The translations under genes and the position numbers were made by a program. From NCBI GenBank assembly GCA_049115575.1, contig JAGDZU010000001.1, positions 30,851-94,850 of the forward strand: 64,000 nucleotides of DNA, in the 5' to 3' direction. The stretch is from Bacteroidia bacterium. GTDB lineage: Bacteria > Bacteroidota > Bacteroidia > NS11-12g > UBA9320. This document shows, piece by piece, positions 1-64,000 of the stretch (position 1 is its first letter; every line of letters starts with the position of its first letter). The notes under the pieces were generated by a model. That model saw only the letters and a program-made list of their open reading frames with translations, ran no database searches and was not told the origin of the DNA.

Positions 1-1639
1 TAATGAGCCAGTGCGGGATTTAATGGTTTCAGTTCCTTTTAAATTGGATGGAATTGATACAAGCCTTTTTTGTGAATTATTGAAAATAGAGAGAGAGGAG
101 TTTGACCAGAGGTTAGAAAAGGCAGCAAGCCGGGCATATCAAAGGAAGGCGGTGTTTATGAAAAATGTAAACAATACCGTATATGCAAGAGTGCATGAAA
201 GACTATTCGATTTTAAAGGATTCTTCTTTGAGATTAGGCAAGACAGAAATTATAAATATGTGAGCTCTGCGCATGTACTTGGATTCTTAGGAGAAGTCAG
301 CCAACAAGAACTAGATGTGCAGGAAGAAAGCTATTATGAGCAGGGTGACTTCCTAGGCAAAAAGGGAGTTGAGAAGTTCTATGAAAAGTACCTCAGAGGA
401 ATTAAGGGTGAGAAATATTACTATGTAGATATTCATGGAGTGAACAAAGGGACTTACAAAGAAGGTGAGTTTGATGTAGACCCAATTGACGGCCAAGATT
501 TGACACTCAGCATTGATATTAATCTACAGGAATACGGAGAGTACTTACTCCAAAATAAGATGGGAAGCATGGTGGCTATCGAGCCTAAAACAGGAGAAAT
601 ACTGGCACTAATCTCAAGTCCATTCTATAATCCAAAGGATTTTAATATTCAGAACAGAGGTGAGCATTATGCAGATGCAGCTCAAGACAAAACTAAACCT
701 CTATTTAATAGAGCCGTGTCCGCTCCTTATCCTCCTGGTTCAACTTTTAAACCTTTGATGGCCTTAGTTGGTTTGCAAGATGGAGCTATTAATAAACATA
801 CCCATTTCAATTGTAATGGAGGTTATAGATTGGGTTCCAGATTAATCCATTGTCATGCTCATGCTTCTTCAACAAGCGTACAAAGGTCTATAGCTACCTC
901 ATGCAATACTTTCTACTGCCATACATTCAAACGAATGATGCAAGACAAAAAATACGCCAGTACCGAAGAGGCATATAACAGCTGGTATGCGTATTTGCAC
1001 AGCTTTGGCTTGGGACACAAGCTTGGAATAGATGTATCAGGAGAATTTGGAGGATGGTTAAAACCAGCAGATTATTACAATCGGATCTATGGAAAAGGTC
1101 ATTGGAAGTATGCAACTATAATCTCATTGTCTTTTGGTCAAGGGGAACTTGGCTTAACCCCTATGCAGATGGCAAATGTGGTAGCTAGCATAGCTAATGA
1201 TGGGTTTTACTATACTCCGCATGTTATTAAAAGCATTGCAGGCATAGATACAATTCCTTCAAGATTTAGCACACCTAATTACACTAAAATAGATCCTATG
1301 CATTTTAAAACAGTGAAAGAAGGCATGCATATGGTGACGTTGAGCGGAACAGGATCCGCGGTGGCCATAGAAGGGATTGAGATTGGAGGAAAGACAGGAA
1401 CAGTTCAGAATCCACATGGGAAGAACCATTCGGCTTATGTTGCATTTGCGCCTGTAGATGATCCACAAATAGCAATAGCCGTGGTTGTTGAAGAATCTGG
1501 TTATGGAGCAACTTGGGCAGCACCCATGGCTCATTTAATGATAGAGAAGTATTTGTTGCCAGACAGTGCTACAACCCTCCCATGGGTAGTAGAGAGATTG
1601 GTTGAAAGTGATTTAATTCCAGCCAAGTATAAGAACTAA
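1..1639 (+). CDS. mrdA: Penicillin-binding protein 2 (peptidoglycan D,D-transpeptidase), 5'-truncated at the window edge
   Basis: The reading frame is open to position 2, so the gene starts upstream of the window. Transpeptidase motifs are present: PGSTFKP (active-site SxxK), SCN (SxN) and GGKTGT (KTG). rodA follows immediately. Confidence 0.85.
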   Translation, partial: NEPVRDLMVSVPFKLDGIDTSLFCELLKIEREEFDQRLEKAASRAYQRKAVFMKNVNNTVYARVHERLFDFKGFFFEIRQDRNYKYVSSAHVLGFLGEVSQQELDVQEESYYEQGDFLGKKGVEKFYEKYLRGIKGEKYYYVDIHGVNKGTYKEGEFDVDPIDGQDLTLSIDINLQEYGEYLLQNKMGSMVAIEPKTGEILALISSPFYNPKDFNIQNRGEHYADAAQDKTKPLFNRAVSAPYPPGSTFKPLMALVGLQDGAINKHTHFNCNGGYRLGSRLIHCHAHASSTSVQRSIATSCNTFYCHTFKRMMQDKKYASTEEAYNSWYAYLHSFGLGHKLGIDVSGEFGGWLKPADYYNRIYGKGHWKYATIISLSFGQGELGLTPMQMANVVASIANDGFYYTPHVIKSIAGIDTIPSRFSTPNYTKIDPMHFKTVKEGMHMVTLSGTGSAVAIEGIEIGGKTGTVQNPHGKNHSAYVAFAPVDDPQIAIAVVVEESGYGATWAAPMAHLMIEKYLLPDSATTLPWVVERLVESDLIPAKYKN

Positions 1640-2895
1640 TGGAATCCAAAACTAACATAGATTGGATGGGCTTATTGCTGTATATGCTAATTGCAGCCAT
1701 AGGTATTGCAAGTGTGTATTCAGCTACTTCTGAACAAGGTGCATTCACCTTGCTGGAAGGTAGAAGTGGAAAGCAAATGATGTGGTTTGGAGTCTCTGCA
1801 TTTTTGGCATTAGTTATCTTTTTATTAAATGCTAATTTCTTTGAGGTGTTTTCATGGTATTTCTATCTAAGTCTTATGCTATTATTAGTAGCAGTTCTTT
1901 TATTTGGGGCAGAGATTGCGGGTTCTAAATCATGGCTAAAGATTGGTTCTTTTAGCATACAACCGGCAGAGTTTGCAAAGTATGGAACTTGTTTTGCCTT
2001 ATCGGCGTTCTTAAGCGGGATTGATGTTTCACTTTCTAAAAGAAAGCATCTGATAATAGCAGGAGCTATTATAGCATTACCTGCAATATTAATCATACTG
2101 CAAGGTGATGCCGGTTCAGCTTTGGTTTTCTCCAGCTTTCTATTAGTCATGTATAGAGAAGGTTTGACTCCTGTTTATCTCATTATTGGTATAGTAGCCA
2201 TAATCATTTTTGTCTTGACAATGGTTCTTGGAATTCTATGGTTGTCTATTGGCTTGATAGTGATGCTCGCTGTATTTCTGGCCTTCACTTTTACCAATCG
2301 AAAAACCATTTTGCCAGCTATTATTATAACTGCTATCTGTGTAGCTTTTAGTTTTAGTGTTGAATTCCTTTTTAACGATGTTCTGCAAGAACACCAGCAA
2401 AAAAGAATACTTGTAACCCTTAATTTACTGGAAGATCCTCAGGGTGCTGGCTATAATGTGAACCAATCAAAAATAGCCATAGGTTCAGGGGGATTGAGTG
2501 GAAAAGGTTTTTTAAATGGATCCCATACCAAAGGTGATTTCATTCCAGAACAAACCACAGATTTCATCTTTTGCACTATAGGAGAAGAAGGTGGCTGGGT
2601 TTGGAGTTCGGCCACCATACTTTTATTTACATTGCTAATACTGCGATTCTATTGGCTCGCACAAAGAGCGAAGAAAAAGTATAAAAGGGTGTTTATTTTT
2701 AGTGTGGCATCAATTCTGTTCTTCCATCTCACCATTAATGTTGGAATGACTATTGGTCTAATGCCAGTAATTGGAATTCCGCTTCCTTTAATCAGTTATG
2801 GAGGATCTTCATTTTTAGCCTTTAGTCTGCTTATCTTCACAGCATTAAAATTTGACGCAAGTAGGGGCGAAGACCTACAATCTGTATTTTCATAA
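1639..2895 (+). CDS. rodA: Rod shape-determining protein RodA (FtsW/RodA/SpoVE family peptidoglycan glycosyltransferase)
   Basis: A 418-aa polytopic membrane protein with the FtsW/RodA family appearance. Its start overlaps the mrdA stop (ATGA), the classic mrdA-rodA arrangement. Confidence 0.85.
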   Translation: MESKTNIDWMGLLLYMLIAAIGIASVYSATSEQGAFTLLEGRSGKQMMWFGVSAFLALVIFLLNANFFEVFSWYFYLSLMLLLVAVLLFGAEIAGSKSWLKIGSFSIQPAEFAKYGTCFALSAFLSGIDVSLSKRKHLIIAGAIIALPAILIILQGDAGSALVFSSFLLVMYREGLTPVYLIIGIVAIIIFVLTMVLGILWLSIGLIVMLAVFLAFTFTNRKTILPAIIITAICVAFSFSVEFLFNDVLQEHQQKRILVTLNLLEDPQGAGYNVNQSKIAIGSGGLSGKGFLNGSHTKGDFIPEQTTDFIFCTIGEEGGWVWSSATILLFTLLILRFYWLAQRAKKKYKRVFIFSVASILFFHLTINVGMTIGLMPVIGIPLPLISYGGSSFLAFSLLIFTALKFDASRGEDLQSVFS

Positions 2896-2898
2896 AAA

Positions 2899-3537
2899 AT
2901 GATACGAGTTCATCAACTAACATTCAATCCATTTGCAGAAAACACTTATCTGCTAGAGAAGGATTCACAAGTGATAGTTATAGATCCAGGGATGTATACC
3001 CCAGAAGAGAACGTCCAATTCAAAAAGTACATTGACGGCCAAAATCTGGAGGTGGTACATCTACTACTAACCCATGCTCATTTAGATCATGTTTTTGGAG
3101 TTAAGTGGGTGAACGAATGTTATGAACTTACACCTCGTCTGCATAAAGAAGATGATTTCATTTATGAGAATGCTCAGGCTACTGCAAATCAGTACGGTTT
3201 GTTTATGGAAGCTTTGCCGCAAGCTGAGTACGATTTGCACGAAGGAGATACATTTGACTTTCATGGTAGTGATCTCCAAATAATCCACACTCCTGGTCAT
3301 TCTCCAGGCAGCCTGTGTTTTATTTCTCATGAAGATAAGTTTGTTATTGGCGGAGACGTGCTTTTTCAAGGTAGTATTGGAAGAACAGATCTTCCAGGTG
3401 GAAACTATCAAACCCTAATAGATGCGATAAAAACGAAACTAATGCCTCTGTCAGATGATTATAGGGTTTACAGCGGGCATGGTCCAATGACTACCATTGG
3501 ACAAGAACGAATCTCTAATCCTTTTTTACAGGACTAA
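2899..3537 (+). CDS. MBL-fold metallo-hydrolase (glyoxalase II-like)
   Basis: HxHxDH metal-binding motif (THAHLDHVFG) and downstream conserved His/Asp residues; 212 aa. Confidence 0.7.
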   Translation: MIRVHQLTFNPFAENTYLLEKDSQVIVIDPGMYTPEENVQFKKYIDGQNLEVVHLLLTHAHLDHVFGVKWVNECYELTPRLHKEDDFIYENAQATANQYGLFMEALPQAEYDLHEGDTFDFHGSDLQIIHTPGHSPGSLCFISHEDKFVIGGDVLFQGSIGRTDLPGGNYQTLIDAIKTKLMPLSDDYRVYSGHGPMTTIGQERISNPFLQD

Positions 3538-3543
3538 ACTTTC

Positions 3544-4785
3544 TTAATTATTTTGATTACTGAATGCGTCTATATCGAACAGCAGAGAGAAACGTATGGT
3601 GTTCTGCAATGGATGCCTTCTTGTGAAAGGTTGCAGATAAGCTGCATCAATCTGGAAAACTTCAAACTTGAGCCCCGCACCAAATGTGACATATTCTCTT
3701 GCACCTTTAGTTTCAGCTTCATGGAAATATCCAGCTCTGAGAGCAAATTGCTTGTCGTACCAATATTCAGCACCAACCGAAATGGTGAACTCGTTAAGTT
3801 CTTCTTGAAATCCTCCAGGAGCATCACCCCATGAGCTAAGCATTCCCTTAATAGTAGGATCTGTACTCAACACACGTCCAGTGATAGTTTTAGTTACCGA
3901 GCCATCTCCAGCTGTATCATATGAGTAAATGTACTCTGGTGTAGGAACCATCAATTTGTTGAACTCTATTCCAAAACCAATCTCGTTGTGCTCATCAATT
4001 TCTGTATTCCAGAATGTTCCTATTCTAAAGTTAACAGGTATGAAATCTCTTTCTGCATTATTGGTATAAGATATCTTATTACCCATATTGCTCAAGTTTA
4101 CTCCAATATTATAATCGAATTTTCTTCCACCAATTTCTGCATCATTGGTATAAAAAGCTCCTAAATCTCCTGCTCCAGCAATACCTGCCTTTATTTCAGC
4201 TCCTGAAACACCCACTTGACCTCTAGCCAAGTCAGAGAAAATAAACCTCAGTGCTACCCCTAGAGATAAATGATCAGATAGTTGTGTAGAGTAGGAACCA
4301 TCTACAGCGAATTCTTTGGGCTCATAATTACCTAATGGATTACCTTGTTCATCGGTGAACTGTATGTCACCTAAGGTGAAGTATCTCAATGAACCTGCAA
4401 TTGCACTTCGTTTATTGTCGCCAATTTTAGCGTATCCGCTTAAATAGTAAAACCACACATCGGGAACCAATGTACGCAACCATGGTGCTGCGGACAATGA
4501 AATACCTGCTTGCTTTTCCATGAATGCCAGTTTAGCTGGATTCCAGTGAATAGAGTTGGCATCTGGTGACGTGGCTACACCTATATCTCCCATTCCCGCA
4601 GCTCTTGAGTCTGGGCTAATGAGTAAAAAAGGAGCTGCGGTAGTAATTACATTCCGCTGTCCTAAAAGATCTTGATTGGTGTTAATGGAGTTTTGTGCAA
4701 AGCTTAAATGGTTCATTAACAGTGCACTTACAATAACAAATATTAGCTTTTTCAATTCTCGGTTCTTTGGTGACAAAAGTATCAT
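3544..4785 (-). CDS. porV: T9SS outer-membrane shuttle protein PorV (LptO), FadL-like beta-barrel
   Basis: Signal peptide and a roughly 400-aa outer-membrane beta-barrel lying immediately downstream of porU (13-nt gap). The ending F-x-F is typical of an OMP. The N-terminal region resembles the PorV family. Confidence 0.7.
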   Translation of the reverse strand: MILLSPKNRELKKLIFVIVSALLMNHLSFAQNSINTNQDLLGQRNVITTAAPFLLISPDSRAAGMGDIGVATSPDANSIHWNPAKLAFMEKQAGISLSAAPWLRTLVPDVWFYYLSGYAKIGDNKRSAIAGSLRYFTLGDIQFTDEQGNPLGNYEPKEFAVDGSYSTQLSDHLSLGVALRFIFSDLARGQVGVSGAEIKAGIAGAGDLGAFYTNDAEIGGRKFDYNIGVNLSNMGNKISYTNNAERDFIPVNFRIGTFWNTEIDEHNEIGFGIEFNKLMVPTPEYIYSYDTAGDGSVTKTITGRVLSTDPTIKGMLSSWGDAPGGFQEELNEFTISVGAEYWYDKQFALRAGYFHEAETKGAREYVTFGAGLKFEVFQIDAAYLQPFTRRHPLQNTIRFSLLFDIDAFSNQNN

Positions 4786-4798
4786 TTTTTATGATAGT

Positions 4799-7700
4799 CT
4801 ATTTGATGATATAGAGTTTCTGTGTTTGCTTTTCTGTACTACCATCTTCAGCTCTAACTTGGAGTTGATAGAGGTAAACACCTCTTCCAATAGGGTCTCC
4901 AAACTGATCTCTACCATCCCAACTGATGTCAGTAGAATGAGCCTCTGCATTTGTTACAGAAGTTGAAATTTGTTGAATTACTTCTCCGGTTATACTTAAG
5001 ATAGTTAGATGTAAATCGAGATTCTGTCCAGATTTATTGTGGTCGAAGTGAAATGTTGTGAATTCATTGAATGGATTGGGGTAGTTCAATAAATGTTCAA
5101 TTTGAATTCCTTCTCCTTCACCTACTACAAATTCTGTATAGCCTTCAGAAGAGTTATTATAAACATCCCATACTTTCACTCTTATGGTATGTCTACCAGG
5201 TGAAAGTTCGCTAAAGTTGTAATTAATCGTTCCTGATTGATAAGAATTCAACTCTGGTTGGAAGAAATCATTGAGCACAATTAATTGCTCATTCTCCGTT
5301 CCCTCATCAAGTATTCCTTCCATTTCACGTCCTATTCCAGAACCCACAGTATTAATTCCGTTTTCATCGTAAAGATCTACCAATAGAAGTGGAGTATTTG
5401 AGGTCATGCCACCAAATATCCAGCTACGGTCATCTATATAGAGTTCTAAAGAATCAAACTGTTGATCGTTTTTTAAACTATCAGATGTACCACCTATGAT
5501 AAGATCCGTATCGAACCCACCTGCGTGATCAACGCCGTCGTCTGCATAAAAGGATAATTTGCCTTCGCCAAACTGATATGCAATGTCTTTGGGTACCACA
5601 AAGCTGAAGCTAAATAAACCATTACTTACAGTTATTTTTCCTTTGTAAATAATACTCACTTGAGCATCAAAATCAGCCACATAGCTTTTTGGATCGTTAC
5701 CTCTAGTTTGAAAAGTAGCAGGTTTGTCATAGATGGTGGGGTAGAGTATACCATTGAATCCGTTCATTAGATTATCATCATAATCTCTTATTTCACCTTG
5801 TATTGTCACCTTGGATAATGCTGTTATGGTATCGGTGAAAGTGCTAAAGTTTTGGCCATTTATTTGAGTAGGAACCACCTTGTGAGGCGGGGTGAGCAGT
5901 CCCATAGCTGGGTCTGCGAATAACATGAAGCTTCTCTTGTTTATAACCTGCCCAGTATTGGCTCTGTTTCTTGTGTCTTTGTATACATCTCCCAAAGGTT
6001 TGGATTGGTTGTCAATAATATTGAAGATGTTATTGTTCATAATATCCTCATTTAAATCGCAGTTGGCTCCTATATATACAACCCTAGTGGTAGCTACCAT
6101 TCCAATTGCTCCACCATTGGGATTGAATAACATGAGTTCCCCAGGGGATTTAACGGCTGGATTGTCCACAGCTGCTAATTCACAACTAGCAGTGATATAG
6201 AAAGACAGTTGGTCTTCATTGGTCCATTCTGTGATTTGAGGCCTGGTAACAACTCTTTCATGAGACATTCCATTTGTGCCACCGTGTCCTACATAATTGA
6301 AAACCAAAGTTCCTTGGTTAATGGCCTGGTCTACCGCCGTATTTACATTTGGATATTTATTACCACTTCCAAAAGACACCTGCTCAAAGGCATCCATCCA
6401 AATTTTGTTAATGTTATACCTCGGATTCTGATTACCTATGGTATTGGTCAATTGTTCCGAGCATAAGAAATGAATGTTGTTATCTTCATCATCTCCTAAG
6501 AAACTGAGCTTGTTCACCCAATTGCCAAAACTTCCTTGGTGGTAATGAATAATCTTGTCTACTATAAGTTTAGCCTCAGATGTTGATGATACGGGTAGTC
6601 TTCCTACCCCTATATCTAAGCCTTCAAATCGAGGAGCCAGTCCCCAATATCCTTCGTCATCATCTAGTATAGCGTAGTAGTCATCTGAGCAATGCGAGGC
6701 AGCCGGAACATAAGAATTGAAACTCTGATAGATGGGAACATAATTGGTATTGTTCTCTATTCTATTTTTAGGATCGTAGCTAGCGTCTCCAAAGAGTAAG
6801 AGGTATTTAAGTGGGACACCACTCATGCCGCGGTCATAAATGAGTTTGGTGAAGTCTCTTATTGCTGTAACGTCTTGGGAGCCAGAAGAAAACTCATTGT
6901 ATACATCAAATATATTCACAACTTCAACCACCAAACCAGAATATGTTCTGTGGAACTGTGCCAATCGTTCAGCATCATCCTTGAAATTGGGATGAGTGAT
7001 TATGATATATTCCACATCGCTCAAGCCGTGTAGATTTTGAGCTTCCACTTCTTCTACAAATTGGGGACTAAAACTCTTATTTGGATCGAACAAATGAAAA
7101 TTGAGCAGCTCTTGGTCCGTGCTGTTCACAACGAATGATTCGGGACTTCCATCTGTAAAAGTTTCCTGTAGTACTGGTCTGGTTGGATTGCTTACATCCC
7201 AAACCATATGTGATCCTAAATTTTTTATGGAGTATTTAACATTTCCTGTAAACAGGCCATCCGTTGATCTCATGGACTGTTGATCGCCGAAGACTTCTAG
7301 GTTCCTCCACGCTGTAATGTTGAAATAGTCTATCCAAGCTTTAGAGTCATTCAATGGCTTGTTAGAATAATCGAATTTCACACTGAGGGTTGGGGAACTT
7401 ACATTGGCATTGATAATGCTGGTTTTACTTCCCGCTGTGTAGTTGGCGTCGAATTCACCGGATACTTGGCCATGCACAGAATTTGCTTGAACGCCGTTTA
7501 CAGTGATGGCAATTACACTAGTTGCTAGGGACCTTGCAGAAGTGACAGATTTGAATTTGAGATTTTCAGAAGTGACTAATCCAGGGACATTATATGAAAA
7601 ATTCTTAATTGTTTGACTACCAGACATTTCATTGCCCCACCACACTCTTCCTGAATGTATGTGATTGATATCATCCTCTTCATGATGAAAGAAGTAGTTG

Positions 7701-8635
7701 TAGCGGTCTACTGTTATATCTGGAACTGTAGCTTGGTTTGCGCTCCTGCTGCTAATGTTTAAGGTATTCTCATTTCCCCATTGTATGAAATAATATGCTT
7801 TGTCCTCGTAATCATTCTTGCTGTAATTGAAATCACCAGAGGTGGTATTATAGTTCAATGCATGAGGACCTTGAGCATACCATAGTACATAATCGTCATT
7901 ATCTAAGATGTCATTTGAGTTTTGATCTACTATATAAAGAGCATTTTGAACCAAATCTTCTGCTCTTGGATCGGCTATTACCTCAGGTAACATAACGCCT
8001 CCATTGCCATAAATATTAAATGTTGAGAGCCTTAGATCTGTGATGTTAATACTATTAATACTGAAGAAATCTTTATCTATTCGGTAGACACCTGATTGAG
8101 TTACACTTATCTTGTACGTATTGCCAGCATCTAGGATGGAGGTATAGGTCTGGTCCTTTTTGTTCTTATAACCTGTTTGAGTTCTAGGTTTGAATTCTAT
8201 CAGTATTTCGAATTGATCTAAAACCTGAACTTCACCATTTAATTTTCGCAATGGTTTAACGTTTATAATTCCTCGTCTTTTTCGTTCTATGGTGAGCTCG
8301 TGAAATTCAATCTCATATTCAGTATTTAGTATGGAACTCAATTCAATCGAATTGAAACTCTGCGTTCCTTTGGGTATGATTCTTACCGACTTTATGGATT
8401 GCGTACCCAATTCAACTTGAGTGCTATAGATAGGGATGTAAAATCCGTTTTGAATGGATTCTTGACAAGTTGAACACCAAATTGGCCTCTCAAAATGCAG
8501 ATAACCAGTCTCTTCTATGGAATTTTCCCCATATTCACTCCAATCTAGCTGAACCGCAAGTTTTTGTGTGTTTTGAGCGAAAATATTCCCCTGAATCAGG
8601 GTTAAAAGAAGTACTAAATAGCTTTTATATGGCAT
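4799..8635 (-). CDS. porU: T9SS C-terminal signal peptidase/sortase PorU (C25 gingipain-like cysteine peptidase)
   Basis: 1278 aa with a signal peptide and a C25-like catalytic region (YVGHGG ... ITASCELA with catalytic Cys). The size matches PorU (about 1280 aa) and it is in an operon with porV. Confidence 0.75.
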   Translation of the reverse strand: MPYKSYLVLLLTLIQGNIFAQNTQKLAVQLDWSEYGENSIEETGYLHFERPIWCSTCQESIQNGFYIPIYSTQVELGTQSIKSVRIIPKGTQSFNSIELSSILNTEYEIEFHELTIERKRRGIINVKPLRKLNGEVQVLDQFEILIEFKPRTQTGYKNKKDQTYTSILDAGNTYKISVTQSGVYRIDKDFFSINSINITDLRLSTFNIYGNGGVMLPEVIADPRAEDLVQNALYIVDQNSNDILDNDDYVLWYAQGPHALNYNTTSGDFNYSKNDYEDKAYYFIQWGNENTLNISSRSANQATVPDITVDRYNYFFHHEEDDINHIHSGRVWWGNEMSGSQTIKNFSYNVPGLVTSENLKFKSVTSARSLATSVIAITVNGVQANSVHGQVSGEFDANYTAGSKTSIINANVSSPTLSVKFDYSNKPLNDSKAWIDYFNITAWRNLEVFGDQQSMRSTDGLFTGNVKYSIKNLGSHMVWDVSNPTRPVLQETFTDGSPESFVVNSTDQELLNFHLFDPNKSFSPQFVEEVEAQNLHGLSDVEYIIITHPNFKDDAERLAQFHRTYSGLVVEVVNIFDVYNEFSSGSQDVTAIRDFTKLIYDRGMSGVPLKYLLLFGDASYDPKNRIENNTNYVPIYQSFNSYVPAASHCSDDYYAILDDDEGYWGLAPRFEGLDIGVGRLPVSSTSEAKLIVDKIIHYHQGSFGNWVNKLSFLGDDEDNNIHFLCSEQLTNTIGNQNPRYNINKIWMDAFEQVSFGSGNKYPNVNTAVDQAINQGTLVFNYVGHGGTNGMSHERVVTRPQITEWTNEDQLSFYITASCELAAVDNPAVKSPGELMLFNPNGGAIGMVATTRVVYIGANCDLNEDIMNNNIFNIIDNQSKPLGDVYKDTRNRANTGQVINKRSFMLFADPAMGLLTPPHKVVPTQINGQNFSTFTDTITALSKVTIQGEIRDYDDNLMNGFNGILYPTIYDKPATFQTRGNDPKSYVADFDAQVSIIYKGKITVSNGLFSFSFVVPKDIAYQFGEGKLSFYADDGVDHAGGFDTDLIIGGTSDSLKNDQQFDSLELYIDDRSWIFGGMTSNTPLLLVDLYDENGINTVGSGIGREMEGILDEGTENEQLIVLNDFFQPELNSYQSGTINYNFSELSPGRHTIRVKVWDVYNNSSEGYTEFVVGEGEGIQIEHLLNYPNPFNEFTTFHFDHNKSGQNLDLHLTILSITGEVIQQISTSVTNAEAHSTDISWDGRDQFGDPIGRGVYLYQLQVRAEDGSTEKQTQKLYIIK

Positions 8636-8658
8636 TCGGCATTACTTAACTGCAAATA

Positions 8659-8670
8659 CAACAATTGTTG
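8659..8670. promoter_or_regulatory. Perfect 12-bp palindrome CAACAATTGTTG in the porU / PorP-SprF divergent promoter region
   Basis: Read directly. It shares the core AACAATTGTT with a second palindrome at 53290-53303. Confidence 0.3.
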
Positions 8671-8743
8671 TGTCAATTTTATTGCTTTGGGCTAAAAGAT
8701 GAAACAATAATTACTAAAAATTAACGTATCTTTACAATAATCC

Positions 8744-8751
8744 TATTTTTG
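8744..8751 (+). promoter_or_regulatory. Bacteroidetes -7 promoter element (TATTTTTG) upstream of the PorP/SprF-family gene
   Basis: TAnnTTTG consensus 20 nt before the ATG. Confidence 0.35.
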
Positions 8752-8771
8752 TGAATTAAATTTTTTGAAGA

Positions 8772-9767
8772 ATGAGAATTAAGCTTAAAGCAATATCTTT
8801 TGTTGTAATCGCACTGCTTGGAGTAAGTGAGTTGAAGGCACAAGATCCTGAGTTTACGCAGTTTTTTGCTATACCGTTGTACACTAACCCTGCATTTGCG
8901 GGTACTGGTGCTTGTGATGGTGGAGGAAGAGCTGTTGTCAACTATCGCCAGCAATGGCCTAGTCTTCCAGGTACTTTTGTTACCACGGCAGCTAGCTACG
9001 ATCAGCATTTTGACAAAATTGGCGGTGGTATTGGTTTGGTATTTTTAGATGATAGAGCCGGTGAAGGACTTTTAACTTCAACTAGCATTTCAGCTATCTA
9101 CTCTTACCAATGGAGAGTTACTAAGAATTTTGCAATGCGCTTTGGAATTGAAGGCTCATACGGGCAGAGAAGCATTGACTGGTCTAGGTTGAGGTTTGAA
9201 GATCAGATTGATCCGACTTCAGGTTTCACTCAACAAACTGGTGAAACTTGGGAAACAGACCAGGTGAGTTTTGCGAATTTCTCAGCAGGGATGTTGGCAT
9301 ATACTTCTAATTTCTATGGGGGTGTAGCGGTTCACAATATTATTGAGCCAAATCAATCATTTTATGGAAATAAAGAGGCAACCATACCTATGAGATTTAC
9401 TGGGCATGGTGGGATTGTTGTGCCACTAGACGGAAAAAGGATTCCGGAAAGCACTATATCTCCAAATGTGCTCTTTATGATGCAAAACAAATTCACTCAA
9501 ATGAATATTGGATTCTACATGAACAAAGGACCTTTGGTTACTGGATTGTGGTTTAGACAAACGTTTGGGGAGTATGGAAACTCTGACGCTTTAATAGCTT
9601 TGGTAGGTTTCAGAAAAGATAAATTCAAATTTGGTTATAGTTACGATTTAACTGTTTCGGGGGCTAAATCAGCTGCTCCAGGGTCTCATGAAGTCTCTGC
9701 GGGCATTGAGTGGTGCGCAAGGAAAAGACCCATGAGGTACCGTAAACTCAGCTGTCCAGATTTTTAA
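8772..9767 (+). CDS. PorP/SprF family T9SS membrane protein
   Basis: The signal peptide is followed by the family-signature start QDPEFTQFFAIPLYTNPAFAG (compare DPxFSQY..NPL.LNPAxAG). 331 aa, the typical size. Confidence 0.7.
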   Translation: MRIKLKAISFVVIALLGVSELKAQDPEFTQFFAIPLYTNPAFAGTGACDGGGRAVVNYRQQWPSLPGTFVTTAASYDQHFDKIGGGIGLVFLDDRAGEGLLTSTSISAIYSYQWRVTKNFAMRFGIEGSYGQRSIDWSRLRFEDQIDPTSGFTQQTGETWETDQVSFANFSAGMLAYTSNFYGGVAVHNIIEPNQSFYGNKEATIPMRFTGHGGIVVPLDGKRIPESTISPNVLFMMQNKFTQMNIGFYMNKGPLVTGLWFRQTFGEYGNSDALIALVGFRKDKFKFGYSYDLTVSGAKSAAPGSHEVSAGIEWCARKRPMRYRKLSCPDF

Positions 9768-9839
9768 ATGCCCTGCTTTTTCACTATTATTGCACAATAT
9801 AAAAGATAAAATAAAGTTATATCAATTAGCTTAGAAATT

Positions 9840-11261
9840 ATGAGATTGAACAAACTAACTGTAGGAGTGATGGCCCTTTTATTCGTGGTTCCCACTTCTT
9901 GTAAGAAAGAACAATCGTCTACTACGGGGTGGAATTACAACGACTCTAAATGGGGAGGATTTGAAAAGCACGAATATGCAGGTCAGGAAACTGGTCCTGG
10001 TCTAGTGCTAGTCAAAGGTGGAACATTCACAATGGGTTCTTCTGAAAACGACGTCCTTTACGAACACGATAACATCGAGAGAAAAGTAACAGTTCCTTCA
10101 TTCTATATGGATCAAACGGAGGTTACTAATAATCACTACAGAGAATATGTATACTGGTTGCAAAGAGTTTATGTGGATTACCCTGAGGTAGCCATAAATG
10201 CTTTGCCAGATACATTGGTATGGAGAGATCGTTTGGCTTATAATGAGCCTTATGTAGAATATTACTACAGACATCCAGCTTATCAGGATTATCCTGTTGT
10301 TGGTGTGAACTGGAGACAAGCTACCCAATACGCTGCCTGGAGAACAGATCGTGTAAACGAAATGATCATGATTAGGGAAGGTATCTTGGAGCCAGATCCA
10401 AACCAAATGAACGAAGCTAACTTCAACACAGGAGCTTATTACGTTGCTCAAGACGATGGATTGAGACAAGGTAATAAGCAAATGAAGAACTACCGTACAA
10501 AAAAGGGATCTAGAAGAGTTCGCATGGAAGACGGTATTATGCTTCCAGATTACAGGCTGCCAACTGAAGCTGAGTGGGAATACGCTGCACAAGCTAATAT
10601 TGGAGCTTCAACTCATGAGAACATTAACAATAAAAAGATTTATTCTTGGGAAGGTTTGACTGTTCGTCACACTGGAGGAAAAGAAAAGAACAGAGGTTTG
10701 ATTAATGCCAATGTTAAAAGAGGAAAAGGTGACCAAGGTGGTATTGCTAGTCGTTTGAACGATAAAGGCTTTATTACTGTACCAGTTGGTTCTTACTGGC
10801 CAAATGATCACGGTCTATACAATATGAGTGGAAACGTTGCTGAGTGGGTGATGGATGTTTATCGTCCTTTATCTTATGAAGATGAGTCCGATTTCAACGC
10901 TTTCCGTGGCAACTACTTTGTTAAAAAGAAATTAGACGAAGATGGTGTTGTAGATTTAAAAGATAGCTTGGGTAGATTGGTTTATGTTCCAGTTACCGAA
11001 GAGGAAAACATTGGAAGAAGAAATTACAAAAAAGCTGATAATGTAGGGTACTTAGATGAGGTTGACTATATGGACGGGGAACAGGGTTATGAGTATGGAG
11101 TTACTACATTAATAGATAATCAAGCTAGAGTTTATAAAGGGGGTTCTTGGAATGACAGAATCTATTGGGCTTCACCAGGAACTAGAAGATGGTTGGATGA
11201 AGAGCAAGCTCTTTCTACTTTAGGATTTAGATGCGCCATGCACCGCGTGGGAGCACCTTGA
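9840..11261 (+). CDS. gldJ: GldJ/GldK-family gliding-motility lipoprotein (SUMF1/formylglycine-generating-enzyme fold), likely GldJ
   Basis: Lipoprotein signal (VPTSC lipobox) and an FGE-like domain (LVKGGTFTMGS ... RGGSWN). It is not followed by gldLMN and sits beside porU/porV, which matches the gldJ-porU-porV neighbourhood known in Flavobacterium. Confidence 0.55.
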   Translation: MRLNKLTVGVMALLFVVPTSCKKEQSSTTGWNYNDSKWGGFEKHEYAGQETGPGLVLVKGGTFTMGSSENDVLYEHDNIERKVTVPSFYMDQTEVTNNHYREYVYWLQRVYVDYPEVAINALPDTLVWRDRLAYNEPYVEYYYRHPAYQDYPVVGVNWRQATQYAAWRTDRVNEMIMIREGILEPDPNQMNEANFNTGAYYVAQDDGLRQGNKQMKNYRTKKGSRRVRMEDGIMLPDYRLPTEAEWEYAAQANIGASTHENINNKKIYSWEGLTVRHTGGKEKNRGLINANVKRGKGDQGGIASRLNDKGFITVPVGSYWPNDHGLYNMSGNVAEWVMDVYRPLSYEDESDFNAFRGNYFVKKKLDEDGVVDLKDSLGRLVYVPVTEEENIGRRNYKKADNVGYLDEVDYMDGEQGYEYGVTTLIDNQARVYKGGSWNDRIYWASPGTRRWLDEEQALSTLGFRCAMHRVGAP

Positions 11262-11273
11262 TAAACAAAGATT

Positions 11274-11309
11274 TAAAAAAAAAAGCCAGCTTAAAGCTGG
11301 CTTTTTTTG
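11274..11309. terminator. Bidirectional rho-independent terminator between gldJ-like (+) and the bacilliredoxin gene (-)
   Basis: An A-run, then the stem GCCAGCTT/AAGCTGGC, then TTTTTTT. Confidence 0.6.
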
Positions 11310-11326
11310 TGTGTATTTCTGAATTC

Positions 11327-11740
11327 TTAACAGAAAGTTTTGTAAGCTTCTTTAAGGTGATTGCTAATCATTTCAGCAGATCTTCCTTCAATATGATGAC
11401 GTTCAACAAAATGAACTAAATCACCATCCTTAAAAATAGCAATGCTAGGAGATGAAGGAGGGTAAGGTAAGAGATACTCTCTAGCTTTAGCTGTTGCGTC
11501 TGAATCTTGACCTGCAAATACAGTATATAAATGATCTGGTTTACTTTCTCCTGTTAATGAAGATAAGACACCAGGTCTAGCGCTACCTGCGGCACAGCCA
11601 CAGACACTATTTACAACAAGAACAGCAGTTCCGCTCATATTGTCAAAAGCTTTTGAAACCGATTCTTGGTCTTTCAATTCACTGAAACCATTGTTGGTTA
11701 ATTCAGCCCTCATAGGGCTTACTAATTCTTCTGGATACAT
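11327..11740 (-). CDS. Bacilliredoxin (BrxA/BrxB, YphP/YqiW, DUF1094 family thiol-disulfide oxidoreductase)
   Basis: 137 aa with the CGC redox motif (NSVCGCAAG) typical of the YphP/YqiW family. Confidence 0.6.
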   Translation of the reverse strand: MYPEELVSPMRAELTNNGFSELKDQESVSKAFDNMSGTAVLVVNSVCGCAAGSARPGVLSSLTGESKPDHLYTVFAGQDSDATAKAREYLLPYPPSSPSIAIFKDGDLVHFVERHHIEGRSAEMISNHLKEAYKTFC

Positions 11741-11842
11741 CTTAATAAATATTTATTGCAAATATGCAACAATATAGAACCTATTAATGTTTAGTAAATA
11801 CTAATTTTGCAAACTGAAAATTCTACAATGGAAGCACAAACT

Positions 11843-13135
11843 ATGAATTATAAAGTTAAAGACATTTCCTTAGCTAATTGGGGAAGGAAAGAAATAGCGT
11901 TAGCAGAAGCTGAAATGCCAGGTCTAATGTCTTTGAGAGAAGAGTATGGAAACAGCAAACCTCTTGCTGGGGCCCGTATTGCAGGATGTCTGCACATGAC
12001 AATCCAAACAGCAGTTCTTATTGAAACCTTAACTGAGCTGGGCGCGGAGGTTACATGGAGTTCATGTAATATCTTTTCTACTCAAGATCATGCCGCTGCG
12101 GCAATTGCTGAAACTGGAGTTCCAGTTTATGCTTGGAAAGGAATGAACGAAGAGGAATTTGACTGGTGTATAGAGCAAACTCTTTTCGCATTTGAGGGTG
12201 GAAAGCCTTTGAACATGATTTTAGATGACGGAGGTGATCTTACCAATATGGTGTTAGATAGATATCCAGAATTAGTAAAAGATATCCGAGGGATCTCTGA
12301 AGAGACCACAACGGGTGTGTTGAGACTATATGATAGAACCAAGGCTGGGAAATTGCCTTTGCCAGCAATTAATGTGAATGATTCAGTAACCAAGTCAAAA
12401 TTTGATAACAAATACGGATGTAAAGAAAGCGCTGTAGATGCTATTAGACGTGCTACAGATATTATGATAGCTGGTAAAGTTGCAGTTGTTGCTGGATATG
12501 GAGATGTAGGAAAAGGAACTGCTGCTTCATTAAGAGGTGCAGGAGCTAGAGTAATTGTTACTGAAATTGATCCTATATGCGCGTTACAAGCTGCCATGGA
12601 CGGCTTTGAAGTAAAGCCAATGGAGAAAGCGATACCGAGAGCTCAGATTGTAGTTACCGCAACTGGTAACAAAGACATTATAACTTCTACTCATTTTAAG
12701 AGTATGAAAGACAAAACCATAGTTTGTAACATTGGCCATTTTGACAATGAAATAGACATGGCTTGGATAGAAAGCAATCATGGTGATTCTAAATATACTG
12801 TTAAACCACAGGTTGATGTCTATAATGTAGATGGAAATGAAATCATTGTATTGGCTGAGGGTAGATTGGTTAACTTAGGATGTGCTACAGGCCATCCGAG
12901 TTTTGTGATGAGCAACTCTTTCACCAATCAAACTTTAGCTCAACTTGAACTTTGGACTAACGCTGATAAGTACGATAATCAAGTTTATGTACTACCGAAG
13001 CATTTAGATGAGAAAGTTGCTAGATTGCATTTGGCCAAAATAGGTGTTGAGTTAGAAACCTTAACGGAAGAGCAATCTACATATATAGGAGTAAAACCTG
13101 AAGGTCCTTACAAACCAGAACACTACAGATACTAG
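11843..13135 (+). CDS. ahcY: Adenosylhomocysteinase
   Basis: [30 protein letters not shown]-terminus and an NAD-binding GYGDVGKG motif. The ORF-track start at 11807 is an alternative start. TAATTTTG -7 motif at 11802-11809. Confidence 0.9.
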
Positions 13136-13157
13136 TATATATTAGCTAATTATAGAA

Positions 13158-13186
13158 AGGCTTGCCATTTGGCAGGCCTTTTTTAT
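13158..13186. terminator. Rho-independent terminator downstream of ahcY
   Basis: AGGCTTGCC-ATTT-GGCAGGCCT hairpin followed by TTTTTTATTT. Confidence 0.55.
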
Positions 13187-13899
13187 TTGATTCTTTTAAC
13201 ACCCGTTGTCCCTTGAGATAGGTAAATGGCATCAAAGCTTTCAATTTCGCTTGCTAGAATCGGTCGTTTAGTGAGTTGAAAGCCATATAAGGGCATCATA
13301 TATCTCAGACAGGTACCGTTCACATATCCTGAATTCGCTGGTGGAACAATCATTTCATCACCTTTTATACAGATGATATTACTGCTTAATTCTTCTATAA
13401 TTTCCCCATTTGAATTTGTTAGAAGCAGATAATCCAGTTTTTCTTCAACTTTATGTTTTGCAGCCAAAACATAGAAGGCAGAAGACAATGTTTTAACAGT
13501 AAATATGGGATGTGATGGTTTAGCGAGTTCGTAGATGCCAATGCTGCCTGCCTGTTTGGGGGCTTTCTGCAATTCAGCAAACAAATCAAGTTTGGCAGGA
13601 AGCCAAAACTCTGAGTTTGACGTTGCTGTCTCTATTTCGGTTGCGAAGCTATTATTAATAGGGGCGTATTTCCCTTCTCCCTCTCGGTAAAAGCTAATTC
13701 TAACAACATGGTCTGGATGTTTTTCTGGATTTATTATTTGACTTAACCATTCAGGTGTTGGCTCGAAATCAATCTCAAATTCAAATATGCTTATTCCATC
13801 TTTTATCCTAAGTAGGTGTTGATCAAGCAATGGAATATGCCCTTTGATAGTCCTTATAGATTCAAAAAAACCGTCTCCATACTTAAAACCTCTATTCAT
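13183..13899 (-). CDS. Aminotransferase class IV / aminodeoxychorismate lyase-like protein
   Basis: The N-terminal FKYGDGFFESIR and overall size resemble short Bacteroidetes PabC-like class IV fold proteins. Confidence 0.5.
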   Translation of the reverse strand: MNRGFKYGDGFFESIRTIKGHIPLLDQHLLRIKDGISIFEFEIDFEPTPEWLSQIINPEKHPDHVVRISFYREGEGKYAPINNSFATEIETATSNSEFWLPAKLDLFAELQKAPKQAGSIGIYELAKPSHPIFTVKTLSSAFYVLAAKHKVEEKLDYLLLTNSNGEIIEELSSNIICIKGDEMIVPPANSGYVNGTCLRYMMPLYGFQLTKRPILASEIESFDAIYLSQGTTGVKRIK

Positions 13900-14289
13900 T
13901 AATGCGAATTAAATAAACTGCATTGATAAGAGGGTTTTTATATATGAGAAAAGTCTAGAAAAGAGAATATATTCTAAAAAGGGGATTATAATCTGATTTA
14001 TGGAACACGAAGATGTAATGTTGTAGGGTCGTTTGTGTTGTTGTAATGTATTGATAAGCAATTAGATAGGCTTTTATTTTTAAATTTTGGCATGCTTAAA
14101 GATTTTTTGGCACCTGGATTGAATAAGTATAATCACACGTTCTTTAACACAAAGTGAAATAAACCTAATACTCTGCGCTGCAGAGAACATATAAACGCTT
14201 TGATAAACTACTAACTACTTATTTGATTATTTAACCATTACGTTTTTTACTATTTAACCATTAACGTTTTAATTACTAACTTTAGAATC

Positions 14290-14319
14290 GGCTCGCCAAT
14301 CGGCGGGCCATTCTTTTTT
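14290..14319 (+). terminator. Plus-oriented intrinsic-terminator-like hairpin abutting the cyclase stop codon, with no plus-strand gene upstream
   Basis: GGCTCGCC-AATC-GGCGGGCC then ATTCTTTTTT. It lies 420 nt of non-coding sequence downstream of the 13183-13899 gene. Confidence 0.4.
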
Positions 14320-16360
14320 AAGCTGGATTTAGCTCAGTCTTAGATTCTGTTATGTCGATTTCGGGTTCATAGCCAGGTGCAAAAGTCACAAAGTACATAT
14401 CAATTGCGCCTTTGTGCTTAGCTTCAATCTTTCCTCTATGTTCAAACTCAAACATAGGGTCGTCTTTAATGATGTTGTAAGTATCGCTGGATATGTTTAC
14501 GTGTCCTACCTTACCTGAAGATTCCATTCTAGCGGCTGTATTCACAGTATCTCCCCAAATGTCATATTGGAATTTCTTGACACCTACGATTCCAGCAACT
14601 GCTGATCCCGTGTGTATGCCAACCCTCATTTCAAATGCAATTTTGTCATCAGCATCCATGGCTGCTTTTCTTTCCGTGATAAATAGCTGCATTTCAAGCG
14701 CTGCCTGTACGGTATGGCTTACAGATCCGCTTTCTGGAACAGGTAGCCCACCAGCTGCCATGTATGCGTCTCCAATGGTTTTAATTTTTTCTACATTATA
14801 CTTCTCCATAATGCGGTCAAATGCTTCAAAACAAGCATTTATTTCCATTACTAATTCAGTCGCTGATAGTTTTTCAGATGTTTGTGTAAACTCTTTGAAG
14901 TCTGTAAATAGAATCGTCACCTTGTCGTGGTTCTTTGCTGCGGCAAATCCTTTTTCTTTTAGTTCCTTCGCTATCTCTTCGGGAAGAATGTTCAGTAATA
15001 ATTCATCCGATCGATCTCTTTCCTTTCTAATGATTTTTCTTGACTTTCTTACTACCCTTAGTTGTGCAAATAGACCACCAGCGATAATAAAGACGATTAG
15101 ACCGCCTATCATCATATAGTTTCTAATCTTAGTGGTTTTTTCAACTTCTGCTTTGTGTTCAAGTTCCGTTCTTAGGCGTTCTTCTTCTTTTTGAAGGCTG
15201 TCATTTCTGAACTTCACTTTTTGCATTTGAAGCTCCTTGGTGTGCTCTAACTTCTTGAGCATGTCTTCGGTCTGGTCAGAGGAAAGCTGATCGTTTAGCA
15301 TCATCATTCTTTCCATATAGGCTAATGCATAGTCTTCGTTGCCTTTGCGTTTATGAGACAAATAAAGACATTCGCAGGCATTGAATTGCTGTAGGGTAAG
15401 TTGTTGTTGTTCGCTGATTAAGTAACTTTTTTCGCACCATTCTATGGCTTTGTCGTACTTCTTGAATTTAATATTTACATCACCAATGTTGGTTTGAGAT
15501 ATACTCATTCCTTTTTTGTCATTATTGGCCTCCTGTAACTTTAAACATCGCTTGAAGTAATCTTCTGCCTTGCTGTATTCTTCAGCTCTATTAAAAAGGT
15601 TTCCTAGGTTATTGAGCGCAGTTGCTTCTCCAATTTGGTCCCCTAGCCCTTGGTAAAGGCTTAAGCTTTTATTGTAGTACTCCATAGCTTTAGCACCATT
15701 GCCAAGTTTGCTATAAACCATACCCATATTGTTGTTAGACGAGGCTATGCCAGATTTGTTATCCATTTTTTCGTCTATTGCAAGGCTCTTGCTGAAGTAA
15801 TCTAACGCTTCTTCGTTCTTATTCTGCAATGAGTATACAGAACCAATATTGGAGTAGGTAACTGCCAAGCCGGCCTGATCATCTATTTCCAATTTGATGG
15901 TTAAGCTTTCTAGGTAATGCTCTAGGGCTTTCGGATAATCTCCTAAGTTGTCGTATACAGTTCCTACATTATTATGTGAGCTTGCGATGCTTGCTTTAAC
16001 CTTAGATTCTCGGGCGATGTCAAGACTAGCCATGTAATGATTCAGGGCTTTGATGTAAGCGGTCTCTACATAGTAAGTGCCTCCTATTATAGTATGGGCT
16101 TCTATTTGGTGGTTAATTAAGTTGTGCTCAATGGCCATGCCTAGGACTGCTGTTGCTATATTTCTACTTGAGTCCGGATGGCTATAAAGCAAGTTTCTTG
16201 CTAGCTCTTCAGCTGCTTCCAATCTGTCATCATCACCCAGTTCAATGTTATTCCAGTCTTTGAGAAGTTGCTCATTGCTCTGGCCTTTGGCTTCAGAAAT
16301 AAATAATAAAGTACTACACAGAAAAAAGCTTAGAAACAGGCTGCGTCTTGTCGATTTCAT
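14318..16360 (-). CDS. Class III adenylate/guanylate cyclase with an N-terminal periplasmic TPR-repeat sensor region and a single TM helix
   Basis: Signal peptide, multiple TPR-like repeats (NLGNLF.., NIGSVY..), a TM segment (MMIGGLIVFIIAGGLFA), a coiled coil, then a cyclase domain (KIKTIGDAYMAAGGLP; GIHTGSAVAGIVGVKKFQYDIWGDTVNTAARMES). Confidence 0.8.
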   Translation of the reverse strand: MKSTRRSLFLSFFLCSTLLFISEAKGQSNEQLLKDWNNIELGDDDRLEAAEELARNLLYSHPDSSRNIATAVLGMAIEHNLINHQIEAHTIIGGTYYVETAYIKALNHYMASLDIARESKVKASIASSHNNVGTVYDNLGDYPKALEHYLESLTIKLEIDDQAGLAVTYSNIGSVYSLQNKNEEALDYFSKSLAIDEKMDNKSGIASSNNNMGMVYSKLGNGAKAMEYYNKSLSLYQGLGDQIGEATALNNLGNLFNRAEEYSKAEDYFKRCLKLQEANNDKKGMSISQTNIGDVNIKFKKYDKAIEWCEKSYLISEQQQLTLQQFNACECLYLSHKRKGNEDYALAYMERMMMLNDQLSSDQTEDMLKKLEHTKELQMQKVKFRNDSLQKEEERLRTELEHKAEVEKTTKIRNYMMIGGLIVFIIAGGLFAQLRVVRKSRKIIRKERDRSDELLLNILPEEIAKELKEKGFAAAKNHDKVTILFTDFKEFTQTSEKLSATELVMEINACFEAFDRIMEKYNVEKIKTIGDAYMAAGGLPVPESGSVSHTVQAALEMQLFITERKAAMDADDKIAFEMRVGIHTGSAVAGIVGVKKFQYDIWGDTVNTAARMESSGKVGHVNISSDTYNIIKDDPMFEFEHRGKIEAKHKGAIDMYFVTFAPGYEPEIDITESKTELNPA

Positions 16361-16725
16361 ATTAGGATTAGTTCAGCCGCTAACATACAAAAATATTTTT
16401 CAGTTTATTGAAACTATAGTTCCTATAATTGGACTAAAATCTATAAAGGAGACAATAGGCCATATTCGGAAATTAGTGTTCGTGGCAAATATGCATCCAA
16501 TAAATCTTTATATCTATCACAAAACCAGTTAGATACAAATGATTGTTATGAATTTGGATGCTCATTGGCATAAGACTTGAACTCATTTATTCAGTTATGT
16601 TATTTGAATAAACCGACTGATCAATGCATAAAGCCATAATCAGTAGATTATATAAATACGCTTAACTACTATTATTTATTAACCATTAGTACTAACTATT
16701 CAACCTTTAAAGGTTTTACGTTTCA

Positions 16726-16760
16726 AGCCCAGGCATCTAACCAATGTCTGGGTTTCTTTT
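16726..16760 (+). terminator. Plus-oriented terminator-like hairpin in the divergent promoter region just upstream of icmF
   Basis: CCCAGGCAT-loop-ATGTCTGGG followed by TTTCTTTTTG. Confidence 0.35.
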
Positions 16761-16795
16761 TGCATAAGATTATCTTTGCAGCCACAATCAAGTTC

Positions 16796-19700
16796 ATGAT
16801 CAGTACCGAAGTATATATTCCTAAGAACAAGGTAAGAATTGTTACAGCAGCTTCTTTGTTCGATGGTCACGATGCGGCAATCAATGTGATGCGTCGTATT
16901 ATTCAATCTACAGGGTGTGAAGTTATCCATCTTGGGCACGACAGAAGTGCTGAAGAAGTTGTTGATACGGCTATTCAAGAAGATGCAAATGCCATCGCCA
17001 TGACCTCCTATCAAGGTGGGCATATGGAATATTTTAAATATATGTATGACCTCCTTAAAGAAAAAGGGGCCAGCCATATTAAAATCTTTGGAGGAGGTGG
17101 TGGAACTATTCTGCCTTCGGAGATCAAAGAATTACAGGAGTATGGAATTGCTCGGATATATCATCCTGATGATGGCAGAGAAATGGGCCTACAAGGTATG
17201 ATTAATGATTTAGTAGAAAAGGCTGATTTTCCTACCGGTTACTCATTGAATGGAGAACTAGAATCGTTTAAAACAGGAGATAAGATGTCTATTGCCAAGG
17301 TGATCTCAGCTGCTGAAAATTACCCTGATGAGCATGTTGGAAGCCTAAAGATTATAGAAAAGGAAGCTGATCAAATTCATACACCGATATTAGGTATTAC
17401 CGGCACTGGAGGAGCTGGTAAGTCAAGTCTAGTTGACGAACTAGTTAGAAGATTCTTGCTAGATTTCGAAGATAAAACCATTGCCATCATCTCAGTAGAT
17501 CCATCTAAAAGAAAAACAGGAGGTGCACTTTTGGGTGATCGAATTCGCATGAACAGTATCAGGAACGAGCGCGTTTATATGCGATCGTTGGCAACAAGAC
17601 AAGCAAATTTGGCACTGTCTAAACATATAGATACAGCCATTGATATTCTTAAAGTTGCGGGCTATGATTTAATCATTTTAGAAACATCTGGTATTGGCCA
17701 GAGTGATACAGAGATTACCGACCATTCTGATGTGAGCCTGTACGTTATGACTCCTGAATATGGAGCTGCTACTCAACTCGAGAAGATTGATATGCTTGAC
17801 TTTGCAGACCTAATTGCAATTAACAAGTTTGATAAAAGAGGTGCTCTAGACGCTTTAAGAGATGTAAAAAAACAGTTTCAACGAAACAATAAACTGTTTG
17901 ATGCTGATGTTGAAAGCATGCCAGTTTATGGTACAATAGCTTCCCAATTCAATGATCCTGGAGTGAATTCTTTGTACTCAAGACTCATAGAAACCATTAA
18001 TCAGAAGAAAGATGCAGGATTGCCTTCTGGTGCTAAGGAGGAAACTGATTTATCAGAGAAGATCTATATAATTCCTCCCAAAAGGATTAGGTACTTATCA
18101 GAGATTGCTGAAAATAATAGAGCGTATGATGAGTGGGTTGAAAAACAAGCCAAAATAGCCCAAAAGCTCTACGGGATTAGAACAACCATAACTACTCTAG
18201 AAGAAGAAAAAGATGGAGATCACCAAGTGGTTATAGAGCAGCTGCAAACCAGCTATAAGAAGTTATCACTTGATTTTGATCCTAAACTGCAGATACTGTT
18301 AGATGAATGGGGTCAGGTAAAAGAAGATTATAATAACGACATCTATACTTATTTAGTTAGAAACAGAGAGATTAAAGTGGAAACCAAATCACTTTCTCTT
18401 TCTCATCAAAAAATTCCAAAGGTCTCCTTGCCAAAATACGAGGCGTGGGGAGACGTGTTGAAATGGAATTTGCAAGAGAATGTGCCAGGCAAGTTTCCAT
18501 ATACCGCAGGAATCTACCCTTTCAAAAGAGAAGGGGAGGATCCTACTCGAATGTTTGCAGGTGAAGGTGGTCCAGAAAGAACCAATAAGCGATTCCATTA
18601 CTTGAGTTTAGAAATGCCAGCCAAAAGATTGTCAACTGCATTTGATTCCGTAACTCTTTATGGCAACGATCCTGACTACAGGCCAGATATATATGGGAAA
18701 ATAGGTAATGCAGGTGTTTCAATTTGCTGTCTTGACGATGCTAAAAAGCTTTACAGTGGATTTAATCTAGCAGACCCAAAAACTTCCGTGTCCATGACAA
18801 TAAATGGACCAGCCCCTATGTTGCTGGCGTATTTCATGAATGCAGCTATAGACCAACAATGTGAGCTTTACATTAAAGAACAAGGACTTGAAAAGGAAGT
18901 TGCTGCAAAAATTGAGAAGTATTTTGCAAATAAGGGAAGTAAACAGCCCCAATACAATGGAGATCTTCCTGAAGGGAATGACGGTCTTGGTTTAATGCTA
19001 CTAGGCCTGACCGGAGACAAAGTGTTAGATGCAGAAACCTACGCTAATATAAAAGCAGAAACTTTAAAGCAGGTTAGAGGAACGGTTCAGGCAGATATTT
19101 TAAAAGAGGATCAGGCTCAAAATACATGCATATTCTCAACCGAATTTGCACTGAGGTTGATGGGTGATGTACAGCACTATTTCATAGATAATGGGGTAAG
19201 GAATTTTTATTCAGTTTCAATATCGGGTTACCATATAGCAGAAGCCGGAGCAAATCCAATTACCCAATTGGCGTTCACTTTAGCCAATGGTTTTACTTAT
19301 GTAGAGTACTACCTAAGTAGAGGTATGGACATAAATCAATTTGGTCCGAACCTGAGTTTCTTCTTTTCAAATGGAATTGATCCTGAATACGCGGTTATTG
19401 GAAGGGTGGCAAGACGAATATGGGCAAAAGCCATGAAATTAAAATATGGAGCCGATCCAAGAGCTCAGATGCTGAAATACCACATACAGACATCGGGTAG
19501 AAGTTTGCATGCTCAAGAAATTGATTTCAATGATATAAGAACTACTCTCCAAGCATTGTACGCTATATATGACAACTGCAATTCGCTACATACCAATGCA
19601 TATGATGAGGCTATTACCACTCCAACGGAAGAGTCGGTAAGGCGAGCAGTTGCTATTCAACTTATTATTAATAGAGAACTGGGATTGGCTAAAAATGAGA

Positions 19701-20176
19701 ATCCATTACAGGGCTCTTTTATTATCGAAGAACTGACAGATCTAGTTGAGGCAGCAGTATTAACTGAGTTTGATAGGATAACAGAAAGAGGAGGGGTGCT
19801 TGGTGCTATGGAAACCATGTATCAAAGAAGTAAAATCCAAGAGGAAAGTTTGTATTACGAAACTTTGAAGCATACAGGTGAGTACCCAATAATTGGGGTG
19901 AATACTTTCTTGAGCTCTAAAGGGTCCCCTACAATACTTCCCAAAGAGGTAATTCGCGCAACCGAAGATGAAAAGAAATTCCAAATTAATACATTGAACG
20001 AGCTTCATTCGAGGAATTCTAGTGAGACATCAGAACACCTAAAAGATGTTCAGAAAGTGGCATTGAGCAATGCCAATGTGTTTGAGGCCTTAATGGAAGC
20101 AGCAAAGTATTGTTCTCTAGGCCAGATTACTTCATCTCTATTTGAAGTTGGTGGGCAGTATAGAAGAAATATGTAA
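16796..20176 (+). CDS. icmF: Fused isobutyryl-CoA mutase IcmF (B12-binding domain + MeaB-like G-protein + mutase catalytic domain)
   Basis: N-terminal B12 domain ([24 protein letters not shown], DxHxxG), P-loop GTPase ([17 protein letters not shown]) and a C-terminal mutase substrate-binding barrel. The start [12 protein letters not shown] aligns with known IcmF N-termini. The ORF-track start at 16760 is probably too far upstream. Confidence 0.85.
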
Positions 20177-20219
20177 GAGCAGCTGTTCTTAAAGCTTTCT
20201 CGGGATTAATTAAATTGAT

Positions 20220-20804
20220 TTAGAAATACTCATAGACTTGGGTCGCAAAGACATAAGTGAGATAGAGTATGGGGTATTCATCCATTTCTTTGCTGAGATT
20301 TAAGTTGTCCTCTGCTCCAACTAATTTGTGATGGCCATCCTCTTCAATTACCAAGGCCCAATGCCTAGCTGGGTGCCTATTTAATCTAACAGCCGTCTTA
20401 TCGTCTTTAAGGTAAATAATATTATGCCCCTTAGGCATGGCGTTGTATTGAAACTCAGCGTCAAATCTTGGGGTAATATAAAGATCTATGCGCTCTGGAC
20501 GAATCCAGGAAACCCACTTCACATCAAATTCTTTCTTTCCTCCGTTCTTTAGTCGAACCTTTACGCATCCAGTGTACTCAGACGTGTATGTGGTCTGCTT
20601 GAATTTAAATGCTTTAGAAACTTGGACCAGGTCTGATTCTGCAGATCTATGTACCTTCAACTTCGTGCCTTTTTTGGGATATTCAACATTATTGTATACC
20701 AAGCCACTGCGTTGACTGGAACAAGAAAATTGTATGCTTATAAGTAGTAGAAGCAGAAATGAGAGACTCTTTGACATCTTCTTCAAAGATAAAGTATAGA
20801 TCAA
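20220..20804 (-). CDS. Hypothetical lipoprotein
   Basis: Signal peptide with a lipobox (IQFSCSS); no recognisable domain. Confidence 0.45.
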   Translation of the reverse strand: MIYTLSLKKMSKSLSFLLLLLISIQFSCSSQRSGLVYNNVEYPKKGTKLKVHRSAESDLVQVSKAFKFKQTTYTSEYTGCVKVRLKNGGKKEFDVKWVSWIRPERIDLYITPRFDAEFQYNAMPKGHNIIYLKDDKTAVRLNRHPARHWALVIEEDGHHKLVGAEDNLNLSKEMDEYPILYLTYVFATQVYEYF

Positions 20805-20805
20805 C

Positions 20806-21447
20806 TCATGAGTTAGTGGTGTATCCTAAAATTTCAAAATCCTCATCATAGAGCTCATGCTCTAACCACCATAGTGTTTCCTCATCTACTGTTTTTACAG
20901 GAGAAGATGGATTGAGAATAATAGTAGGATCAAGTCCAAATGAAGTGGCCCATGGCGCAAATTCCTCGCTGTCTAGTTTGATTAGTGAAAAATGATTTCC
21001 AAAAACACTTCGGGCTTTGGTTGGATGAGATCTACATGCCCAAGGGATTCTTTCTCGGAAGTAATCTATTTGAGGCAAGTAGTGATGATCTTCACGATAT
21101 ACCTTTGGCAGATAGTTCAAAACAAAGTCTCGAAAATTAAGCTCTAATAAGAAAGCTTGGATGTCTTTAGGTCCTTTATAGTGATTATACAATAAGTGTT
21201 GACAGTCTTGATTCCAACTCCCATTCTCAACATCTTTCTTGGTCTTACTTTCAAATACGGACAGCACTCTGTCTAATGGGTTTCTCACCAAGTGATGAAG
21301 ATTTATTCTTTTAAAGGGGTTTAGCAAAAGCTTATTCAAGCTGTTCTTGTCTATTTCTTCTAAGCTATATCCTTTAGCAAAAGTGGTAGTTCCAACTTTA
21401 TTGCTCATTAGTGCTATATGATTCTCTTGCAATAGAAAGCTTGCCAT
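20806..21447 (-). CDS. Sulfotransferase family protein
   Basis: 5'-PSB-like KVGTTTF and 3'-PB-like RNPLDRVLS PAPS-binding motifs; 213 aa. Confidence 0.5.
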   Translation of the reverse strand: MASFLLQENHIALMSNKVGTTTFAKGYSLEEIDKNSLNKLLLNPFKRINLHHLVRNPLDRVLSVFESKTKKDVENGSWNQDCQHLLYNHYKGPKDIQAFLLELNFRDFVLNYLPKVYREDHHYLPQIDYFRERIPWACRSHPTKARSVFGNHFSLIKLDSEEFAPWATSFGLDPTIILNPSSPVKTVDEETLWWLEHELYDEDFEILGYTTNS

Positions 21448-21546
21448 TCATGCGAAATAGCATCATTTAGTTCAATCATTTATTGGTCAGCTGATAAATA
21501 TCATAATAAAGTATGTTACAAAATAGGTAAAAATATACAAAAAACG

Positions 21547-21554
21547 TAACTTTG
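21547..21554 (+). promoter_or_regulatory. Bacteroidetes -7 promoter element (TAACTTTG) upstream of the TetR gene
   Basis: Matches the TAnnTTTG consensus, 16 nt before the start codon. Confidence 0.35.
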
Positions 21555-21569
21555 TAGCACAAGAGTAAC

Positions 21570-22142
21570 ATGAAGAAGCTTTCTACAAATGAAAAATTGA
21601 TTCAGAGTGCCAGGAAATTATTCTTGGCTTTTGGTATTAAGAAAGTAAGTGTTGAAGAAATATGTTTAGAAGCTGGTTGCAGTAAAATGAGTTTCTATCG
21701 TCTTTTCAAAAACAAGGCAGATATAGCAAAAGTAGTCCTTACTGAAATTGCCTTGGAAGGGCGAGAGAGTTACAATGCTATCATGAATCAAGAGATTTCT
21801 TTCGCTGATAAAATGAAGCAAGTTGTTGCTCAAAAACATGAGAATGCCAAAGCGGTGAGCCTTGAATTCTTAAAGGATTTATATTCTAACTATCCGGATA
21901 TAATGAGTGAGTTGGATAGTTTTAGGTCGGAGTCCATTAAGCTATTCATTGATGACTTAAAAAAAGCTAGGAAAGAAGGGTTTATCCGCAAAGACATCAA
22001 GATTGATTTCATTATCTACATGTTCAATAGAATACAACTCATGCTCCAAGATGAGGAGTTGTTAAGTCAGTTCAAAAGTGTACAAGAAGCATCTGATAAT
22101 ATTACCAAACTATTGTTTTATGGCATACTGAAAGAGGAATGA
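21570..22142 (+). CDS. TetR/AcrR family transcriptional regulator
   Basis: N-terminal HTH (VSVEEICLEAGCSKMSFYRLFKNKADI), 190 aa. Confidence 0.75.
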   Translation: MKKLSTNEKLIQSARKLFLAFGIKKVSVEEICLEAGCSKMSFYRLFKNKADIAKVVLTEIALEGRESYNAIMNQEISFADKMKQVVAQKHENAKAVSLEFLKDLYSNYPDIMSELDSFRSESIKLFIDDLKKARKEGFIRKDIKIDFIIYMFNRIQLMLQDEELLSQFKSVQEASDNITKLLFYGILKEE

Positions 22143-23275
22143 GGTATTTGGGATTCATAGCGATCTTAATAGTTCAAGGCTTATGGGCTGAGTTAGATGC
22201 TCAAAACCGAATTGGGTTTAAGGGCCAGTTTTCAACGGCTGCAAACTATAGTCCAGACAATGAAATGGATTTGTTTATTGGTGGAAGGTATATTCCTCAA
22301 CTTGAGTACAGCTATCGTATTGACAGCGCAAACTTGCTTGATTTTGAAGCCTCTGCTAATATGTCTGCTTCAGCATTTCTACGCTCATTTGATTCAAGCT
22401 CAAACACGAGTACATTAAACCCTTATCGCTTGTGGGCTAGATATAGCACCAGGCGTTCTGAGTTTAGAATTGGTCTTCAAAAAATTGATTTTGGATCTGC
22501 GAGTCTTCTCAGACCAATTCAATGGTTCAATCAAATAGACCCCAGAGATCCGTTGCAATTAACCAATGGAGTATACGCAGCTCTTTATAGGCACTATTTA
22601 AAAAACAATGCTAATATCTGGCTTTGGGCTTTGTATGGAAATGAAAAAACGAGAGGCTTTGATGTTGTGAACACGAATGAACAAATTCCCGAATATGGTG
22701 GGAGAGTTCAATTGCCACTACAGCAAGGGGAGATTGCTATGAGTTATCACCATCGTGTAGCGGATAGCAGAGGGCAAATGTTTCTTCCTGAGATTTCTAA
22801 GATTCCAGAAGATAGAATAGGAATTGATGGGAAGTGGGATGTTGGTGTAGGCTTGTGGTTCGAATCGAGTTATGTTCACAAGCATGAGAGCATCTTGAAT
22901 TTCACCGAACAAGCCATGTTAAATCTGGGCGCCGACTATACTTTTAGTGTTGGTAATGGTTTAAATATGATGGTTGAACATTTGGCAGTTTCTTTTGATA
23001 GCACAGCTTTCGCTTTTGAACAAACTGCTCATGTTACGGCATTAATGGCCAATTACCCATTGGCTTTGTTCGACCAAATTATGCTATTGACCTATTACAA
23101 TTGGTCTACTGAAAGTCCAATATTATTGCTTAACTATCAACATCAATTTAAACATATTTCAGGCTATGTTTTAGCCTACTATAATCCAGAATCAACCCAG
23201 GGAATTCAAGAGAATGATTTAGTCAATTCTTTTCAAGGTCCTGGAATTAGAATAATGCTAGTTTATAACCATTAA
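22139..23275 (+). CDS. Hypothetical outer-membrane (beta-barrel-like) protein
   Basis: Signal peptide, alternating amphipathic strands, aromatic-rich C-terminal region. Its start overlaps the TetR stop. Confidence 0.4.
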   Translation: MRYLGFIAILIVQGLWAELDAQNRIGFKGQFSTAANYSPDNEMDLFIGGRYIPQLEYSYRIDSANLLDFEASANMSASAFLRSFDSSSNTSTLNPYRLWARYSTRRSEFRIGLQKIDFGSASLLRPIQWFNQIDPRDPLQLTNGVYAALYRHYLKNNANIWLWALYGNEKTRGFDVVNTNEQIPEYGGRVQLPLQQGEIAMSYHHRVADSRGQMFLPEISKIPEDRIGIDGKWDVGVGLWFESSYVHKHESILNFTEQAMLNLGADYTFSVGNGLNMMVEHLAVSFDSTAFAFEQTAHVTALMANYPLALFDQIMLLTYYNWSTESPILLLNYQHQFKHISGYVLAYYNPESTQGIQENDLVNSFQGPGIRIMLVYNH

Positions 23276-23279
23276 AACA

Positions 23280-23987
23280 ATGAACAAAGAAATCGTAGTT
23301 GAATTAAAGAATGTGACCAAACGCTTCAAAGTGGGAGATGGTGAGTTCACAGCGTTAAAAGACATCAATTTAAAATTTGAAAAAGGAGAATTTGCAGGAT
23401 TTGTGGGGCCAAGTGGTTCGGGAAAAACCACCTTATTAAATATTGTTGGTTCACTAGATACACCTACGGAGGGGCAGGCTATAGTACTGAATAAGGACAT
23501 TGCAACTTTGAGCCATCCAGAATCTGCTCTCTTAAGGAATTTTCATCTTGGATTTATTTTTCAAGTATACAATCTGTTACCGGTGTACACGGTCTATGAA
23601 AATGTGGAATTTGCCTTATTGCTACAGAAGAAATCCAAAGCGGAAAGGCATAAAGCTGTCATGGAAGCTCTGGAATGGGTTGGTTTGGCAGATTTAGCAA
23701 ATAAGAAACCAGCTAAACTCTCAGGTGGCGAAGGGCAAAGAGTTGCCATAGCCAGAGCCATTGTTAAAAGGCCTGCCTTGTTAATAGCAGATGAGCCTAC
23801 TGCAAACCTTGATGCAGACAATGCTCATTCCATCATGCGGATTCTTAAAAAGCTGAACGATGAATTGGATACCACTTTCTTATTCTCTACCCATGATGAG
23901 AAAGTGATGAGCTATATGGATAGAATTATTCATTTGGAAGACGGTAGAGTAGTAGAAGATGAAATCATTAAAAGTAAAGCCTTATGA
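23280..23987 (+). CDS. ABC transporter ATP-binding protein (MacB/LolD-like)
   Basis: Walker A (GPSGSGKTT), signature (LSGGEGQRVAIARA) and Walker B (LLIADEPTANLD). Confidence 0.85.
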   Translation: MNKEIVVELKNVTKRFKVGDGEFTALKDINLKFEKGEFAGFVGPSGSGKTTLLNIVGSLDTPTEGQAIVLNKDIATLSHPESALLRNFHLGFIFQVYNLLPVYTVYENVEFALLLQKKSKAERHKAVMEALEWVGLADLANKKPAKLSGGEGQRVAIARAIVKRPALLIADEPTANLDADNAHSIMRILKKLNDELDTTFLFSTHDEKVMSYMDRIIHLEDGRVVEDEIIKSKAL

Positions 23988-25135
23988 AACTCGCATTTCA
24001 ACTCGCATTTAGGAATTTAAAAGGTGCTGGATTGAGAACGCTGCTCAATGCTGGGGCTTTATCATTTGCCTTTGTCATTATTATCTTTTTTAATGGATTA
24101 ATGGATGGCTGGAATGAACAAGCTAAAAGAGACAGTATAGCGTGGCAGTATGGTTATGGTCATGTAACACATGAAGATTATGACATTTTTGACCCCTTCA
24201 CTATTCTTGATGCTCATGGAGTATATGAGCATTCTGAGAATTTGGAACCTCTGCTTATAAGACAAGCTACCATTTACCCAGACAACAGGATGGTTGGCGT
24301 CATGGTAAAAGGCATATCCCAGGATCAGCAAATACTGGATATCCCTACCAAATATTTAAAGAATGATGGCCCTGAAATACCAATGTTAATAGGTAAGAAT
24401 ATGGCTGAATCAAACAAACTTAATGTAGGAGATCAATTGATGCTGCGCTGGAGAGATGCCTATGGATCATTTGATGCTGGTATGGCAGAAGTAGTTCAAA
24501 TATTTGAGACCAATGTTCCCTCAACGGATGCTGGTCAAATCTGGATACCTATTGAGAGACTTTGGGAAATGACCGCATTAGATTCACATGCTACCTATTA
24601 TATCGCTAATGAACATTATGTGCATCAGGATGCGGATAAATGGGTGTATCAAGATCAAGATGCTCTATTAGAAGAAATATCAGAAATGATTGAAATGAAA
24701 AAGTACAGCGCAGGGATTATGTACATACTTCTAATGGCTATTGCATTACTAGCCATTTTTGACACTCAAGTCTTTTCAATATTCAGAAGACAAAGAGAAA
24801 TAGGCACCTATATAGCTTTGGGAATGACGAGACCCCAAGTGGTGGGTTTATTTACAGTTGAAGGTAGTGTGTATAGTATAGCCGGTGTTGCACTGGGAGC
24901 TCTTTATGGCTTTCCACTATTTTACATACTATCTCGAACAGGAATCCCCCTGCCTATGGATTATAGCGACTTCGGTATAGCCATAGCACAACGGATATTT
25001 CCTGTATTCGGATTGCAGCTAGTGCTGGTAACCATCATCTTGGTGGTGATATCGGCCACCATAGTGAGTTTTATTCCTGCTAGAAAGATTTCTAAAATGG
25101 ATCCAGTGTTGGCACTTAAAGGAAAACTACAATGA
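23984..25135 (+). CDS. ABC transporter permease, FtsX-like (MacB/LolE family)
   Basis: N-terminal TM helix, a large periplasmic domain, and a C-terminal FtsX-type 3-TM bundle. Confidence 0.7.
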   Translation: MKLAFQLAFRNLKGAGLRTLLNAGALSFAFVIIIFFNGLMDGWNEQAKRDSIAWQYGYGHVTHEDYDIFDPFTILDAHGVYEHSENLEPLLIRQATIYPDNRMVGVMVKGISQDQQILDIPTKYLKNDGPEIPMLIGKNMAESNKLNVGDQLMLRWRDAYGSFDAGMAEVVQIFETNVPSTDAGQIWIPIERLWEMTALDSHATYYIANEHYVHQDADKWVYQDQDALLEEISEMIEMKKYSAGIMYILLMAIALLAIFDTQVFSIFRRQREIGTYIALGMTRPQVVGLFTVEGSVYSIAGVALGALYGFPLFYILSRTGIPLPMDYSDFGIAIAQRIFPVFGLQLVLVTIILVVISATIVSFIPARKISKMDPVLALKGKLQ

Positions 25136-26406
25136 TCAGATTTTTATTAAAAGGATTGTTGAGAGATAGGAGTAGAAGCATACTTCCTATAATCATAGTG
25201 AGTATAGGTGTTGCTTTAACCGTATTTCTAATAGGGTATATAGAAGGAGCAATGGGAGATGTCACAGACCAAAATGCGCGCTTTGAAACAGGGCATGTTA
25301 AAGTCATGACTAAGGCATATGCCGAGAACAAAGATCAACTGCCTAATGATTTAGCCCTGTTGGGGGTGGATGAGCTTGTAAGTCAGCTAAATGAAGACTA
25401 CCCTGAATTGACATGGGTTAAAAGAGTAAAGTTCGGAGGTTTAATAGATGCATTTGAAGCAGATGGAAGTTCAAAAGGTCAAGGACCAGCAGTAGGGATG
25501 GCATTTGAAATAATGGAGAATGGTGGAGGTGAAGTGCAGAGATTAAATCTAGTAAATTCTTTGGTGAGTGGTGTATTACCTAACAGTGCTGGAGAAGTGT
25601 TGTTAGGCGATCAGTTTGCGGGAAAACTAAAAGTTAAGTTGGGAGATACGATTACATATTTTGGTTCAACCATGAATGGAAGTATGACCTTTAAGAACTT
25701 TGTTATCGTAGGAACTATACGTTTTGGAACACCTGTACTAGACAAAGGGGCGGTTGTTATTGATGTAGCAGATGCACAAGATATGCTTGATATGGAGGAT
25801 GGAGCTGGAGAAATCCTGGGATATCTACCCAATGAAACCTACTACGATGAACAAGCATTAGCGGTAGCACAGAGCTTCAATGAGAATTACTTTGATGAGA
25901 AAGATGAGTTTTCTCCTCAGATGTTCAGTCTTAAACAGCAGAATAATTTGGGCGTAATGTTAGATTTAGTGAACGTAATGTCTGGTATATATGTATTAAT
26001 TTTTGTTATAGCCATGTCTATGGTACTTTGGAATACAGGATTGCTAGGAGGGCTGAGAAGGTATCAGGAATTTGGTATCCGCCTTGCTCTAGGGGAGGCC
26101 AAAGGCAATATTTATAGAACCTTGATTATGGAGGCTGTTCTAATTGGAATCATTGGATCTATAGTAGGTACCATCATAGGTTTGTTTTTCACCTATTTAC
26201 TTCAAGTTTATGGCATAGATATTGGACAATACTTACCAAACAGTTCTATGCTATTTCCAAACGTTATAAGAGCGAAGATTACACCCCAATTGTTTTGGAT
26301 CGGATTCATACCAGGTTTGTTTGCAATGGTGTTAGGAAACATGCTTTCGGGTTATGGAATTTATAAAAGAGAAACTGCACGATTATTTAAAGAATTAGAA
26401 GTTTAA
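25132..26406 (+). CDS. ABC transporter permease, FtsX-like (second subunit)
   Basis: Same architecture as the preceding gene, with overlapping start and stop. Confidence 0.7.
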   Translation: MIRFLLKGLLRDRSRSILPIIIVSIGVALTVFLIGYIEGAMGDVTDQNARFETGHVKVMTKAYAENKDQLPNDLALLGVDELVSQLNEDYPELTWVKRVKFGGLIDAFEADGSSKGQGPAVGMAFEIMENGGGEVQRLNLVNSLVSGVLPNSAGEVLLGDQFAGKLKVKLGDTITYFGSTMNGSMTFKNFVIVGTIRFGTPVLDKGAVVIDVADAQDMLDMEDGAGEILGYLPNETYYDEQALAVAQSFNENYFDEKDEFSPQMFSLKQQNNLGVMLDLVNVMSGIYVLIFVIAMSMVLWNTGLLGGLRRYQEFGIRLALGEAKGNIYRTLIMEAVLIGIIGSIVGTIIGLFFTYLLQVYGIDIGQYLPNSSMLFPNVIRAKITPQLFWIGFIPGLFAMVLGNMLSGYGIYKRETARLFKELEV

Positions 26407-26410
26407 CAAC

Positions 26411-27148
26411 ATGAAATATTTAATATCATTTATAGTTTTAATAGGAATTTGGTCGTTTAAGGCTGACCACCCTTCACCTACTGAAATTATTGACAAAGTA
26501 GATGCTAACATGGCCTCCAAAACTAAAATCATAGAATCAACTATGATTATCCATGGTAGAAGAGGAGATAGGCAAATTAGTTCAAAGTCTTATACAGAAG
26601 GCGATGATAAATCTTTTACAGAATACCTTGCCCCAGCAAGAGAAAAGGGCACTAAAATGCTCAAGCTAGACGATAGATTGTGGATTTATTCACCTTCTAC
26701 AGATAGAGTGATACAGCTTTCAGGTCATATGCTTAAGCAATCTGTAATGGGCTCTGATTTGTCTTATGAAGACATGATGGAAGACGATAAGCTCATAGAC
26801 CTTTATTCAGCTAAAGTTACAGGTGAAGAAGTGATAGACGGAAGAAAATGCTGGATTCTAGAGCTTAATGCTAAAGTAACCGATGTCTCTTATCACAAAC
26901 GCAAAATGTGGATTGACCAAGAGCGATATGTACCTCTTAAAGAAGAGTTATTTGCTAAAAGCGGTCAATTGCTAAAGAAAACGACTCTAAGCAATGTAGT
27001 AAAATCAGGTAATCGATGGTTTCCTAAAAAAATGAACTATAGGGATATGTTAAAGAATGGAAAAGGAACCGACTTTGTAATCGACAAGATTGAATTCGAT
27101 AAAGATATTCCGGATTACCTCTTTACTAAAGCGGCTTTAAGGAAGTAA
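26411..27148 (+). CDS. Outer-membrane lipoprotein-sorting protein (LolA-like fold)
   Basis: Signal peptide and a roughly 240-aa LolA/LppX-like family appearance; the last gene of the ABC operon. Confidence 0.55.
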   Translation: MKYLISFIVLIGIWSFKADHPSPTEIIDKVDANMASKTKIIESTMIIHGRRGDRQISSKSYTEGDDKSFTEYLAPAREKGTKMLKLDDRLWIYSPSTDRVIQLSGHMLKQSVMGSDLSYEDMMEDDKLIDLYSAKVTGEEVIDGRKCWILELNAKVTDVSYHKRKMWIDQERYVPLKEELFAKSGQLLKKTTLSNVVKSGNRWFPKKMNYRDMLKNGKGTDFVIDKIEFDKDIPDYLFTKAALRK

Positions 27149-27149
27149 T

Positions 27150-28064
27150 CTAGAAAGAAAAAGTTTGATTCATTTCTTTAAGCTCATCTATAAAACTTCT
27201 TTCCTCGAATTGGATATACTTCATAATCTCAGATGGAAGAGCAATATTTAAGTGAGCGAGCTTAGCATCCTGATTGAGCGTGATTACGTCGAGATTAGGA
27301 TAAATGCTCATGACCTTATCCAAAACCTCATTTACACTCAGATTAAGTTCAGCTAAATTGTAATTTCCTGACGGAATCTCATTGTGCAGCATTTGAAATA
27401 TGGCTTGACAGAGTTTGTCAATATGTAAAAATGCTCGTGATTGATTTCCATCTCCAACTCTATTAACTTGACCAAAGTAATGAGCCTCAAACATAAATCG
27501 ATTAATAACTGAGTCTATTCTCATTGCCGGTGCATATCCATAAACATTTGCTGTTCTCAAGTTTATGGCTTTACATTTACGTATACGTTGCACCTGTTGC
27601 TCCGCTTTTAATTTAGATACACCGTAATAGGTAATGGGTTCTGGTATGCTGCTTTCCTTCAAGTCATTTTCAGAAGTACCATAGACTACTATAGTACTCA
27701 TATTAATAAGCAGTTTTACATCGCTATCATCAATGGCATCTACCACAGAGGCTGTTCCCCAATGGTTGGCTTGATCAAAAATATCTAGCTGTACATCTGT
27801 GAAAGGTTGTGTTATTTTGGCTGCCAGGTGAACAACCACATCAACACCTCTTAGCGCTTTGCTCAGGCTTCTACTGTCTAGGATATCTCCTTTAATAAAC
27901 TGTATGTTCTTGTTTTTTAGCTGTTGTCTAAAAAGTAAGGAGGGGTCAGAATTTGATAGATTATCGTAAATAACAATCTGATCCTCGCCCTTCAAATGCT
28001 TTGCTAAAAACGGAACTAGTTGAGAACCTATATAACCGCAACCACCTGTAATTAATACTTTCAT
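27150..28064 (-). CDS. NAD-dependent epimerase/dehydratase (SDR family)
   Basis: Rossmann motif ITGGCGYIGSQLV, 304 aa. Confidence 0.75.
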   Translation of the reverse strand: MKVLITGGCGYIGSQLVPFLAKHLKGEDQIVIYDNLSNSDPSLLFRQQLKNKNIQFIKGDILDSRSLSKALRGVDVVVHLAAKITQPFTDVQLDIFDQANHWGTASVVDAIDDSDVKLLINMSTIVVYGTSENDLKESSIPEPITYYGVSKLKAEQQVQRIRKCKAINLRTANVYGYAPAMRIDSVINRFMFEAHYFGQVNRVGDGNQSRAFLHIDKLCQAIFQMLHNEIPSGNYNLAELNLSVNEVLDKVMSIYPNLDVITLNQDAKLAHLNIALPSEIMKYIQFEERSFIDELKEMNQTFSF

Positions 28065-28723
28065 TTTTCTAATAGTTCAATGTGAAGCCCGCATTCATCT
28101 TTTTTAGTTCCATCCCATCTTCCAGCTCTTCCTTCATCCAGAAATTTAGCTGTGCAAGGTTCACAACCTACACTTAAATAACCCTGTTCTTCTAAAGGGT
28201 GTGCTGGTAAATCAAATTTCACCCTATAGTCGTAAATATCTTTGGATGACCAATCTAAAATGGGGTGATATCTCATAGTGTTGTGCCTTCCTTCTTGAAA
28301 CCGTTTCATTCCTTGCCTATTCTGGTTTTGCTCTGCTCGGACTCCCGCAATCCAAACGTCGTGCTTATGCATGACTACTTCCATAGGTAATATTTTATTT
28401 AAGTGACAGCAATAATCTGTGTCACTGCTGTAGAAAAACCTGCCTTTTGAGTCTTTCTGATGAATTTTTTCAATATCCGGCTGCAGGTTAATCAGATTTA
28501 GATCAAACCGATCTGTTAATTGATTTCTGAAAGCTAGGGTTTCAGGAAAATGGAATCCTGTATTCAGGAAGTAAACGGGAATAGAATTGTCAATTGTGCT
28601 TATTAAGTGCAGAAGAGGAATACTGTGCGTTTGAAATGAGGAGCTGAGGAACATGGATTTCCCTTCAGATTTCATTGCTATGACCTCATTTTGAATAGTT
28701 TGAATTTCCTTTTGCAATTGCAC
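28061..28723 (-). CDS. cysH: Phosphoadenosine phosphosulfate (PAPS/APS) reductase family protein
   Basis: PAPS-reductase fold with the C-terminal ECGLH motif (KKDECGLHIELL). Its stop overlaps the start of the epimerase gene. Confidence 0.65.
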   Translation of the reverse strand: MQLQKEIQTIQNEVIAMKSEGKSMFLSSSFQTHSIPLLHLISTIDNSIPVYFLNTGFHFPETLAFRNQLTDRFDLNLINLQPDIEKIHQKDSKGRFFYSSDTDYCCHLNKILPMEVVMHKHDVWIAGVRAEQNQNRQGMKRFQEGRHNTMRYHPILDWSSKDIYDYRVKFDLPAHPLEEQGYLSVGCEPCTAKFLDEGRAGRWDGTKKDECGLHIELLEK

Positions 28724-28789
28724 CGCTGCAAGATAGGAGTATCATAAAGGCAGAATATGAAAAAAGGCAGTTTTTTAACTGATAAGTAT

Positions 28790-28832
28790 GAAAAAGGGAG
28801 GCCATAACACATAACCCCCCTTTAAACCCATA
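28790..28832 (-). terminator. Rho-independent terminator downstream of the 28850-30587 operon
   Basis: On the minus strand, GGGGGGG..CCTCCC stem followed by a TTTTTCAT run. Confidence 0.4.
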
Positions 28833-28849
28833 ACAGTAGTTAAAATGTC

Positions 28850-29251
28850 TTACATGGGATGACAATGGAAAAGTATAGTTTTAGTCTCTTTGTCGCCCTC
28901 ATGATTTTTGTCTATGGTAATTGTAAGTACCATATCACTGTGACTGTTTACATCATTGACCCACATTTCATGAATGTGGAACATTAAACCATCTTCATGT
29001 GCATGTTTGTTAAAAACCTCCGTGTTGTTATTTGAGGTGTTCACTAAACTTATTTCGTAACCGTGCATCTCCATATCTGCGGAGATCATACCGTTAATAT
29101 ATACGGTATCACCTTGACCATACATGGTACTAGCAACAGGTTCTGCAAAGTTTATAGTGATATCATTTTGAGGATTCATGCTCTCATCTTCTTTACAGGA
29201 CGACAACATAAGAAAAGTTAAAGCCAATATTGATATAAGTGTTTTATTCAT
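28850..29251 (-). CDS. His/Met-rich lipoprotein (putative periplasmic metal-binding protein)
   Basis: Lipobox (LSSC) and motifs MISADMEMHGYE, HIHEMW and HCHPM, reminiscent of Cu(I)/metal-binding periplasmic proteins. Confidence 0.45.
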   Translation of the reverse strand: MNKTLISILALTFLMLSSCKEDESMNPQNDITINFAEPVASTMYGQGDTVYINGMISADMEMHGYEISLVNTSNNNTEVFNKHAHEDGLMFHIHEMWVNDVNSHSDMVLTITIDKNHEGDKETKTILFHCHPM

Positions 29252-30186
29252 TTTTTAGATTTTTTATTGATGAAGTATAGTAATTGAATTCTTGAACTGA
29301 GTTTAGGTGTTACATAGCCTTCTGATATTTCGTAGGCAAAAGGAATTTCAGTATTGAACCTAAAACCAAATGATTTGATATATAAATCTAGGCCCAGGAT
29401 TCCACTCCACTGTTCTTTGCCACTGTATTGCTTCTCTATATTCAAGGAAGTGTAAGCAATGTCTTTATTAAAGTGTTGATATGATAGACCCACTTGAGGT
29501 ATCAATGTCTGTTTCATAAACCTCTTTTGAGTAAATCCAATAATTTTACTGTTGAATCTGTTTCCGAACTTAAATTCATTGCTGTTAGCTCCATTCAAGC
29601 TATAATAAAGTTCATGATTGAGACCGAATTGCTTGCTTCTCAATGAGAAGTTCGAAGCGAGTTGAGCGTCCCAAGATCCACTGCCCAGCATCATATTCTG
29701 TATTTGTTGACCATCAAGATTGTTGTTGGTGGCACCGGTTGGCATTTTAAGCCCGGCACCAACGAGCCAGAACAATTGTGTCTTACTATTGCTCGTGCCT
29801 CTTCGCCAAAGTCCGTAATAGGTTTGAATGGAAGCATCTCCTAAACCGTTGATAGATTTAGAGGAATAGCTAGCACCTGGGCTCATGTTGATACTGTTGG
29901 CCTTATAAGGTACCGATGCAGTAATCATCCAGCGATCTTTCAAGAAGTATCTCATCCATAGGTCGACAGTTTGGAAATGATCCTTGCTGTATTGAGCATC
30001 CATGCCTGGCATAGGTGGGTGATCTGTTCTAAAGCTGCTGATGCTGTAGTTAATACCTATGATATGTCTTTTTTGGAGAGGTATGTAACCAAAGCCCATG
30101 TTCATGCCTGATCCACCACATACATCGCAGGCGAGTATAGGTACGGCCAATAGCGCAAAGGCTATTGTAAATATGTGTTTTTTCAT
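29248..30186 (-). CDS. Outer-membrane beta-barrel protein with an N-terminal CxxC (CDVCGG) motif
   Basis: Signal peptide, CDVCGGSG immediately after the predicted cleavage site, a beta-barrel-like alternating pattern, 312 aa. Confidence 0.45.
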   Translation of the reverse strand: MKKHIFTIAFALLAVPILACDVCGGSGMNMGFGYIPLQKRHIIGINYSISSFRTDHPPMPGMDAQYSKDHFQTVDLWMRYFLKDRWMITASVPYKANSINMSPGASYSSKSINGLGDASIQTYYGLWRRGTSNSKTQLFWLVGAGLKMPTGATNNNLDGQQIQNMMLGSGSWDAQLASNFSLRSKQFGLNHELYYSLNGANSNEFKFGNRFNSKIIGFTQKRFMKQTLIPQVGLSYQHFNKDIAYTSLNIEKQYSGKEQWSGILGLDLYIKSFGFRFNTEIPFAYEISEGYVTPKLSSRIQLLYFINKKSKK

Positions 30187-30218
30187 TGTTCGATTTATTA
30201 GTTTAAGACAGAAATTAC

Positions 30219-30587
30219 TTAAACCAATGTTCGAGGGGGGTGAAAGATTCCTTGAGGATCTTTAGAAAGAATCTTATAGTCAACCCATGGGGCCATAGGT
30301 TTCAATATTTCTTGTTGAAAATTTGGCTGGTCAGTGGTCATTACAAATTGGAGTAGCTTCATTACCAATAATTCTGGATTTTCAGCATTCTGATTGTTTT
30401 GATCCAATTTCATGGTCTTTTGTAGCACGCAATTTCCATTACACTCCAATTCTTTCTTCTCTCTGTTCTCACATAGTTCTTGAACTATATAAGAACGTTC
30501 TACTCCATACCAAACTAAAGTAGATAGATTAATAATAAACCCGGAGGAGATTACCAATGTTAGGAATATGGCTGTCAGCAATTTCAA
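30219..30587 (-). CDS. Hypothetical membrane-anchored small protein with a C-x9-C-x3-C motif
   Basis: N-terminal TM helix and CENREKKELECNGNC; the first gene of a three-gene minus-strand operon. Confidence 0.35.
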   Translation of the reverse strand: MKLLTAIFLTLVISSGFIINLSTLVWYGVERSYIVQELCENREKKELECNGNCVLQKTMKLDQNNQNAENPELLVMKLLQFVMTTDQPNFQQEILKPMAPWVDYKILSKDPQGIFHPPRTLV

Positions 30588-30738
30588 CTGAGCAAAGGTA
30601 AATTCATTAGGGAGCTAGCAATACTGACAAGGGTCATTTTTGTTAATGATTATAGTAAAACAGAGTAGACGATTTTAAGCAGCTGGAAAAATGTGAATAT
30701 ATACAATCTGATTGCCCTTTAACTACCAAATCAAAATG

Positions 30739-30746
30739 TATTTTTG
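30739..30746 (+). promoter_or_regulatory. Bacteroidetes -7 promoter element (TATTTTTG) upstream of sucC
   Basis: TAnnTTTG consensus 9 nt before the start codon region. Confidence 0.35.
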
Positions 30747-30754
30747 CCGCCGAA

Positions 30755-31945
30755 ATGAACATTCACGAATACCAAGCCAAAGAGATTTTGAAAAGCTACG
30801 GAGTAGCAATTCAAGAAGGGGTAGTAATAGATAAGAGAGAAGATGCAATTAGTGCTGGAAAGCGTTTAAAAGAACAAACAGGAACTGATTGGGTAGTTGT
30901 TAAAGCACAAATTCACGCTGGTGGTAGAGGAAAGGGTGGAGGAGTGAAGTTGGCAAAAAATGACGAAGAGCTTCAACAAGTGGTAAATGACATACTCGGG
31001 ATGCAGTTAATTACTCCTCAGACCAGTGCTGAAGGTAAGTTGGTTCGCAAAGTATTGCTAGCTCAAGATGTTTATTATCCTGGAGCAAATGAACCTGACG
31101 AATACTATATGAGTGTGCTTTTAGATAGAGCAAAGCAAAAAAATGTGATTATCTATACCACCGAAGGAGGTATGGATATAGAAGAAGTTGCTGAAACTCA
31201 TCCAGAGAAAATTCATAGAGAATGGGTAGATCCGGCATTGGGTTTACTTCCATTTCAAGCTAGAAAGATTGCTTTCAATTTGGGTTTGAGTGGAGATGCA
31301 TTCAAAGGGATGGTAAAGTTTGTGAATTCATTGTACAAAGCATATACAAGCATAGATGCCACATTATTTGAAATTAATCCTGTGCTGAAAACTTCAGATG
31401 ATAAAATTATTGCGGTAGATTCTAAAGTGACTTTAGATGACAACGCTCTATATCGTCACAAAGATTATGCAGAGTTAAGAGATGAGGGAGAAGAAGATCC
31501 AACAGAAGTAGAAGCAAAAAAATCTGGATTAAACTTCATTAAACTAGATGGCAATGTGGGATGTATGGTTAATGGCGCAGGCCTTGCCATGGCAACCATG
31601 GATATTATCAAATTGAGTGGAGGAGAACCTGCCAACTTTTTGGATGTTGGAGGGGGGGCAAACCCAACAACAGTAGAAGCTGGATTCAAGATAATTTTGC
31701 AGGACCCTAATGTAAAGGCCATACTAATCAATATTTTTGGTGGTATTGTTCGTTGTGATAGAGTAGCAAATGGAGTAGTAGAAGCTTATAAAAACTTTGG
31801 TGAGATACCAGTGCCTATTATTGTTAGACTGCAAGGGACCAATGCAGAAGAAGCCAAGAAGATCATAGATGATAGTGGCTTAAAAGTACAGTCAGCCATT
31901 ATTCTCCAAGAGGCAGCAGATAAAATCAAGGAAGTACTTTCATAG
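30755..31945 (+). CDS. sucC: Succinate--CoA ligase (ADP-forming) beta subunit
   Basis: [18 protein letters not shown]-terminus and an ATP-grasp domain. Confidence 0.9.
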
Positions 31946-31949
31946 AGTC

Positions 31950-32570
31950 TTGAGTGAATTAATAGGCATACTTCCTCATAATATTGATCAGCGCAAAATA
32001 GCGGAGCTAGTAGCGGCCTTGAAAAAAGGCAAGATAATAATAGTTCCAACAGACAGTATCTATGCCATTGCTGGAGATTTAAATCACCGTAGCGTATTAG
32101 ATAAAATCAGTAGGCTAACAGATAAAAAAGCCAATAAGATCAAGCTATCTATTCTATGTAAAGACTTGAGCAATCTGTCTTACTATACTCATCAGATAGA
32201 CAATGACACATATAAGTTAATGAATAGGCTACTGCCTGGGCCATTTACATTTGTTTTAAAGGCAAGTAATAATGTGCCTAAGATATTTAGGCAGAACAAA
32301 AAGACTATTGGGATACGTGTTCCAGACAATGCCATAGTTCAGGCAATAATTGAAGAATTGGGCAATCCATTGGTATCAACATCCATACATTCAGAAAACG
32401 AGATTCAAACTTATCTCACAGAGATTGAGGAAATCTATGAAGCTTGGGGCAGCAAAGTAGATTATATAGTTGATGGAGGCACTGGTGGAAATGTTGGTTC
32501 CACGGTCATAGATGCAAGTGGAGATGAGATGGTGTTACTAAGAGAAGGCAAAGGTGCTGAGCTCTTATGA
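31950..32570 (+). CDS. tsaC: L-threonylcarbamoyladenylate synthase (YrdC/Sua5 family)
   Basis: YrdC-domain motifs (IIVPTDSIYAIAGD, TSIH), 206 aa. Confidence 0.8.
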   Translation: MSELIGILPHNIDQRKIAELVAALKKGKIIIVPTDSIYAIAGDLNHRSVLDKISRLTDKKANKIKLSILCKDLSNLSYYTHQIDNDTYKLMNRLLPGPFTFVLKASNNVPKIFRQNKKTIGIRVPDNAIVQAIIEELGNPLVSTSIHSENEIQTYLTEIEEIYEAWGSKVDYIVDGGTGGNVGSTVIDASGDEMVLLREGKGAELL

Positions 32571-32851
32571 TGGTGCTGTATTTCATTATTGCAATTCTTA
32601 AAATTGTTGCCATTCTCAAGGGGATCAAAATATTGGTGCTTGTTCTTGAGGATAAATTAGAATGGATCGATTTAATTGATTTTCGGCCTTTTGGTAAAGA
32701 ACATCTCAAGATTAAGGACTTGGCAAAGACTTACACCAATTGGAAAAAACCAGTCTATTTAGCTCTGCTTTACAGTTACTCGTTCCTTGTGACTGTGCTA
32801 ATTCTTGGTACAGTCTTATGGCTGGGATACAACGGAATAAGATCAATGTAA
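32567..32851 (+). CDS. Hypothetical small two-TM membrane protein
   Basis: Two hydrophobic helices; ORF only. Confidence 0.3.
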   Translation: MMVLYFIIAILKIVAILKGIKILVLVLEDKLEWIDLIDFRPFGKEHLKIKDLAKTYTNWKKPVYLALLYSYSFLVTVLILGTVLWLGYNGIRSM

Positions 32852-32872
32852 AAGAAAGACAAACCGCTAACT

Positions 32873-34342
32873 TTGTTCGGAATGATTCCGGTACTTACTA
32901 GCGAGCAAATCAGACTACAAGATCAACTTACCATAGAGAGTGAGCCTATTAGCAGTTTGGATTTAATGGAAAGGGCTGCTAGAGTGCTTTCCGATGCTCT
33001 AACGAGCTATATGAGCTTCGATACTGCATTAATATTTTGCGGACCAGGAAACAATGGAGGAGATGGACTGGCAATGGCAAGGATGCTCAGCGAGGCAGGT
33101 AAAACTATAAGGGTTTGCATTCCAACTTCTAATTCTTCAAAAGATTTTCAAGCAAATTTAGACCGACTGCCTTCAACAGTTGAGCGAGTAGATTTTAACT
33201 CAATAGTACCTGAAGGAGAATTAATCATAGACGCCATTTTTGGAACTGGCTTGAGTCGTGAAGTTGATGGGATCTACAAGGATTGGATTAGCTGGATTAA
33301 CACTCAGGCTTGCAAGGTGGTGGCAGTAGACATGCCAAGTGGAATGCCAGATACACCTCAATGGGCTTTGGCTATTGAAAATTGCATTAGCGCTGAAAAA
33401 GTATTAACTCTACAATTTCCTAAGCTGAGCTTGCTTCTACCGTATTGTGATGGTTTTGCAGAAAGCATAGAAATACTGGATATTGGGTTGAAGGAATTTG
33501 AAGGCCAATCTAATTTTCAATTTGTTGAAAGTTCAGACATATCAAGCTTGTTGAAACACAGAAAACGTTTCACGCATAAGTATAAGGAGGGATCTGCATT
33601 ACTTGTAGGTGGAAGCAAAGGAAAAACAGGCTCTATAGTGTTGGCTTCTGAAGCGGCTTTCAGGGCAGGAGCAGGATTGGTAAATGCTCATGTGCCTTCT
33701 TGTGTTTTAAGCGGTTTGCAGCAGTATTTACCTGAAGTAATGTATAGCGTATCTGGAGAAAACATTCTCTTGTCATTCCCGTCTGATGTTAACAAAGTCA
33801 GTGCTATAGGAATAGGACCAGGACTGGGTTTAGAAAAAGAATTGACCGTGGTGCTGAATAGTGCCATGAATGCAGATATTCCATTGGTAATGGATGCAGA
33901 TGCATTGCGTTTATTGTCAGAGCACAGTTTGTTCCATGAACTACCAAATGGTTGCATACTTACTCCACACGAAGGTGAATTCAAAGCAATGGTAGGACCA
34001 TGGCAGGATGAAAGCGAAAAGCTTGGAAAGTTGATGAATTTTAGTAATCAGTACAATGTGGTTACCATTCTCAAAGGAGCCTACACTCTTATTTGTGACG
34101 GAAACAATATCTTCTTTAATTCCTCTGGGCATCCAGCAATGGCCACGGCTGGTAGTGGCGATGTGCTTTTGGGAATATTAACCTCCTTATTAGCTCAATC
34201 ATATAAACCACTTAGTGCTGCATTGGCAGGAGTTTATTTGCATGGATTTGCAGCTGAAATCTTCCTGAAAAACAATAAAAGTGCAACCTTAATGGCTAGT
34301 GATATCTCAAAAAGTCTAGGAAGTGCTATGGCATTGATTTAG
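32873..34342 (+). CDS. nnr: Bifunctional NAD(P)H-hydrate repair enzyme (epimerase YjeF_N + ADP-dependent dehydratase)
   Basis: N-terminal YjeF_N (CGPGNNGGDG) and a C-terminal carbohydrate-kinase-like dehydratase (GSGDVLLG). Confidence 0.8.
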   Translation: MFGMIPVLTSEQIRLQDQLTIESEPISSLDLMERAARVLSDALTSYMSFDTALIFCGPGNNGGDGLAMARMLSEAGKTIRVCIPTSNSSKDFQANLDRLPSTVERVDFNSIVPEGELIIDAIFGTGLSREVDGIYKDWISWINTQACKVVAVDMPSGMPDTPQWALAIENCISAEKVLTLQFPKLSLLLPYCDGFAESIEILDIGLKEFEGQSNFQFVESSDISSLLKHRKRFTHKYKEGSALLVGGSKGKTGSIVLASEAAFRAGAGLVNAHVPSCVLSGLQQYLPEVMYSVSGENILLSFPSDVNKVSAIGIGPGLGLEKELTVVLNSAMNADIPLVMDADALRLLSEHSLFHELPNGCILTPHEGEFKAMVGPWQDESEKLGKLMNFSNQYNVVTILKGAYTLICDGNNIFFNSSGHPAMATAGSGDVLLGILTSLLAQSYKPLSAALAGVYLHGFAAEIFLKNNKSATLMASDISKSLGSAMALI

Positions 34343-34441
34343 CTTTGTGTATCTTGAGTTACACACAGGTTATTAACAATAATGCCTAACTTTGGAGCTA
34401 GATTATCACACTTACAGTGTAATGTGACTGACCTTAGTATT

Positions 34442-34939
34442 ATGAAGAGACGACTAATTAAATCAACACTCCTGATAGGAGCTCTGGTTATTTTAAGCAC
34501 AGTTTCAGCTCGTGCGCAAGCTTTGCAAAGACAATCGATTGGTTTTATAGGTGGATCCACCGATTTTACTCAAGGATTGTTTGTTCAATCGATAGTTGGG
34601 CAGCCCTATTCCTTGACTCCATCTTCCTTTGATTCATATTATGTAAATCCTGGATTCGAACAAAGTGCTCTAGTGCAAACAGCACCTCTTGAATTAGAAA
34701 TCAATACCCTCATTTATCCCAATCCAGCAAATGCCACTTTAAATATAGAAGTAGATGTAGCAGATGTAAGAATGTCTATTATGGATCTTCATGGAAGATC
34801 CGTTTACCATGCAGAACTTGCTGAAAACCAAATTCATAATGTAGACTGTAAGAACTGGTCGGCAGGAACATATTTTGTACTTTTTTTTAAGAACGATCAC
34901 CAAATACAAGCTTCAAAGCTTGTTATAGCACACCAATAA
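34442..34939 (+). CDS. Small secreted protein with a T9SS type A C-terminal sorting domain (Por_Secre_tail)
   Basis: Signal peptide (MKRRLIKSTLLIGALVILSTVSARAQ) and a C-terminal CTD (LIYPNPANATLNIEV ... GTYFVLF ... KLVIAHQ). Only about 60 residues of passenger lie between them. TAGCTTTG -7 motif at 34340-34347. Confidence 0.6.
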   Translation: MKRRLIKSTLLIGALVILSTVSARAQALQRQSIGFIGGSTDFTQGLFVQSIVGQPYSLTPSSFDSYYVNPGFEQSALVQTAPLELEINTLIYPNPANATLNIEVDVADVRMSIMDLHGRSVYHAELAENQIHNVDCKNWSAGTYFVLFFKNDHQIQASKLVIAHQ

Positions 34940-34940
34940 A

Positions 34941-35570
34941 ATGAAACAATATTTATCATATTTAAGCATTGTCCTTTTGCTTCTAATAGGAGCAAATGAA
35001 TCAAAAGCGCAATTGAGATTAACAGTGGAAGCTTCCCAGTTTAGCTCAAATTTCCTTTTCACAGATAGTGATGGAGAACGGGATAACAACTATACGGCTA
35101 AGCTAACCGGAGCTTATAGAGTTGGTTACCAAGTAAAATGGAATAGTGGAATTTATTTTAGGAATTCTATTGGGATTCGTAAAGCTGGCGCCACTTATGA
35201 ATTTAATGGAATTAATAATGATTGGGATTTACAATATGTTGAATTCCAGTTGGGACTTGGTTATATGAAGTATATGGAATCAATTGGAGTTTATATAGCC
35301 GTATCTCCATATTATGCTCATTTAACTAGAGGAAATCAGAGGTTAAGCGGAATCAACTATAATCTGGTTAATTCAGATAACTTTAATGTAAATGAGATTG
35401 GAGTGACTGCACGAGGAGGATTGCTCATTGATCTATCTGAGCAACTCGATTTGAATGTTGGGGTTTCATTCCTTAGAGGATTCACAAACCTTGAACTTGA
35501 AGATAATGGGCAAATAACAAATAGTCAATCTATGGGATTTGACTTGGGATTAGCATTTAAAATTGATTAA
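34941..35570 (+). CDS. Small outer-membrane beta-barrel protein (8-strand OmpW/PorT-like size)
   Basis: Signal peptide, 209 aa, alternating hydrophobic strands, C-terminal LGLAFKID; 1-nt gap from the preceding gene. Confidence 0.5.
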   Translation: MKQYLSYLSIVLLLLIGANESKAQLRLTVEASQFSSNFLFTDSDGERDNNYTAKLTGAYRVGYQVKWNSGIYFRNSIGIRKAGATYEFNGINNDWDLQYVEFQLGLGYMKYMESIGVYIAVSPYYAHLTRGNQRLSGINYNLVNSDNFNVNEIGVTARGGLLIDLSEQLDLNVGVSFLRGFTNLELEDNGQITNSQSMGFDLGLAFKID

Positions 35571-35573
35571 GAA

Positions 35574-38423
35574 ATGAAAAAGATTGTATTTAAATTTACT
35601 GTACTATCCTTAGTGCTTGGGTTCAGTTTTATAGCCCATGGACAAACTAGACCTCCTTTAGAAGGAATAAGCTATCAAGCGGTGATTCTTGATACTGAAG
35701 GTCAGGACCTAGTTGGTGTAGATGCCACTGGACTGCCTTTGCACAAACGAACAATAACTTTAAAGTTCACAATTACAAGTGGAAACAATGGGCCTGTCTA
35801 TTATGAGGAAACTCATTCCACTGCAACAGATCCTTATGGGCTTGTTTCTGTTGTAATTGGTAAGGGCAACTTATCGGGTCAGGGCCAGTTTACAGATTTA
35901 ATGGATTTGCCTTGGAATTTGGTGGATCAATGGTTGATAGTAGGGGTAGATGTTAACAACGATGGAGTTTTCTCAGTATTGAGTAATCAAAAATTCATGG
36001 CTGTACCTTTCGCTTATTATGCAGATAGAATTTCTGATAATTCTATTGGATCTGAACAAATACTAGATGAGTCAATAACTGCTAACGACATAGATACGGG
36101 AGCGGTAACCACTTCTGAGATTTTGGACGAAACCATCTTAGCAGAAGACATTGCCACTGGAGCAGTATCCTCAGATGAGATTTTGAACGAAACCATCTTG
36201 GCTGAAGATATTGCTACTGGAGCGGTAACTACAGATGAGATTCTGAACGAAACCATCTTAGCAGAAGACATTGCCACTGGAGCGGTAACTACAGATGAGA
36301 TTCTGAACGAAACCATCTTGGCTGAAGATATCGCCACTGGAGCGGTAACTACAGATGAGATATTGAACGAAACCATCTTGGCTGAAGATATTGCCACTGG
36401 AGCGGTAACTACAGATGAGATTTTGAATGAAACCATCTTGGCTGAAGATATCGCCACTGGCGCAGTAACTACAGATGAGATTCTGAACGAAACCATCTTG
36501 GCTGAAGATATCGCCACTGGAGCGGTAACTACAGATGAGATTTTGGACGAAACCATTACGGCTGATGATATTGGTCCTGGTGCTGTTACAGGTGATGAAA
36601 TTTTAGACGAGTCAATTACTGCGGACGACATAGACACAGGAGCCGTAACAACATCCGAAATCTTAAACGAAACCATTTTGGCTGAAGATATCGCCACTGG
36701 CGCTGTAACTACAGATGAGATCTTGGACGAGACCATCTTGGCAGAAGACATTGCCACAGGTGCGGTAGAGACTTCAGAGATTTTGAATGAAACCATTTTA
36801 GCGGAAGATATTGCCACAGGAGCAGTAGAGACTTCGGAGATCTTGAATGAGACCATCTTGGCAGAAGACATTGCCACAGGTGCGGTAGAGACTTCAGAGA
36901 TCTTGAATGAGACAATCTTGGCAGAAGACATCGCGACTGGAGCGGTTGAGACTTCGGAGATCTTAAATGAAACCATACAAGCTGAAGATATAGATACAGG
37001 CGCAGTAACAACCTCAGAAATCTTGGATGAAACTATTTTAGCTGAGGATATTGCAAGTGGAGCGGTGACTACAGATGAGATCTTAGATGAAACAATTCAA
37101 GCTGAAGATATAGATACGGGTGCTGTCACAACTTCTGAAATCTTGAACGAAACTATACTAGCAGAAGATATTGGAACGGGTTCCGTAGAAACTTCAGAGA
37201 TATTGGATGAGACCATTCTAGCGGAAGATATCGCTACTGGTGCTGTAGAGACCTCAGAGATTTTGGATGAGACCATCTTGGCGGAAGACATCGCTACAGG
37301 AGCAGTAGAAACTTCGGAGATTTTAGATGAGACCATCTTGGCGGAAGATATCGCTACTGGAGCAGTAGAAACTTCGGAGATTTTAGATGAGACCATTTTA
37401 GCAGAAGACATTGCTACTGGAGCAGTAGAGACCTCAGAGATTTTGGATGAGACCATTCTAGCGGAAGATATCGCTACTGGTGCAGTAGAGACCTCAGAGA
37501 TTTTGGATGAGACCATCTTGGCGGAAGACATTGCTACTGGTGCAGTAGAGACCTCTGAGATATTGGATGAGACCATTTTAGCGGAAGATATCGCTACTGG
37601 TGCAGTGGAGACTTCTGAAATCTTAGATGAGACCGTTTTGGCGGAAGACATCGCTACAGGAGCAGTAGAAACTTCTGAAATCTTAGATGAGACGATCTTG
37701 GCAGAAGATATCGCTACAGGTGCAGTAGAGACCTCTGAGATATTGAATGAGACCATTCTAGCGGAAGACATTGCTACTGGAGCAGTGGAGACTTCTGAGA
37801 TATTGGATGAGACCATTATGGCCGGAGATATCGCTACGGGTGCTGTTACGTCTTCAGAGATTCTTAACGGAACTATAGTGAATGATGATATTGCCGATGG
37901 AACAATTGATGCTTCGAGCAAACTTAATGGTGTTGTTCCCGTTTCTATTGGAGGTACTGGTCGTTCTGATGTAAGCTCTGGAAGCTTAGTTGTAGGCAAC
38001 GGCACAGCTCCTCTTGGAACTCTTCCGGTTAATGATTCGATTATGGTGATTACTAATATTTCGGGTACAACTGAGCTTTATAAAGTAACAGCAGGTCTTC
38101 GTACTTTCTTGAATATTGACACAGTGAATAAGACCATAGAGATTTCAGCTATAGACCAAAGCGGTGGTCCAAATACAGGGACAGGTTCTGTATCCGTTCC
38201 AAATTTAAGTCCAGGTGATCAGGTTGAACGTAACTTTCCATCTTCAGGTGTGGAAATTGGTGACATAATTCTAGCAACTTTGGACACAGACCTAGAAGGA
38301 CTGACCTTGACCGCCTATGTGAGACAAAATGGGCAAGTACGGGTTATTTTCTACAATGGATCCAATCAAAATGTGAACCTTGGACCGGTGAATGTGAGTT
38401 TTGCCAATTTTGGTCAACCGTAA
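35574..38423 (+). CDS. Secreted, highly acidic tandem-repeat protein: about 31 copies of a 20-aa unit (consensus sEILdETILAEDIATGAVet) between unique N- and C-terminal domains of about 150 aa each
   Basis: Signal peptide, in-frame 60-bp DNA periodicity across roughly 1.86 kb, unique termini, and no T9SS CTD. Confidence 0.7.
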   Translation: MKKIVFKFTVLSLVLGFSFIAHGQTRPPLEGISYQAVILDTEGQDLVGVDATGLPLHKRTITLKFTITSGNNGPVYYEETHSTATDPYGLVSVVIGKGNLSGQGQFTDLMDLPWNLVDQWLIVGVDVNNDGVFSVLSNQKFMAVPFAYYADRISDNSIGSEQILDESITANDIDTGAVTTSEILDETILAEDIATGAVSSDEILNETILAEDIATGAVTTDEILNETILAEDIATGAVTTDEILNETILAEDIATGAVTTDEILNETILAEDIATGAVTTDEILNETILAEDIATGAVTTDEILNETILAEDIATGAVTTDEILDETITADDIGPGAVTGDEILDESITADDIDTGAVTTSEILNETILAEDIATGAVTTDEILDETILAEDIATGAVETSEILNETILAEDIATGAVETSEILNETILAEDIATGAVETSEILNETILAEDIATGAVETSEILNETIQAEDIDTGAVTTSEILDETILAEDIASGAVTTDEILDETIQAEDIDTGAVTTSEILNETILAEDIGTGSVETSEILDETILAEDIATGAVETSEILDETILAEDIATGAVETSEILDETILAEDIATGAVETSEILDETILAEDIATGAVETSEILDETILAEDIATGAVETSEILDETILAEDIATGAVETSEILDETILAEDIATGAVETSEILDETVLAEDIATGAVETSEILDETILAEDIATGAVETSEILNETILAEDIATGAVETSEILDETIMAGDIATGAVTSSEILNGTIVNDDIADGTIDASSKLNGVVPVSIGGTGRSDVSSGSLVVGNGTAPLGTLPVNDSIMVITNISGTTELYKVTAGLRTFLNIDTVNKTIEISAIDQSGGPNTGTGSVSVPNLSPGDQVERNFPSSGVEIGDIILATLDTDLEGLTLTAYVRQNGQVRVIFYNGSNQNVNLGPVNVSFANFGQP
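36061..37920 (+). repeat. In-frame 60-bp tandem repeat array (about 31 units) within the 949-aa CDS
   Basis: Direct inspection shows units differing almost exclusively at synonymous codon positions. Two sub-families are present, a ...TTDEILNETIL... block and a ...ETSEILDETIL... block. Confidence 0.9.
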
Positions 38424-38452
38424 ACTCCGAGTTTAGTAAATACATTGGAAAT

Positions 38453-40477
38453 CTACCAGATCTTGATTTTTAAGGAATCGGGTTTATGCATGGCCTTATT
38501 CTCGCAAGCTCCAAAAGCTTCTTCATAGGGTTTTAAGTTAACCAATGGGCCCAATACTCTGAATTGAGCGGGAGAATGGTTATCGGATTTCAGTCGATAA
38601 ATAAGATCTTCATCTGTGATGTTGCCTTTCCAAATGTTTGCCCAGCCTAAGAAAAAACGCTGCTGCCAGCTAAATCCATCAATATCGTCAGGAAAATTAT
38701 TGTCGTATTGTTTTAGTAAAGCGTCATACGCGAGAGTAACACCTCCAAGATCTGCGATGTTTTCTCCCATGGTCATTTTACCATTCACATACATGCTGTC
38801 TACAGGTGAGTATTCATTATATTGAGCTCCTAATTTGGCAGCCAAAGCTTCAAATTTTTCACGATCTTCTTTAGACCACCAGTTCTTCAAGTTGCCATTC
38901 CAATCATACATGCTTCCCTTATCATCGAATCCATGTGAAAATTCATGACCAATTACAGCTCCAATTCCACCATAATTTATGGCGTAATCAAAGTCTTTAT
39001 GAAAAAAAGGAGGCTGTAATATTCCTGCTGGGAACACTATTTCATTATTGCTTGAACTGTAATACGCGTTCACCATTTGTGGAGTCATATGCCACTCGCT
39101 TCGATCTACTTTTTGCCCCAATTTATCGAGCATTCTATTGTATTCAAAGGTTCTAATTTGAATAATATTTACGGCATAATCTTGAGGCGCAATATTTAGA
39201 GCACTATAGTCTTTCCATTTGTCTGGATATGCCACTTTATAAGTGAAAGAAGATAACTTCTTTTTGGCCTTTTCTTTGGTTTCGTCACTCATCCAATCCA
39301 AGGCTTCAATGCTCTCCTTATAAGCCAAACGCAAGTTTTCAATCATCTCAATAACGTAGGCCTTGCCTTCTTCTGAAAAATTCTCTTTTACATATAATTT
39401 TCCCAGAGGTTCACCTAATAAACGGTTTACAACATTAAAGACACGTTCATTTCTAGGTTTCATTTTCTCAACACCTTTCAATGTACCACTGTAAAATTCA
39501 AAGCGTTTTTGTTCCATTTTTGAGCTGAGATGAGAAGCAAATGATCCTATAGTGTTCCATTTCATGTAGAGCTTCCAATCGCTAACACTGCGCTCTTTAA
39601 ACCAGCTGTTCAAGGCTGTGAAATAAGAAGGGTGAGAAACTATTAAACTGTCAAAACTTCCAAATCCACGCTCTTTTAGAATATGCAATACATCAAGTTG
39701 ATCAAGTTGTTCCGACCAATCTGTCAATGCCATTCTATTGTGTGTAAGCACTGGATCTCTGCGGTCTTCTCTATTCCAGCTAATTTGGGCCAATTCGGTT
39801 TCCAATTCTAAAATGCGGCTTCCTGCTTCTTCGGATAAACCCGATATGGCAAACATTTCATTGATATGTTTAACATATGCTGTTCTAATATCTACGAATT
39901 TCTTTTTATCAGATAGGTAGTAATCTCTATCAGGAAGATTTAAACCAGATTGACTGGCATAAACAGCGTTTATCCTGCTGTCTATCTTATCAGCGCCTAT
40001 ACTAATTCCTATTGGGTTGGATATTCCAATTGAACGCAGCTGGCCAAAGAGTTGCAAGATGTCTGCATGGCTTTGTGCACTTTCTATGCTTTGCAGAAAA
40101 GGCTTGATGGGTTCAAGACCTGCTTGATCCCTTTGAACCGAATCCATACCTGCCAAATACAGGTCTCGGATCATCTGTTCTTCCGAACCTTGGCTAAATT
40201 CTTCAGATGACACCAATTCATCAATGATTTTCATCAACTTTTGTCGATTCTCTTCATAGAGTATATTGAAAGCCATCCATCTGCTCTCGGTTTCAGGGAT
40301 AGGATTATCCTTACGCCAATTACCTATAGCATAATTGTAGAAATCTTCGCATGGATCAACTGAAGGGTCTATATAATTGACATCAAAAGCCTTGATATCT
40401 GTTTCTTCTTTATTTGCTGTATTGTTACATGCCATCAATGAGGCAACAATCAATAATATTGCGATGAATCTTCTCAT
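38453..40477 (-). CDS. pepO: M13 family zinc metalloendopeptidase (neprilysin/PepO-like) lipoprotein
   Basis: HExxH (VIGHEFSHGFD), M13 family size (674 aa), lipoprotein signal (SLMAC). Confidence 0.85.
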   Translation of the reverse strand: MRRFIAILLIVASLMACNNTANKEETDIKAFDVNYIDPSVDPCEDFYNYAIGNWRKDNPIPETESRWMAFNILYEENRQKLMKIIDELVSSEEFSQGSEEQMIRDLYLAGMDSVQRDQAGLEPIKPFLQSIESAQSHADILQLFGQLRSIGISNPIGISIGADKIDSRINAVYASQSGLNLPDRDYYLSDKKKFVDIRTAYVKHINEMFAISGLSEEAGSRILELETELAQISWNREDRRDPVLTHNRMALTDWSEQLDQLDVLHILKERGFGSFDSLIVSHPSYFTALNSWFKERSVSDWKLYMKWNTIGSFASHLSSKMEQKRFEFYSGTLKGVEKMKPRNERVFNVVNRLLGEPLGKLYVKENFSEEGKAYVIEMIENLRLAYKESIEALDWMSDETKEKAKKKLSSFTYKVAYPDKWKDYSALNIAPQDYAVNIIQIRTFEYNRMLDKLGQKVDRSEWHMTPQMVNAYYSSSNNEIVFPAGILQPPFFHKDFDYAINYGGIGAVIGHEFSHGFDDKGSMYDWNGNLKNWWSKEDREKFEALAAKLGAQYNEYSPVDSMYVNGKMTMGENIADLGGVTLAYDALLKQYDNNFPDDIDGFSWQQRFFLGWANIWKGNITDEDLIYRLKSDNHSPAQFRVLGPLVNLKPYEEAFGACENKAMHKPDSLKIKIW

Positions 40478-41256
40478 TATTCTCCTTTAAAGTCTGCTTT
40501 ACGTTTTTCTACAAAGGCAGCCATACCTTCTTTTTGGTCTTCAGTGGCAAACAACATATAGAAGTTTTTCCGTTCAAAGTAAAGTGCCTCTTGCAAGGGT
40601 TGCTCAAAAGCTTTGAGCACAGACTCCTTGGCCATTTGAACGGCAATAGGTGACATGCTCGCTACTTTTTGGGCCATTTTCACAGCTTCACTCAAATAGA
40701 GTTCAATTGGAACCACTTTATTAATCAATCCTATACGCAAGGCTTCATTTGCATCTATGAACTCTCCGGTGAGCACCATTTCCATGGCTTTTACTTTGCC
40801 CACAGCTCTAGGGAGTCTTTGCGTTCCACCAGCTCCTGGCATTACACCTATTTTTATCTCTGGTTGTCCAAATTGTGCTGTTTCACTGGCTATAACCATA
40901 TCGCATTGCATAACCAGTTCACAACCGCCACCTAGGGCAAAACCGCTCACCGCTGCGATCAATGGTTTCTTGGTTTTTCTTATCTGATCCCATGTGCTAA
41001 ACTGGTCTATCTTAAGCATATCTACAGCGGTTTTACCAGCCATTTGCTTGATGTCAGCTCCAGCTGCAAATGCGCGTTCGTTTCCCGTGATTACAATGGC
41101 TCTTACCTGTGGATCATTGTCCAATTCCATCAAGGCTTTTTTGATGTCTAGCATCAATTGAAGGTTTAGAGCATTGAGCTCTTTGGGTCTATTCAGCTGT
41201 ATGAGTGCAACATGCTCTTGATATTGAGCATCCACTTTAATGAATTCATAAGACAT
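40477..41256 (-). CDS. Enoyl-CoA hydratase/isomerase (crotonase family)
   Basis: Crotonase-fold motifs (AFAAGADI, GFALGGGCELVM). Confidence 0.8.
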   Translation of the reverse strand: MSYEFIKVDAQYQEHVALIQLNRPKELNALNLQLMLDIKKALMELDNDPQVRAIVITGNERAFAAGADIKQMAGKTAVDMLKIDQFSTWDQIRKTKKPLIAAVSGFALGGGCELVMQCDMVIASETAQFGQPEIKIGVMPGAGGTQRLPRAVGKVKAMEMVLTGEFIDANEALRIGLINKVVPIELYLSEAVKMAQKVASMSPIAVQMAKESVLKAFEQPLQEALYFERKNFYMLFATEDQKEGMAAFVEKRKADFKGE

Positions 41257-41279
41257 GATGCGAATCTAGGGATTTCGCA

Positions 41280-42131
41280 TCACAGATTATAGGTCAATGC
41301 AAACTTGAATCCGTCTATTTGAATGTCCTCATTGGGTTCTGCAGCATTCCATTCAGGATAGCTTTGATTGAGAACGAAATTTTTAAATATTCCAAGTTCT
41401 AATGAAATAGTCTTCTTGTTTTCCAGAACAAAGGCAAAACCCTGACCTATTCCAATGCCCAAACTGCTTACCACATTTTTTATGTTCTCATCTCCAGTTT
41501 CAAATGGGAAGGGTGCAGGAGGGTTTGAATCATTCACGCTATAATTGGTATAACCAGACCACCGATTAAAATAGAGGTCAATAGGTACATACAGCGCTAG
41601 ATTTCGTTTATAACCGTCATATTGATGCTGGTATCTAAATCCTGCATTCAAATAATTCACAGACTCCAATAGCAGGCCAATTTCAACTTGTGCGCCGAGA
41701 TAATGCTCACGGCCTCTGTATTGTCCAAAGCCTGCCTTCAAAGAGACTGGGATATCGTTGACAACATCCGGAGCGTTCAGGAAATAATCATCTTCAATGA
41801 GGTTTGGTCTCCAATTGAACATAGCTATGCTCGTTCCCACTGAAACTTGCCATCCTTCTGTTCTTCTTTCCTTGACTATGACTGTATCACGATTTCTAAC
41901 GCGGTATGCCTGATCTTCTACAAAGTATTCATAGTCCTGAGCAGTTAAGAAAAACTTCCTACCGGCAGGGTCTACAATTGTTAAGTCACCATCAGTTCCG
42001 TCAAAAAGAATGATTTCTCCTTTTATAACTCTTCCATCGGTCAATTTGACCAAGTCATAAGTCTTTATTTCTTGGGCCAATGCTGTGACTGCAACGGCTA
42101 ATAAGCTTAGTATGGTAGTTTTTAAACGCAT
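41280..42131 (-). CDS. Hypothetical secreted/outer-membrane protein
   Basis: Signal peptide, beta-rich, C-terminal aromatic residue. Confidence 0.35.
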   Translation of the reverse strand: MRLKTTILSLLAVAVTALAQEIKTYDLVKLTDGRVIKGEIILFDGTDGDLTIVDPAGRKFFLTAQDYEYFVEDQAYRVRNRDTVIVKERRTEGWQVSVGTSIAMFNWRPNLIEDDYFLNAPDVVNDIPVSLKAGFGQYRGREHYLGAQVEIGLLLESVNYLNAGFRYQHQYDGYKRNLALYVPIDLYFNRWSGYTNYSVNDSNPPAPFPFETGDENIKNVVSSLGIGIGQGFAFVLENKKTISLELGIFKNFVLNQSYPEWNAAEPNEDIQIDGFKFALTYNL

Positions 42132-42141
42132 TCTTCCTTAT

Positions 42142-43554
42142 TTACTTGCCCCTCCCTTGCACCATGATCAATGCTGTATAGATTAATATTTTGAGGTCTA
42201 ACTGTAGAGAAATATTTTCTAAATATAGAAGGTCATACTGCAACCTCTCAAGCATTTCATCCACATTTTCGGCATAGCCGAACTTCACCTGCCCCCAAGA
42301 GGTGATTCCCGGTTTAACTTTATGAAGTCTCCTATAATGAGGAGCCCTTTGTACGATTTTATCTATATAGAATTGCCTTTCGGGTCTAGGACCTACTAGA
42401 CTCATATCTCCTACAAGCACATTCCAGAACTGAGGAAGCTCATCTAGGCGGGTTTTACGTAAAAATTTGCCTGTTGGGGTAATTCTAGGGTCGTCTTCAC
42501 TAGATAGCTGAGGGCCAGCTAGTTCAGCATCATTTTTCATGCTTCTGAACTTGATAATCTGAAAAGGTTTTCCGTGAATTCCAATGCGTTCTTGCCTAAA
42601 GAATATCGGTCCTTTGGATCCAAGCTTTACAAATAATCCAACAATCATAAAAAATGGAAGACCTATTAAAAGAACCAGACCGGCAAAAACCACATCGAAA
42701 CTTCGTTTAATAAACTTTTGCCATGGCGGCAGTATATCAGTCTCAATTTGAATGAGAATGGCACCAAATACATTGCCCATTTTTACCATTCCAGCAAGAT
42801 GTTGATAGAGGTCAGGAATGATTTTAATAACTACTCTTTCGCTGTTGAGTAAGTTTAATATTCGCGCTATGAACTCTTTATCTTCGTTTTCGGTTGCAAT
42901 TATTACTTCCTTAATTTCATGCTGCTGTATTGCCTCAGACAACTCTTCTAATGTACCTAAATTAGGTAGGTTTTCTACCTCAACATTGTCTTCAGCAACC
43001 AATAGCCTTCCCTTAAAGAAATGTCCTTCAGACTTTCTAGCCGATGAAAGTTCTTCATATATTTTCTTTGCTTTCGGCCCACCACCAATAATAAGCGTAT
43101 TAAAACCTATTCGCCTATGTTGAATCTTATTGGCAATGTTGGAAGACAGTAAGATGCGAAACAAACTGGTTAAACTGAAATGAAGCAAGAATAGTGAGGC
43201 AATTGAACGGTAATAAGAACTGTAATCCCCTATAACATCATCTAATAGTATTAGGAAGAAGAGAATGATGACTCCAACTATAGAAACAGAAAGAACCTGT
43301 AACACTTCCTTCAATCGTGATTTCCTGTATACTGAATTATATAAACCTGAGGTGGTGTACAATCCTATCCAGAAGATGGGTATGAGTGCAATTCCCCAAA
43401 AGAACTTAGGGTCTGTTAAGACCAACTCAAAATGGTCTATAGCAAATTCACCCTCAATGAAACATTTTCTATAAATATAAAATAGTCCCCAGGCTAAGGA
43501 AGCGGCCAGGAAATCAAGAAGAATATATTTTAAAGTGAGAAGCCGGCGGTTCAA
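42142..43554 (-). CDS. Polyprenyl-phosphate glycosylphosphotransferase (WbaP/bacterial sugar transferase family)
   Basis: N-terminal TM helices and a C-terminal sugar-transferase domain (KLGSKGPIFFRQERIGIHGKPFQIIKFRSM ... LPQFWNVLVGDMSLVGPRP). Confidence 0.8.
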   Translation of the reverse strand: MNRRLLTLKYILLDFLAASLAWGLFYIYRKCFIEGEFAIDHFELVLTDPKFFWGIALIPIFWIGLYTTSGLYNSVYRKSRLKEVLQVLSVSIVGVIILFFLILLDDVIGDYSSYYRSIASLFLLHFSLTSLFRILLSSNIANKIQHRRIGFNTLIIGGGPKAKKIYEELSSARKSEGHFFKGRLLVAEDNVEVENLPNLGTLEELSEAIQQHEIKEVIIATENEDKEFIARILNLLNSERVVIKIIPDLYQHLAGMVKMGNVFGAILIQIETDILPPWQKFIKRSFDVVFAGLVLLIGLPFFMIVGLFVKLGSKGPIFFRQERIGIHGKPFQIIKFRSMKNDAELAGPQLSSEDDPRITPTGKFLRKTRLDELPQFWNVLVGDMSLVGPRPERQFYIDKIVQRAPHYRRLHKVKPGITSWGQVKFGYAENVDEMLERLQYDLLYLENISLQLDLKILIYTALIMVQGRGK

Positions 43555-44228
43555 AAATGAATCAACTTAATATTGTCCAAATATACGTTTGCCATTGTAT
43601 CTCCACTACTTTTTAGTGCTCCAAAAAAAACTTTGAAGTCAACTCCTATATATTCCGAGCTGTTCACATCTTCTTTAAGACTCACATATGCTTTCTTCCA
43701 TTCAGAGTTAGAGAAGAAATTTACAATTGGAACGCCGGATACTATACTGCCCGTTATTGGGTATATGCCAGTAACCAACTCCAAATCACTGCGGTAATTG
43801 AATTCGAGATAGATTTCTTGCCCTTGCCTTGGCAGGTCAAAGATTTTATTGCTGCTAAACTCAAACAATTGGTAACCTGTATCTAAAGTGCCTCGAGAAG
43901 AGTATTTATTAATTGTACCATCATAATCAATGACTTTGGATGGATCAGATTCAATGTGCAATGTGTCTACTGTACTATTAGCGCCACTTTTTACTAATGA
44001 GATGGTCTGGTCTTCAAAATCTTCGAGCCATACAAACTGAACTTGGTCTCTATAGGAGGTTATAGGTTTTAGTGTGTCTACAACCCCTGGAATCATTTCT
44101 CTGGTGAACTCAACGCTTTCATAGAAAGGATAAATCACTCTAGAAGAAAAGGAGCCATTCTTTTTAACCCCAGCAATTATGGTGATGTCTTGTTCGCCCT
44201 CTTTTAGAACAGGAATTTGAGCAGGCAT
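43551..44228 (-). CDS. Hypothetical protein, probably a lipoprotein whose true N-terminus lies upstream of the annotated ATG
   Basis: The open frame continues upstream to 44453 and encodes a signal-peptide/lipobox-like segment (LLFLLVGVLSFSSC) with no in-frame ATG. Confidence 0.4.
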   Translation of the reverse strand: MPAQIPVLKEGEQDITIIAGVKKNGSFSSRVIYPFYESVEFTREMIPGVVDTLKPITSYRDQVQFVWLEDFEDQTISLVKSGANSTVDTLHIESDPSKVIDYDGTINKYSSRGTLDTGYQLFEFSSNKIFDLPRQGQEIYLEFNYRSDLELVTGIYPITGSIVSGVPIVNFFSNSEWKKAYVSLKEDVNSSEYIGVDFKVFFGALKSSGDTMANVYLDNIKLIHF

Positions 44229-44416
44229 TTCAAAGGCTCCAATAAATGTACCTCCAACATAAACCCATGCATCAATAATATCGTGTGCAGAACTGCCTTC
44301 GCTGTTATCACCTTTTACATTCAGGTCTATGCTTTCAATATATAGGTAAGAAGGGATTTTCTCATCTTTATCGCAAGATGAAAAGCTAAGTACACCTACT
44401 AAGAAAAGTAGAAGTG

Positions 44417-45355
44417 TTATACGTTGGTGATGAAGTTTCGTTCTAATTGCTCTTTAATTTGTTCCGCTACTGATTTGAGTTGTAAGTATTGACTTATGCC
44501 CGCATCTGTATCAGAGTTTGTTCTTATGCAATGGTAAAACGAATTCAGTTCTTTTTCCAGTATAGATATATAACCGTCGGAATCTTTTGATTGATTGTAG
44601 GTAGTTTTGACACCCCAGTGTTCTTCAGAGTGGTTTTTTTTATCGGCTTGGTTGTTTTGAACCTTAAGCATTTGGTCTAAGTAGTCTATAGAACAATAAG
44701 TGTTATTCTGGAAAAACTTGGTCATATGTTTATTCTTATCGGCAATTTTACTTGCAGATAGATTGGCCACACAACCATTGTAAAACTCAATACGGGCATT
44801 AACTACATCTGGATCTTTATAATAAACACCCACTGCAGTTGCATATACCGATTTTACTTCCGAATTAGATAATTTTAAACTTACATCTATATCGTGAGCC
44901 ATTAAATCATCAATTACAGAAAGTTGAGTTGAGTTTTTATTGAACTTTATAAATCTATTACTATCTATAATTCTTGGAACCAGTGCGTATTTCTCAAGAT
45001 CATTGTAGAAATTGTAAAAGCGCTGTTTTAAGCCTATTTGCAATATAACATCCGCTTCATAGGCCAACATTTCAAGCTTTCTTAAATCTTGTCTAGAGCA
45101 TAAACTTGGACTTTCTATATAAAGGTGCTTTCCACTTCTAATTATAGAGGCCATTTCATCTACTCCTGTCGCAATAGGGTCCAATACTATGCAGAGATCT
45201 ACCTGGTCCAACATATCTTCTAGAGAATTGAAGGCACTAAATTCTTCAATAGAAGATGAATCGTATCCGCCTATAACTTGCACATTATCAATCCCTGAGA
45301 GCAAGTTTAACACCTTTGGTGAAAAGTTTCCAGTACCTATAATTCCTGTTTTCAA
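44417..45355 (-). CDS. Gfo/Idh/MocA-like NAD(P)-dependent oxidoreductase
   Basis: N-terminal Rossmann region MKTGIIGTGNFSPKV..VIGGYD. Confidence 0.5.
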   Translation of the reverse strand: MKTGIIGTGNFSPKVLNLLSGIDNVQVIGGYDSSSIEEFSAFNSLEDMLDQVDLCIVLDPIATGVDEMASIIRSGKHLYIESPSLCSRQDLRKLEMLAYEADVILQIGLKQRFYNFYNDLEKYALVPRIIDSNRFIKFNKNSTQLSVIDDLMAHDIDVSLKLSNSEVKSVYATAVGVYYKDPDVVNARIEFYNGCVANLSASKIADKNKHMTKFFQNNTYCSIDYLDQMLKVQNNQADKKNHSEEHWGVKTTYNQSKDSDGYISILEKELNSFYHCIRTNSDTDAGISQYLQLKSVAEQIKEQLERNFITNV

Positions 45356-45442
45356 ATGATAGATTTCTTGAATACGAAATAATGTTGTTTTTTAGTCGCT
45401 CTAAAAACAATTAAAAAACGGGCGTATCAAATTGTAAACACA

Positions 45443-46096
45443 TTGCTTCAAGATAGCTACAAACACAAAGGTCAACGGAATCAATTAGTTAGAGAGTTAA
45501 AATCTCAAGGGATTCACTCCGAAAAAGTGCTAAAAGCTATAGCTCATTTGCCCAGACATTTCTTCTTTCCAGCAGACTTTGAAGACAAGGCATATGAGAA
45601 CATAGCCTTTCCTATAGATGGCGGCCAGACTATCTCTCAACCTTATACTGTGGCATTCCAAACCCAGCTGCTAGATATAGAACAAGGAGATAAGGTCTTG
45701 GAAATAGGAACGGGTTCAGGATATCAAGCAGCGGTACTTCATATTCTAGGTGCCGAAGTACACAGTGTAGAAACGGTACAGCTATTGCATGAACAATCCA
45801 AAGCGCTGTTTAGCAAGCTGGGTCTAAAAATTCATACTTATTGCAAAGATGGGTCTGAAGGTTTAGCGTCGCAGGCGCCTTTTGACAAGATTATACTTAC
45901 AGCTGCAGCTCCTACCATTAGTAAACTACTCACCGAACAGTTAAAAGTAAACGGCAAACTTGTTGCTCCAGTAGGCAATATGGATGTCCAAAAAATGATA
46001 CTGATCAAAAGAACTGGTGAAAATGAGTACGACAAAAGCGAACACGGCACATTTACCTTTGTTCCTCTCACAGGAACATATGGCTGGAAGATTTAA
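45443..46096 (+). CDS. pcm: Protein-L-isoaspartate O-methyltransferase
   Basis: SAM motif VLEIGTGSGYQAAVL and ISQPYTVA. Confidence 0.85.
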   Translation: MLQDSYKHKGQRNQLVRELKSQGIHSEKVLKAIAHLPRHFFFPADFEDKAYENIAFPIDGGQTISQPYTVAFQTQLLDIEQGDKVLEIGTGSGYQAAVLHILGAEVHSVETVQLLHEQSKALFSKLGLKIHTYCKDGSEGLASQAPFDKIILTAAAPTISKLLTEQLKVNGKLVAPVGNMDVQKMILIKRTGENEYDKSEHGTFTFVPLTGTYGWKI

Positions 46097-47315
46097 ATTC
46101 TTTAAAATACTAATAATCAATCTCTTAATTCTTTCATCTGGCATATATGCTAGTGCTGAAAACTATGTTCAAATTCAAGCCAAATCAGGTGATGGCATAA
46201 GCGTGGTACTCAATAGATATGAGCTTGCCAGCTATAAATGTAATGTCGATAGTTTTTTAAGTTTAAACGGGCTTCAATCCAAAAGTTACCTCATCCTAGA
46301 CAAGAAATATAAATTACCCATATATAAGAGGAGTTATAATGGCACGAGTATTAGAACCACACTGGGTATAAACGATTATCAAAAAGCCCTTCGCATACAG
46401 AAATACAACGAACGTATGCTCGAGCTGGGTTTGCGAGAAAAAGATTTCAGAGAGGATAAAGATTTGTGGGTTCCATTTCACGAATTATACTGCGAGGCTG
46501 ATATAGTGAGAATTAGTTCTTCTGAAACTATAGAAGTAGAAGAAGAGGTAGATGAAGTAGAAGTAGTTGAGAACGTGCTTAGATATGAGAATTTCCCAAT
46601 TATGGGTCCCGATTATGAAAAGACACCTATTCTCTCCAATAAATTAAATAATCACGTTTACTATTTAATCAGCGGGCATGGTGGGCCTGATCCCGGAGCC
46701 ATAGGACATAAAGATGGACATCAGCTCTGTGAGGATGAGTATGCCTATGATGTTACACTGCGATTGGCAAGGAATTTACTACAACACGGTGCCACGGTTT
46801 ATATGATAACCAGAGATACAGATGGTATTAGAGATGAAGAGTATTTGGCTAGTGATAAAGATGAAACCGTTTGGTATAATCAGAAAATTCCTCTGAACCA
46901 CGTGAGAAGATTAAGACAGAGAACAGCAAAAATCAATGAGCTTTATGCAAAGCACAAAAACAGCGGAGCAACTGTTCAAAGAGTTGTAGAAATTCATATT
47001 GATAGTAGATACGAGAATCAGAAGGTAGACATCTTCTTTTATCACTACCCAGGAAGTACTCAAGGTCAAATAATGGCCAACGAGATGCTTGCAACTATTA
47101 AATCAGAGTATGAAGAACATCAAAAAAATAGAGGTTATAGGGGAGTAGTGAAAAGCCGTAACCTTCATACTTTAAGAGAGTCCAGAGCGCCAGCGGTTTA
47201 TATAGAGTTGGGTAATATTACCAACGATTTTGATCAGAAGAGGTTGCTAATTGTAAATAACAGACAGGCCATTGCCAATTGGTTGGCCCAAGGTATTATG
47301 GACCCTAGTCGTTAA
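46080..47315 (+). CDS. N-acetylmuramoyl-L-alanine amidase (Amidase_3) with an N-terminal LysM-like region
   Basis: Signal peptide [26 protein letters not shown], an Amidase_3-like C-terminal domain, and a start that overlaps the pcm stop by 17 nt. The ORF-track start at 46017 is probably spurious. Confidence 0.7.
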
Positions 47316-49095
47316 TCTTAAGAACGGCCATAAAGGCACTTTGAGGAATTTCAACATTACCTACTTGCCTCATTCTTTTCTTTCCCTTTTTCTGCTTTTC
47401 TAGGAGTTTCCTTTTACGAGTGATGTCTCCACCATAACATTTGGCTGTTACATCCTTTCTTAGTGCACGAATAGTTTCACGAGAAATAACCTTAGCTCCA
47501 ATTGCAGCTTGTATTGGAATTTCAAACTGTTGCTTAGGAATGAGATCTTTCAGCTTTTCACATATGCGCTTGCCATAGTAATAGGCCTTGTCTCTGTGAA
47601 TAACAGCGGATAATGCATCCACTGTATTGTGATGAATCAAAATATCCAGTTTAACCAGAGTTGAGGTGCGGTATTCTATAGGGTGATAATCAAAGGAAGC
47701 ATATCCTCTGGATACAGTTTTTAACTTATCATAGAAATCAAATACAACCTCTGCCAAAGGCATGTCAAAAGTTAACTCAACTCTGCTGCTTGTGAGGTAG
47801 ACTTGATTCTTTAGAATCCCGCGTTTCTCAATGCACAAAGTCATAATTGCACCCACATAATCAGAAGAAGTAATGATTTGAGCATTAATGTATGGTTCTT
47901 CCACTCGATCCATATGATTTGGATCTGGCAAATCTGAAGGGTTATTAACCACATTCATGGTGCCATCTTTGGTAAAGGCGTGGTAACTCACATTGGGAAC
48001 GGTAGTAATTACCGTCATATTGAACTCTCTTTCCAATCGTTCTTGGATAATCTCCATATGGAGCATCCCTAGGAATCCGCAACGAAATCCAAAACCTAAT
48101 GCTGAAGACGATTCGGGTTCAAAAACAAGACTGGCGTCATTTAATTGAAGCTTTCCCATTGAATCTCTGAGTTCTTCAAAATCTTCGGTATCTACCGGAT
48201 AAATCCCTGCAAATACCATGGGTTTCACATCTTCAAATCCTTGTATGGCATCTTGAGTTGGATTGTCTACCAATGTAATGGTATCTCCAACTTTCACTTC
48301 TCTGGCTTCTTTTATACCAGAAATAATATAGCCAACATCACCAGTTTTTATACTGTCTTTGGGTTCTTGATTCAACCTCAATACCCCAATTTCATCGGCG
48401 TGATATTCCTTGCCAGTATTAATGAATTTAACGTGGTCACCTTTGTTCAATTCCCCATCCATAATTCTGAAGTAGGCAATGATTCCTCTGAAAGGATTAA
48501 AGACAGAATCAAAAATCAAGGCTTTTAAAGGTGAAGTTGGGTTGCCAGAAGGAGCGGGGACTTTATTAATAATGGCATCCAATATTAAGTCTACACCTAG
48601 ACCAGTCTTACCACTGGCAGGGATAATGTCATCTCTTTCGCAGAGAATGAGTTCTTCGATTTGATCTTTTACCTCCTCAGGCATAGCGCCAGGAAGGTCC
48701 ATTTTATTTAGAATTGGAATAATGGTTAATTCATGTTCCAGAGCTAAATAGAGATTGGAGATGGTTTGAGCCTGAATACCTTGAGCTGCATCAACTATAA
48801 GTAAGGCACCCTCACATGCGGCAATAGACCTAGAAACTTCATAGCTAAAATCCACATGACCTGGAGTGTCTATAAGGTTGAGTACGTAGTCTTCACCCTC
48901 ATGGGTATAATTCATTTGGATGGCGTGCGATTTGATAGTGATTCCTCGCTCTCGCTCCAAATCCATATCATCCAAAGTCTGCTCTTTTATATCGCGATCA
49001 CTCACCGTCCCTGTTTGCTGTAATAAACGATCGGCTAGGGTAGATTTACCATGATCTATATGCGCTATGATGCAGAAATTTCGGATGTTCTCCAT
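47305..49095 (-). CDS. lepA: Elongation factor 4
   Basis: [18 protein letters not shown]1 motif, full-length 596 aa. Confidence 0.95.
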
Positions 49096-49147
49096 TGAGC
49101 TGCAAAAGTAAGAGAATAGCTGATTTGAAATAGCTAAAATTCTATGA

Positions 49148-50920
49148 CTATCTCACTTGAAATTTACCACGTCTAATCTCAGGACCAGACTCTAAGTTAA
49201 GTATATACTGCCCGGGCTCTAGCATAGAAACATCAATAGTGTTGAGTGTGCCTCGAAACTCTTGCTGAATAACGGTTTGTCCTTGAAGATTAAGAATAGC
49301 CCATCTATCAATAATTAATGGATTATCTCTTCTAAGATGAAGAAGGTCATGAGTGGGATTAGGGAACAATTCTAGATTGCTCTCGACTATTCCTTTAGCA
49401 GACAATGGGTGGACATATATATTAATAAATAATATGTCGTCAGCTGCAGGACAAAATGCTCCAACTCCCGTTGAAACGGAGACAAGAAATCGTCCGAAAC
49501 TATCTATACTGTTGATAGGAATTGAGATGATCACACTGTCTTGGTCTATGGAATTGAACGTAGCTGCTCCTCCAGTTAAAGATACAATATTCCATGTTAA
49601 AGGATATAGTAAATGTGCTGCAGAATATCTTAGCTGAACGTTCAATGTGTCAAGTGATTTAGAAACGTAATAGTGTCTTTCTTGCCCTAAGATATCTACA
49701 AAGGGTGCAGGTTCAACTTTAGTTTTGATATTAAACTCACCTATGCAGCCTGTACTAGGATCTACACCGCTATGGTAAGTAATCAAAATATCTTCATTGA
49801 ATTTGCTAGCTTTATTTGGCTTAAATATACCATTTTCAACTGCTGGAGTGTCGTTGCATGACCAAAATGAATTTGACCAATTTGGAGAAGCTAAGAGAGT
49901 AATGTCTGGGTCACTACTACAATAAAAAGGGTCAATAGGGTTAATAATGGATTGTTGACCATTTTGAATAACTAATGTAGTATCTCTATAGCTCCAACAA
50001 CCAGTTGCACGATGATTAAATCTTAATCCAAATGCTTTTGGGTATTGAACTGTTGAAGGTGTAGAATTTCGTGTATTGATAAGTGAGCTATCATTGATGC
50101 CACCCAGTTCCTTCGCATCTCTTAGGTTCCATCCATCGCGGGTTGTCCAGAATCCATCAACCCAATTCACATCGAATAAATCATTTAAGTCAATTTCTCC
50201 TTCACTCCAACACAAATCTCTTCCAGCACTAAACCATATTTCCGGTGCATGCCATATTTCAAAACTGACGGTATCTACATTTTTACAGCCATATTGGTTT
50301 ATAAATGTAAACTCCAATACAACAGTATCTCTAGTCAAGTTTTTTAAAGTATAATGAGCTTTATCTACATTCAACCAATAATTGGGTATAGAGGTAGGTG
50401 AACGATCTTCAAGCATATTGTTGAAGTTGTTCCCATTGCATTCTACGCATTCCCAAGAAGGTGTGCCGAGATTAATTCCTGCAGGAGAAGGTCTTTTAAG
50501 TAATTCACTTGATAAATGTATTTCATTAATGTCTTGACAAAAGATTTTGTCTTTAAATTCAATTTGAGGTAGTGGATTGACAGTTACGTACATGCTGTCA
50601 GATTTCATTATGCCATTTTTAAAAGCTTGAATAACAAAGGTTACTCTATTCACAAAAGAAGCAGCATAAGTAAAAGCATTAATAGATAGTGTTGAATCAG
50701 TTTCCTTTAGCGAGTCTCTTTTAGAATAGGTCTGAATATACCACTTCAATGAATCTGCAGGCCCGTTGTTAGTATTTACCATAAGGGTAAAAGAATCGTT
50801 TGCACAGACATCAAAATCCGGCGGAAGGGAAATGGAGAATTGCGCTTGACTTAGTAGAGCAGAAAGACCAAATAGGGCTAGTAAGGCAAACCGCATATGG
50901 ATTGTTTGTAAAATTAACAA
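49148..50920 (-). CDS. Secreted protein with a T9SS type A C-terminal sorting domain
   Basis: Signal peptide and a C-terminal [14 protein letters not shown] ... GQYILNL ... KFQVR CTD. Confidence 0.6.
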
Positions 50921-50969
50921 AAGAGTTTATATCTAAATTAGACACATAGATTGTAAATAGGTTGCCCAA

Positions 50970-51003
50970 ACAAAAAACCCGCCTCAAAATTGAAGCGGGT
51001 TTA
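50970..51003 (-). terminator. Rho-independent terminator after the DsrE-like gene (minus-strand sulfur operon)
   Basis: ACCCGCCTCAA-AAT-TGAAGCGGGT hairpin; on the minus strand it is followed by TTTTTTG. Confidence 0.55.
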
Positions 51004-51020
51004 CTTAGGTGTTATTATGA

Positions 51021-51539
51021 TTAAATAAACAGTAAATGAGTTCCATCACCTTTTGCTCTTTCATAGAAATCTCCAACGGTGAGTACTCCATCAAAATCAT
51101 CGTATAAATCCTCTTCTTTTAAGTGGAACATATCCATAGCGAGCTTACAAGCCCAAAGCTTAGCACCAGAAGCTGAAAGGATTTCTAAAAATTCGTCTAC
51201 AGGAGGAATGTCTAGTTTTTCCATTTCAGATTTCATCATTTTGGTTGCCAATGCTTCCATCCCTGGAAGTCCACCTAACATTGTAGGTATGTGCATTCCT
51301 GGATTACCCACGGTTGCCACTTTTATTTTTTCCAGTTTAGATTTATTTATAGCTTCAAGACCAAAAAAGGTGAAAAATATCTCAGACTCTATCCCTTCCA
51401 TTCTAGCACCATTGGCCAAGATGAAACATGCGTAAACATTGTCCAAAGTTGCTTTACTCAAGATGAGCATCATTTTCTTAACTGGTTTCTCTGTTGTAAG
51501 TTCAGTCTGTGAGTTTTCCAATATATCTGTGTTGTCCAT
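51021..51539 (-). CDS. DsrE/DsrF-like family protein
   Basis: 172 aa with a DsrE-like fold appearance and a conserved Cys (YACFILANGA). Confidence 0.55.
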   Translation of the reverse strand: MDNTDILENSQTELTTEKPVKKMMLILSKATLDNVYACFILANGARMEGIESEIFFTFFGLEAINKSKLEKIKVATVGNPGMHIPTMLGGLPGMEALATKMMKSEMEKLDIPPVDEFLEILSASGAKLWACKLAMDMFHLKEEDLYDDFDGVLTVGDFYERAKGDGTHLLFI

Positions 51540-51551
51540 AATCAGGTTTTT

Positions 51552-51866
51552 TTAAATACAGCTTTTAGGTTTAGGTATACCAGCAATCTTGCTAGATATT
51601 TTCAAAGGACCTTTTGGGAATAGAGAATAGAATTCTTTAATAGATACTACTCCGCTTTTTCCTACCTTTCTAATAGTTAAAGGAATTTCTTTTCTTTCTT
51701 GATCTTGAAGAAATTCAACTACATCCCAATGCTTATCGGTCATGTTTATTCCTTCATTTTGAGCCATATGCTCACCAACTTGTCTAGACCATTGTGTTAA
51801 GTCTGTCATGTAGCCTTCTTCGTTAAGATCTACCGTTGTGTTTCCAATTTGTTGTGTGTTACTCAT
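51552..51866 (-). CDS. TusE/DsrC family sulfur-relay protein
   Basis: The C-terminus LFPKGPLKISSKIAGIPKPKSCI aligns with the E. coli TusE ...[23 protein letters not shown]. The terminal Cys is present but the penultimate Cys is replaced by Ser. Confidence 0.7.
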   Translation of the reverse strand: MSNTQQIGNTTVDLNEEGYMTDLTQWSRQVGEHMAQNEGINMTDKHWDVVEFLQDQERKEIPLTIRKVGKSGVVSIKEFYSLFPKGPLKISSKIAGIPKPKSCI

Positions 51867-51870
51867 GATA

Positions 51871-53127
51871 TTATTGTGTTATGGTTTCTTTATGTTTTAT
51901 TTCTTTTCCTGCTTCGCTCATTTTAGCCGAGACGAACGGAATATGTTTGCCTTTAATTAACATATTCCAATAGATCCATCTGAAAGCCAGTTTTCCAACA
52001 TGGTTCATATGAGATTCTTTTAGAAGACTCAAGGGCCCAATCTTGGAAAACGGGAAGGTTCCTGCTACCGGTTCTTGCGTGTAGTTAAAGTCTATCAGTA
52101 ATGCCTTGCCATGACCGGTCTCTATAAAACAGTTAGCATGGCCGTCGAATTCTTTCTTAAGCTCTTTGCCATCTATATAACGCTGTATATTCTCTGTTAG
52201 AATCTCAGCTTCAAAATGTGCTACTGAACCTGCTTTAGATGCTGGGATATTAGTAGCATCTCCTATAGCGAAAATGTTGTCTTTCACCTTGCTCTGTAGA
52301 GTTGCTTTATCCGTAGGAACAAAATTTAACTCATCCCCAAATCCAGAACGTTCTATCATTGAATCTCCCATATTGGTTGGTACTGTAACCAGAAGATCGT
52401 ATTCTACTTCATCTTCTCCGTAATCAATGATTTTTTTGTTTTCGTAATCTACTCTTTCTATAGCAAAGTCGGGAACAATTTTAATGTTCTTCTGCTCTAA
52501 AAGATATGAGAGTTCTTTGGACGCAGTTGGCTTGGTGAATGCACCAGACATTGGCGTAACATAGGTGATATCCACTTTGTCTCTCATTCCCTTATTCAAA
52601 AAGTAGGAGTCGGCTAAAAAGGCAAATTCAAGTGGGGCTACTGGGCATTTGATTGGCATTTCGGTAATATGAACTACCAGTTTTCCGCCTTCCCAATTGC
52701 GCAGCTTGTTGCGCAGATTCTTAGCGCCATTAAAAGTGTAGAAGTCAAAAATGCTTTTCTGCCATTCTTCACTCAACATACCTTCAATTTCTTCTGGAGC
52801 AATGTCTGTACCAGTGGCGATTATTAAAATATTGTAATTGAGAACATCACCGTTCTTAAGTATTACCTGATCATTATCTTTATCAATTCGTTCAATAGCG
52901 CCTTTAATTAAATTCACGCCTTTGGGAATGAATTTATCTATGGATTTTTTCAGTTGCTTTGGCTTGTATATGTCAAAAGGTAGAAATAAGAACCCCGGCT
53001 GATAGTAATGGGTTTCACGTTGATCTACAATTCCAATATTCCATTCATCTTTATTTAAAGTATTTCTCAGATGATTAGCCATCATGGTTCCTGATGTTCC
53101 CGCTCCAAGTATGAGTAGTTCTTTCAT
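51871..53127 (-). CDS. FAD-dependent pyridine-nucleotide-disulfide oxidoreductase, sulfide:quinone oxidoreductase-like
   Basis: N-terminal GAGTSG FAD motif, about 418 aa, IKCPVAP motif; it sits next to the DsrE and TusE genes. Confidence 0.55.
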   Translation of the reverse strand: MKELLILGAGTSGTMMANHLRNTLNKDEWNIGIVDQRETHYYQPGFLFLPFDIYKPKQLKKSIDKFIPKGVNLIKGAIERIDKDNDQVILKNGDVLNYNILIIATGTDIAPEEIEGMLSEEWQKSIFDFYTFNGAKNLRNKLRNWEGGKLVVHITEMPIKCPVAPLEFAFLADSYFLNKGMRDKVDITYVTPMSGAFTKPTASKELSYLLEQKNIKIVPDFAIERVDYENKKIIDYGEDEVEYDLLVTVPTNMGDSMIERSGFGDELNFVPTDKATLQSKVKDNIFAIGDATNIPASKAGSVAHFEAEILTENIQRYIDGKELKKEFDGHANCFIETGHGKALLIDFNYTQEPVAGTFPFSKIGPLSLLKESHMNHVGKLAFRWIYWNMLIKGKHIPFVSAKMSEAGKEIKHKETITQ

Positions 53128-53289
53128 TTGTTTTAATTTCTACTGCAAAGTGAGCGATGGGAGCCCATTCCACAAAGCGATTTTGCATTCTCACATAGAA
53201 ATCTGATTTATATCATTCGATTTTGGTGCAAGTATGAGCTGTGATTAAGTGGTGCCAAAGGATAGCTGTGATTTGCTCCGTTTTTTGTA

Positions 53290-53303
53290 GTAACAATTGT
53301 TAC
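53290..53303. promoter_or_regulatory. Perfect 14-bp palindrome GTAACAATTGTTAC in the divergent region between the SQR-like gene and the giant type-B CTD adhesin
   Basis: Read directly; same AACAATTGTT core as 8659-8670. Confidence 0.3.
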
Positions 53304-53384
53304 ATAGAAATTTGCTGAAATTATGTATTTAAATGCTCTTTGATTTTGAAATCGCTTAAAAAAGACCAGATGCCTGTGATTCCT

Positions 53385-53392
53385 TATCTTTG
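53385..53392 (+). promoter_or_regulatory. Bacteroidetes -7 promoter element (TATCTTTG) upstream of the 2403-aa gene
   Basis: TAnnTTTG consensus 20 nt before the ATG. Confidence 0.35.
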
Positions 53393-53411
53393 TATGTGAG
53401 GGGAGACTTAA

Positions 53412-56400
53412 ATGCGTTTTATTACTTTACTAGCCGTTGCATTAATGGCCCAGATTTCTGTTTGGGGTCAAAGTAAGGTATCCGTTACTATTACCAAGCC
53501 CTCAGAATTTCATCTTTGTATAGTTTCTGATTTAGTAGATATTGAAGTTAGAAATATTACAACAGGAACCGTTACAGGGTTAGAAGTGCAATTAGACCTA
53601 CCTACAGGCGTGCAGTATGACTCTAACTCTGTTTTAGGAGTAGGAATATCTGAAAAGAACGTAAGCAACCTTTCCAAACCTATTTTTAGTGTGGATGACT
53701 TGGCTTTTGCATCTTCTCGCACTTTGTCATTCAAATTAAAAATTGATTGTTCTGTTTCCGCCTTTCTCAATGGAGGAGGAATTGCTCAAATTAAATCCAT
53801 CACCAACTATACTGGTGGTTCTGTTAACGAGAACTCTACTGCGCTTAATATAAAGCAACCTTCATTGCAAATTCAAAGCATAAGCAAACAACTGTATACC
53901 GCAGATGTAGGAGAGGTATTTGTAAGGGAAATCAAACTCAAGAACAGCGGAACTGGAAAAATTGCCCAATTTGAATTGAGAAGGATATATGAAAATGGTT
54001 TGATTCATGTTGGAACCAGTGGTAAAACAAATCAAAGCTCATTAGATACTTTCTGGACGTTCTTAGACAGTAGTGATATAGTACTTCAAGGGAATTATGA
54101 TAAGTTCCTAGACCTGAATGAAGAAGTTGTTATTTCAGATACAATGCGGGTAGATGGCTGTAACAACCTAGGCACAGATTACAGTGTTGCTTGGGGGTGT
54201 TATGGGGTGTTTTGTGATGTGAAAAAGGCTTCGGCCAATGTGAGTATATCCAATAAGAATCCAGACATTGTATTTACTCCGCGTTCTTATACCAGCAATT
54301 GCTTGGACAAATCTACCAATCATCTACAAGAGCTCATTATTTATAATAAAGGAGATGATACCGCCAGACAATTCGATCTACATTTATTTCAATCTCGGGG
54401 AACAGGATTTAGCATATATGTTTTGTCCGAGATGGATTACAACAGTTTTAGAACAAGAACAAGTCTGAATGGAGCAACAAGCAATATTATTCCCTATAAG
54501 GCTTCTAATGGGGCTGCTACAGGAATATATGCCTGCTTGAACAGCAATTCAGTGGGAGAAGCATTTTTCAATTTGGGTAATATAGCTCCTGGAGATTCTG
54601 TAATCATGTCTTGGAATTCCATTTCATGTTGTCCTACCATATGCAATGCCAGCGTCTTCATAAGCCATAGATGGAAATTTGAATCAAACTTTAAAGATCA
54701 ATGTGATAAGCTGAATTCAACACCGGAAGGCTGGGGAAGTTATGGGCTCACACAGAGTGTAGTTATAAGTAAGTTCACTCCAACCGATATTTTAGATGGC
54801 CAAACAAAAAGGTTAGAATACTCTTTTAGCAATGGATATTTGTTAAGACCACGTGCTTCATCTCAATTAACAGTTGAGTTGGTTTTGCCCAGTGGACTTA
54901 GTCACAGTTTGCTGAAGTCAGACATAGAGTTCAGACATCCGAATGGAAGCAATTGGCAACCTGACTATTTTAGTTCAAATGGTGATACCGTAAGAGCTTT
55001 TTTTAATGGCGTACCTAAAGTCACACTTACCAGAGGAGAATTGCTTATTGATATCAAAGGAGATTGCGGAAGTGGATCAGGCAATAAAGATGTGACTTAT
55101 GATTTCACTCTGAAATACAATCCCGATACTACCTGTAGTAGTAATTGCGCTTATAAGGTTTATTGCACTACGGACAAAATCAAAGTCCATTGTGCTACGA
55201 GTTGTTCTGCAGGACTACATTTCAACGATTTTGAAGCAAAGCGTGTGAATTATGGTTTACCAGATGCCAATAATGATGGTATAGCAGATGCATCAGGGAA
55301 TATTGATTTAGACAAAATAAAAACGCATAAAGTAATGGTGGGCGATACGCTTGTGACCACCTTTAGAGCAGATGTGGGAAATGCGGGTTCAATTACAAAC
55401 TGGTACCACGGAAAGGCAACATCAAAAGTTACTTTTGGTAGCTATCTGAAAGTAGAAGATGTTAGAATTAAAATATACCGTAATTCAGGATTGCTATTCA
55501 ATTGCAATAACATTATCTATAGCTCCACAACGGTTGGCACCACACAGACATTTACATTCGATATTGGGTATACCAATTTAACCAATTCAGGTTGTGTAAC
55601 ATATTCTACCTTCTCATATTTGAGTGTAGATAGTATAGAGCTTGAAGTAACCTATGTAGTGGATCAGAATCCTGGGAATGCAGAAAGGCAAATGTATTTC
55701 GACAATGATTTCTATTTGTCTTCTGTTGCCAGCCCAACAAGCAGCCAGAAATATCAATGTGATAGTTTTTCTGCCAAAATGAGCTTGATTGGTTATTACT
55801 TCACCAACTATGGACGTAACCTCATCAATGCCAGTGGATGTTCCGACTTCTATGCCAATCAGAATTTTTATTTAAGCGTTGGTAGATGTTGTACAAATTA
55901 CGGCGGAGGAAATATCTTTCCATATGAATACAGACCTTGGGCAAAACTCAATGAAATAATTTTCAATAAACCCGCTGGATTCGATGTAAAAAATGGCAGA
56001 TTTATTCAATATAGAACAGCGGGAACCGGTGCTGTGGGAACGCAGCGAATAGATACTATTTCACCATCCACGGTTAGTCCTACCTCTATTAATTATAGAA
56101 CTGATTCTCTATATGAAGATTTGGGGGGTCCAATACTCATAAGTGATGATGGTTTTCACGGTACATTCACGGCCACTCTTGAAGCCAATTGTCTAGCTCA
56201 ATCTGGAGCTCATTCATTGGAATATGGGTTTGTATTTGAAAAATTGGCTGTGCTTGGAGGGGGCTTGGATACACTTTATAGCAATGCCCAAGATGACCAA
56301 GTGAATTACGCAAAACCGGAATTCAACATTATTCCTAAAGATCCATACATTTATGCAGAAAGTGACACGGTTGAATGGGATGTAAGAGTGATAAACATTA

Positions 56401-59400
56401 CTGCAAATTCGGCTGCAGAAAACGTTTGGATTGGTGCTCAAGTTAGCCCCAATGTGGAGTTGGTAGAAGTGATTGATCTTAAAACTAATACTCCTTTAGT
56501 TAAACAGAATGATCTGTTCTTAATAGGGCCATATGGCATACTTGAACAGAAGGACTATAGATTGAGAGCAGTATATAAATCCTGTGCAACAGACAGTGTT
56601 AAACTCGAGCTTGGTTTTGATTGCAGAGGCTATACAGACTCAATAGCAGATTTTCCTTGTAATACTACAAGCATAAATCTCTATTATGAGCCTATTAACA
56701 CAAGGCTTGAAGCCAATATTCTAGACTCCACATCTCAAGCTCATTTATGTGAAGATCAATTCTACAATATTCAAATCAGAAATACTGGAGCTCCAAAAGT
56801 GTTTGATGTCTATTTAGATATGTTGCTAAGGCCCGGTATGATTTTAAAAGATACTGCATGGTTATTTGTGGATGGCAGGGCAGATTCCACCATGATCACC
56901 AATCCGGTTTGGATAAATGGCAATACAAAACGATGGAATATTTCTAGTCAAGACAGTCTGTTGCTCAACTTGGGTATGAATGGTGTGAAAAGCTCAGATG
57001 GTTATGTGCTCACATTAAGAGTGGTGATCAGCACGGATTGTGATTTTACCAGCTCTACTTCTTTCTTGATTAAACCTGGCGGGTATTTAAAATGTGGCAC
57101 TCCAGTGAATGCTGGATTCAGCATAGGAGACCCTATTGATATAATAGGAGTGACCAAACCTTATTTTTCTTCCTTGGCTTATAAAATGAATCCATTGGAA
57201 GTCTGTGAGTTTATAGACAGCACTTATGTGTCCTTTATTAACTTAGGCCCAGATACTACCGGTCATACAGATCAGATTATTATTAGCTTGCCAGAAGGTA
57301 TAACCATAGACACTAACTTCTTAAGTGTGATTAACCAAGGTCCAACATCCTACAAATACGAGTTTAAGAACGGCGAGAATGTCTTTAGTTATAAGCTGCC
57401 TTCAGGAATAACAGTTGGAGACAGTTCAGTATTCTATTTAAAGACGCAATTATCAAATACAGAATTGTCTTGTGAAACGCAACAGATTTTTGTGCAAGCA
57501 GTTATCGAACAATCTGTGTTGTGTGTTAAAGACAGCTCTTATTGTGATATAAATGTAGCTACCAGTTCAGTTGTTATTACCGATACAGTTAAAAAGGCAG
57601 AATATGCGCTTGCATTCGGCTCAGCTACATCTATAGCCACAGGCAATAATGAAACTGTGAGCTTGAATTATGACATTAGCAATGTTGGCCTAAGTAAACG
57701 TATAAATGATTTACTAGTAGTTGATCTCATATTGGATCAAAATGGAAATGGTTTGGTAGATCCTGGAGATAGCCTATTGTTATCAGATAGTGTTTGGAGT
57801 GCAATATCTTCTAATTCTTCCATAAACAGAGTATTGAATTTTGATGTCTTGTCTAACAAAACCTGTGATTTGTTATTGTCTATAGATAGTACAAATTGTG
57901 CTTGTGAAACAACAGTCATTAGAATACCATTTATACAATTGCTCAATGCTGGGCCAGATACTTTGGCATGTCCTGGCGTGAGTTTCAGCATAGGTCAAGC
58001 CGGTAACGCCTTTGTAAATTACAGTTGGAACAATGGCTCATTCTTAAGTGATTCCAACCTGAGTAGAACCGTATTTACAGGTGTGAATACTACAACTTCT
58101 CAATTGAGTATTGAAATGGTTTTACTCTCAGATAAGGGCAAGTGTTCTTCTTCAGACACTATGTATGTCACTCTAAATCCAGGTATGCAATTGAACCTGG
58201 TAGATTCTGTGAAAATGTGTAAAGGAAGTAGAGTATTAATAGGAGATCCTGTAATTGGAGGAGTGGGTACTTTAAAAGATTACGTTTGGTCCCCAATTGA
58301 TAGCTTAAGTAGACCTACTGGAGTTAGAACTTATGCCAATCCTACTGTGAGTACTATGTACAAAGTTCAAATCACGGATGATTCTGCATGCGTTATCTCA
58401 GATTCAACTTACGTTGAAGTCATTGAAACACCACTTGCAGATTTTGAGCTTCGCGACACCTGTGCCAATTCATTGGTGAGCTTTAAGAACACATCTGATT
58501 TTTACAGTGAACCCGTTGACAGTGTTTTATGGACTTTTGGTTCATTAAGTTCAAGCCAATTGTATTCCCCATCAGTCTTTATAGATAGTAGCCAGTTTAT
58601 GCAAATAGAGCTCTATATAGGCAATAGCCAAGGATGTTGGGATACCACTACTAAAACTTTAGAACTATACCCACTGCCAAATGCGGCAATGGAAATTAGA
58701 GATGATTGTGAAGGGGATACTAGCCTGTTTAAAGCACTTTCTACTATAGAATATGGCAGTCTTAATCATGAGTGGTTAATAAATGGAGATAACTTTAACT
58801 CAAATCAGCTGTTATATACCTTGCCTCTTGGAAATGCACAAGAAGTGCTATTAAAAGTATGGTCAGATAAAGGTTGTTATGATCAGCTGAAAGATACCAT
58901 TGTGCTATTTGAGAAGCCATTACTAGATATCTCGGCGGGGAATCATTGCTTTGGAGACAGTATTACAATTAGCGGCGCGCAACTGGCTAATGATGCTTTG
59001 GTTTCCTACCAATGGCTAGTAAATGGTGTAGCAGTGTCTCAAAGTCAGCAGTTCAATCATCTTATGTTGGATACAGGAATTCACAACATCTTATTCATGG
59101 CAGAAACGGCAAATTCTTGTAGAGATACCGCCGGTCTACAAGTGAAGACCAATGAATTGCCAATAAGCAATTTTGTTGGAAATGATTTATGCCTTCAAGA
59201 CACCTTCTTTTATGCAGATAGATCAACAATTTCAAATGGATCAATAAGTCAAGTGTATTGGGATCTTGGTTCTGGATTTGTATTGGGAGCAGACAGTTCT
59301 TTCTATATTCCAATTAGTCAAGGGTTGATAAACTTGGGTCAGAAAGTAATATCTGATAATGGATGTTTAGATTCTAGTTATCAAAACTTTAATGTTCATT

Positions 59401-60623
59401 TTAGAGAAAGGGCAGATTTGATTACAAGTGGTAATTGTGTAAATGAGTTGATCAACCTTAGAGCAAACCCATATAGTGCTGACTCTGTAAGTTCCGTTTC
59501 TTGGACTGTAGATGGGTTTGACCTCTCGGGATTGAATGTGAACTATCTATTTCCATCTAGTGGAGTATATAATGTAAATCAAATAGTCACCACCAATAGA
59601 GGTTGTACAAGTTCCAATAATTTTAACATTACTGTAGATCCTGCTCCAACGGCAGTTTTAGGAACAGAACTGTTTTGCAATGACAATCAGGTGAGATTCT
59701 CGAGCAATTCTACCAATAACCAATGGTCTTTAGGTGATGGCAATGTATCTAGTTTAGCCAACTTTGTTCACGATTATGCATCTGTTGGGAGCTACCCTGT
59801 TGAACTCATAGTTACTAACCAATTTGGTTGTAAAGACACTGCAACTCAATTGGTGGTTATATCTAACATAGTGATTCCTGAATTCAGTATTGAAAACCTT
59901 TGTGAAGACGAGAAGCAGTGGGTAGTTAATTTAACATCTGGTCAGGGCGTACCATTGTCAAAGGCGGAATTTGATATGGGTAACGGAGACTTAATTCAAT
60001 CTTTTGATTCCTTTGAATATGCATATAATACAGCTGGAACATATGATGTGAAATTAACAGTAACTACTAGCACAGGTTGTGATTATGACACTTCTCAGCA
60101 GCTTGTAGTACATCCTTTACCTACAGCAGGTTTTAGTTTTAGCCCTGTAGAAGCCGATATATTCAACTCAGTGATTGTTTTTACAGACGAAAGCCAAGGG
60201 GCCGATCAATTGTGGTATTTAATAAGTGATGGTGGTAGCTATCAGATTCCGGACTTTAGCCATGAATTCCTAGATAGCGGGAGTTATAGTGTTAAGCAAT
60301 GGGTGAACACTCAATTTGGTTGCTCAGATAGTATAACCAAAGAAGTTTATATCAGATACGCTTACAGATTGCACATTCCAAATGTGTTCACTCCAAATCA
60401 AGATGGACTGAATGAAAGCTTTAAACCAGTAGGAATCGGCTTGAAGTCCTATGAGCTTGAAATTTATAACAGATGGGGTGAATTAATCTTCCGCTCATTG
60501 GGCCCAAATGATGCCTGGGATGGTCAAGACGCTATCCAAGGTTATTACCTTTATAACATCAGAGCCATCGACTTTGAAGACAATGTTCACAGCTATAAAG
60601 GTGGCGTGTATCTATTAAAATAG
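53412..60623 (+). CDS. Giant cell-surface adhesin-like protein with PKD/Ig-like repeats and a T9SS type B C-terminal domain (gliding-motility-associated CTD)
   Basis: Signal peptide and repeated PKD-like modules of about 80-90 aa in the C-terminal half (W.FGDG..S...P.H.Y...G.Y.V.L.V...GC.D-like). Terminal type-B CTD (PNVFTPNQDGLNESFKP ... YELEIYNRWGELIF ... WDGQ ... YYLYNI). Confidence 0.75.
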   Translation: MRFITLLAVALMAQISVWGQSKVSVTITKPSEFHLCIVSDLVDIEVRNITTGTVTGLEVQLDLPTGVQYDSNSVLGVGISEKNVSNLSKPIFSVDDLAFASSRTLSFKLKIDCSVSAFLNGGGIAQIKSITNYTGGSVNENSTALNIKQPSLQIQSISKQLYTADVGEVFVREIKLKNSGTGKIAQFELRRIYENGLIHVGTSGKTNQSSLDTFWTFLDSSDIVLQGNYDKFLDLNEEVVISDTMRVDGCNNLGTDYSVAWGCYGVFCDVKKASANVSISNKNPDIVFTPRSYTSNCLDKSTNHLQELIIYNKGDDTARQFDLHLFQSRGTGFSIYVLSEMDYNSFRTRTSLNGATSNIIPYKASNGAATGIYACLNSNSVGEAFFNLGNIAPGDSVIMSWNSISCCPTICNASVFISHRWKFESNFKDQCDKLNSTPEGWGSYGLTQSVVISKFTPTDILDGQTKRLEYSFSNGYLLRPRASSQLTVELVLPSGLSHSLLKSDIEFRHPNGSNWQPDYFSSNGDTVRAFFNGVPKVTLTRGELLIDIKGDCGSGSGNKDVTYDFTLKYNPDTTCSSNCAYKVYCTTDKIKVHCATSCSAGLHFNDFEAKRVNYGLPDANNDGIADASGNIDLDKIKTHKVMVGDTLVTTFRADVGNAGSITNWYHGKATSKVTFGSYLKVEDVRIKIYRNSGLLFNCNNIIYSSTTVGTTQTFTFDIGYTNLTNSGCVTYSTFSYLSVDSIELEVTYVVDQNPGNAERQMYFDNDFYLSSVASPTSSQKYQCDSFSAKMSLIGYYFTNYGRNLINASGCSDFYANQNFYLSVGRCCTNYGGGNIFPYEYRPWAKLNEIIFNKPAGFDVKNGRFIQYRTAGTGAVGTQRIDTISPSTVSPTSINYRTDSLYEDLGGPILISDDGFHGTFTATLEANCLAQSGAHSLEYGFVFEKLAVLGGGLDTLYSNAQDDQVNYAKPEFNIIPKDPYIYAESDTVEWDVRVINITANSAAENVWIGAQVSPNVELVEVIDLKTNTPLVKQNDLFLIGPYGILEQKDYRLRAVYKSCATDSVKLELGFDCRGYTDSIADFPCNTTSINLYYEPINTRLEANILDSTSQAHLCEDQFYNIQIRNTGAPKVFDVYLDMLLRPGMILKDTAWLFVDGRADSTMITNPVWINGNTKRWNISSQDSLLLNLGMNGVKSSDGYVLTLRVVISTDCDFTSSTSFLIKPGGYLKCGTPVNAGFSIGDPIDIIGVTKPYFSSLAYKMNPLEVCEFIDSTYVSFINLGPDTTGHTDQIIISLPEGITIDTNFLSVINQGPTSYKYEFKNGENVFSYKLPSGITVGDSSVFYLKTQLSNTELSCETQQIFVQAVIEQSVLCVKDSSYCDINVATSSVVITDTVKKAEYALAFGSATSIATGNNETVSLNYDISNVGLSKRINDLLVVDLILDQNGNGLVDPGDSLLLSDSVWSAISSNSSINRVLNFDVLSNKTCDLLLSIDSTNCACETTVIRIPFIQLLNAGPDTLACPGVSFSIGQAGNAFVNYSWNNGSFLSDSNLSRTVFTGVNTTTSQLSIEMVLLSDKGKCSSSDTMYVTLNPGMQLNLVDSVKMCKGSRVLIGDPVIGGVGTLKDYVWSPIDSLSRPTGVRTYANPTVSTMYKVQITDDSACVISDSTYVEVIETPLADFELRDTCANSLVSFKNTSDFYSEPVDSVLWTFGSLSSSQLYSPSVFIDSSQFMQIELYIGNSQGCWDTTTKTLELYPLPNAAMEIRDDCEGDTSLFKALSTIEYGSLNHEWLINGDNFNSNQLLYTLPLGNAQEVLLKVWSDKGCYDQLKDTIVLFEKPLLDISAGNHCFGDSITISGAQLANDALVSYQWLVNGVAVSQSQQFNHLMLDTGIHNILFMAETANSCRDTAGLQVKTNELPISNFVGNDLCLQDTFFYADRSTISNGSISQVYWDLGSGFVLGADSSFYIPISQGLINLGQKVISDNGCLDSSYQNFNVHFRERADLITSGNCVNELINLRANPYSADSVSSVSWTVDGFDLSGLNVNYLFPSSGVYNVNQIVTTNRGCTSSNNFNITVDPAPTAVLGTELFCNDNQVRFSSNSTNNQWSLGDGNVSSLANFVHDYASVGSYPVELIVTNQFGCKDTATQLVVISNIVIPEFSIENLCEDEKQWVVNLTSGQGVPLSKAEFDMGNGDLIQSFDSFEYAYNTAGTYDVKLTVTTSTGCDYDTSQQLVVHPLPTAGFSFSPVEADIFNSVIVFTDESQGADQLWYLISDGGSYQIPDFSHEFLDSGSYSVKQWVNTQFGCSDSITKEVYIRYAYRLHIPNVFTPNQDGLNESFKPVGIGLKSYELEIYNRWGELIFRSLGPNDAWDGQDAIQGYYLYNIRAIDFEDNVHSYKGGVYLLK

Positions 60624-60686
60624 AATTTAGACTCATTTCATGTTGATTAATAAGTTGTAGCAAGGCTGTTTTTTACAGATAAGTCC

Positions 60687-60694
60687 TATTTTTG
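60687..60694 (+). promoter_or_regulatory. Bacteroidetes -7 promoter element (TATTTTTG) upstream of hppA
   Basis: TAnnTTTG consensus 18 nt before the ATG. Confidence 0.35.
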
Positions 60695-60711
60695 CGCCCT
60701 TTAAAATTACT

Positions 60712-63018
60712 ATGAAAGAGAATTTGATTTACATCTTGCCAATCTTCGGAGTTATTGGACTGATAGTCATGGCTTTAAAAGCCAGATGGGTGAACAAACA
60801 AGACGCTGGAGAGGAGAAAATGCAAACCCTTGCAAACTACGTTAAAGAGGGAGCATTGGCATTTCTTAAAGCGGAATACAGAATCTTAGCAATATTTGTT
60901 GTGATAGCGGGTGCATTATTAGCACTACTTTCTACTTATGTTGAAACTACACATTGGTTTATTGTAATTGCATTTGTAGTTGGAGCCGTGTTTTCTGCTG
61001 TTGCCGGAAATATTGGAATGAGAATTGCAACTTCTGCCAATGTTCGAACTACTCAGGCAGCTCGAACTAGTTTACCTCAAGCACTCAAAGTTTCTTTTAA
61101 CGGAGGAACAGTAATGGGTTTAGGTGTTGCAGGACTTGCAGTATTTGGTCTAAGTGCCATTTTTGCAATGCTTTTTGGGCATTTTGTAACCGGTGGAAAT
61201 TTCTATGATGAAATGACCATCGTTCTTGAAACCCTAGCTGGATTTTCTCTAGGTGCGGAGTCTATTGCACTTTTTGCTAGAGTAGGTGGAGGAATTTATA
61301 CTAAAGCAGCTGATGTTGGAGCGGATCTTGTTGGTAAAGTAGAAGCTGGTATTCCAGAAGATGATCCAAGAAACCCTGCTACCATAGCAGATAATGTTGG
61401 TGACAACGTAGGTGACGTTGCAGGTATGGGTGCCGATCTTTTCGGTTCATATGTGGCTACAGTTCTTGCATCTATGGTGTTAGGAAACTATATAGTAAAA
61501 GACATGGCTGAAAACGGTCAGGTGCTGGATAATTTTACGGGTACAGGTCCAATTTTACTTCCAATAGTAATTGCCGCAATAGGAATCATTTTTTCTATTG
61601 TAGGTACCTTCTTCATAAAAATTAAGTCTAACGAGGCCAAAGAAGCGGATGTTCAAAGAGCATTGAACATTGGTAATTGGGTTGCTTTAGGTCTTACAGC
61701 TTTTGCGGGTTATTTCGTGATAGATATGATGTTACCAGAAGTACTTCAAATGAAATTCTTTGGAGAAGATGGAGCTAGAGTTGTTCCAAGAATTAATATT
61801 TTCTACGCAACACTTATAGGTCTTGCAGTTGGAGGTTTAATTTCATTCTTTACAGAATACTACACTGGACTGGGTAAAAAGCCAGTTTTAAATATTGTAA
61901 AAAATTCATCCACTGGAGCAGCCACTAACATAATTGCTGGTTTGGCTACTGGGATGATTTCTACTTTTTCATCAGTTCTGTTATTCGCAGCTGCTATTTG
62001 GGCTTCTTATGCTTTTGCTGGTTTTTATGGTGTAGCTATTGCAGCTAGTGCAATGATGGCAACAACAGCTATGCAATTAGCAATAGACGCATTTGGACCA
62101 ATTGCCGATAACGCTGGCGGTATAGCTGAAATGAGTGAGCTTCCAGAAGAGGTAAGAGGAAGAACTGATATTTTAGACTCTGTAGGAAATACAACAGCTG
62201 CTGTTGGTAAAGGATTTGCAATTGCATCTGCTGCACTTACGGCTCTGGCCTTGTTCGCCGCATACGTAACCTTTACGGGCATAGATGGTATTAATATATT
62301 TAAAGCACCTGTGCTATCTGCTCTCTTTGTAGGGGGAATGGTGCCTGTGGTCTTTTCGGCATTAGCTATGCAGAGTGTTGGTAAAGCAGCCATGGAGATG
62401 GTGAAAGAGGTAAGAAGACAATTCAAGGAAATTCCAGGAATTATGGAAGGAACTGGAGAGCCAGAATATGGTAAATGTGTAGATATTTCTACCAAAGCCG
62501 CATTAAAAGAAATGATGCTCCCTGGTGCTCTAACAATCCTCAGCCCTTTATTGGTAGCTTTCTTAACCGGATTCTTTACAGGAGACTGGCTATTAGCTGC
62601 CGAAGTATTAGGTGGTTATATGGCTGGTGTATGTGTGAGTGGAGTTCTTTGGGCTATTTTCCAGAATAATGCTGGTGGAGCTTGGGACAACGCCAAGAAG
62701 TCTTTTGAGGCGGGTGTTGAAATAGATGGTGAAATGACGTTCAAAGGTTCAGAAGCTCATAAAGCAGCCGTTACTGGTGACACTGTTGGAGATCCTTTTA
62801 AGGATACTTCAGGACCGTCAATGAACATTTTAATCAAATTAACATGTCTTGTTGGACTAGTGATTGCTCCAATATTGCACCAAAAGGCTATGGAGAGCAA
62901 ATTGACTGTTAATAACGGAAGTGAGAATAATATTATCTTCGTAGAACCCGTTAGCCAGTCAGAAACACCTTCTTGCTGTGCAGACAAGGGAATGATGGAA
63001 GACATTAAAGCGCTCTAA
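60712..63018 (+). CDS. hppA: Membrane-bound proton/sodium-translocating pyrophosphatase
   Basis: Signature motifs [19 protein letters not shown] and [18 protein letters not shown]; 768 aa polytopic. Confidence 0.9.
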
Positions 63019-63055
63019 GATTCTTAGAACAAGTAAACATATTGACCAAATAAAG

Positions 63056-63838
63056 GTGAGATCTACTACTTCAAAGTTCAATCTTCAAAACTTTGCCAAA
63101 GTATGCATGATCAGCTTCTTTTTGCTAGCGAACTCAGCATTTACCAGCGTGGTAGATGACGAAAGCTCTAGCCCAAAAAGATTAATCACCTTAACATCAG
63201 ACGAGTTTTCGAGATATACTTCTTTGGTATACCACCACTTAAGTTTTGATAAAGATACCTTAGACTATGAGGTGTTGCACAAGGCTTTAAAGGGATATAC
63301 ATACTTGAAAGCAACAGATCAATTAGAGAATGACCGCTATTTAACGGTTATTGATTTCACCCAATACTGTAACGATAAAAGGCTATGGGTAATTGACCTT
63401 CAAGAAAAGAAAGTCATCTTTAATGAGTTGGTTGCTCATGGAAGGAGGTCTGGAAGTTCTTTTGCAAACACCTTTAGCAATCAGCATCGATCCAATAAAA
63501 GCTCATTGGGATTCTATATAACGGGTGGAACATATCAAGGCAGAAATGGACTTTCGCTTAAATTGAATGGTATAGAAAAGCGCTTTAATAGCAATGCATT
63601 TTCTAGAGGAATAGTGATTCATGGAGCGAATTATGTAAATAATCGTTTCGTAGACAACAACGAAAGAATTGGAAGGAGTTTTGGCTGCCCGGCAGTTGAT
63701 GCCAAGGTAAATAGGGAATTGGTAAGTATTCTAAAAGGAGGGAGCTGCTTGTTTGTTTATCACAGCTCACCCTATTACAATGCTCAATCCTATTTGGTTA
63801 ATGCAGACTTATATATTCCTGCTGAAGAATTAAAATAA
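63056..63838 (+). CDS. L,D-transpeptidase catalytic-domain family protein (YkuD/YafK-like)
   Basis: Signal peptide and catalytic motif HGANYV ... GRSFGCPAV (His ... Cys). The start is uncertain; MISFFLL is an alternative start. Confidence 0.6.
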   Translation: MRSTTSKFNLQNFAKVCMISFFLLANSAFTSVVDDESSSPKRLITLTSDEFSRYTSLVYHHLSFDKDTLDYEVLHKALKGYTYLKATDQLENDRYLTVIDFTQYCNDKRLWVIDLQEKKVIFNELVAHGRRSGSSFANTFSNQHRSNKSSLGFYITGGTYQGRNGLSLKLNGIEKRFNSNAFSRGIVIHGANYVNNRFVDNNERIGRSFGCPAVDAKVNRELVSILKGGSCLFVYHSSPYYNAQSYLVNADLYIPAEELK

Positions 63839-63855
63839 AGCACAAGGCATATTTC

Positions 63856-64000
63856 ATGCGAAAGATGCTTCTTCATATATCGGCTGTAGTATTCATCTTT
63901 CTTCTCAGCTCTTGCGGTAAGAATAAGAAGGTAGTTACAGAATCAGAACTCGTATTACATCCAGATACAGTTTCAACCTATGTAAAGAATATCCTAAATA
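63856..64000 (+). CDS. Hypothetical lipoprotein, 3'-truncated at the window edge
   Basis: ATG at 63856, signal peptide plus lipobox (LLSSCGK), frame open to the window end. Confidence 0.35.
   Translation, partial: MRKMLLHISAVVFIFLLSSCGKNKKVVTESELVLHPDTVSTYVKNILN

Follow-up and report, generated by a model that had tools for sequence, protein, structure and literature searches.

A conserved chromosomal cassette of Bacteroidota proposed to encode a MAT-type surface fibre with a phage-tail-fibre-like shaft

The locus described here holds three open reading frames, P1, P2 and P3, all on the plus strand of a 64-kb window (by which we mean the whole stretch of Bacteroidia bacterium DNA that was analysed, 64,000 nt). 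They are as tightly packed as the original prediction had stated, with gaps of 1 nt between P1 and P2 and 3 nt between P2 and P3 (Table 1). The P1 frame is open from 34382, and starting it at the ATG at 34442 yields a standard signal peptide (MKRRLIKSTLLIGALVILSTVSARA, with Q following the cleavage site). Two long minus-strand frames that fall within the P3 repeat (36017-36976 and 37097-38005) are artefacts of that repeat. The cassette is flanked by housekeeping genes (sucC, Sua5, YjeF and an M13 peptidase), and no phage genes were found among its neighbours. Chance can be excluded as the origin of the trio because of the tandem-repeat score of P3 given below and because the trio is kept in more than 90 independent loci.

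Table 1. Coordinates of the three genes and of their predicted parts within the window.
Feature	Coordinates	Strand	Basis
P1 gene, 165-aa mini T9SS type-A cargo (stop codon included)	34442..34939	+	ORF call, PF18962, TIGR04183
P1 signal peptide, residues 1-25, predicted cleavage before invariant Q26	34442..34516	+	read from sequence
P1 passenger, residues 26-85	34517..34696	+	family conservation
P1 T9SS type-A C-terminal sorting domain (CTD), residues 91-165	34712..34936	+	PF18962, TIGR04183, PDB profile matches
P2 gene, 209-aa outer-membrane 8-stranded beta-barrel	34941..35570	+	ORF call, family Pfam matches, AF2, Foldseek
P3 gene, 949-aa fibre protein (stop codon included)	35574..38423	+	ORF call
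P3 signal peptide, residues 1-23, ending FIAHG before Q	35574..35642	+	read from sequence
P3 constant N-terminal beta-sandwich, MAT-N-like, cell-proximal module, residues 24-159	35643..36050	+	family, AF2, NF053851
P3 shaft, 31 x 20-aa acidic tail-fibre-type repeats, residues 160-779	36051..37910	+	TRF, register, PHROG
P3 C-terminal tip domain, presumed binding tip, residues 780-949	37911..38420	+	common to other loci's fibres

P1 had been proposed to be a miniature T9SS type-A cargo with a passenger of about 60 residues, and the profile searches support this. The Pfam model PF18962 (Por_Secre_tail) matches residues 91-162 (E 2.9e-13, 50.3 bits against a cutoff of 27), which leaves a passenger of only ~60 residues; TIGR04183 matches at 34.7 bits, above its cutoff of 23, and the PDB profile matches are to solved CTDs only. 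P1 thus combines a CTD above both cutoffs with a Sec signal peptide (read from the sequence), the two features of a type-A CTD cargo. PF18962 was likewise matched by 57/57 P1 homologues from the same gene position. The passenger, which begins at a glutamine (Q26) that is invariant in the family alignment, carries a family motif (Q-[ST]-I-x-R-[QS]-x-I-x-S-x-G ... Q-T-x-G-Q ... G-F-Q-Q-P), and no Pfam or PDB match to it was found. Within the 64-kb window the sole match to this motif is the cassette's own copy. A second CTD protein is encoded at 49148-50920, and the genome appears to use T9SS cargo elsewhere than at P1, which is circumstantially consistent with secretion of P1 by the same system.

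P2 starts with a signal peptide (residues 1-23, Q24 at +1), and the earlier suggestion of an outer-membrane barrel of 8-strand size agrees with its AF2 model, which has eight long strands (pLDDT 87.4). The Foldseek neighbours of this model are the OmpA transmembrane domain, Ail, NspA, OmpW and OmpX (E 3.8e-8 to 1e-4, TM-score <=0.70). A Pfam search with P2 itself gave no match at E<=1; among its homologues, PF13505 (OMP_b-brl) is matched by 32/55 and PF13568 by 19/55. On the strength of the model, P2 is predicted to be a closed OmpA/OmpX-like 8-stranded outer-membrane barrel. A PorP/SprF anchor barrel was considered and rejected, given 209 aa in place of ~300 aa and the lack of any PF11751 (PorP_SprF) match in P2 or in its 55 homologues. 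A type V secretion translocator was rejected too, since P2 has eight strands and no POTRA or other periplasmic domain. The presumed extracellular strand tips and loops are nearly as conserved as the mid-strand, membrane-spanning positions (2.14 vs 2.25 bits), which weakly suggests a docking role; the difference between the barrel faces is small, which also counts against that role.

The original prediction for P3, a secreted acidic fibre with about 31 units of 20 aa and no CTD, held up. TRF reports a 60-nt period in 28.9 copies at 36111-37843 (score 1080), and at the protein level residues 160-779 split into 31 consecutive 20-aa units that never lose register, with the consensus TSEILDETILAEDIATGAVE. 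Each unit has 4-7 D/E and no K/R, and the protein as a whole has a pI of 4.05. The number of shaft copies varies among relatives. The signal peptide lacks a lipobox Cys. Neither PF18962 nor PF13585 matches P3, the CTD profile matched 0/93 fibres of the family, and no CTD was seen at the fibre C-termini from 10 loci where the full P1-barrel-fibre set was not detected (P1 or barrel missing). We therefore reject P3 as a T9SS cargo in its own right, as its C-terminus bears neither a type-A nor a type-B CTD.

It had also been claimed that neither the repeat nor the terminal domains belong to any known family, and here the searches gave a different answer. Pfam returned nothing at E<=1 beyond noise, including its pentapeptide, RTX, collagen and ice-nucleation models, so that the shaft is not a repeat of any of these kinds, and the sole PDB match is a weak periodic one to DotG repeats (E 0.0011). 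The repeat does, however, match tail-fibre PHROGs, namely phrog_892 (E 3.8e-54) and five more with strong matches (e.g. phrog_21412 and phrog_28766), and it shares 31-33% identity over 180 aa with annotated phage tail-fibre, host-specificity and minor tail proteins; 58 phage records match it. Judged by sequence comparison, phage fibre proteins, such as protein J of roseophage DSS3_VP1 and the tail fibre of cyanophage S-TIM5, contain homologues of the shaft repeat. The tip domain is common to the fibres of ~30 other loci, and Pfam, PDB and phage matches to it are all absent.

The N-domain provides the second known relationship. AF2 predicts a 7-strand beta-sandwich with a core pLDDT >90 directly after the signal peptide, and the domain belongs to a family of 7,971 cluster representatives; it is N-terminal in all 150 relatives among the matches listed. 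The NCBIfam model NF053851 (Bdello_MAT_N), which describes the mosaic adhesive trimer (MAT) fibres of Bdellovibrio bacteriovorus (Caulton et al. 2024, PMC10769870), matches P3 over just part of the profile; the score is 25.8 bits when the whole protein is used and 32.5 bits (E 7e-8) when the domain is used alone, against a curated cutoff of 60. All 31 of the family members tested (31/31) match it as well, the best at E 4e-12 and every one under the curated cutoff. Because it falls below 60 bits, the P3 N-domain is not a MAT-N member by the NCBI rule; judging from these profile matches, it is a remote, sub-threshold relative. Among N-domain relatives we find collagen, DUF7151, PKD_6, Fib_succ_major, Lcl_C and GLUG domains, and some end in a Peptidase_S74 chaperone, as do the S74 MATs, P3 itself being non-S74. 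By domain content the family architecture is thus mosaic: the constant N-domain bears shafts and tips that differ between members, and there are S74 and non-S74 subgroups. Homotrimeric fibres displayed on the cell surface are part of the MAT definition (Caulton 2024, PMC10769870), and collagen triple-helix stalks on the same N-domain in relatives imply trimers and would indirectly support the same state for the P3 fibre.

P3 and the MATs share a common plan, in which a signal peptide leads straight into a conserved beta-rich N-domain of ~130 aa, a long shaft of phage type comes next, and the C-terminal tip is interchangeable. In both families S74 and non-S74 members occur, and in both the N-domain is without a PDB homologue (none was found for that of P3). 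They differ in that the P3 family is found in Bacteroidota, that its N-domain scores only 25.8-32.5 bits on the MAT model, that the P3 shaft is a near-perfect acidic 20-aa array, and that the P3 gene is linked to an 8-stranded barrel of its own and, in most cassettes, to a T9SS mini-cargo. For Bdellovibrio, the papers searched mention neither partner. The suggestion of an undescribed appendage accordingly has to be given up: with its PHROG repeat matches and its remote relationship to MAT-N, P3 is, as far as homology can tell, a new branch of a described kind of fibre.

The proposal of a dedicated module fared better. The 80 genome loci seeded by the N-domain belong to Flavobacteriales, Bacteroidales, Chitinophagales, Cytophagales and Saprospiraceae; 56/80 hold the full trio and 11/80 the barrel and fibre without P1, while in seven loci P1 and the fibre are present and the barrel is absent or only weakly matched immediately upstream of the fibre. 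The flanking ORFs are unrelated between loci (mean pairwise share 0.4%). When loci were seeded with the barrel instead, an N-domain fibre followed the barrel in 39/39 of those with room downstream, and P1 lay upstream of the barrel in 36/41. Cultured species such as Aestuariivivens marinum and Seonamhaeicola aphaedonensis (loci L011 and L012) are among the carriers. Where a genome has paralogous cassettes, each keeps its own barrel, and the pairwise identities of N-domain and P2 co-vary (rho 0.75, uncorrected for phylogeny). The dedicated module is well supported because this synteny is strong across orders with unrelated flanks: the linkage is very strong, and the three genes form a conserved, context-independent module in Bacteroidota. 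P1 adjoins the fibre in ~70-85% of cassettes, with a fixed position and tight spacing to the barrel across orders. It is frequent rather than universal, and dispensable in some lineages; an Aquirufa-type cassette, for example, has no P1 but an AraC regulator in addition to its barrel and a fibre of 2,700 aa, and at one such locus (L085) PorP_SprF and CHU_C genes lie next door. We found no description of the three-gene cassette in the literature.

Our preferred reading, to which we give a probability of about 0.6, is that this locus, one of a kind widespread in Bacteroidota, acts as a self-contained chromosomal cassette and builds a MAT-type, phage-tail-fibre-like surface fibre, with P2 docking the N-domain and P1 as an accessory. 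P3 would be the fibre, exported by Sec, with its constant N-domain seated at the cell surface, its 31 acidic repeats forming a shaft whose copy number varies in relatives, and its tip presumably binding the target. P2, the invariant partner, would most likely be a membrane-embedded dock that holds the P3 N-domain, because the barrel-fibre linkage is strict and because there is a precedent for T9SS proteins held by a partner barrel in the PorP/SprF family, whose barrels anchor type-B CTD cargo (PG1035-PorP, SprB-SprF; Gorasia et al. 2022, PMC9143113). P1 would most likely be a small accessory subunit that is taken to the surface by T9SS, where its conserved passenger could join the fibre base; P1 may serve as adaptor or lock, or lend a secretion signal in trans to a fibre without a CTD. 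We infer the trimeric state and surface location of P3 and its route across the outer membrane, as well as the contacts of P2 with the N-domain and of P1 with the fibre.

Given that the P3 repeat matches tail-fibre PHROGs and annotated phage fibre proteins, P3 might instead be the tail fibre of a prophage or tailocin, with its neighbours incidental. This we regard as very improbable. P3 has a Sec signal peptide, its flanks are housekeeping genes, and the trio is kept in unrelated chromosomal contexts; moreover, the N-domain and tip found no match in IMG/VR and INPHARED (2.9 million viral contigs; 50,697 phage genomes), nor did the N-domain in BFVD. With the N-domain missing from viral collections and housekeeping genes around it, a fibre encoded in a phage or prophage and bearing an N-terminal virion-attachment domain was rejected, and a cellular rather than a phage origin of P3 appears to be the best reading. 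The same evidence separates P3 from the phage tail-fibre, host-specificity and minor tail proteins with which it shares the homologous shaft repeat: the viral collections yielded neither its N-domain nor its tip, and it is predicted to be Sec-exported from a chromosomal, non-phage context.

Other readings concern P1 and P2. A sharper version of our explanation makes P1 an export device, by piggy-back or with a CTD in trans: its passenger would bind the folded fibre base in the periplasm, its CTD would take the complex through the T9SS translocon, and P2 would anchor the fibre afterwards. A Sec signal on a fibre whose family lacks CTDs, the nearly passenger-less CTD protein beside it in most cassettes, the conservation of that passenger and the use of T9SS cargo elsewhere in the genome all point this way, and yet we hold the idea as tentative, since cassettes without P1 occur in T9SS-bearing lineages (e.g. 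Aquirufa L085), their fibres have no CTD in cis, Bdellovibrio MATs reach the cell surface without T9SS, and no precedent for T9SS hitch-hiking was found in the papers searched. P1 is in any case not a universal export signal, because P1-less cassettes exist whose fibres lack a CTD of their own. We are more doubtful of a reading in which P1 acts on its own as a small product secreted by T9SS, for instance a signalling or surface peptide, and only shares a transcript with a functional pair of barrel and fibre. Its absence from a minority of cassettes, its faster divergence between the paralogues of L027 (54.5% identity vs 83% for barrel and N-domain) and the existence of small CTD proteins with roles of their own, PorA and Fjoh_0547, would fit this, but the constant, closely spaced place that it takes upstream of the barrel in different orders, and a passenger motif specific to the cassette, with only its own copy matching in the window, argue against it. 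Improbable, finally, is the earlier idea that P2 exports the fibre, which we spell out as two-partner or inverse-autotransporter-like translocation. The barrel-fibre pairing is strict, and a fibre with an N-terminal anchor and a C-terminal tip has the polarity of inverse autotransporters; however, 8-stranded barrels of OmpA size, such as the closed barrel predicted for P2, leave no passage for a polypeptide, whereas known type V translocators are built from 12-16 strands, with POTRA domains as well in TpsB proteins, and P2 has neither POTRA nor any other periplasmic domain. Fusions of P1 and P2, which would support a contact between these two, were not found.

Each of the two small proteins has known counterparts. 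P2 shares its fold and size with the OmpA transmembrane domain, OmpX, Ail, NspA and OmpW, but its sequence has diverged beyond the reach of Pfam, it lacks an OmpA_C periplasmic domain and it is strictly coupled to a fibre gene. The PorP/SprF systems are similar in that a surface protein gene adjoins that of a cognate outer-membrane barrel proposed to hold the protein on the cell; they differ in that P2 is 8-stranded and OmpA-like, and in that the CTD here is of type A and lies on a separate mini-protein, not on the fibre. P1, with its signal peptide, very small N-terminal part and type-A CTD, resembles small T9SS CTD proteins with non-enzymatic roles, Porphyromonas gingivalis PorA (246 aa) and Flavobacterium johnsoniae Fjoh_0547 (112 aa) (PMC7712824). 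Unlike these, its passenger has a conserved motif of its own that is tied to the fibre cassette, is without a match to solved structures and gives no sign of a regulatory role. P2, the constant companion of the N-domain, would be a candidate for the cell-surface anchor of this class of fibres.

The cassette consists, as originally predicted, of three packed ORFs on one strand, with gaps of 1 nt between P1 (the mini T9SS cargo) and P2 (the outer-membrane barrel) and of 3 nt between P2 and P3 (the acidic repeat fibre). Predicted signal-peptide cleavage leaves a Gln at the start of each protein (ARA↓Q, SKA↓Q and AHG↓Q, respectively), a common feature of proteins that Bacteroidota export. P1 might alternatively start at an in-frame ATG further upstream (34382), but the canonical signal peptide is read from 34442. 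Exact-sequence look-ups with P2 and P3 gave no match, despite a 100%-identical P2 in an NCBI record (locus tag JXR19_00300, from a MAG labelled 'Bacteroidia bacterium'), and a promoter/terminator scan yielded counts not above those of shuffled sequence. The two antisense ORFs within the repeat array, also repetitive in sequence (…SKISEVSTAPVAMSSAKMV…), arise from its 60-nt periodicity and are not genes.

Coordinates of the cassette genes and of other features discussed (window positions unless a locus from another genome is named)
Feature	Position	Strand	Size	Source
P1 ORF	34442-34939	+	165 aa	ORF listing
P2 ORF	34941-35570	+	209 aa	ORF listing
P3 ORF	35574-38423	+	949 aa	ORF listing
Antisense ORF in repeat array	36017-36976	-	319 aa	
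Antisense ORF in repeat array	37097-38005	-	302 aa	
Signal-peptide or membrane ORF	29248-30186	-		
Signal-peptide or membrane ORF	30219-30587	-		
Signal-peptide or membrane ORF	41280-42131	-		
T9SS cargo of ordinary size	49148-50920	-	590 aa	
L001, split P1 gene	9425-9954			
L001, split fibre gene	10578-13560			
L001, gene	15609-16388		780 nt	
L001, next gene	16983-18395		1413 nt	
L027, duplicate cassettes	2731-5557 and 6736-9320			
L110, duplicate cassettes	4469-7295 and 8690-10608			

The description of P1 as a T9SS cargo almost without a passenger held up: residues 91-162 are a type-A sorting domain (CTD; PF18962, E 2.9e-13, with TIGR04183 exceeding its cutoff), separated from the signal peptide by about 60 residues. 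PF18962 is matched by 57/57 homologues, and the motif Q-[ST]-I-x-R-[QS]-x-I-x-S-x-G ... Q-T-x-G-Q ... G-F-Q-Q-P is conserved in their passengers. The passenger has no Pfam or PDB match, and a PDB search with the P1 profile retrieved CTDs only. P2 is likewise a signal-peptide beta-barrel: its AF2 model (51 sequences; pLDDT 87.4; a monomer, like all our structure models) has eight long strands, and its Foldseek neighbours are the OmpA transmembrane domain, Ail, NspA, OmpW and OmpX. P2 itself (209 aa) has no Pfam match and no PorP/SprF signature; of its homologues, 32/55 match PF13505 and 19/55 match PF13568. P1-P2 fusion proteins, sought as a sign of contact, were not found, and most of the long 'P2' ORFs adjoining a fibre gene are merely extended at the N- or C-terminus, mostly by low-complexity sequence.

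Elsewhere in the window, the 590-aa protein also carries a type-A sorting domain (PF18962, E 2.1e-8), so the organism uses the T9SS. None of the three signal-peptide or membrane ORFs close to the cassette matches a Pfam family at E<=0.01. The 312-aa one has equally sized counterparts in L001 (ENA ERZ25071423, the nearest relative for which a long contig exists); the 283-aa one has none there, where the 780-nt gene is directly followed by the 1413-nt gene. The 312-aa and 283-aa proteins seem rich in beta structure and are possible outer-membrane proteins.

P3 (949 aa, pI 4.05) runs from a signal peptide through an N-domain (residues 24-159) and a repeat shaft (160-779) to a 170-aa C-terminal domain, the tip. 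In keeping with the original prediction, no T9SS CTD was found in it, and the shaft is an acidic array of 31 in-register 20-aa units (consensus TSEILDETILAEDIATGAVE), each with 4-7 D/E, zero K/R and hydrophobic pairs at five-residue spacing. Repeat-unit number varies among relatives (about 40 in the L001 fibre vs 31 in P3), and most homologues with the same tip are merely 350-550 aa long. Frameshifts split both the P1 and the fibre gene of L001, owing either to misassembly of the repeats or to pseudogenisation.

The repeat had been thought to belong to no known family, a claim refuted by its matches to phage tail fibres in PHROG (phrog_892, E 3.8e-54, plus phrog_21412, phrog_28766 and others) and by tblastn, which retrieved 58 phage records (tail fibre, host specificity protein J, minor tail protein) at 31-33% identity. 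These matches raise the question of a prophage tail fibre, which we rejected: neither the N-domain nor the tip was found in 2.9 million IMG/VR contigs, 50,697 phage genomes or BFVD, and both are cellular. RTX, collagen, ice-nucleation and pentapeptide repeats were also rejected for the shaft. The sole PDB sequence match of P3, to the 10-aa repeat region of Legionella DotG/IcmE (residues 307-468, E 0.0011), is weak and reflects a common 5/10-residue periodicity, not a convincing relationship.

The N-domain had likewise been described as lacking a family. A word-indexed search with it gave one fragment only and exhaustive HMMER searching was needed, which returned 7,971 cluster representatives (50% identity) at E<=1e-3, of which 992 also passed E<=1e-10. 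The domain invariably comes straight after the signal peptide in these proteins (141-2,953 aa), and the remainder is diverse: the acidic repeat of P3, collagen triple helices, DUF7151, PKD_6, Fib_succ_major, Lcl_C, GLUG or Peptidase_S74. A PDB search with the N-domain profile found no match. A single NCBIfam model, NF053851 (Bdello_MAT_N), is matched by 31/31 aligned members (best E 4e-12; P3 7e-8), in every case below its curated 60-bit cutoff. This model describes the N-domain of the mosaic adhesive trimer (MAT) fibres, reported in 2024 in Bdellovibrio only (PMC10769870), in which a signal peptide precedes a conserved, beta-rich N-domain of some 130 residues, followed by a phage-like trimeric shaft and interchangeable tips, with S74 and non-S74 subgroups. 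For the MAT N-domain the same paper reports that the PDB holds no homologue and that its binding partner at the cell surface has yet to be found. Bdellovibrio HD100 has 21 MAT genes, among them Bd2133, Bd2439, Bd2734, Bd2740, Bd1334 and Bd3182. The architecture of the P3 family matches exactly the one described for MAT fibres. P3 is thus best seen as a MAT-like fibre of the non-S74 type from a remote Bacteroidota branch, related to MAT fibres and, by the NCBI threshold, not one of them.

Close relatives retain the trio in the same context (sucC, Sua5, YjeF, trio, M13 peptidase), which on its own proves little. We therefore rely on 80 loci pulled by the N-domain profile from species-representative genomes of Flavobacteriales, Bacteroidales, Chitinophagales, Cytophagales and Saprospiraceae, tallied with iterated HMMs and our own ORF calls. 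P1, P2 and fibre occur in one order and on one strand, with gaps mostly <40 nt, at 56/80 loci, and the flanking ORFs are unrelated (mean pairwise share 0.4%), so the synteny check proposed originally comes out clearly positive. The remaining loci hold barrel and fibre (11/80), P1 and fibre (7/80, two of the seven ordered barrel-P1-fibre) or the fibre only (6/80, upstream sequence missing in two). Cultured carriers of the trio include Aestuariivivens marinum MT3-5-12 (L011) and Seonamhaeicola aphaedonensis CECT 8487 (L012); Aquirufa spp. carry the barrel-fibre pair. When loci were seeded with the barrel instead (39 metagenome loci, scanned with a tighter barrel alignment, plus loci from three database look-ups), an N-domain fibre followed in 39/39 cases with enough downstream sequence, and P1 lay upstream in 36/41. 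Each tandem duplicate cassette and each dispersed paralogue keeps its own barrel, and N-domain and barrel pairwise identities co-vary (rho 0.75, uncorrected for phylogeny). Pairing, tallies and paralogue barrels together indicate that the barrel-fibre pair is the constant core, with P1 as a common third member that can be dispensed with.

Several variants were observed. The whole cassette is duplicated in tandem at two loci (L027 and L110); in L027 the barrels and N-domains of the copies are about 83% identical and the P1 copies just 54.5%. In five others (L010, L061, L062, L063, L076) two tandem N-domain fibre genes lie behind a single P1 and/or barrel, or none detected, so partners may be shared in some genomes. 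Aquirufa-type cassettes (L085-L088) have an AraC/HTH_18 regulator directly upstream of a 198-aa barrel, then fibres of about 2,700 aa, and no P1 gene; L085 is neighboured by a CHU_C cargo, a PorP_SprF barrel and an OmpA-domain gene. The sole non-Bacteroidota label among the 80 loci is that of L021, a 1.7-kb contig with barrel and fibre binned as Steroidobacteraceae (a gammaproteobacterial MAG), probably a binning error.

Identities, folds and linkage of the parts are shown by these data; for the mechanism we can present a proposal. The fibre would be trimeric, given the collagen stalks on the same N-domain and its kinship to MATs, and, by analogy with the latter, surface-exposed. The N-domain would dock on the barrel, as strict co-occurrence, one barrel per paralogue and conservation of the barrel tips and loops suggest; the last is weak support, since outward-facing strand tips and loops (2.14 bits) and mid-strand, membrane-spanning positions (2.25 bits) are about equally conserved. 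An autotransporter-like exporter role for P2 was rejected, as such a role is unlikely for an 8-stranded barrel. P1 would be delivered by the T9SS and join the fibre base. A piggy-back role for P1 in exporting the CTD-less fibre is attractive; fibres of cassettes lacking P1 were examined for a CTD of their own, which would favour P1 as a CTD in trans, and none carries one, so such a role is not general. On the most far-reaching reading, the small barrel would be the cell-surface receptor for the MAT-type N-domain and, in most Bacteroidota, P1 would serve as a T9SS signal supplied in trans, or as a base-plate subunit, that can detach; a trimeric fibre, already folded and lacking a CTD, would hitch-hike on it to be exported and mounted. 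We give this tentative scheme roughly one chance in four. If true, hitch-hiking export would be an undescribed use of the T9SS and an undescribed fibre-mounting system.

The fibre class is known; its Bacteroidota branch, the dedicated barrel and the T9SS mini-cargo are undescribed. We found no description of the cassette in the PMC and bioRxiv literature, and no mention of Bacteroidota in the MAT paper or its supplements (PMC10769870). Related precedents are the PorP/SprF barrels, which anchor type-B CTD proteins, and, as small CTD proteins, PorA and Fjoh_0547. A remote branch of the MAT N-domain is very abundant in Bacteroidota, coupled to one small barrel and usually to a T9SS mini-cargo as well. 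The barrel is a concrete, testable candidate for the anchor of the MAT-type N-domain, thousands of 'hypothetical' barrels and very small CTD proteins gain a likely role, and the cassette prompts one to ask by what route fibres without a CTD exit Bacteroidota cells. Finally, since the tips are swappable (collagen stalks, lectin-like, Fib_succ_major and S74 ends), these fibres are plausible determinants of adhesion, particle or prey attachment and phage interactions in marine, freshwater, soil and gut Bacteroidota.

Follow-up and report, generated by a model that had tools for sequence, protein, structure and literature searches.

We suggest that the tandem array of 60-bp units in the window, by which we mean the whole 64,000-nucleotide stretch of Bacteroidia DNA that was analysed, codes for the stalk of a surface fibre that is secreted, resembles tail fibres and is probably trimeric, and that its units are constrained in protein, turn over as whole units lineage by lineage, and drift silently in between; we put the probability of this reading at roughly 0.6. 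Each 20-residue unit would form a single structural rung with constraint at nearly all of its positions, and amino-acid changes would accordingly be removed by selection. The array would change its length in whole units, via unequal recombination or gene conversion between units, and would do so independently in each lineage, giving rise to different stalk lengths; silent sites would drift neutrally between these events, leaving near-identical peptides encoded by DNA copies that are about 80% identical. We regard the array as an unusually clean, though conceptually ordinary, example of a structural repeat unit held under strong purifying selection: a long tandem array that is constant in protein (omega ~0.01 within blocks), drifting in DNA, and endowed with a measurable history of lineage-specific expansion. 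Current understanding is not overturned by it; its value lies in being a well-characterised case, and in pointing to an uncharacterised surface structure.

The predicted fibre gene and its cassette

The gene at 35574..38423 is predicted to encode a cell-surface fibre of a marine-type Bacteroidota bacterium. It closes a conserved three-gene cassette, in which a gene for a small T9SS-tailed protein is followed by one for an outer-membrane beta-barrel and then by the fibre gene. The features of the locus are as follows.

34387..34394, plus strand: taactttg, a candidate match to the TAnnTTTG consensus, about 48 nt upstream of the ATG at 34442
34442..34939, plus strand: cassette gene 1, small secreted protein with a signal peptide, about 65 aa, and then a T9SS type-A C-terminal sorting domain
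34941..35570, plus strand: cassette gene 2, a 209-aa protein with a signal peptide, probable small outer-membrane beta-barrel
35574..38423, plus strand: fibre gene, 949 aa plus stop, with signal peptide, N-domain, stalk of 31 x 20 aa, neck and tip
35574..35645, plus strand: predicted Sec signal peptide MKKIVFKFTVLSLVLGFSFIAHGQ, read from the translation, with an inferred cleavage site
35667..35996, plus strand: N-terminal beta-sandwich domain (aa 32-141), a module common to fibre proteins of very different lengths
36030..36059, plus strand: degenerate decapeptide half-unit ISDNSIGSEQ, directly before the array
36060..37919, plus strand: array of 31 in-frame 60-bp units encoding ILNETILAEDIATGAVETSE and variants, 1860 nt, frame intact, no indels
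37920..38171, plus strand: neck, with the motif VPVSIGGTG that is kept in relatives; low confidence in AF2
38172..38420, plus strand: C-terminal beta-sandwich tip domain (aa 867-949), AF2 pLDDT 82-91

The 165-aa product of cassette gene 1 matches Pfam Por_Secre_tail (E 3.6e-13) and TIGR04183 (E 1.5e-8), and a homologue occupies the equivalent position at no fewer than 15 related loci. The mechanical ORF call places the start of this gene at 34382; from the internal ATG at 34442 one reads a signal peptide beginning MKRRLIKSTLL. The candidate element upstream of this ATG resembles the -7 promoter motif of Bacteroidota, TAnnTTTG, as established for Bacteroides promoters. The product of gene 2 is probably a small outer-membrane beta-barrel: a Pfam search with the window protein gave no match of its own, and the protein is 31% identical (E 3e-34) to the corresponding neighbour in the relative L036, which carries a precomputed PF13505 OMP_b-brl assignment. 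Gene 2 is kept immediately 5' of the fibre gene at 15 or more loci. The fibre may be anchored via the neighbouring beta-barrel or the T9SS-tailed protein, and the conserved cassette suggests a possible display route for tail-fibre-like fibres in non-predatory Bacteroidota.

In the fibre protein itself, no T9SS sorting domain of type A (PF18962/TIGR04183) or type B (PF13585/TIGR04131) was found even at E<=10, and profile searches recognised no autotransporter or lipoprotein signal and no YadA-like C-terminal membrane anchor; the signal peptide has no lipobox cysteine, and its residues 2-17 form a helix in the AF2 model. Pfam returned no match at E<=0.01 and a single spurious one at E<=10, and an exact look-up found no record of the protein in the public collection. 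The genes flanking the locus are housekeeping genes (sucC, tsaC, nnr, pepO and enoyl-CoA hydratase). A role as a phage or prophage virion component was rejected because of these flanks, and because a PHROG search gave no match for the N- and C-domains or for either cassette partner.

The N-domain belongs to a family with 7192 cluster representatives and no Pfam model, which points to a large unannotated family; in distant relatives it precedes collagen triple-helix repeats, S74 chaperone, PKD and other domains. For the tip domain, a Foldseek search against the PDB gave nothing at E<=0.001, the best local matches being the pyocin R1 fibre foot (6cxb, probability 0.97, TM 0.41 on the target) and CBM3 modules. 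Tips in relatives are divergent or different, with two types among close relatives. In the AF2 monomer models the N- and C-terminal beta-sandwiches are confident, whereas the models of the repeats disagree: one run gives strands with pLDDT ~55, the other short helices with pLDDT ~35. Since the repeat models are discordant and of low confidence, the proposal of a trimeric, beta-rich stalk is drawn from domain associations and not from the models.

Silent and amino-acid divergence of the units

The original prediction that this region consists of 60-bp repeats proved right, although its start at 36061 lies one nucleotide (+1) out of codon register; the units begin at 36060. TRF reports one array (36111-37843, period 60, 28.9 copies, 80% matches, 0% indels). 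The encoded 20-mer comprises two decapeptide half-repeats, each following the pattern [ED]-I-x-[DNT]-[EG]-[TA]-[IV]-x-x-x, and the array contains 168 D+E residues and no K or R, for a net charge of about -168, a composition compatible with the ion binding first suggested, so that the acidic stalk may bind cations. On the opposite strand, two ORFs lie in the array, at 36017..36976 (minus strand, 319 aa) and 37097-38005 (minus strand, 302 aa); both are best read as stop-free antisense frames of a periodic sequence and not as genes.

The peptide, first proposed to be invariant, is homogeneous within three blocks but not array-wide, where there are 14 distinct 20-mers, three of them accounting for 20 of the 31 units. 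Several substitutions each occur in units 1, 9, 10, 16-19, 30 and 31, and the last of these is degenerate. The three blocks are:

36180..36539, plus strand: block A, units 3-8, all ILNETILAEDIATGAVTTDE; unit 11 (36660-36719) groups with this block
36720..36959, plus strand: block B, units 12-15, IL[DN]ETILAEDIATGAVETSE, dS 0.98, omega 0.011
37200..37799, plus strand: block C, units 20-29, ILDETILAEDIATGAVETSE with two single substitutions, dS 0.99, omega 0.009

Block A is the youngest (dS 0.42, dN 0), and contains both the only DNA-identical pair of units, 5 and 8, and an exact repeat of 77 nt. In block B, units 12 and 14 differ solely at codon 3.

Across the units, the third position varies in 20 of 20 codons, and pairwise diversity is 0.143 at position 1, 0.091 at position 2 and 0.545 at position 3. 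Joined in a minimum spanning tree, the units show 167.1 synonymous and 43.9 non-synonymous differences, where 24% would be expected to be synonymous; this corresponds to pS 0.40, pN 0.033 and an omega of 0.06 (binomial p 4.5e-63), and within blocks omega falls to 0-0.01. The units thus differ almost only at synonymous sites, as had been claimed, and the two pairs singled out at the time behave as described: between 37200-37259 and 37260-37319 there are 11 nt differences spread over 10 codons, and between 36180-36239 and 36240-36299 there are 5, all of them synonymous. DNA-identical units, whose dominance would have spoken against the claim, amount to a single pair out of 465.

The same silent-only pattern recurs in four independently assembled relatives, L001 (omega 0.044), L002 (0.069), and, by inspection, L035 and L036. 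Identical 20-mers are moreover present in other genomes, including L003 (a Roseivirgaceae MAG) and L019 (an Ignavibacteria MAG), and this recurrence, together with an omega of 0.01-0.06, supports the view that the 20-mer is under strong purifying selection; a repeating structural role is the natural reading.

These data also bear on whether the differences between units, or their number, are real. Both could in principle be spurious if reads from co-occurring strains had been merged into a chimera or the repeat had been assembled in the wrong order, and related arrays are indeed hard to assemble, with N runs in L005, L020, L021 and L023 and a contig that ends inside the array in L001; the exact window protein is also absent from the public collection. 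We nonetheless consider such an artefact very unlikely. With no exact repeat longer than 77 nt, ordinary reads or k-mers suffice to resolve the array; the frame is intact across 1860 nt with no indels, four independent assemblies share the silent-only pattern, and an artefact would not favour synonymous sites. The relatives are an assembly-biased sample, since arrays of identical units would break assemblies, and the N runs of L005 and L020 and the contig end of L001 are to be seen in this light.

Silent divergence in the array is substantial and is not saturated: same-peptide units of the window are on average 7.3 nt apart, compared with 13-14 nt expected from random draws with the window's codon usage. 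GC3 is raised in the array (0.39 vs 0.29 expected) and in that of L036, so the silent sites may not be purely neutral. GC-biased conversion was considered as a cause and not retained, with GC3 not raised in L001, L002 and L035.

Turnover of units in separate lineages

When silent sites are compared between genomes, same-peptide units are 7.8-8.7 nt apart within a genome and ~12 nt apart between genomes, and for 37 of 37 such units the nearest neighbour lies in the same genome, the observed difference being reached in none of 2000 permutations. The units are therefore not one-to-one orthologues; each lineage has expanded or turned over its own array, and the units have arisen since the compared genomes diverged. 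While the within-block dS of 0.4-1.0 agrees with the original prediction of an old array, its age is bounded by this result and by the unsaturated silent sites.

A static array of fixed copy number, each of its units an old orthologue conserved on its own, could account for that dS, for the lack of indels and for the very small number of identical copies, but it is already contradicted by the clustering of units by genome and not by position. The window, L001 and L002 arrange their peptide types in wholly different orders, block C is clearly older than block A, and the relatives carry from 7 to at least 38 units. We thus hold a static array to be very unlikely, and the earlier proposal that copy number is probably stable finds no support on an evolutionary scale. 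A metagenome scan for loci of the same species returned only relatives at <=48% identity.

The array also bears traces of exchange between units. Perfect repeats in register reach 77, 53 and 47 nt, above the 30 +/- 4 nt of a codon-shuffled null, neighbouring units are more alike than distant ones in a lag analysis, and unit 21 is a mosaic whose 5' half is as in unit 25 and whose 3' half is as in unit 22. The four-gamete test fails in 49 of 78 informative site pairs, a count in which recombination and recurrent mutation are inseparable at a dS near 1 and two-state sites; the exact half-unit identities are the better evidence of exchange. Own-genome clustering, copy numbers of 7 to at least 38, exact repeats and mosaics together argue that arrays expand and turn over within each lineage, with silent sites drifting between events. 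In L035, units with a peptide specific to that lineage, ILDETILNEDIATGSVDSRT, still differ only silently, which indicates that expansion came first and silent drift after.

Units that are more alike within than between genomes are what is expected of concerted evolution. Ongoing homogenisation of DNA into near-identical copies was rejected, given the within-block dS of 0.4-1.0; compared with silent substitution, homogenisation or expansion is a rare event. In line with the original prediction, the array is less prone to recombination than if its units were identical, but it is not inert. The locus was also considered as a phase-variable (contingency) locus and rejected: such loci have short, DNA-identical units that turn expression on or off when gained or lost, usually through a frameshift, and here the unit is 60 bp long, with 80% matches and one identical pair in 465. 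Classical phase variation, which the original prediction had also discounted, is unlikely in any case, since the gain or loss of 60 bp always leaves the reading frame unchanged.

An alternative that departs from whole-unit turnover with neutral drift is that silent heterogeneity is itself selected, wobble-scrambled units being resistant to slippage and RecA-mediated deletion, so that the divergence would be adaptive and not a by-product of age. That five arrays (110 units) contain a single DNA-identical pair of units would fit this proposal, as would the fact that the arrays are long and that stalk length presumably matters; the want of identical units in relatives can, however, be an ascertainment bias of assembly. 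Codon entropy in the array is not above that of the genome, and is lower for L, G, V and S, silent divergence reaches only about half to two-thirds of its saturation value, adjacent units resemble each other more than distant ones do, whereas neighbour avoidance would give the reverse, and the exact repeats of 77, 53 and 47 nt surpass the shuffled null. A maximised codon diversity is rejected by the entropy and shuffled-run tests, and we consider selected scrambling in general to be quite unlikely.

Likeness to known fibres and repeats

The repeat region matches PHROG tail-fibre families, above all 892 'tail fiber protein' (E 3.8e-54, 11 stretches); PHROG 21412 and 28766 are also among the matching families, the other two E values being 4.8e-27 and 3.3e-16. 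In marine and other phages, tblastn finds tail fibre, host-specificity J and minor tail proteins that are 29-34% identical to it, with E down to 3e-20; examples are the 'host specificity protein J' of roseophage DSS3_VP1 and the 'tail fiber-like protein' of cyanopodovirus S-TIP37. Such phage fibres share with the window fibre the I-x-D/N-x-T/A-I/V periodicity and a layout in which the repeats separate an attachment domain from a tip. The window fibre differs from them in lying among housekeeping genes, in having N and C domains without a PHROG match, and in units that are far more regular and more acidic, at only 29-34% identity. Window-type repeats are also found in proteins with S74 chaperone, C1q and YadA-anchor domains, the last only in the distant P0066, and there is a sub-threshold match to a T7 tail-fibre N-domain. 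S74 chaperone, C1q and YadA-anchor domains belong to trimeric proteins.

The mosaic adhesive trimer (MAT) fibres of Bdellovibrio (Caulton et al. 2024, PMC10769870) are described as having an invariant N-domain adjacent to the cell surface and trimeric beta-structures that intertwine. They resemble the window fibre in having a signal peptide, a conserved N-domain, a long fibre and an exchangeable C-terminal tip, a combination also seen in relatives, which join the window-type N-domain to different stalks and tips. The window N-domain was rejected as a member of NF053851 Bdello_MAT_N (E 8e-6, 25.8 bits vs a cut-off of 60), and none of 8 fibre homologues matches this model at E<=0.001. The MAT stalk is described as a beta-helix/beta-prism (PMC10769870), whereas the window stalk is a 20-mer array, and the T9SS-tail and beta-barrel partner genes conserved beside the window fibre are not described for MATs. 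The likeness implies no predatory lifestyle.

Among repeat models, the window protein does not reach the gathering score of Pfam Decapeptide (PF25296), DUF5907 (PF19264) or Pentapeptide. The first two are listed for distant repeat-sharing homologues; on rescanning, one of these, P0022, passed the cut-off for PF19264 (37.4 vs 27 bits) and fell short of that for PF25296 (29.3 vs 45 bits). Against PDB sequences the repeat found no solved structure, with weak matches only, to the decapeptide repeats of DotG (E 1e-3) and to orf16 of 9EG4 (E 0.047). The Legionella phage LME-1 paper cites 9EG4 for cryo-EM capsid and portal-tail models, and does not name orf16.

More broadly, one can speculate that the cassette is an undescribed mount for trimeric phage-tail-fibre-like surface fibres, widespread in Bacteroidota and relatives, that the hyper-acidic stalk would be a cation-loaded, length-adjustable spacer, and that silent heterogeneity would be selected to stabilise long arrays, as a natural counterpart of codon scrambling; taken as a whole, we find this rather unlikely.

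Conserved repeated peptides whose copies differ at wobble positions are familiar from the serine-aspartate regions of staphylococcal ClfA/Sdr and from the NANP repeats of Plasmodium CSP, where these differences are usually read as peptide selection plus silent drift. Their units are short, low-complexity and disordered or extended, whereas the window unit has 20 residues, is sequence-complex, and is probably a folded rung. [quoted passage not shown] The window array follows these repeats in that its divergence correlates with lag; set against the rule of relaxed purifying selection after duplication reported there (PMC5120217), it contrasts in lying at the strongly constrained extreme, with an omega of 0.01-0.06.

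Silent divergence among the repeat units

According to Tandem Repeats Finder, the window contains one array (36111-37843; period 60, 28.9 copies, 80% matches, 0 indels). It belongs to the fibre gene and can be set out in the reading frame of that gene as follows:

35574-38423 (+): fibre ORF, 949 aa, containing the array
36030-36059 (+): decapeptide half-unit preceding unit 1
36060-37919 (+): 31 repeat units in the ORF frame, the last one degenerate

The original prediction was that these units diverge almost only at synonymous sites. While its unit boundaries were one base out of codon register (units start at 36060), the codons it listed were right, and both of its comparisons are correct: the units at 37200 and 37260 differ by 11 nt in 10 codons, and those at 36180 and 36240 by 5 nt, all of these differences being synonymous. 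Every third codon position is variable across the array, with a diversity of 0.545 compared to 0.143 for position 1 and 0.091 for position 2. Unit differences were summed along a minimum spanning tree, so that shared history is not counted many times; this gives 167.1 synonymous vs 43.9 non-synonymous differences, where 24% would be expected to be synonymous (pS 0.40, pN 0.033, binomial p 4.5e-63). The resulting dN/dS (omega) of 0.06 for the array is, as anticipated, far below 1, and confirms the synonymous bias. Three blocks are homogeneous in their peptide:

Synonymous divergence in the peptide-homogeneous blocks
Block A: units 3-8 and 11; dS 0.42, dN 0
Block B: units 12-15; dS 0.98, omega 0.011
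Block C: units 20-29; dS 0.99, omega 0.009

Units 5 and 8 form the single DNA-identical pair. Contrary to what had been claimed, the peptide is not strictly invariant, since the array contains 14 different 20-mers; three of these nevertheless cover 20 units, and purifying selection on a structural 20-mer is upheld by omega values of 0.01-0.06. Conserved repeated peptides with drift at the wobble positions are a familiar evolutionary pattern, and what is notable in this array is the degree of constraint, not the kind of pattern. Persi et al. (PMC5120217) describe paralogous repeats as typically experiencing, once duplicated, strongly relaxed or positive selection, in contrast to the omega of 0.01-0.06 found here.

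The same pattern is seen in the closest relatives found, all of which are MAG or metagenome assemblies:

Arrays in four related loci
L001, Bacteroidia MAG: 38 units; contig ends within the array
L002, Salibacteraceae MAG: 16 units
L035 (protein P0002): 11 units
L036 (protein P0001): 14 units

Peptide-identical units in these four loci are 1-13 nt apart, without a single DNA-identical pair, and omega among units is 0.044 in L001 and 0.069 in L002. Silent divergence is thus common to the relatives and not specific to the window genome. The rarity of identical units among relatives is partly an ascertainment effect, since short-read assemblies would break at arrays of identical units, and N runs are present in several of the related arrays. 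These runs (masked or gap) lie within the arrays of L005, L020, L021 and L023, and the contig end of L001 (position 1) falls inside its array; assembly of this family's arrays is poor in public MAGs, and the copy numbers given for them are minimum values.

We also asked whether the silent heterogeneity itself is under selection; nothing supported this. Array codon entropy does not exceed that of the genome, and is below it for Leu, Gly, Val and Ser; avoidance between neighbouring units is absent. Position-specific codon preferences remain strong (for example, 23 of 29 units have ACC at codon 5 and 22 of 29 have GTA at codon 16), and they are unlike those of L001 (GTT, GAA), as a founder effect predicts. 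GC3 of the window array is 0.39, vs 0.29 expected and 0.28-0.29 in the flanking domains of the gene, and that of the L036 array (6481-7320) is 0.58 vs 0.35-0.41; no such rise is seen in L001, L002 or L035. The rare codons GCG, TCG and GAG are over-used in the window array.

Age, turnover and copy number

Two random codings of the consensus peptide under window codon usage are 13-14 nt apart, while the mean difference between units of identical peptide is 7.3 nt in the window, 8.9 nt in L001 and 8.0 nt in L002; silent sites are thus far from identical, yet unsaturated. Within the commonest peptide class, units are 7.8-8.7 nt apart within a genome and 11.7-12.5 nt between genomes, and for each of the 37 units the nearest neighbour at silent sites lies within the same genome (0 of 2000 label permutations reach the observed difference). 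The order of peptide types along the arrays is unrelated between genomes, and copy number ranges from 7 (locus L004) to at least 38 (L001). The units are not position-by-position orthologues; the arrays have thus been expanded or turned over in each lineage after the genomes diverged, with the same peptide kept. In L035, all units carry one lineage-specific peptide, ILDETILNEDIATGSVDSRT, and differ only silently, which argues that expansion of a founder unit came first and silent drift followed.

The window array also retains signs of past exchange. Units close together resemble each other more than distant ones do, the mean difference being 12.4 nt at lag 1 and 16.8 nt at lag 10, and exact in-register repeats reach 77, 53 and 47 nt, compared to 30 +/- 4 after shuffling of codons across units. 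Some units are mosaics, such as unit 21, its 5' half being identical to unit 25 and its 3' half to unit 22 bar 1 nt, while units 12 and 14 differ only at codon 3. Whole-unit duplication or conversion has therefore occurred, but is rare relative to silent substitution.

The observation behind the original prediction is thus confirmed, and its interpretation in part supported. That the array is less recombination-prone than its protein sequence suggests is a fair inference, though past exchange is evident; that it is old holds insofar as silent divergence is substantial, but the units are younger than the splits between genomes. Across related loci the silent pattern recurs, whereas unit number and order differ, so that copy number is not stable on an evolutionary scale and may be so over short time scales at most. 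No same-species sequence was found in the collections searched. The picture of an old array of stable copy number gives way to one of expansion within each lineage and, after it, long periods of silent drift.

Architecture of the predicted fibre

No Pfam model was found for any part of the fibre, which consists of:

Part 1: Sec-type signal peptide
Part 2 (35643-36059): N-terminal domain, a beta-sandwich in the AF2 model (pLDDT about 70-87)
Part 3: 620-residue array with 168 acidic and 0 basic residues (net charge about -168)
Part 4: neck with a conserved VPVxxGGTG motif, then a C-terminal beta-sandwich of ~80 residues (AF2 pLDDT 82-91)

By sequence, the repeats group with the stalk repeats of phage tail fibres: they match tail-fibre PHROGs (phage protein families; E 3.8e-54, 4.8e-27 and 3.3e-16), and in marine and other phages they share 29-34% identity with tail fibre, host-specificity J and minor tail proteins. 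Very large proteins from Ignavibacteria, Kapabacteria, Flavobacteriaceae and other taxa contain this 20-mer or decapeptides related to it; these proteins have S74 intramolecular-chaperone, C1q or YadA-anchor C-terminal ends, or a sub-threshold match to the T7 tail-fibre N-domain. In a Flavobacteriaceae MAG (L010, 286-12732), an ORF of ~4149 aa is made of higher-order repeats (ILNETILSEDI-type 20-mers, runs of the decapeptide KIADGxVTTxKI and a globular insert), a giant relative of the stalk module.

The N-domain retrieves 7192 cluster representatives at E<=1e-3 and 841 at 1e-10, always at the N-terminus of proteins of 141-2953 aa, and is followed in some by collagen triple-helix repeats, S74 chaperone, PKD or Fib_succ_major domains. 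The S74, C1q, YadA-anchor, T7 tail-fibre and collagen families belong to obligate trimers. From these partners we infer that the fibre is probably trimeric, and that the 20-mer array may be one stalk module among several that can be exchanged. For the repeats, the AF2 monomer models are of low confidence and mutually contradictory; no solved structure matching the repeat was found, and fold searches returned nothing specific.

Among described systems, the Bdellovibrio mosaic adhesive trimer family comes closest in architecture, with its conserved cell-proximal N-domain, intertwined trimeric fibre and swappable tips (PMC10769870). Membership of that family is unsupported, because the N-domain scores 25.8 bits where the cut-off is 60, and the match did not recur in any of 8 homologues.

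The cassette and its surroundings

The cassette, which is uncharacterised, and the N-domain family, which lacks annotation, most merit further study. The fibre gene closes a group of three tightly spaced genes, an arrangement kept in at least 15 related loci, and is preceded by:

Gene 1: signal peptide, ~65 residues and a T9SS type-A sorting domain; mechanical ORF call at 34382, internal ATG at 34442 giving a typical signal peptide (MKRRLIKSTLL...)
34387-34394: taactttg, a match to the TAnnTTTG-type motif, upstream of ATG 34442
Gene 2: 209-aa protein with homology (E 3e-34) to a neighbour in L036 that carries an outer-membrane beta-barrel annotation

Domain and profile searches found no T9SS, autotransporter or lipoprotein signal in the fibre; our guess is that it is anchored via one of its two cassette partners. 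The surrounding genes are housekeeping genes, and the locus is thus not a prophage. Two antisense ORFs over the repeat array, 36017-36976 (-) of 319 aa and 37097-38005 (-) of 302 aa, look like stop-free frames of periodic sequence rather than genes. Other genes in the window include:

4799-8635 (-): 1278-aa Peptidase_C25 protein, PorU-like
14318-16360 (-): TPR-repeat protein with an adenylate/guanylate cyclase catalytic domain
16760-20176 (+): single 1138-aa ORF joining B12-binding, MeaB GTPase and methylmalonyl-CoA mutase, an IcmF-like fused mutase
53412-60623 (+): 2403-aa PKD-domain protein with a CHU_C T9SS signal (cargo)
60712-63018 (+): membrane H+-pyrophosphatase

The Peptidase_C25 protein and the PKD/CHU_C cargo fit a T9SS-bearing Bacteroidota genome.
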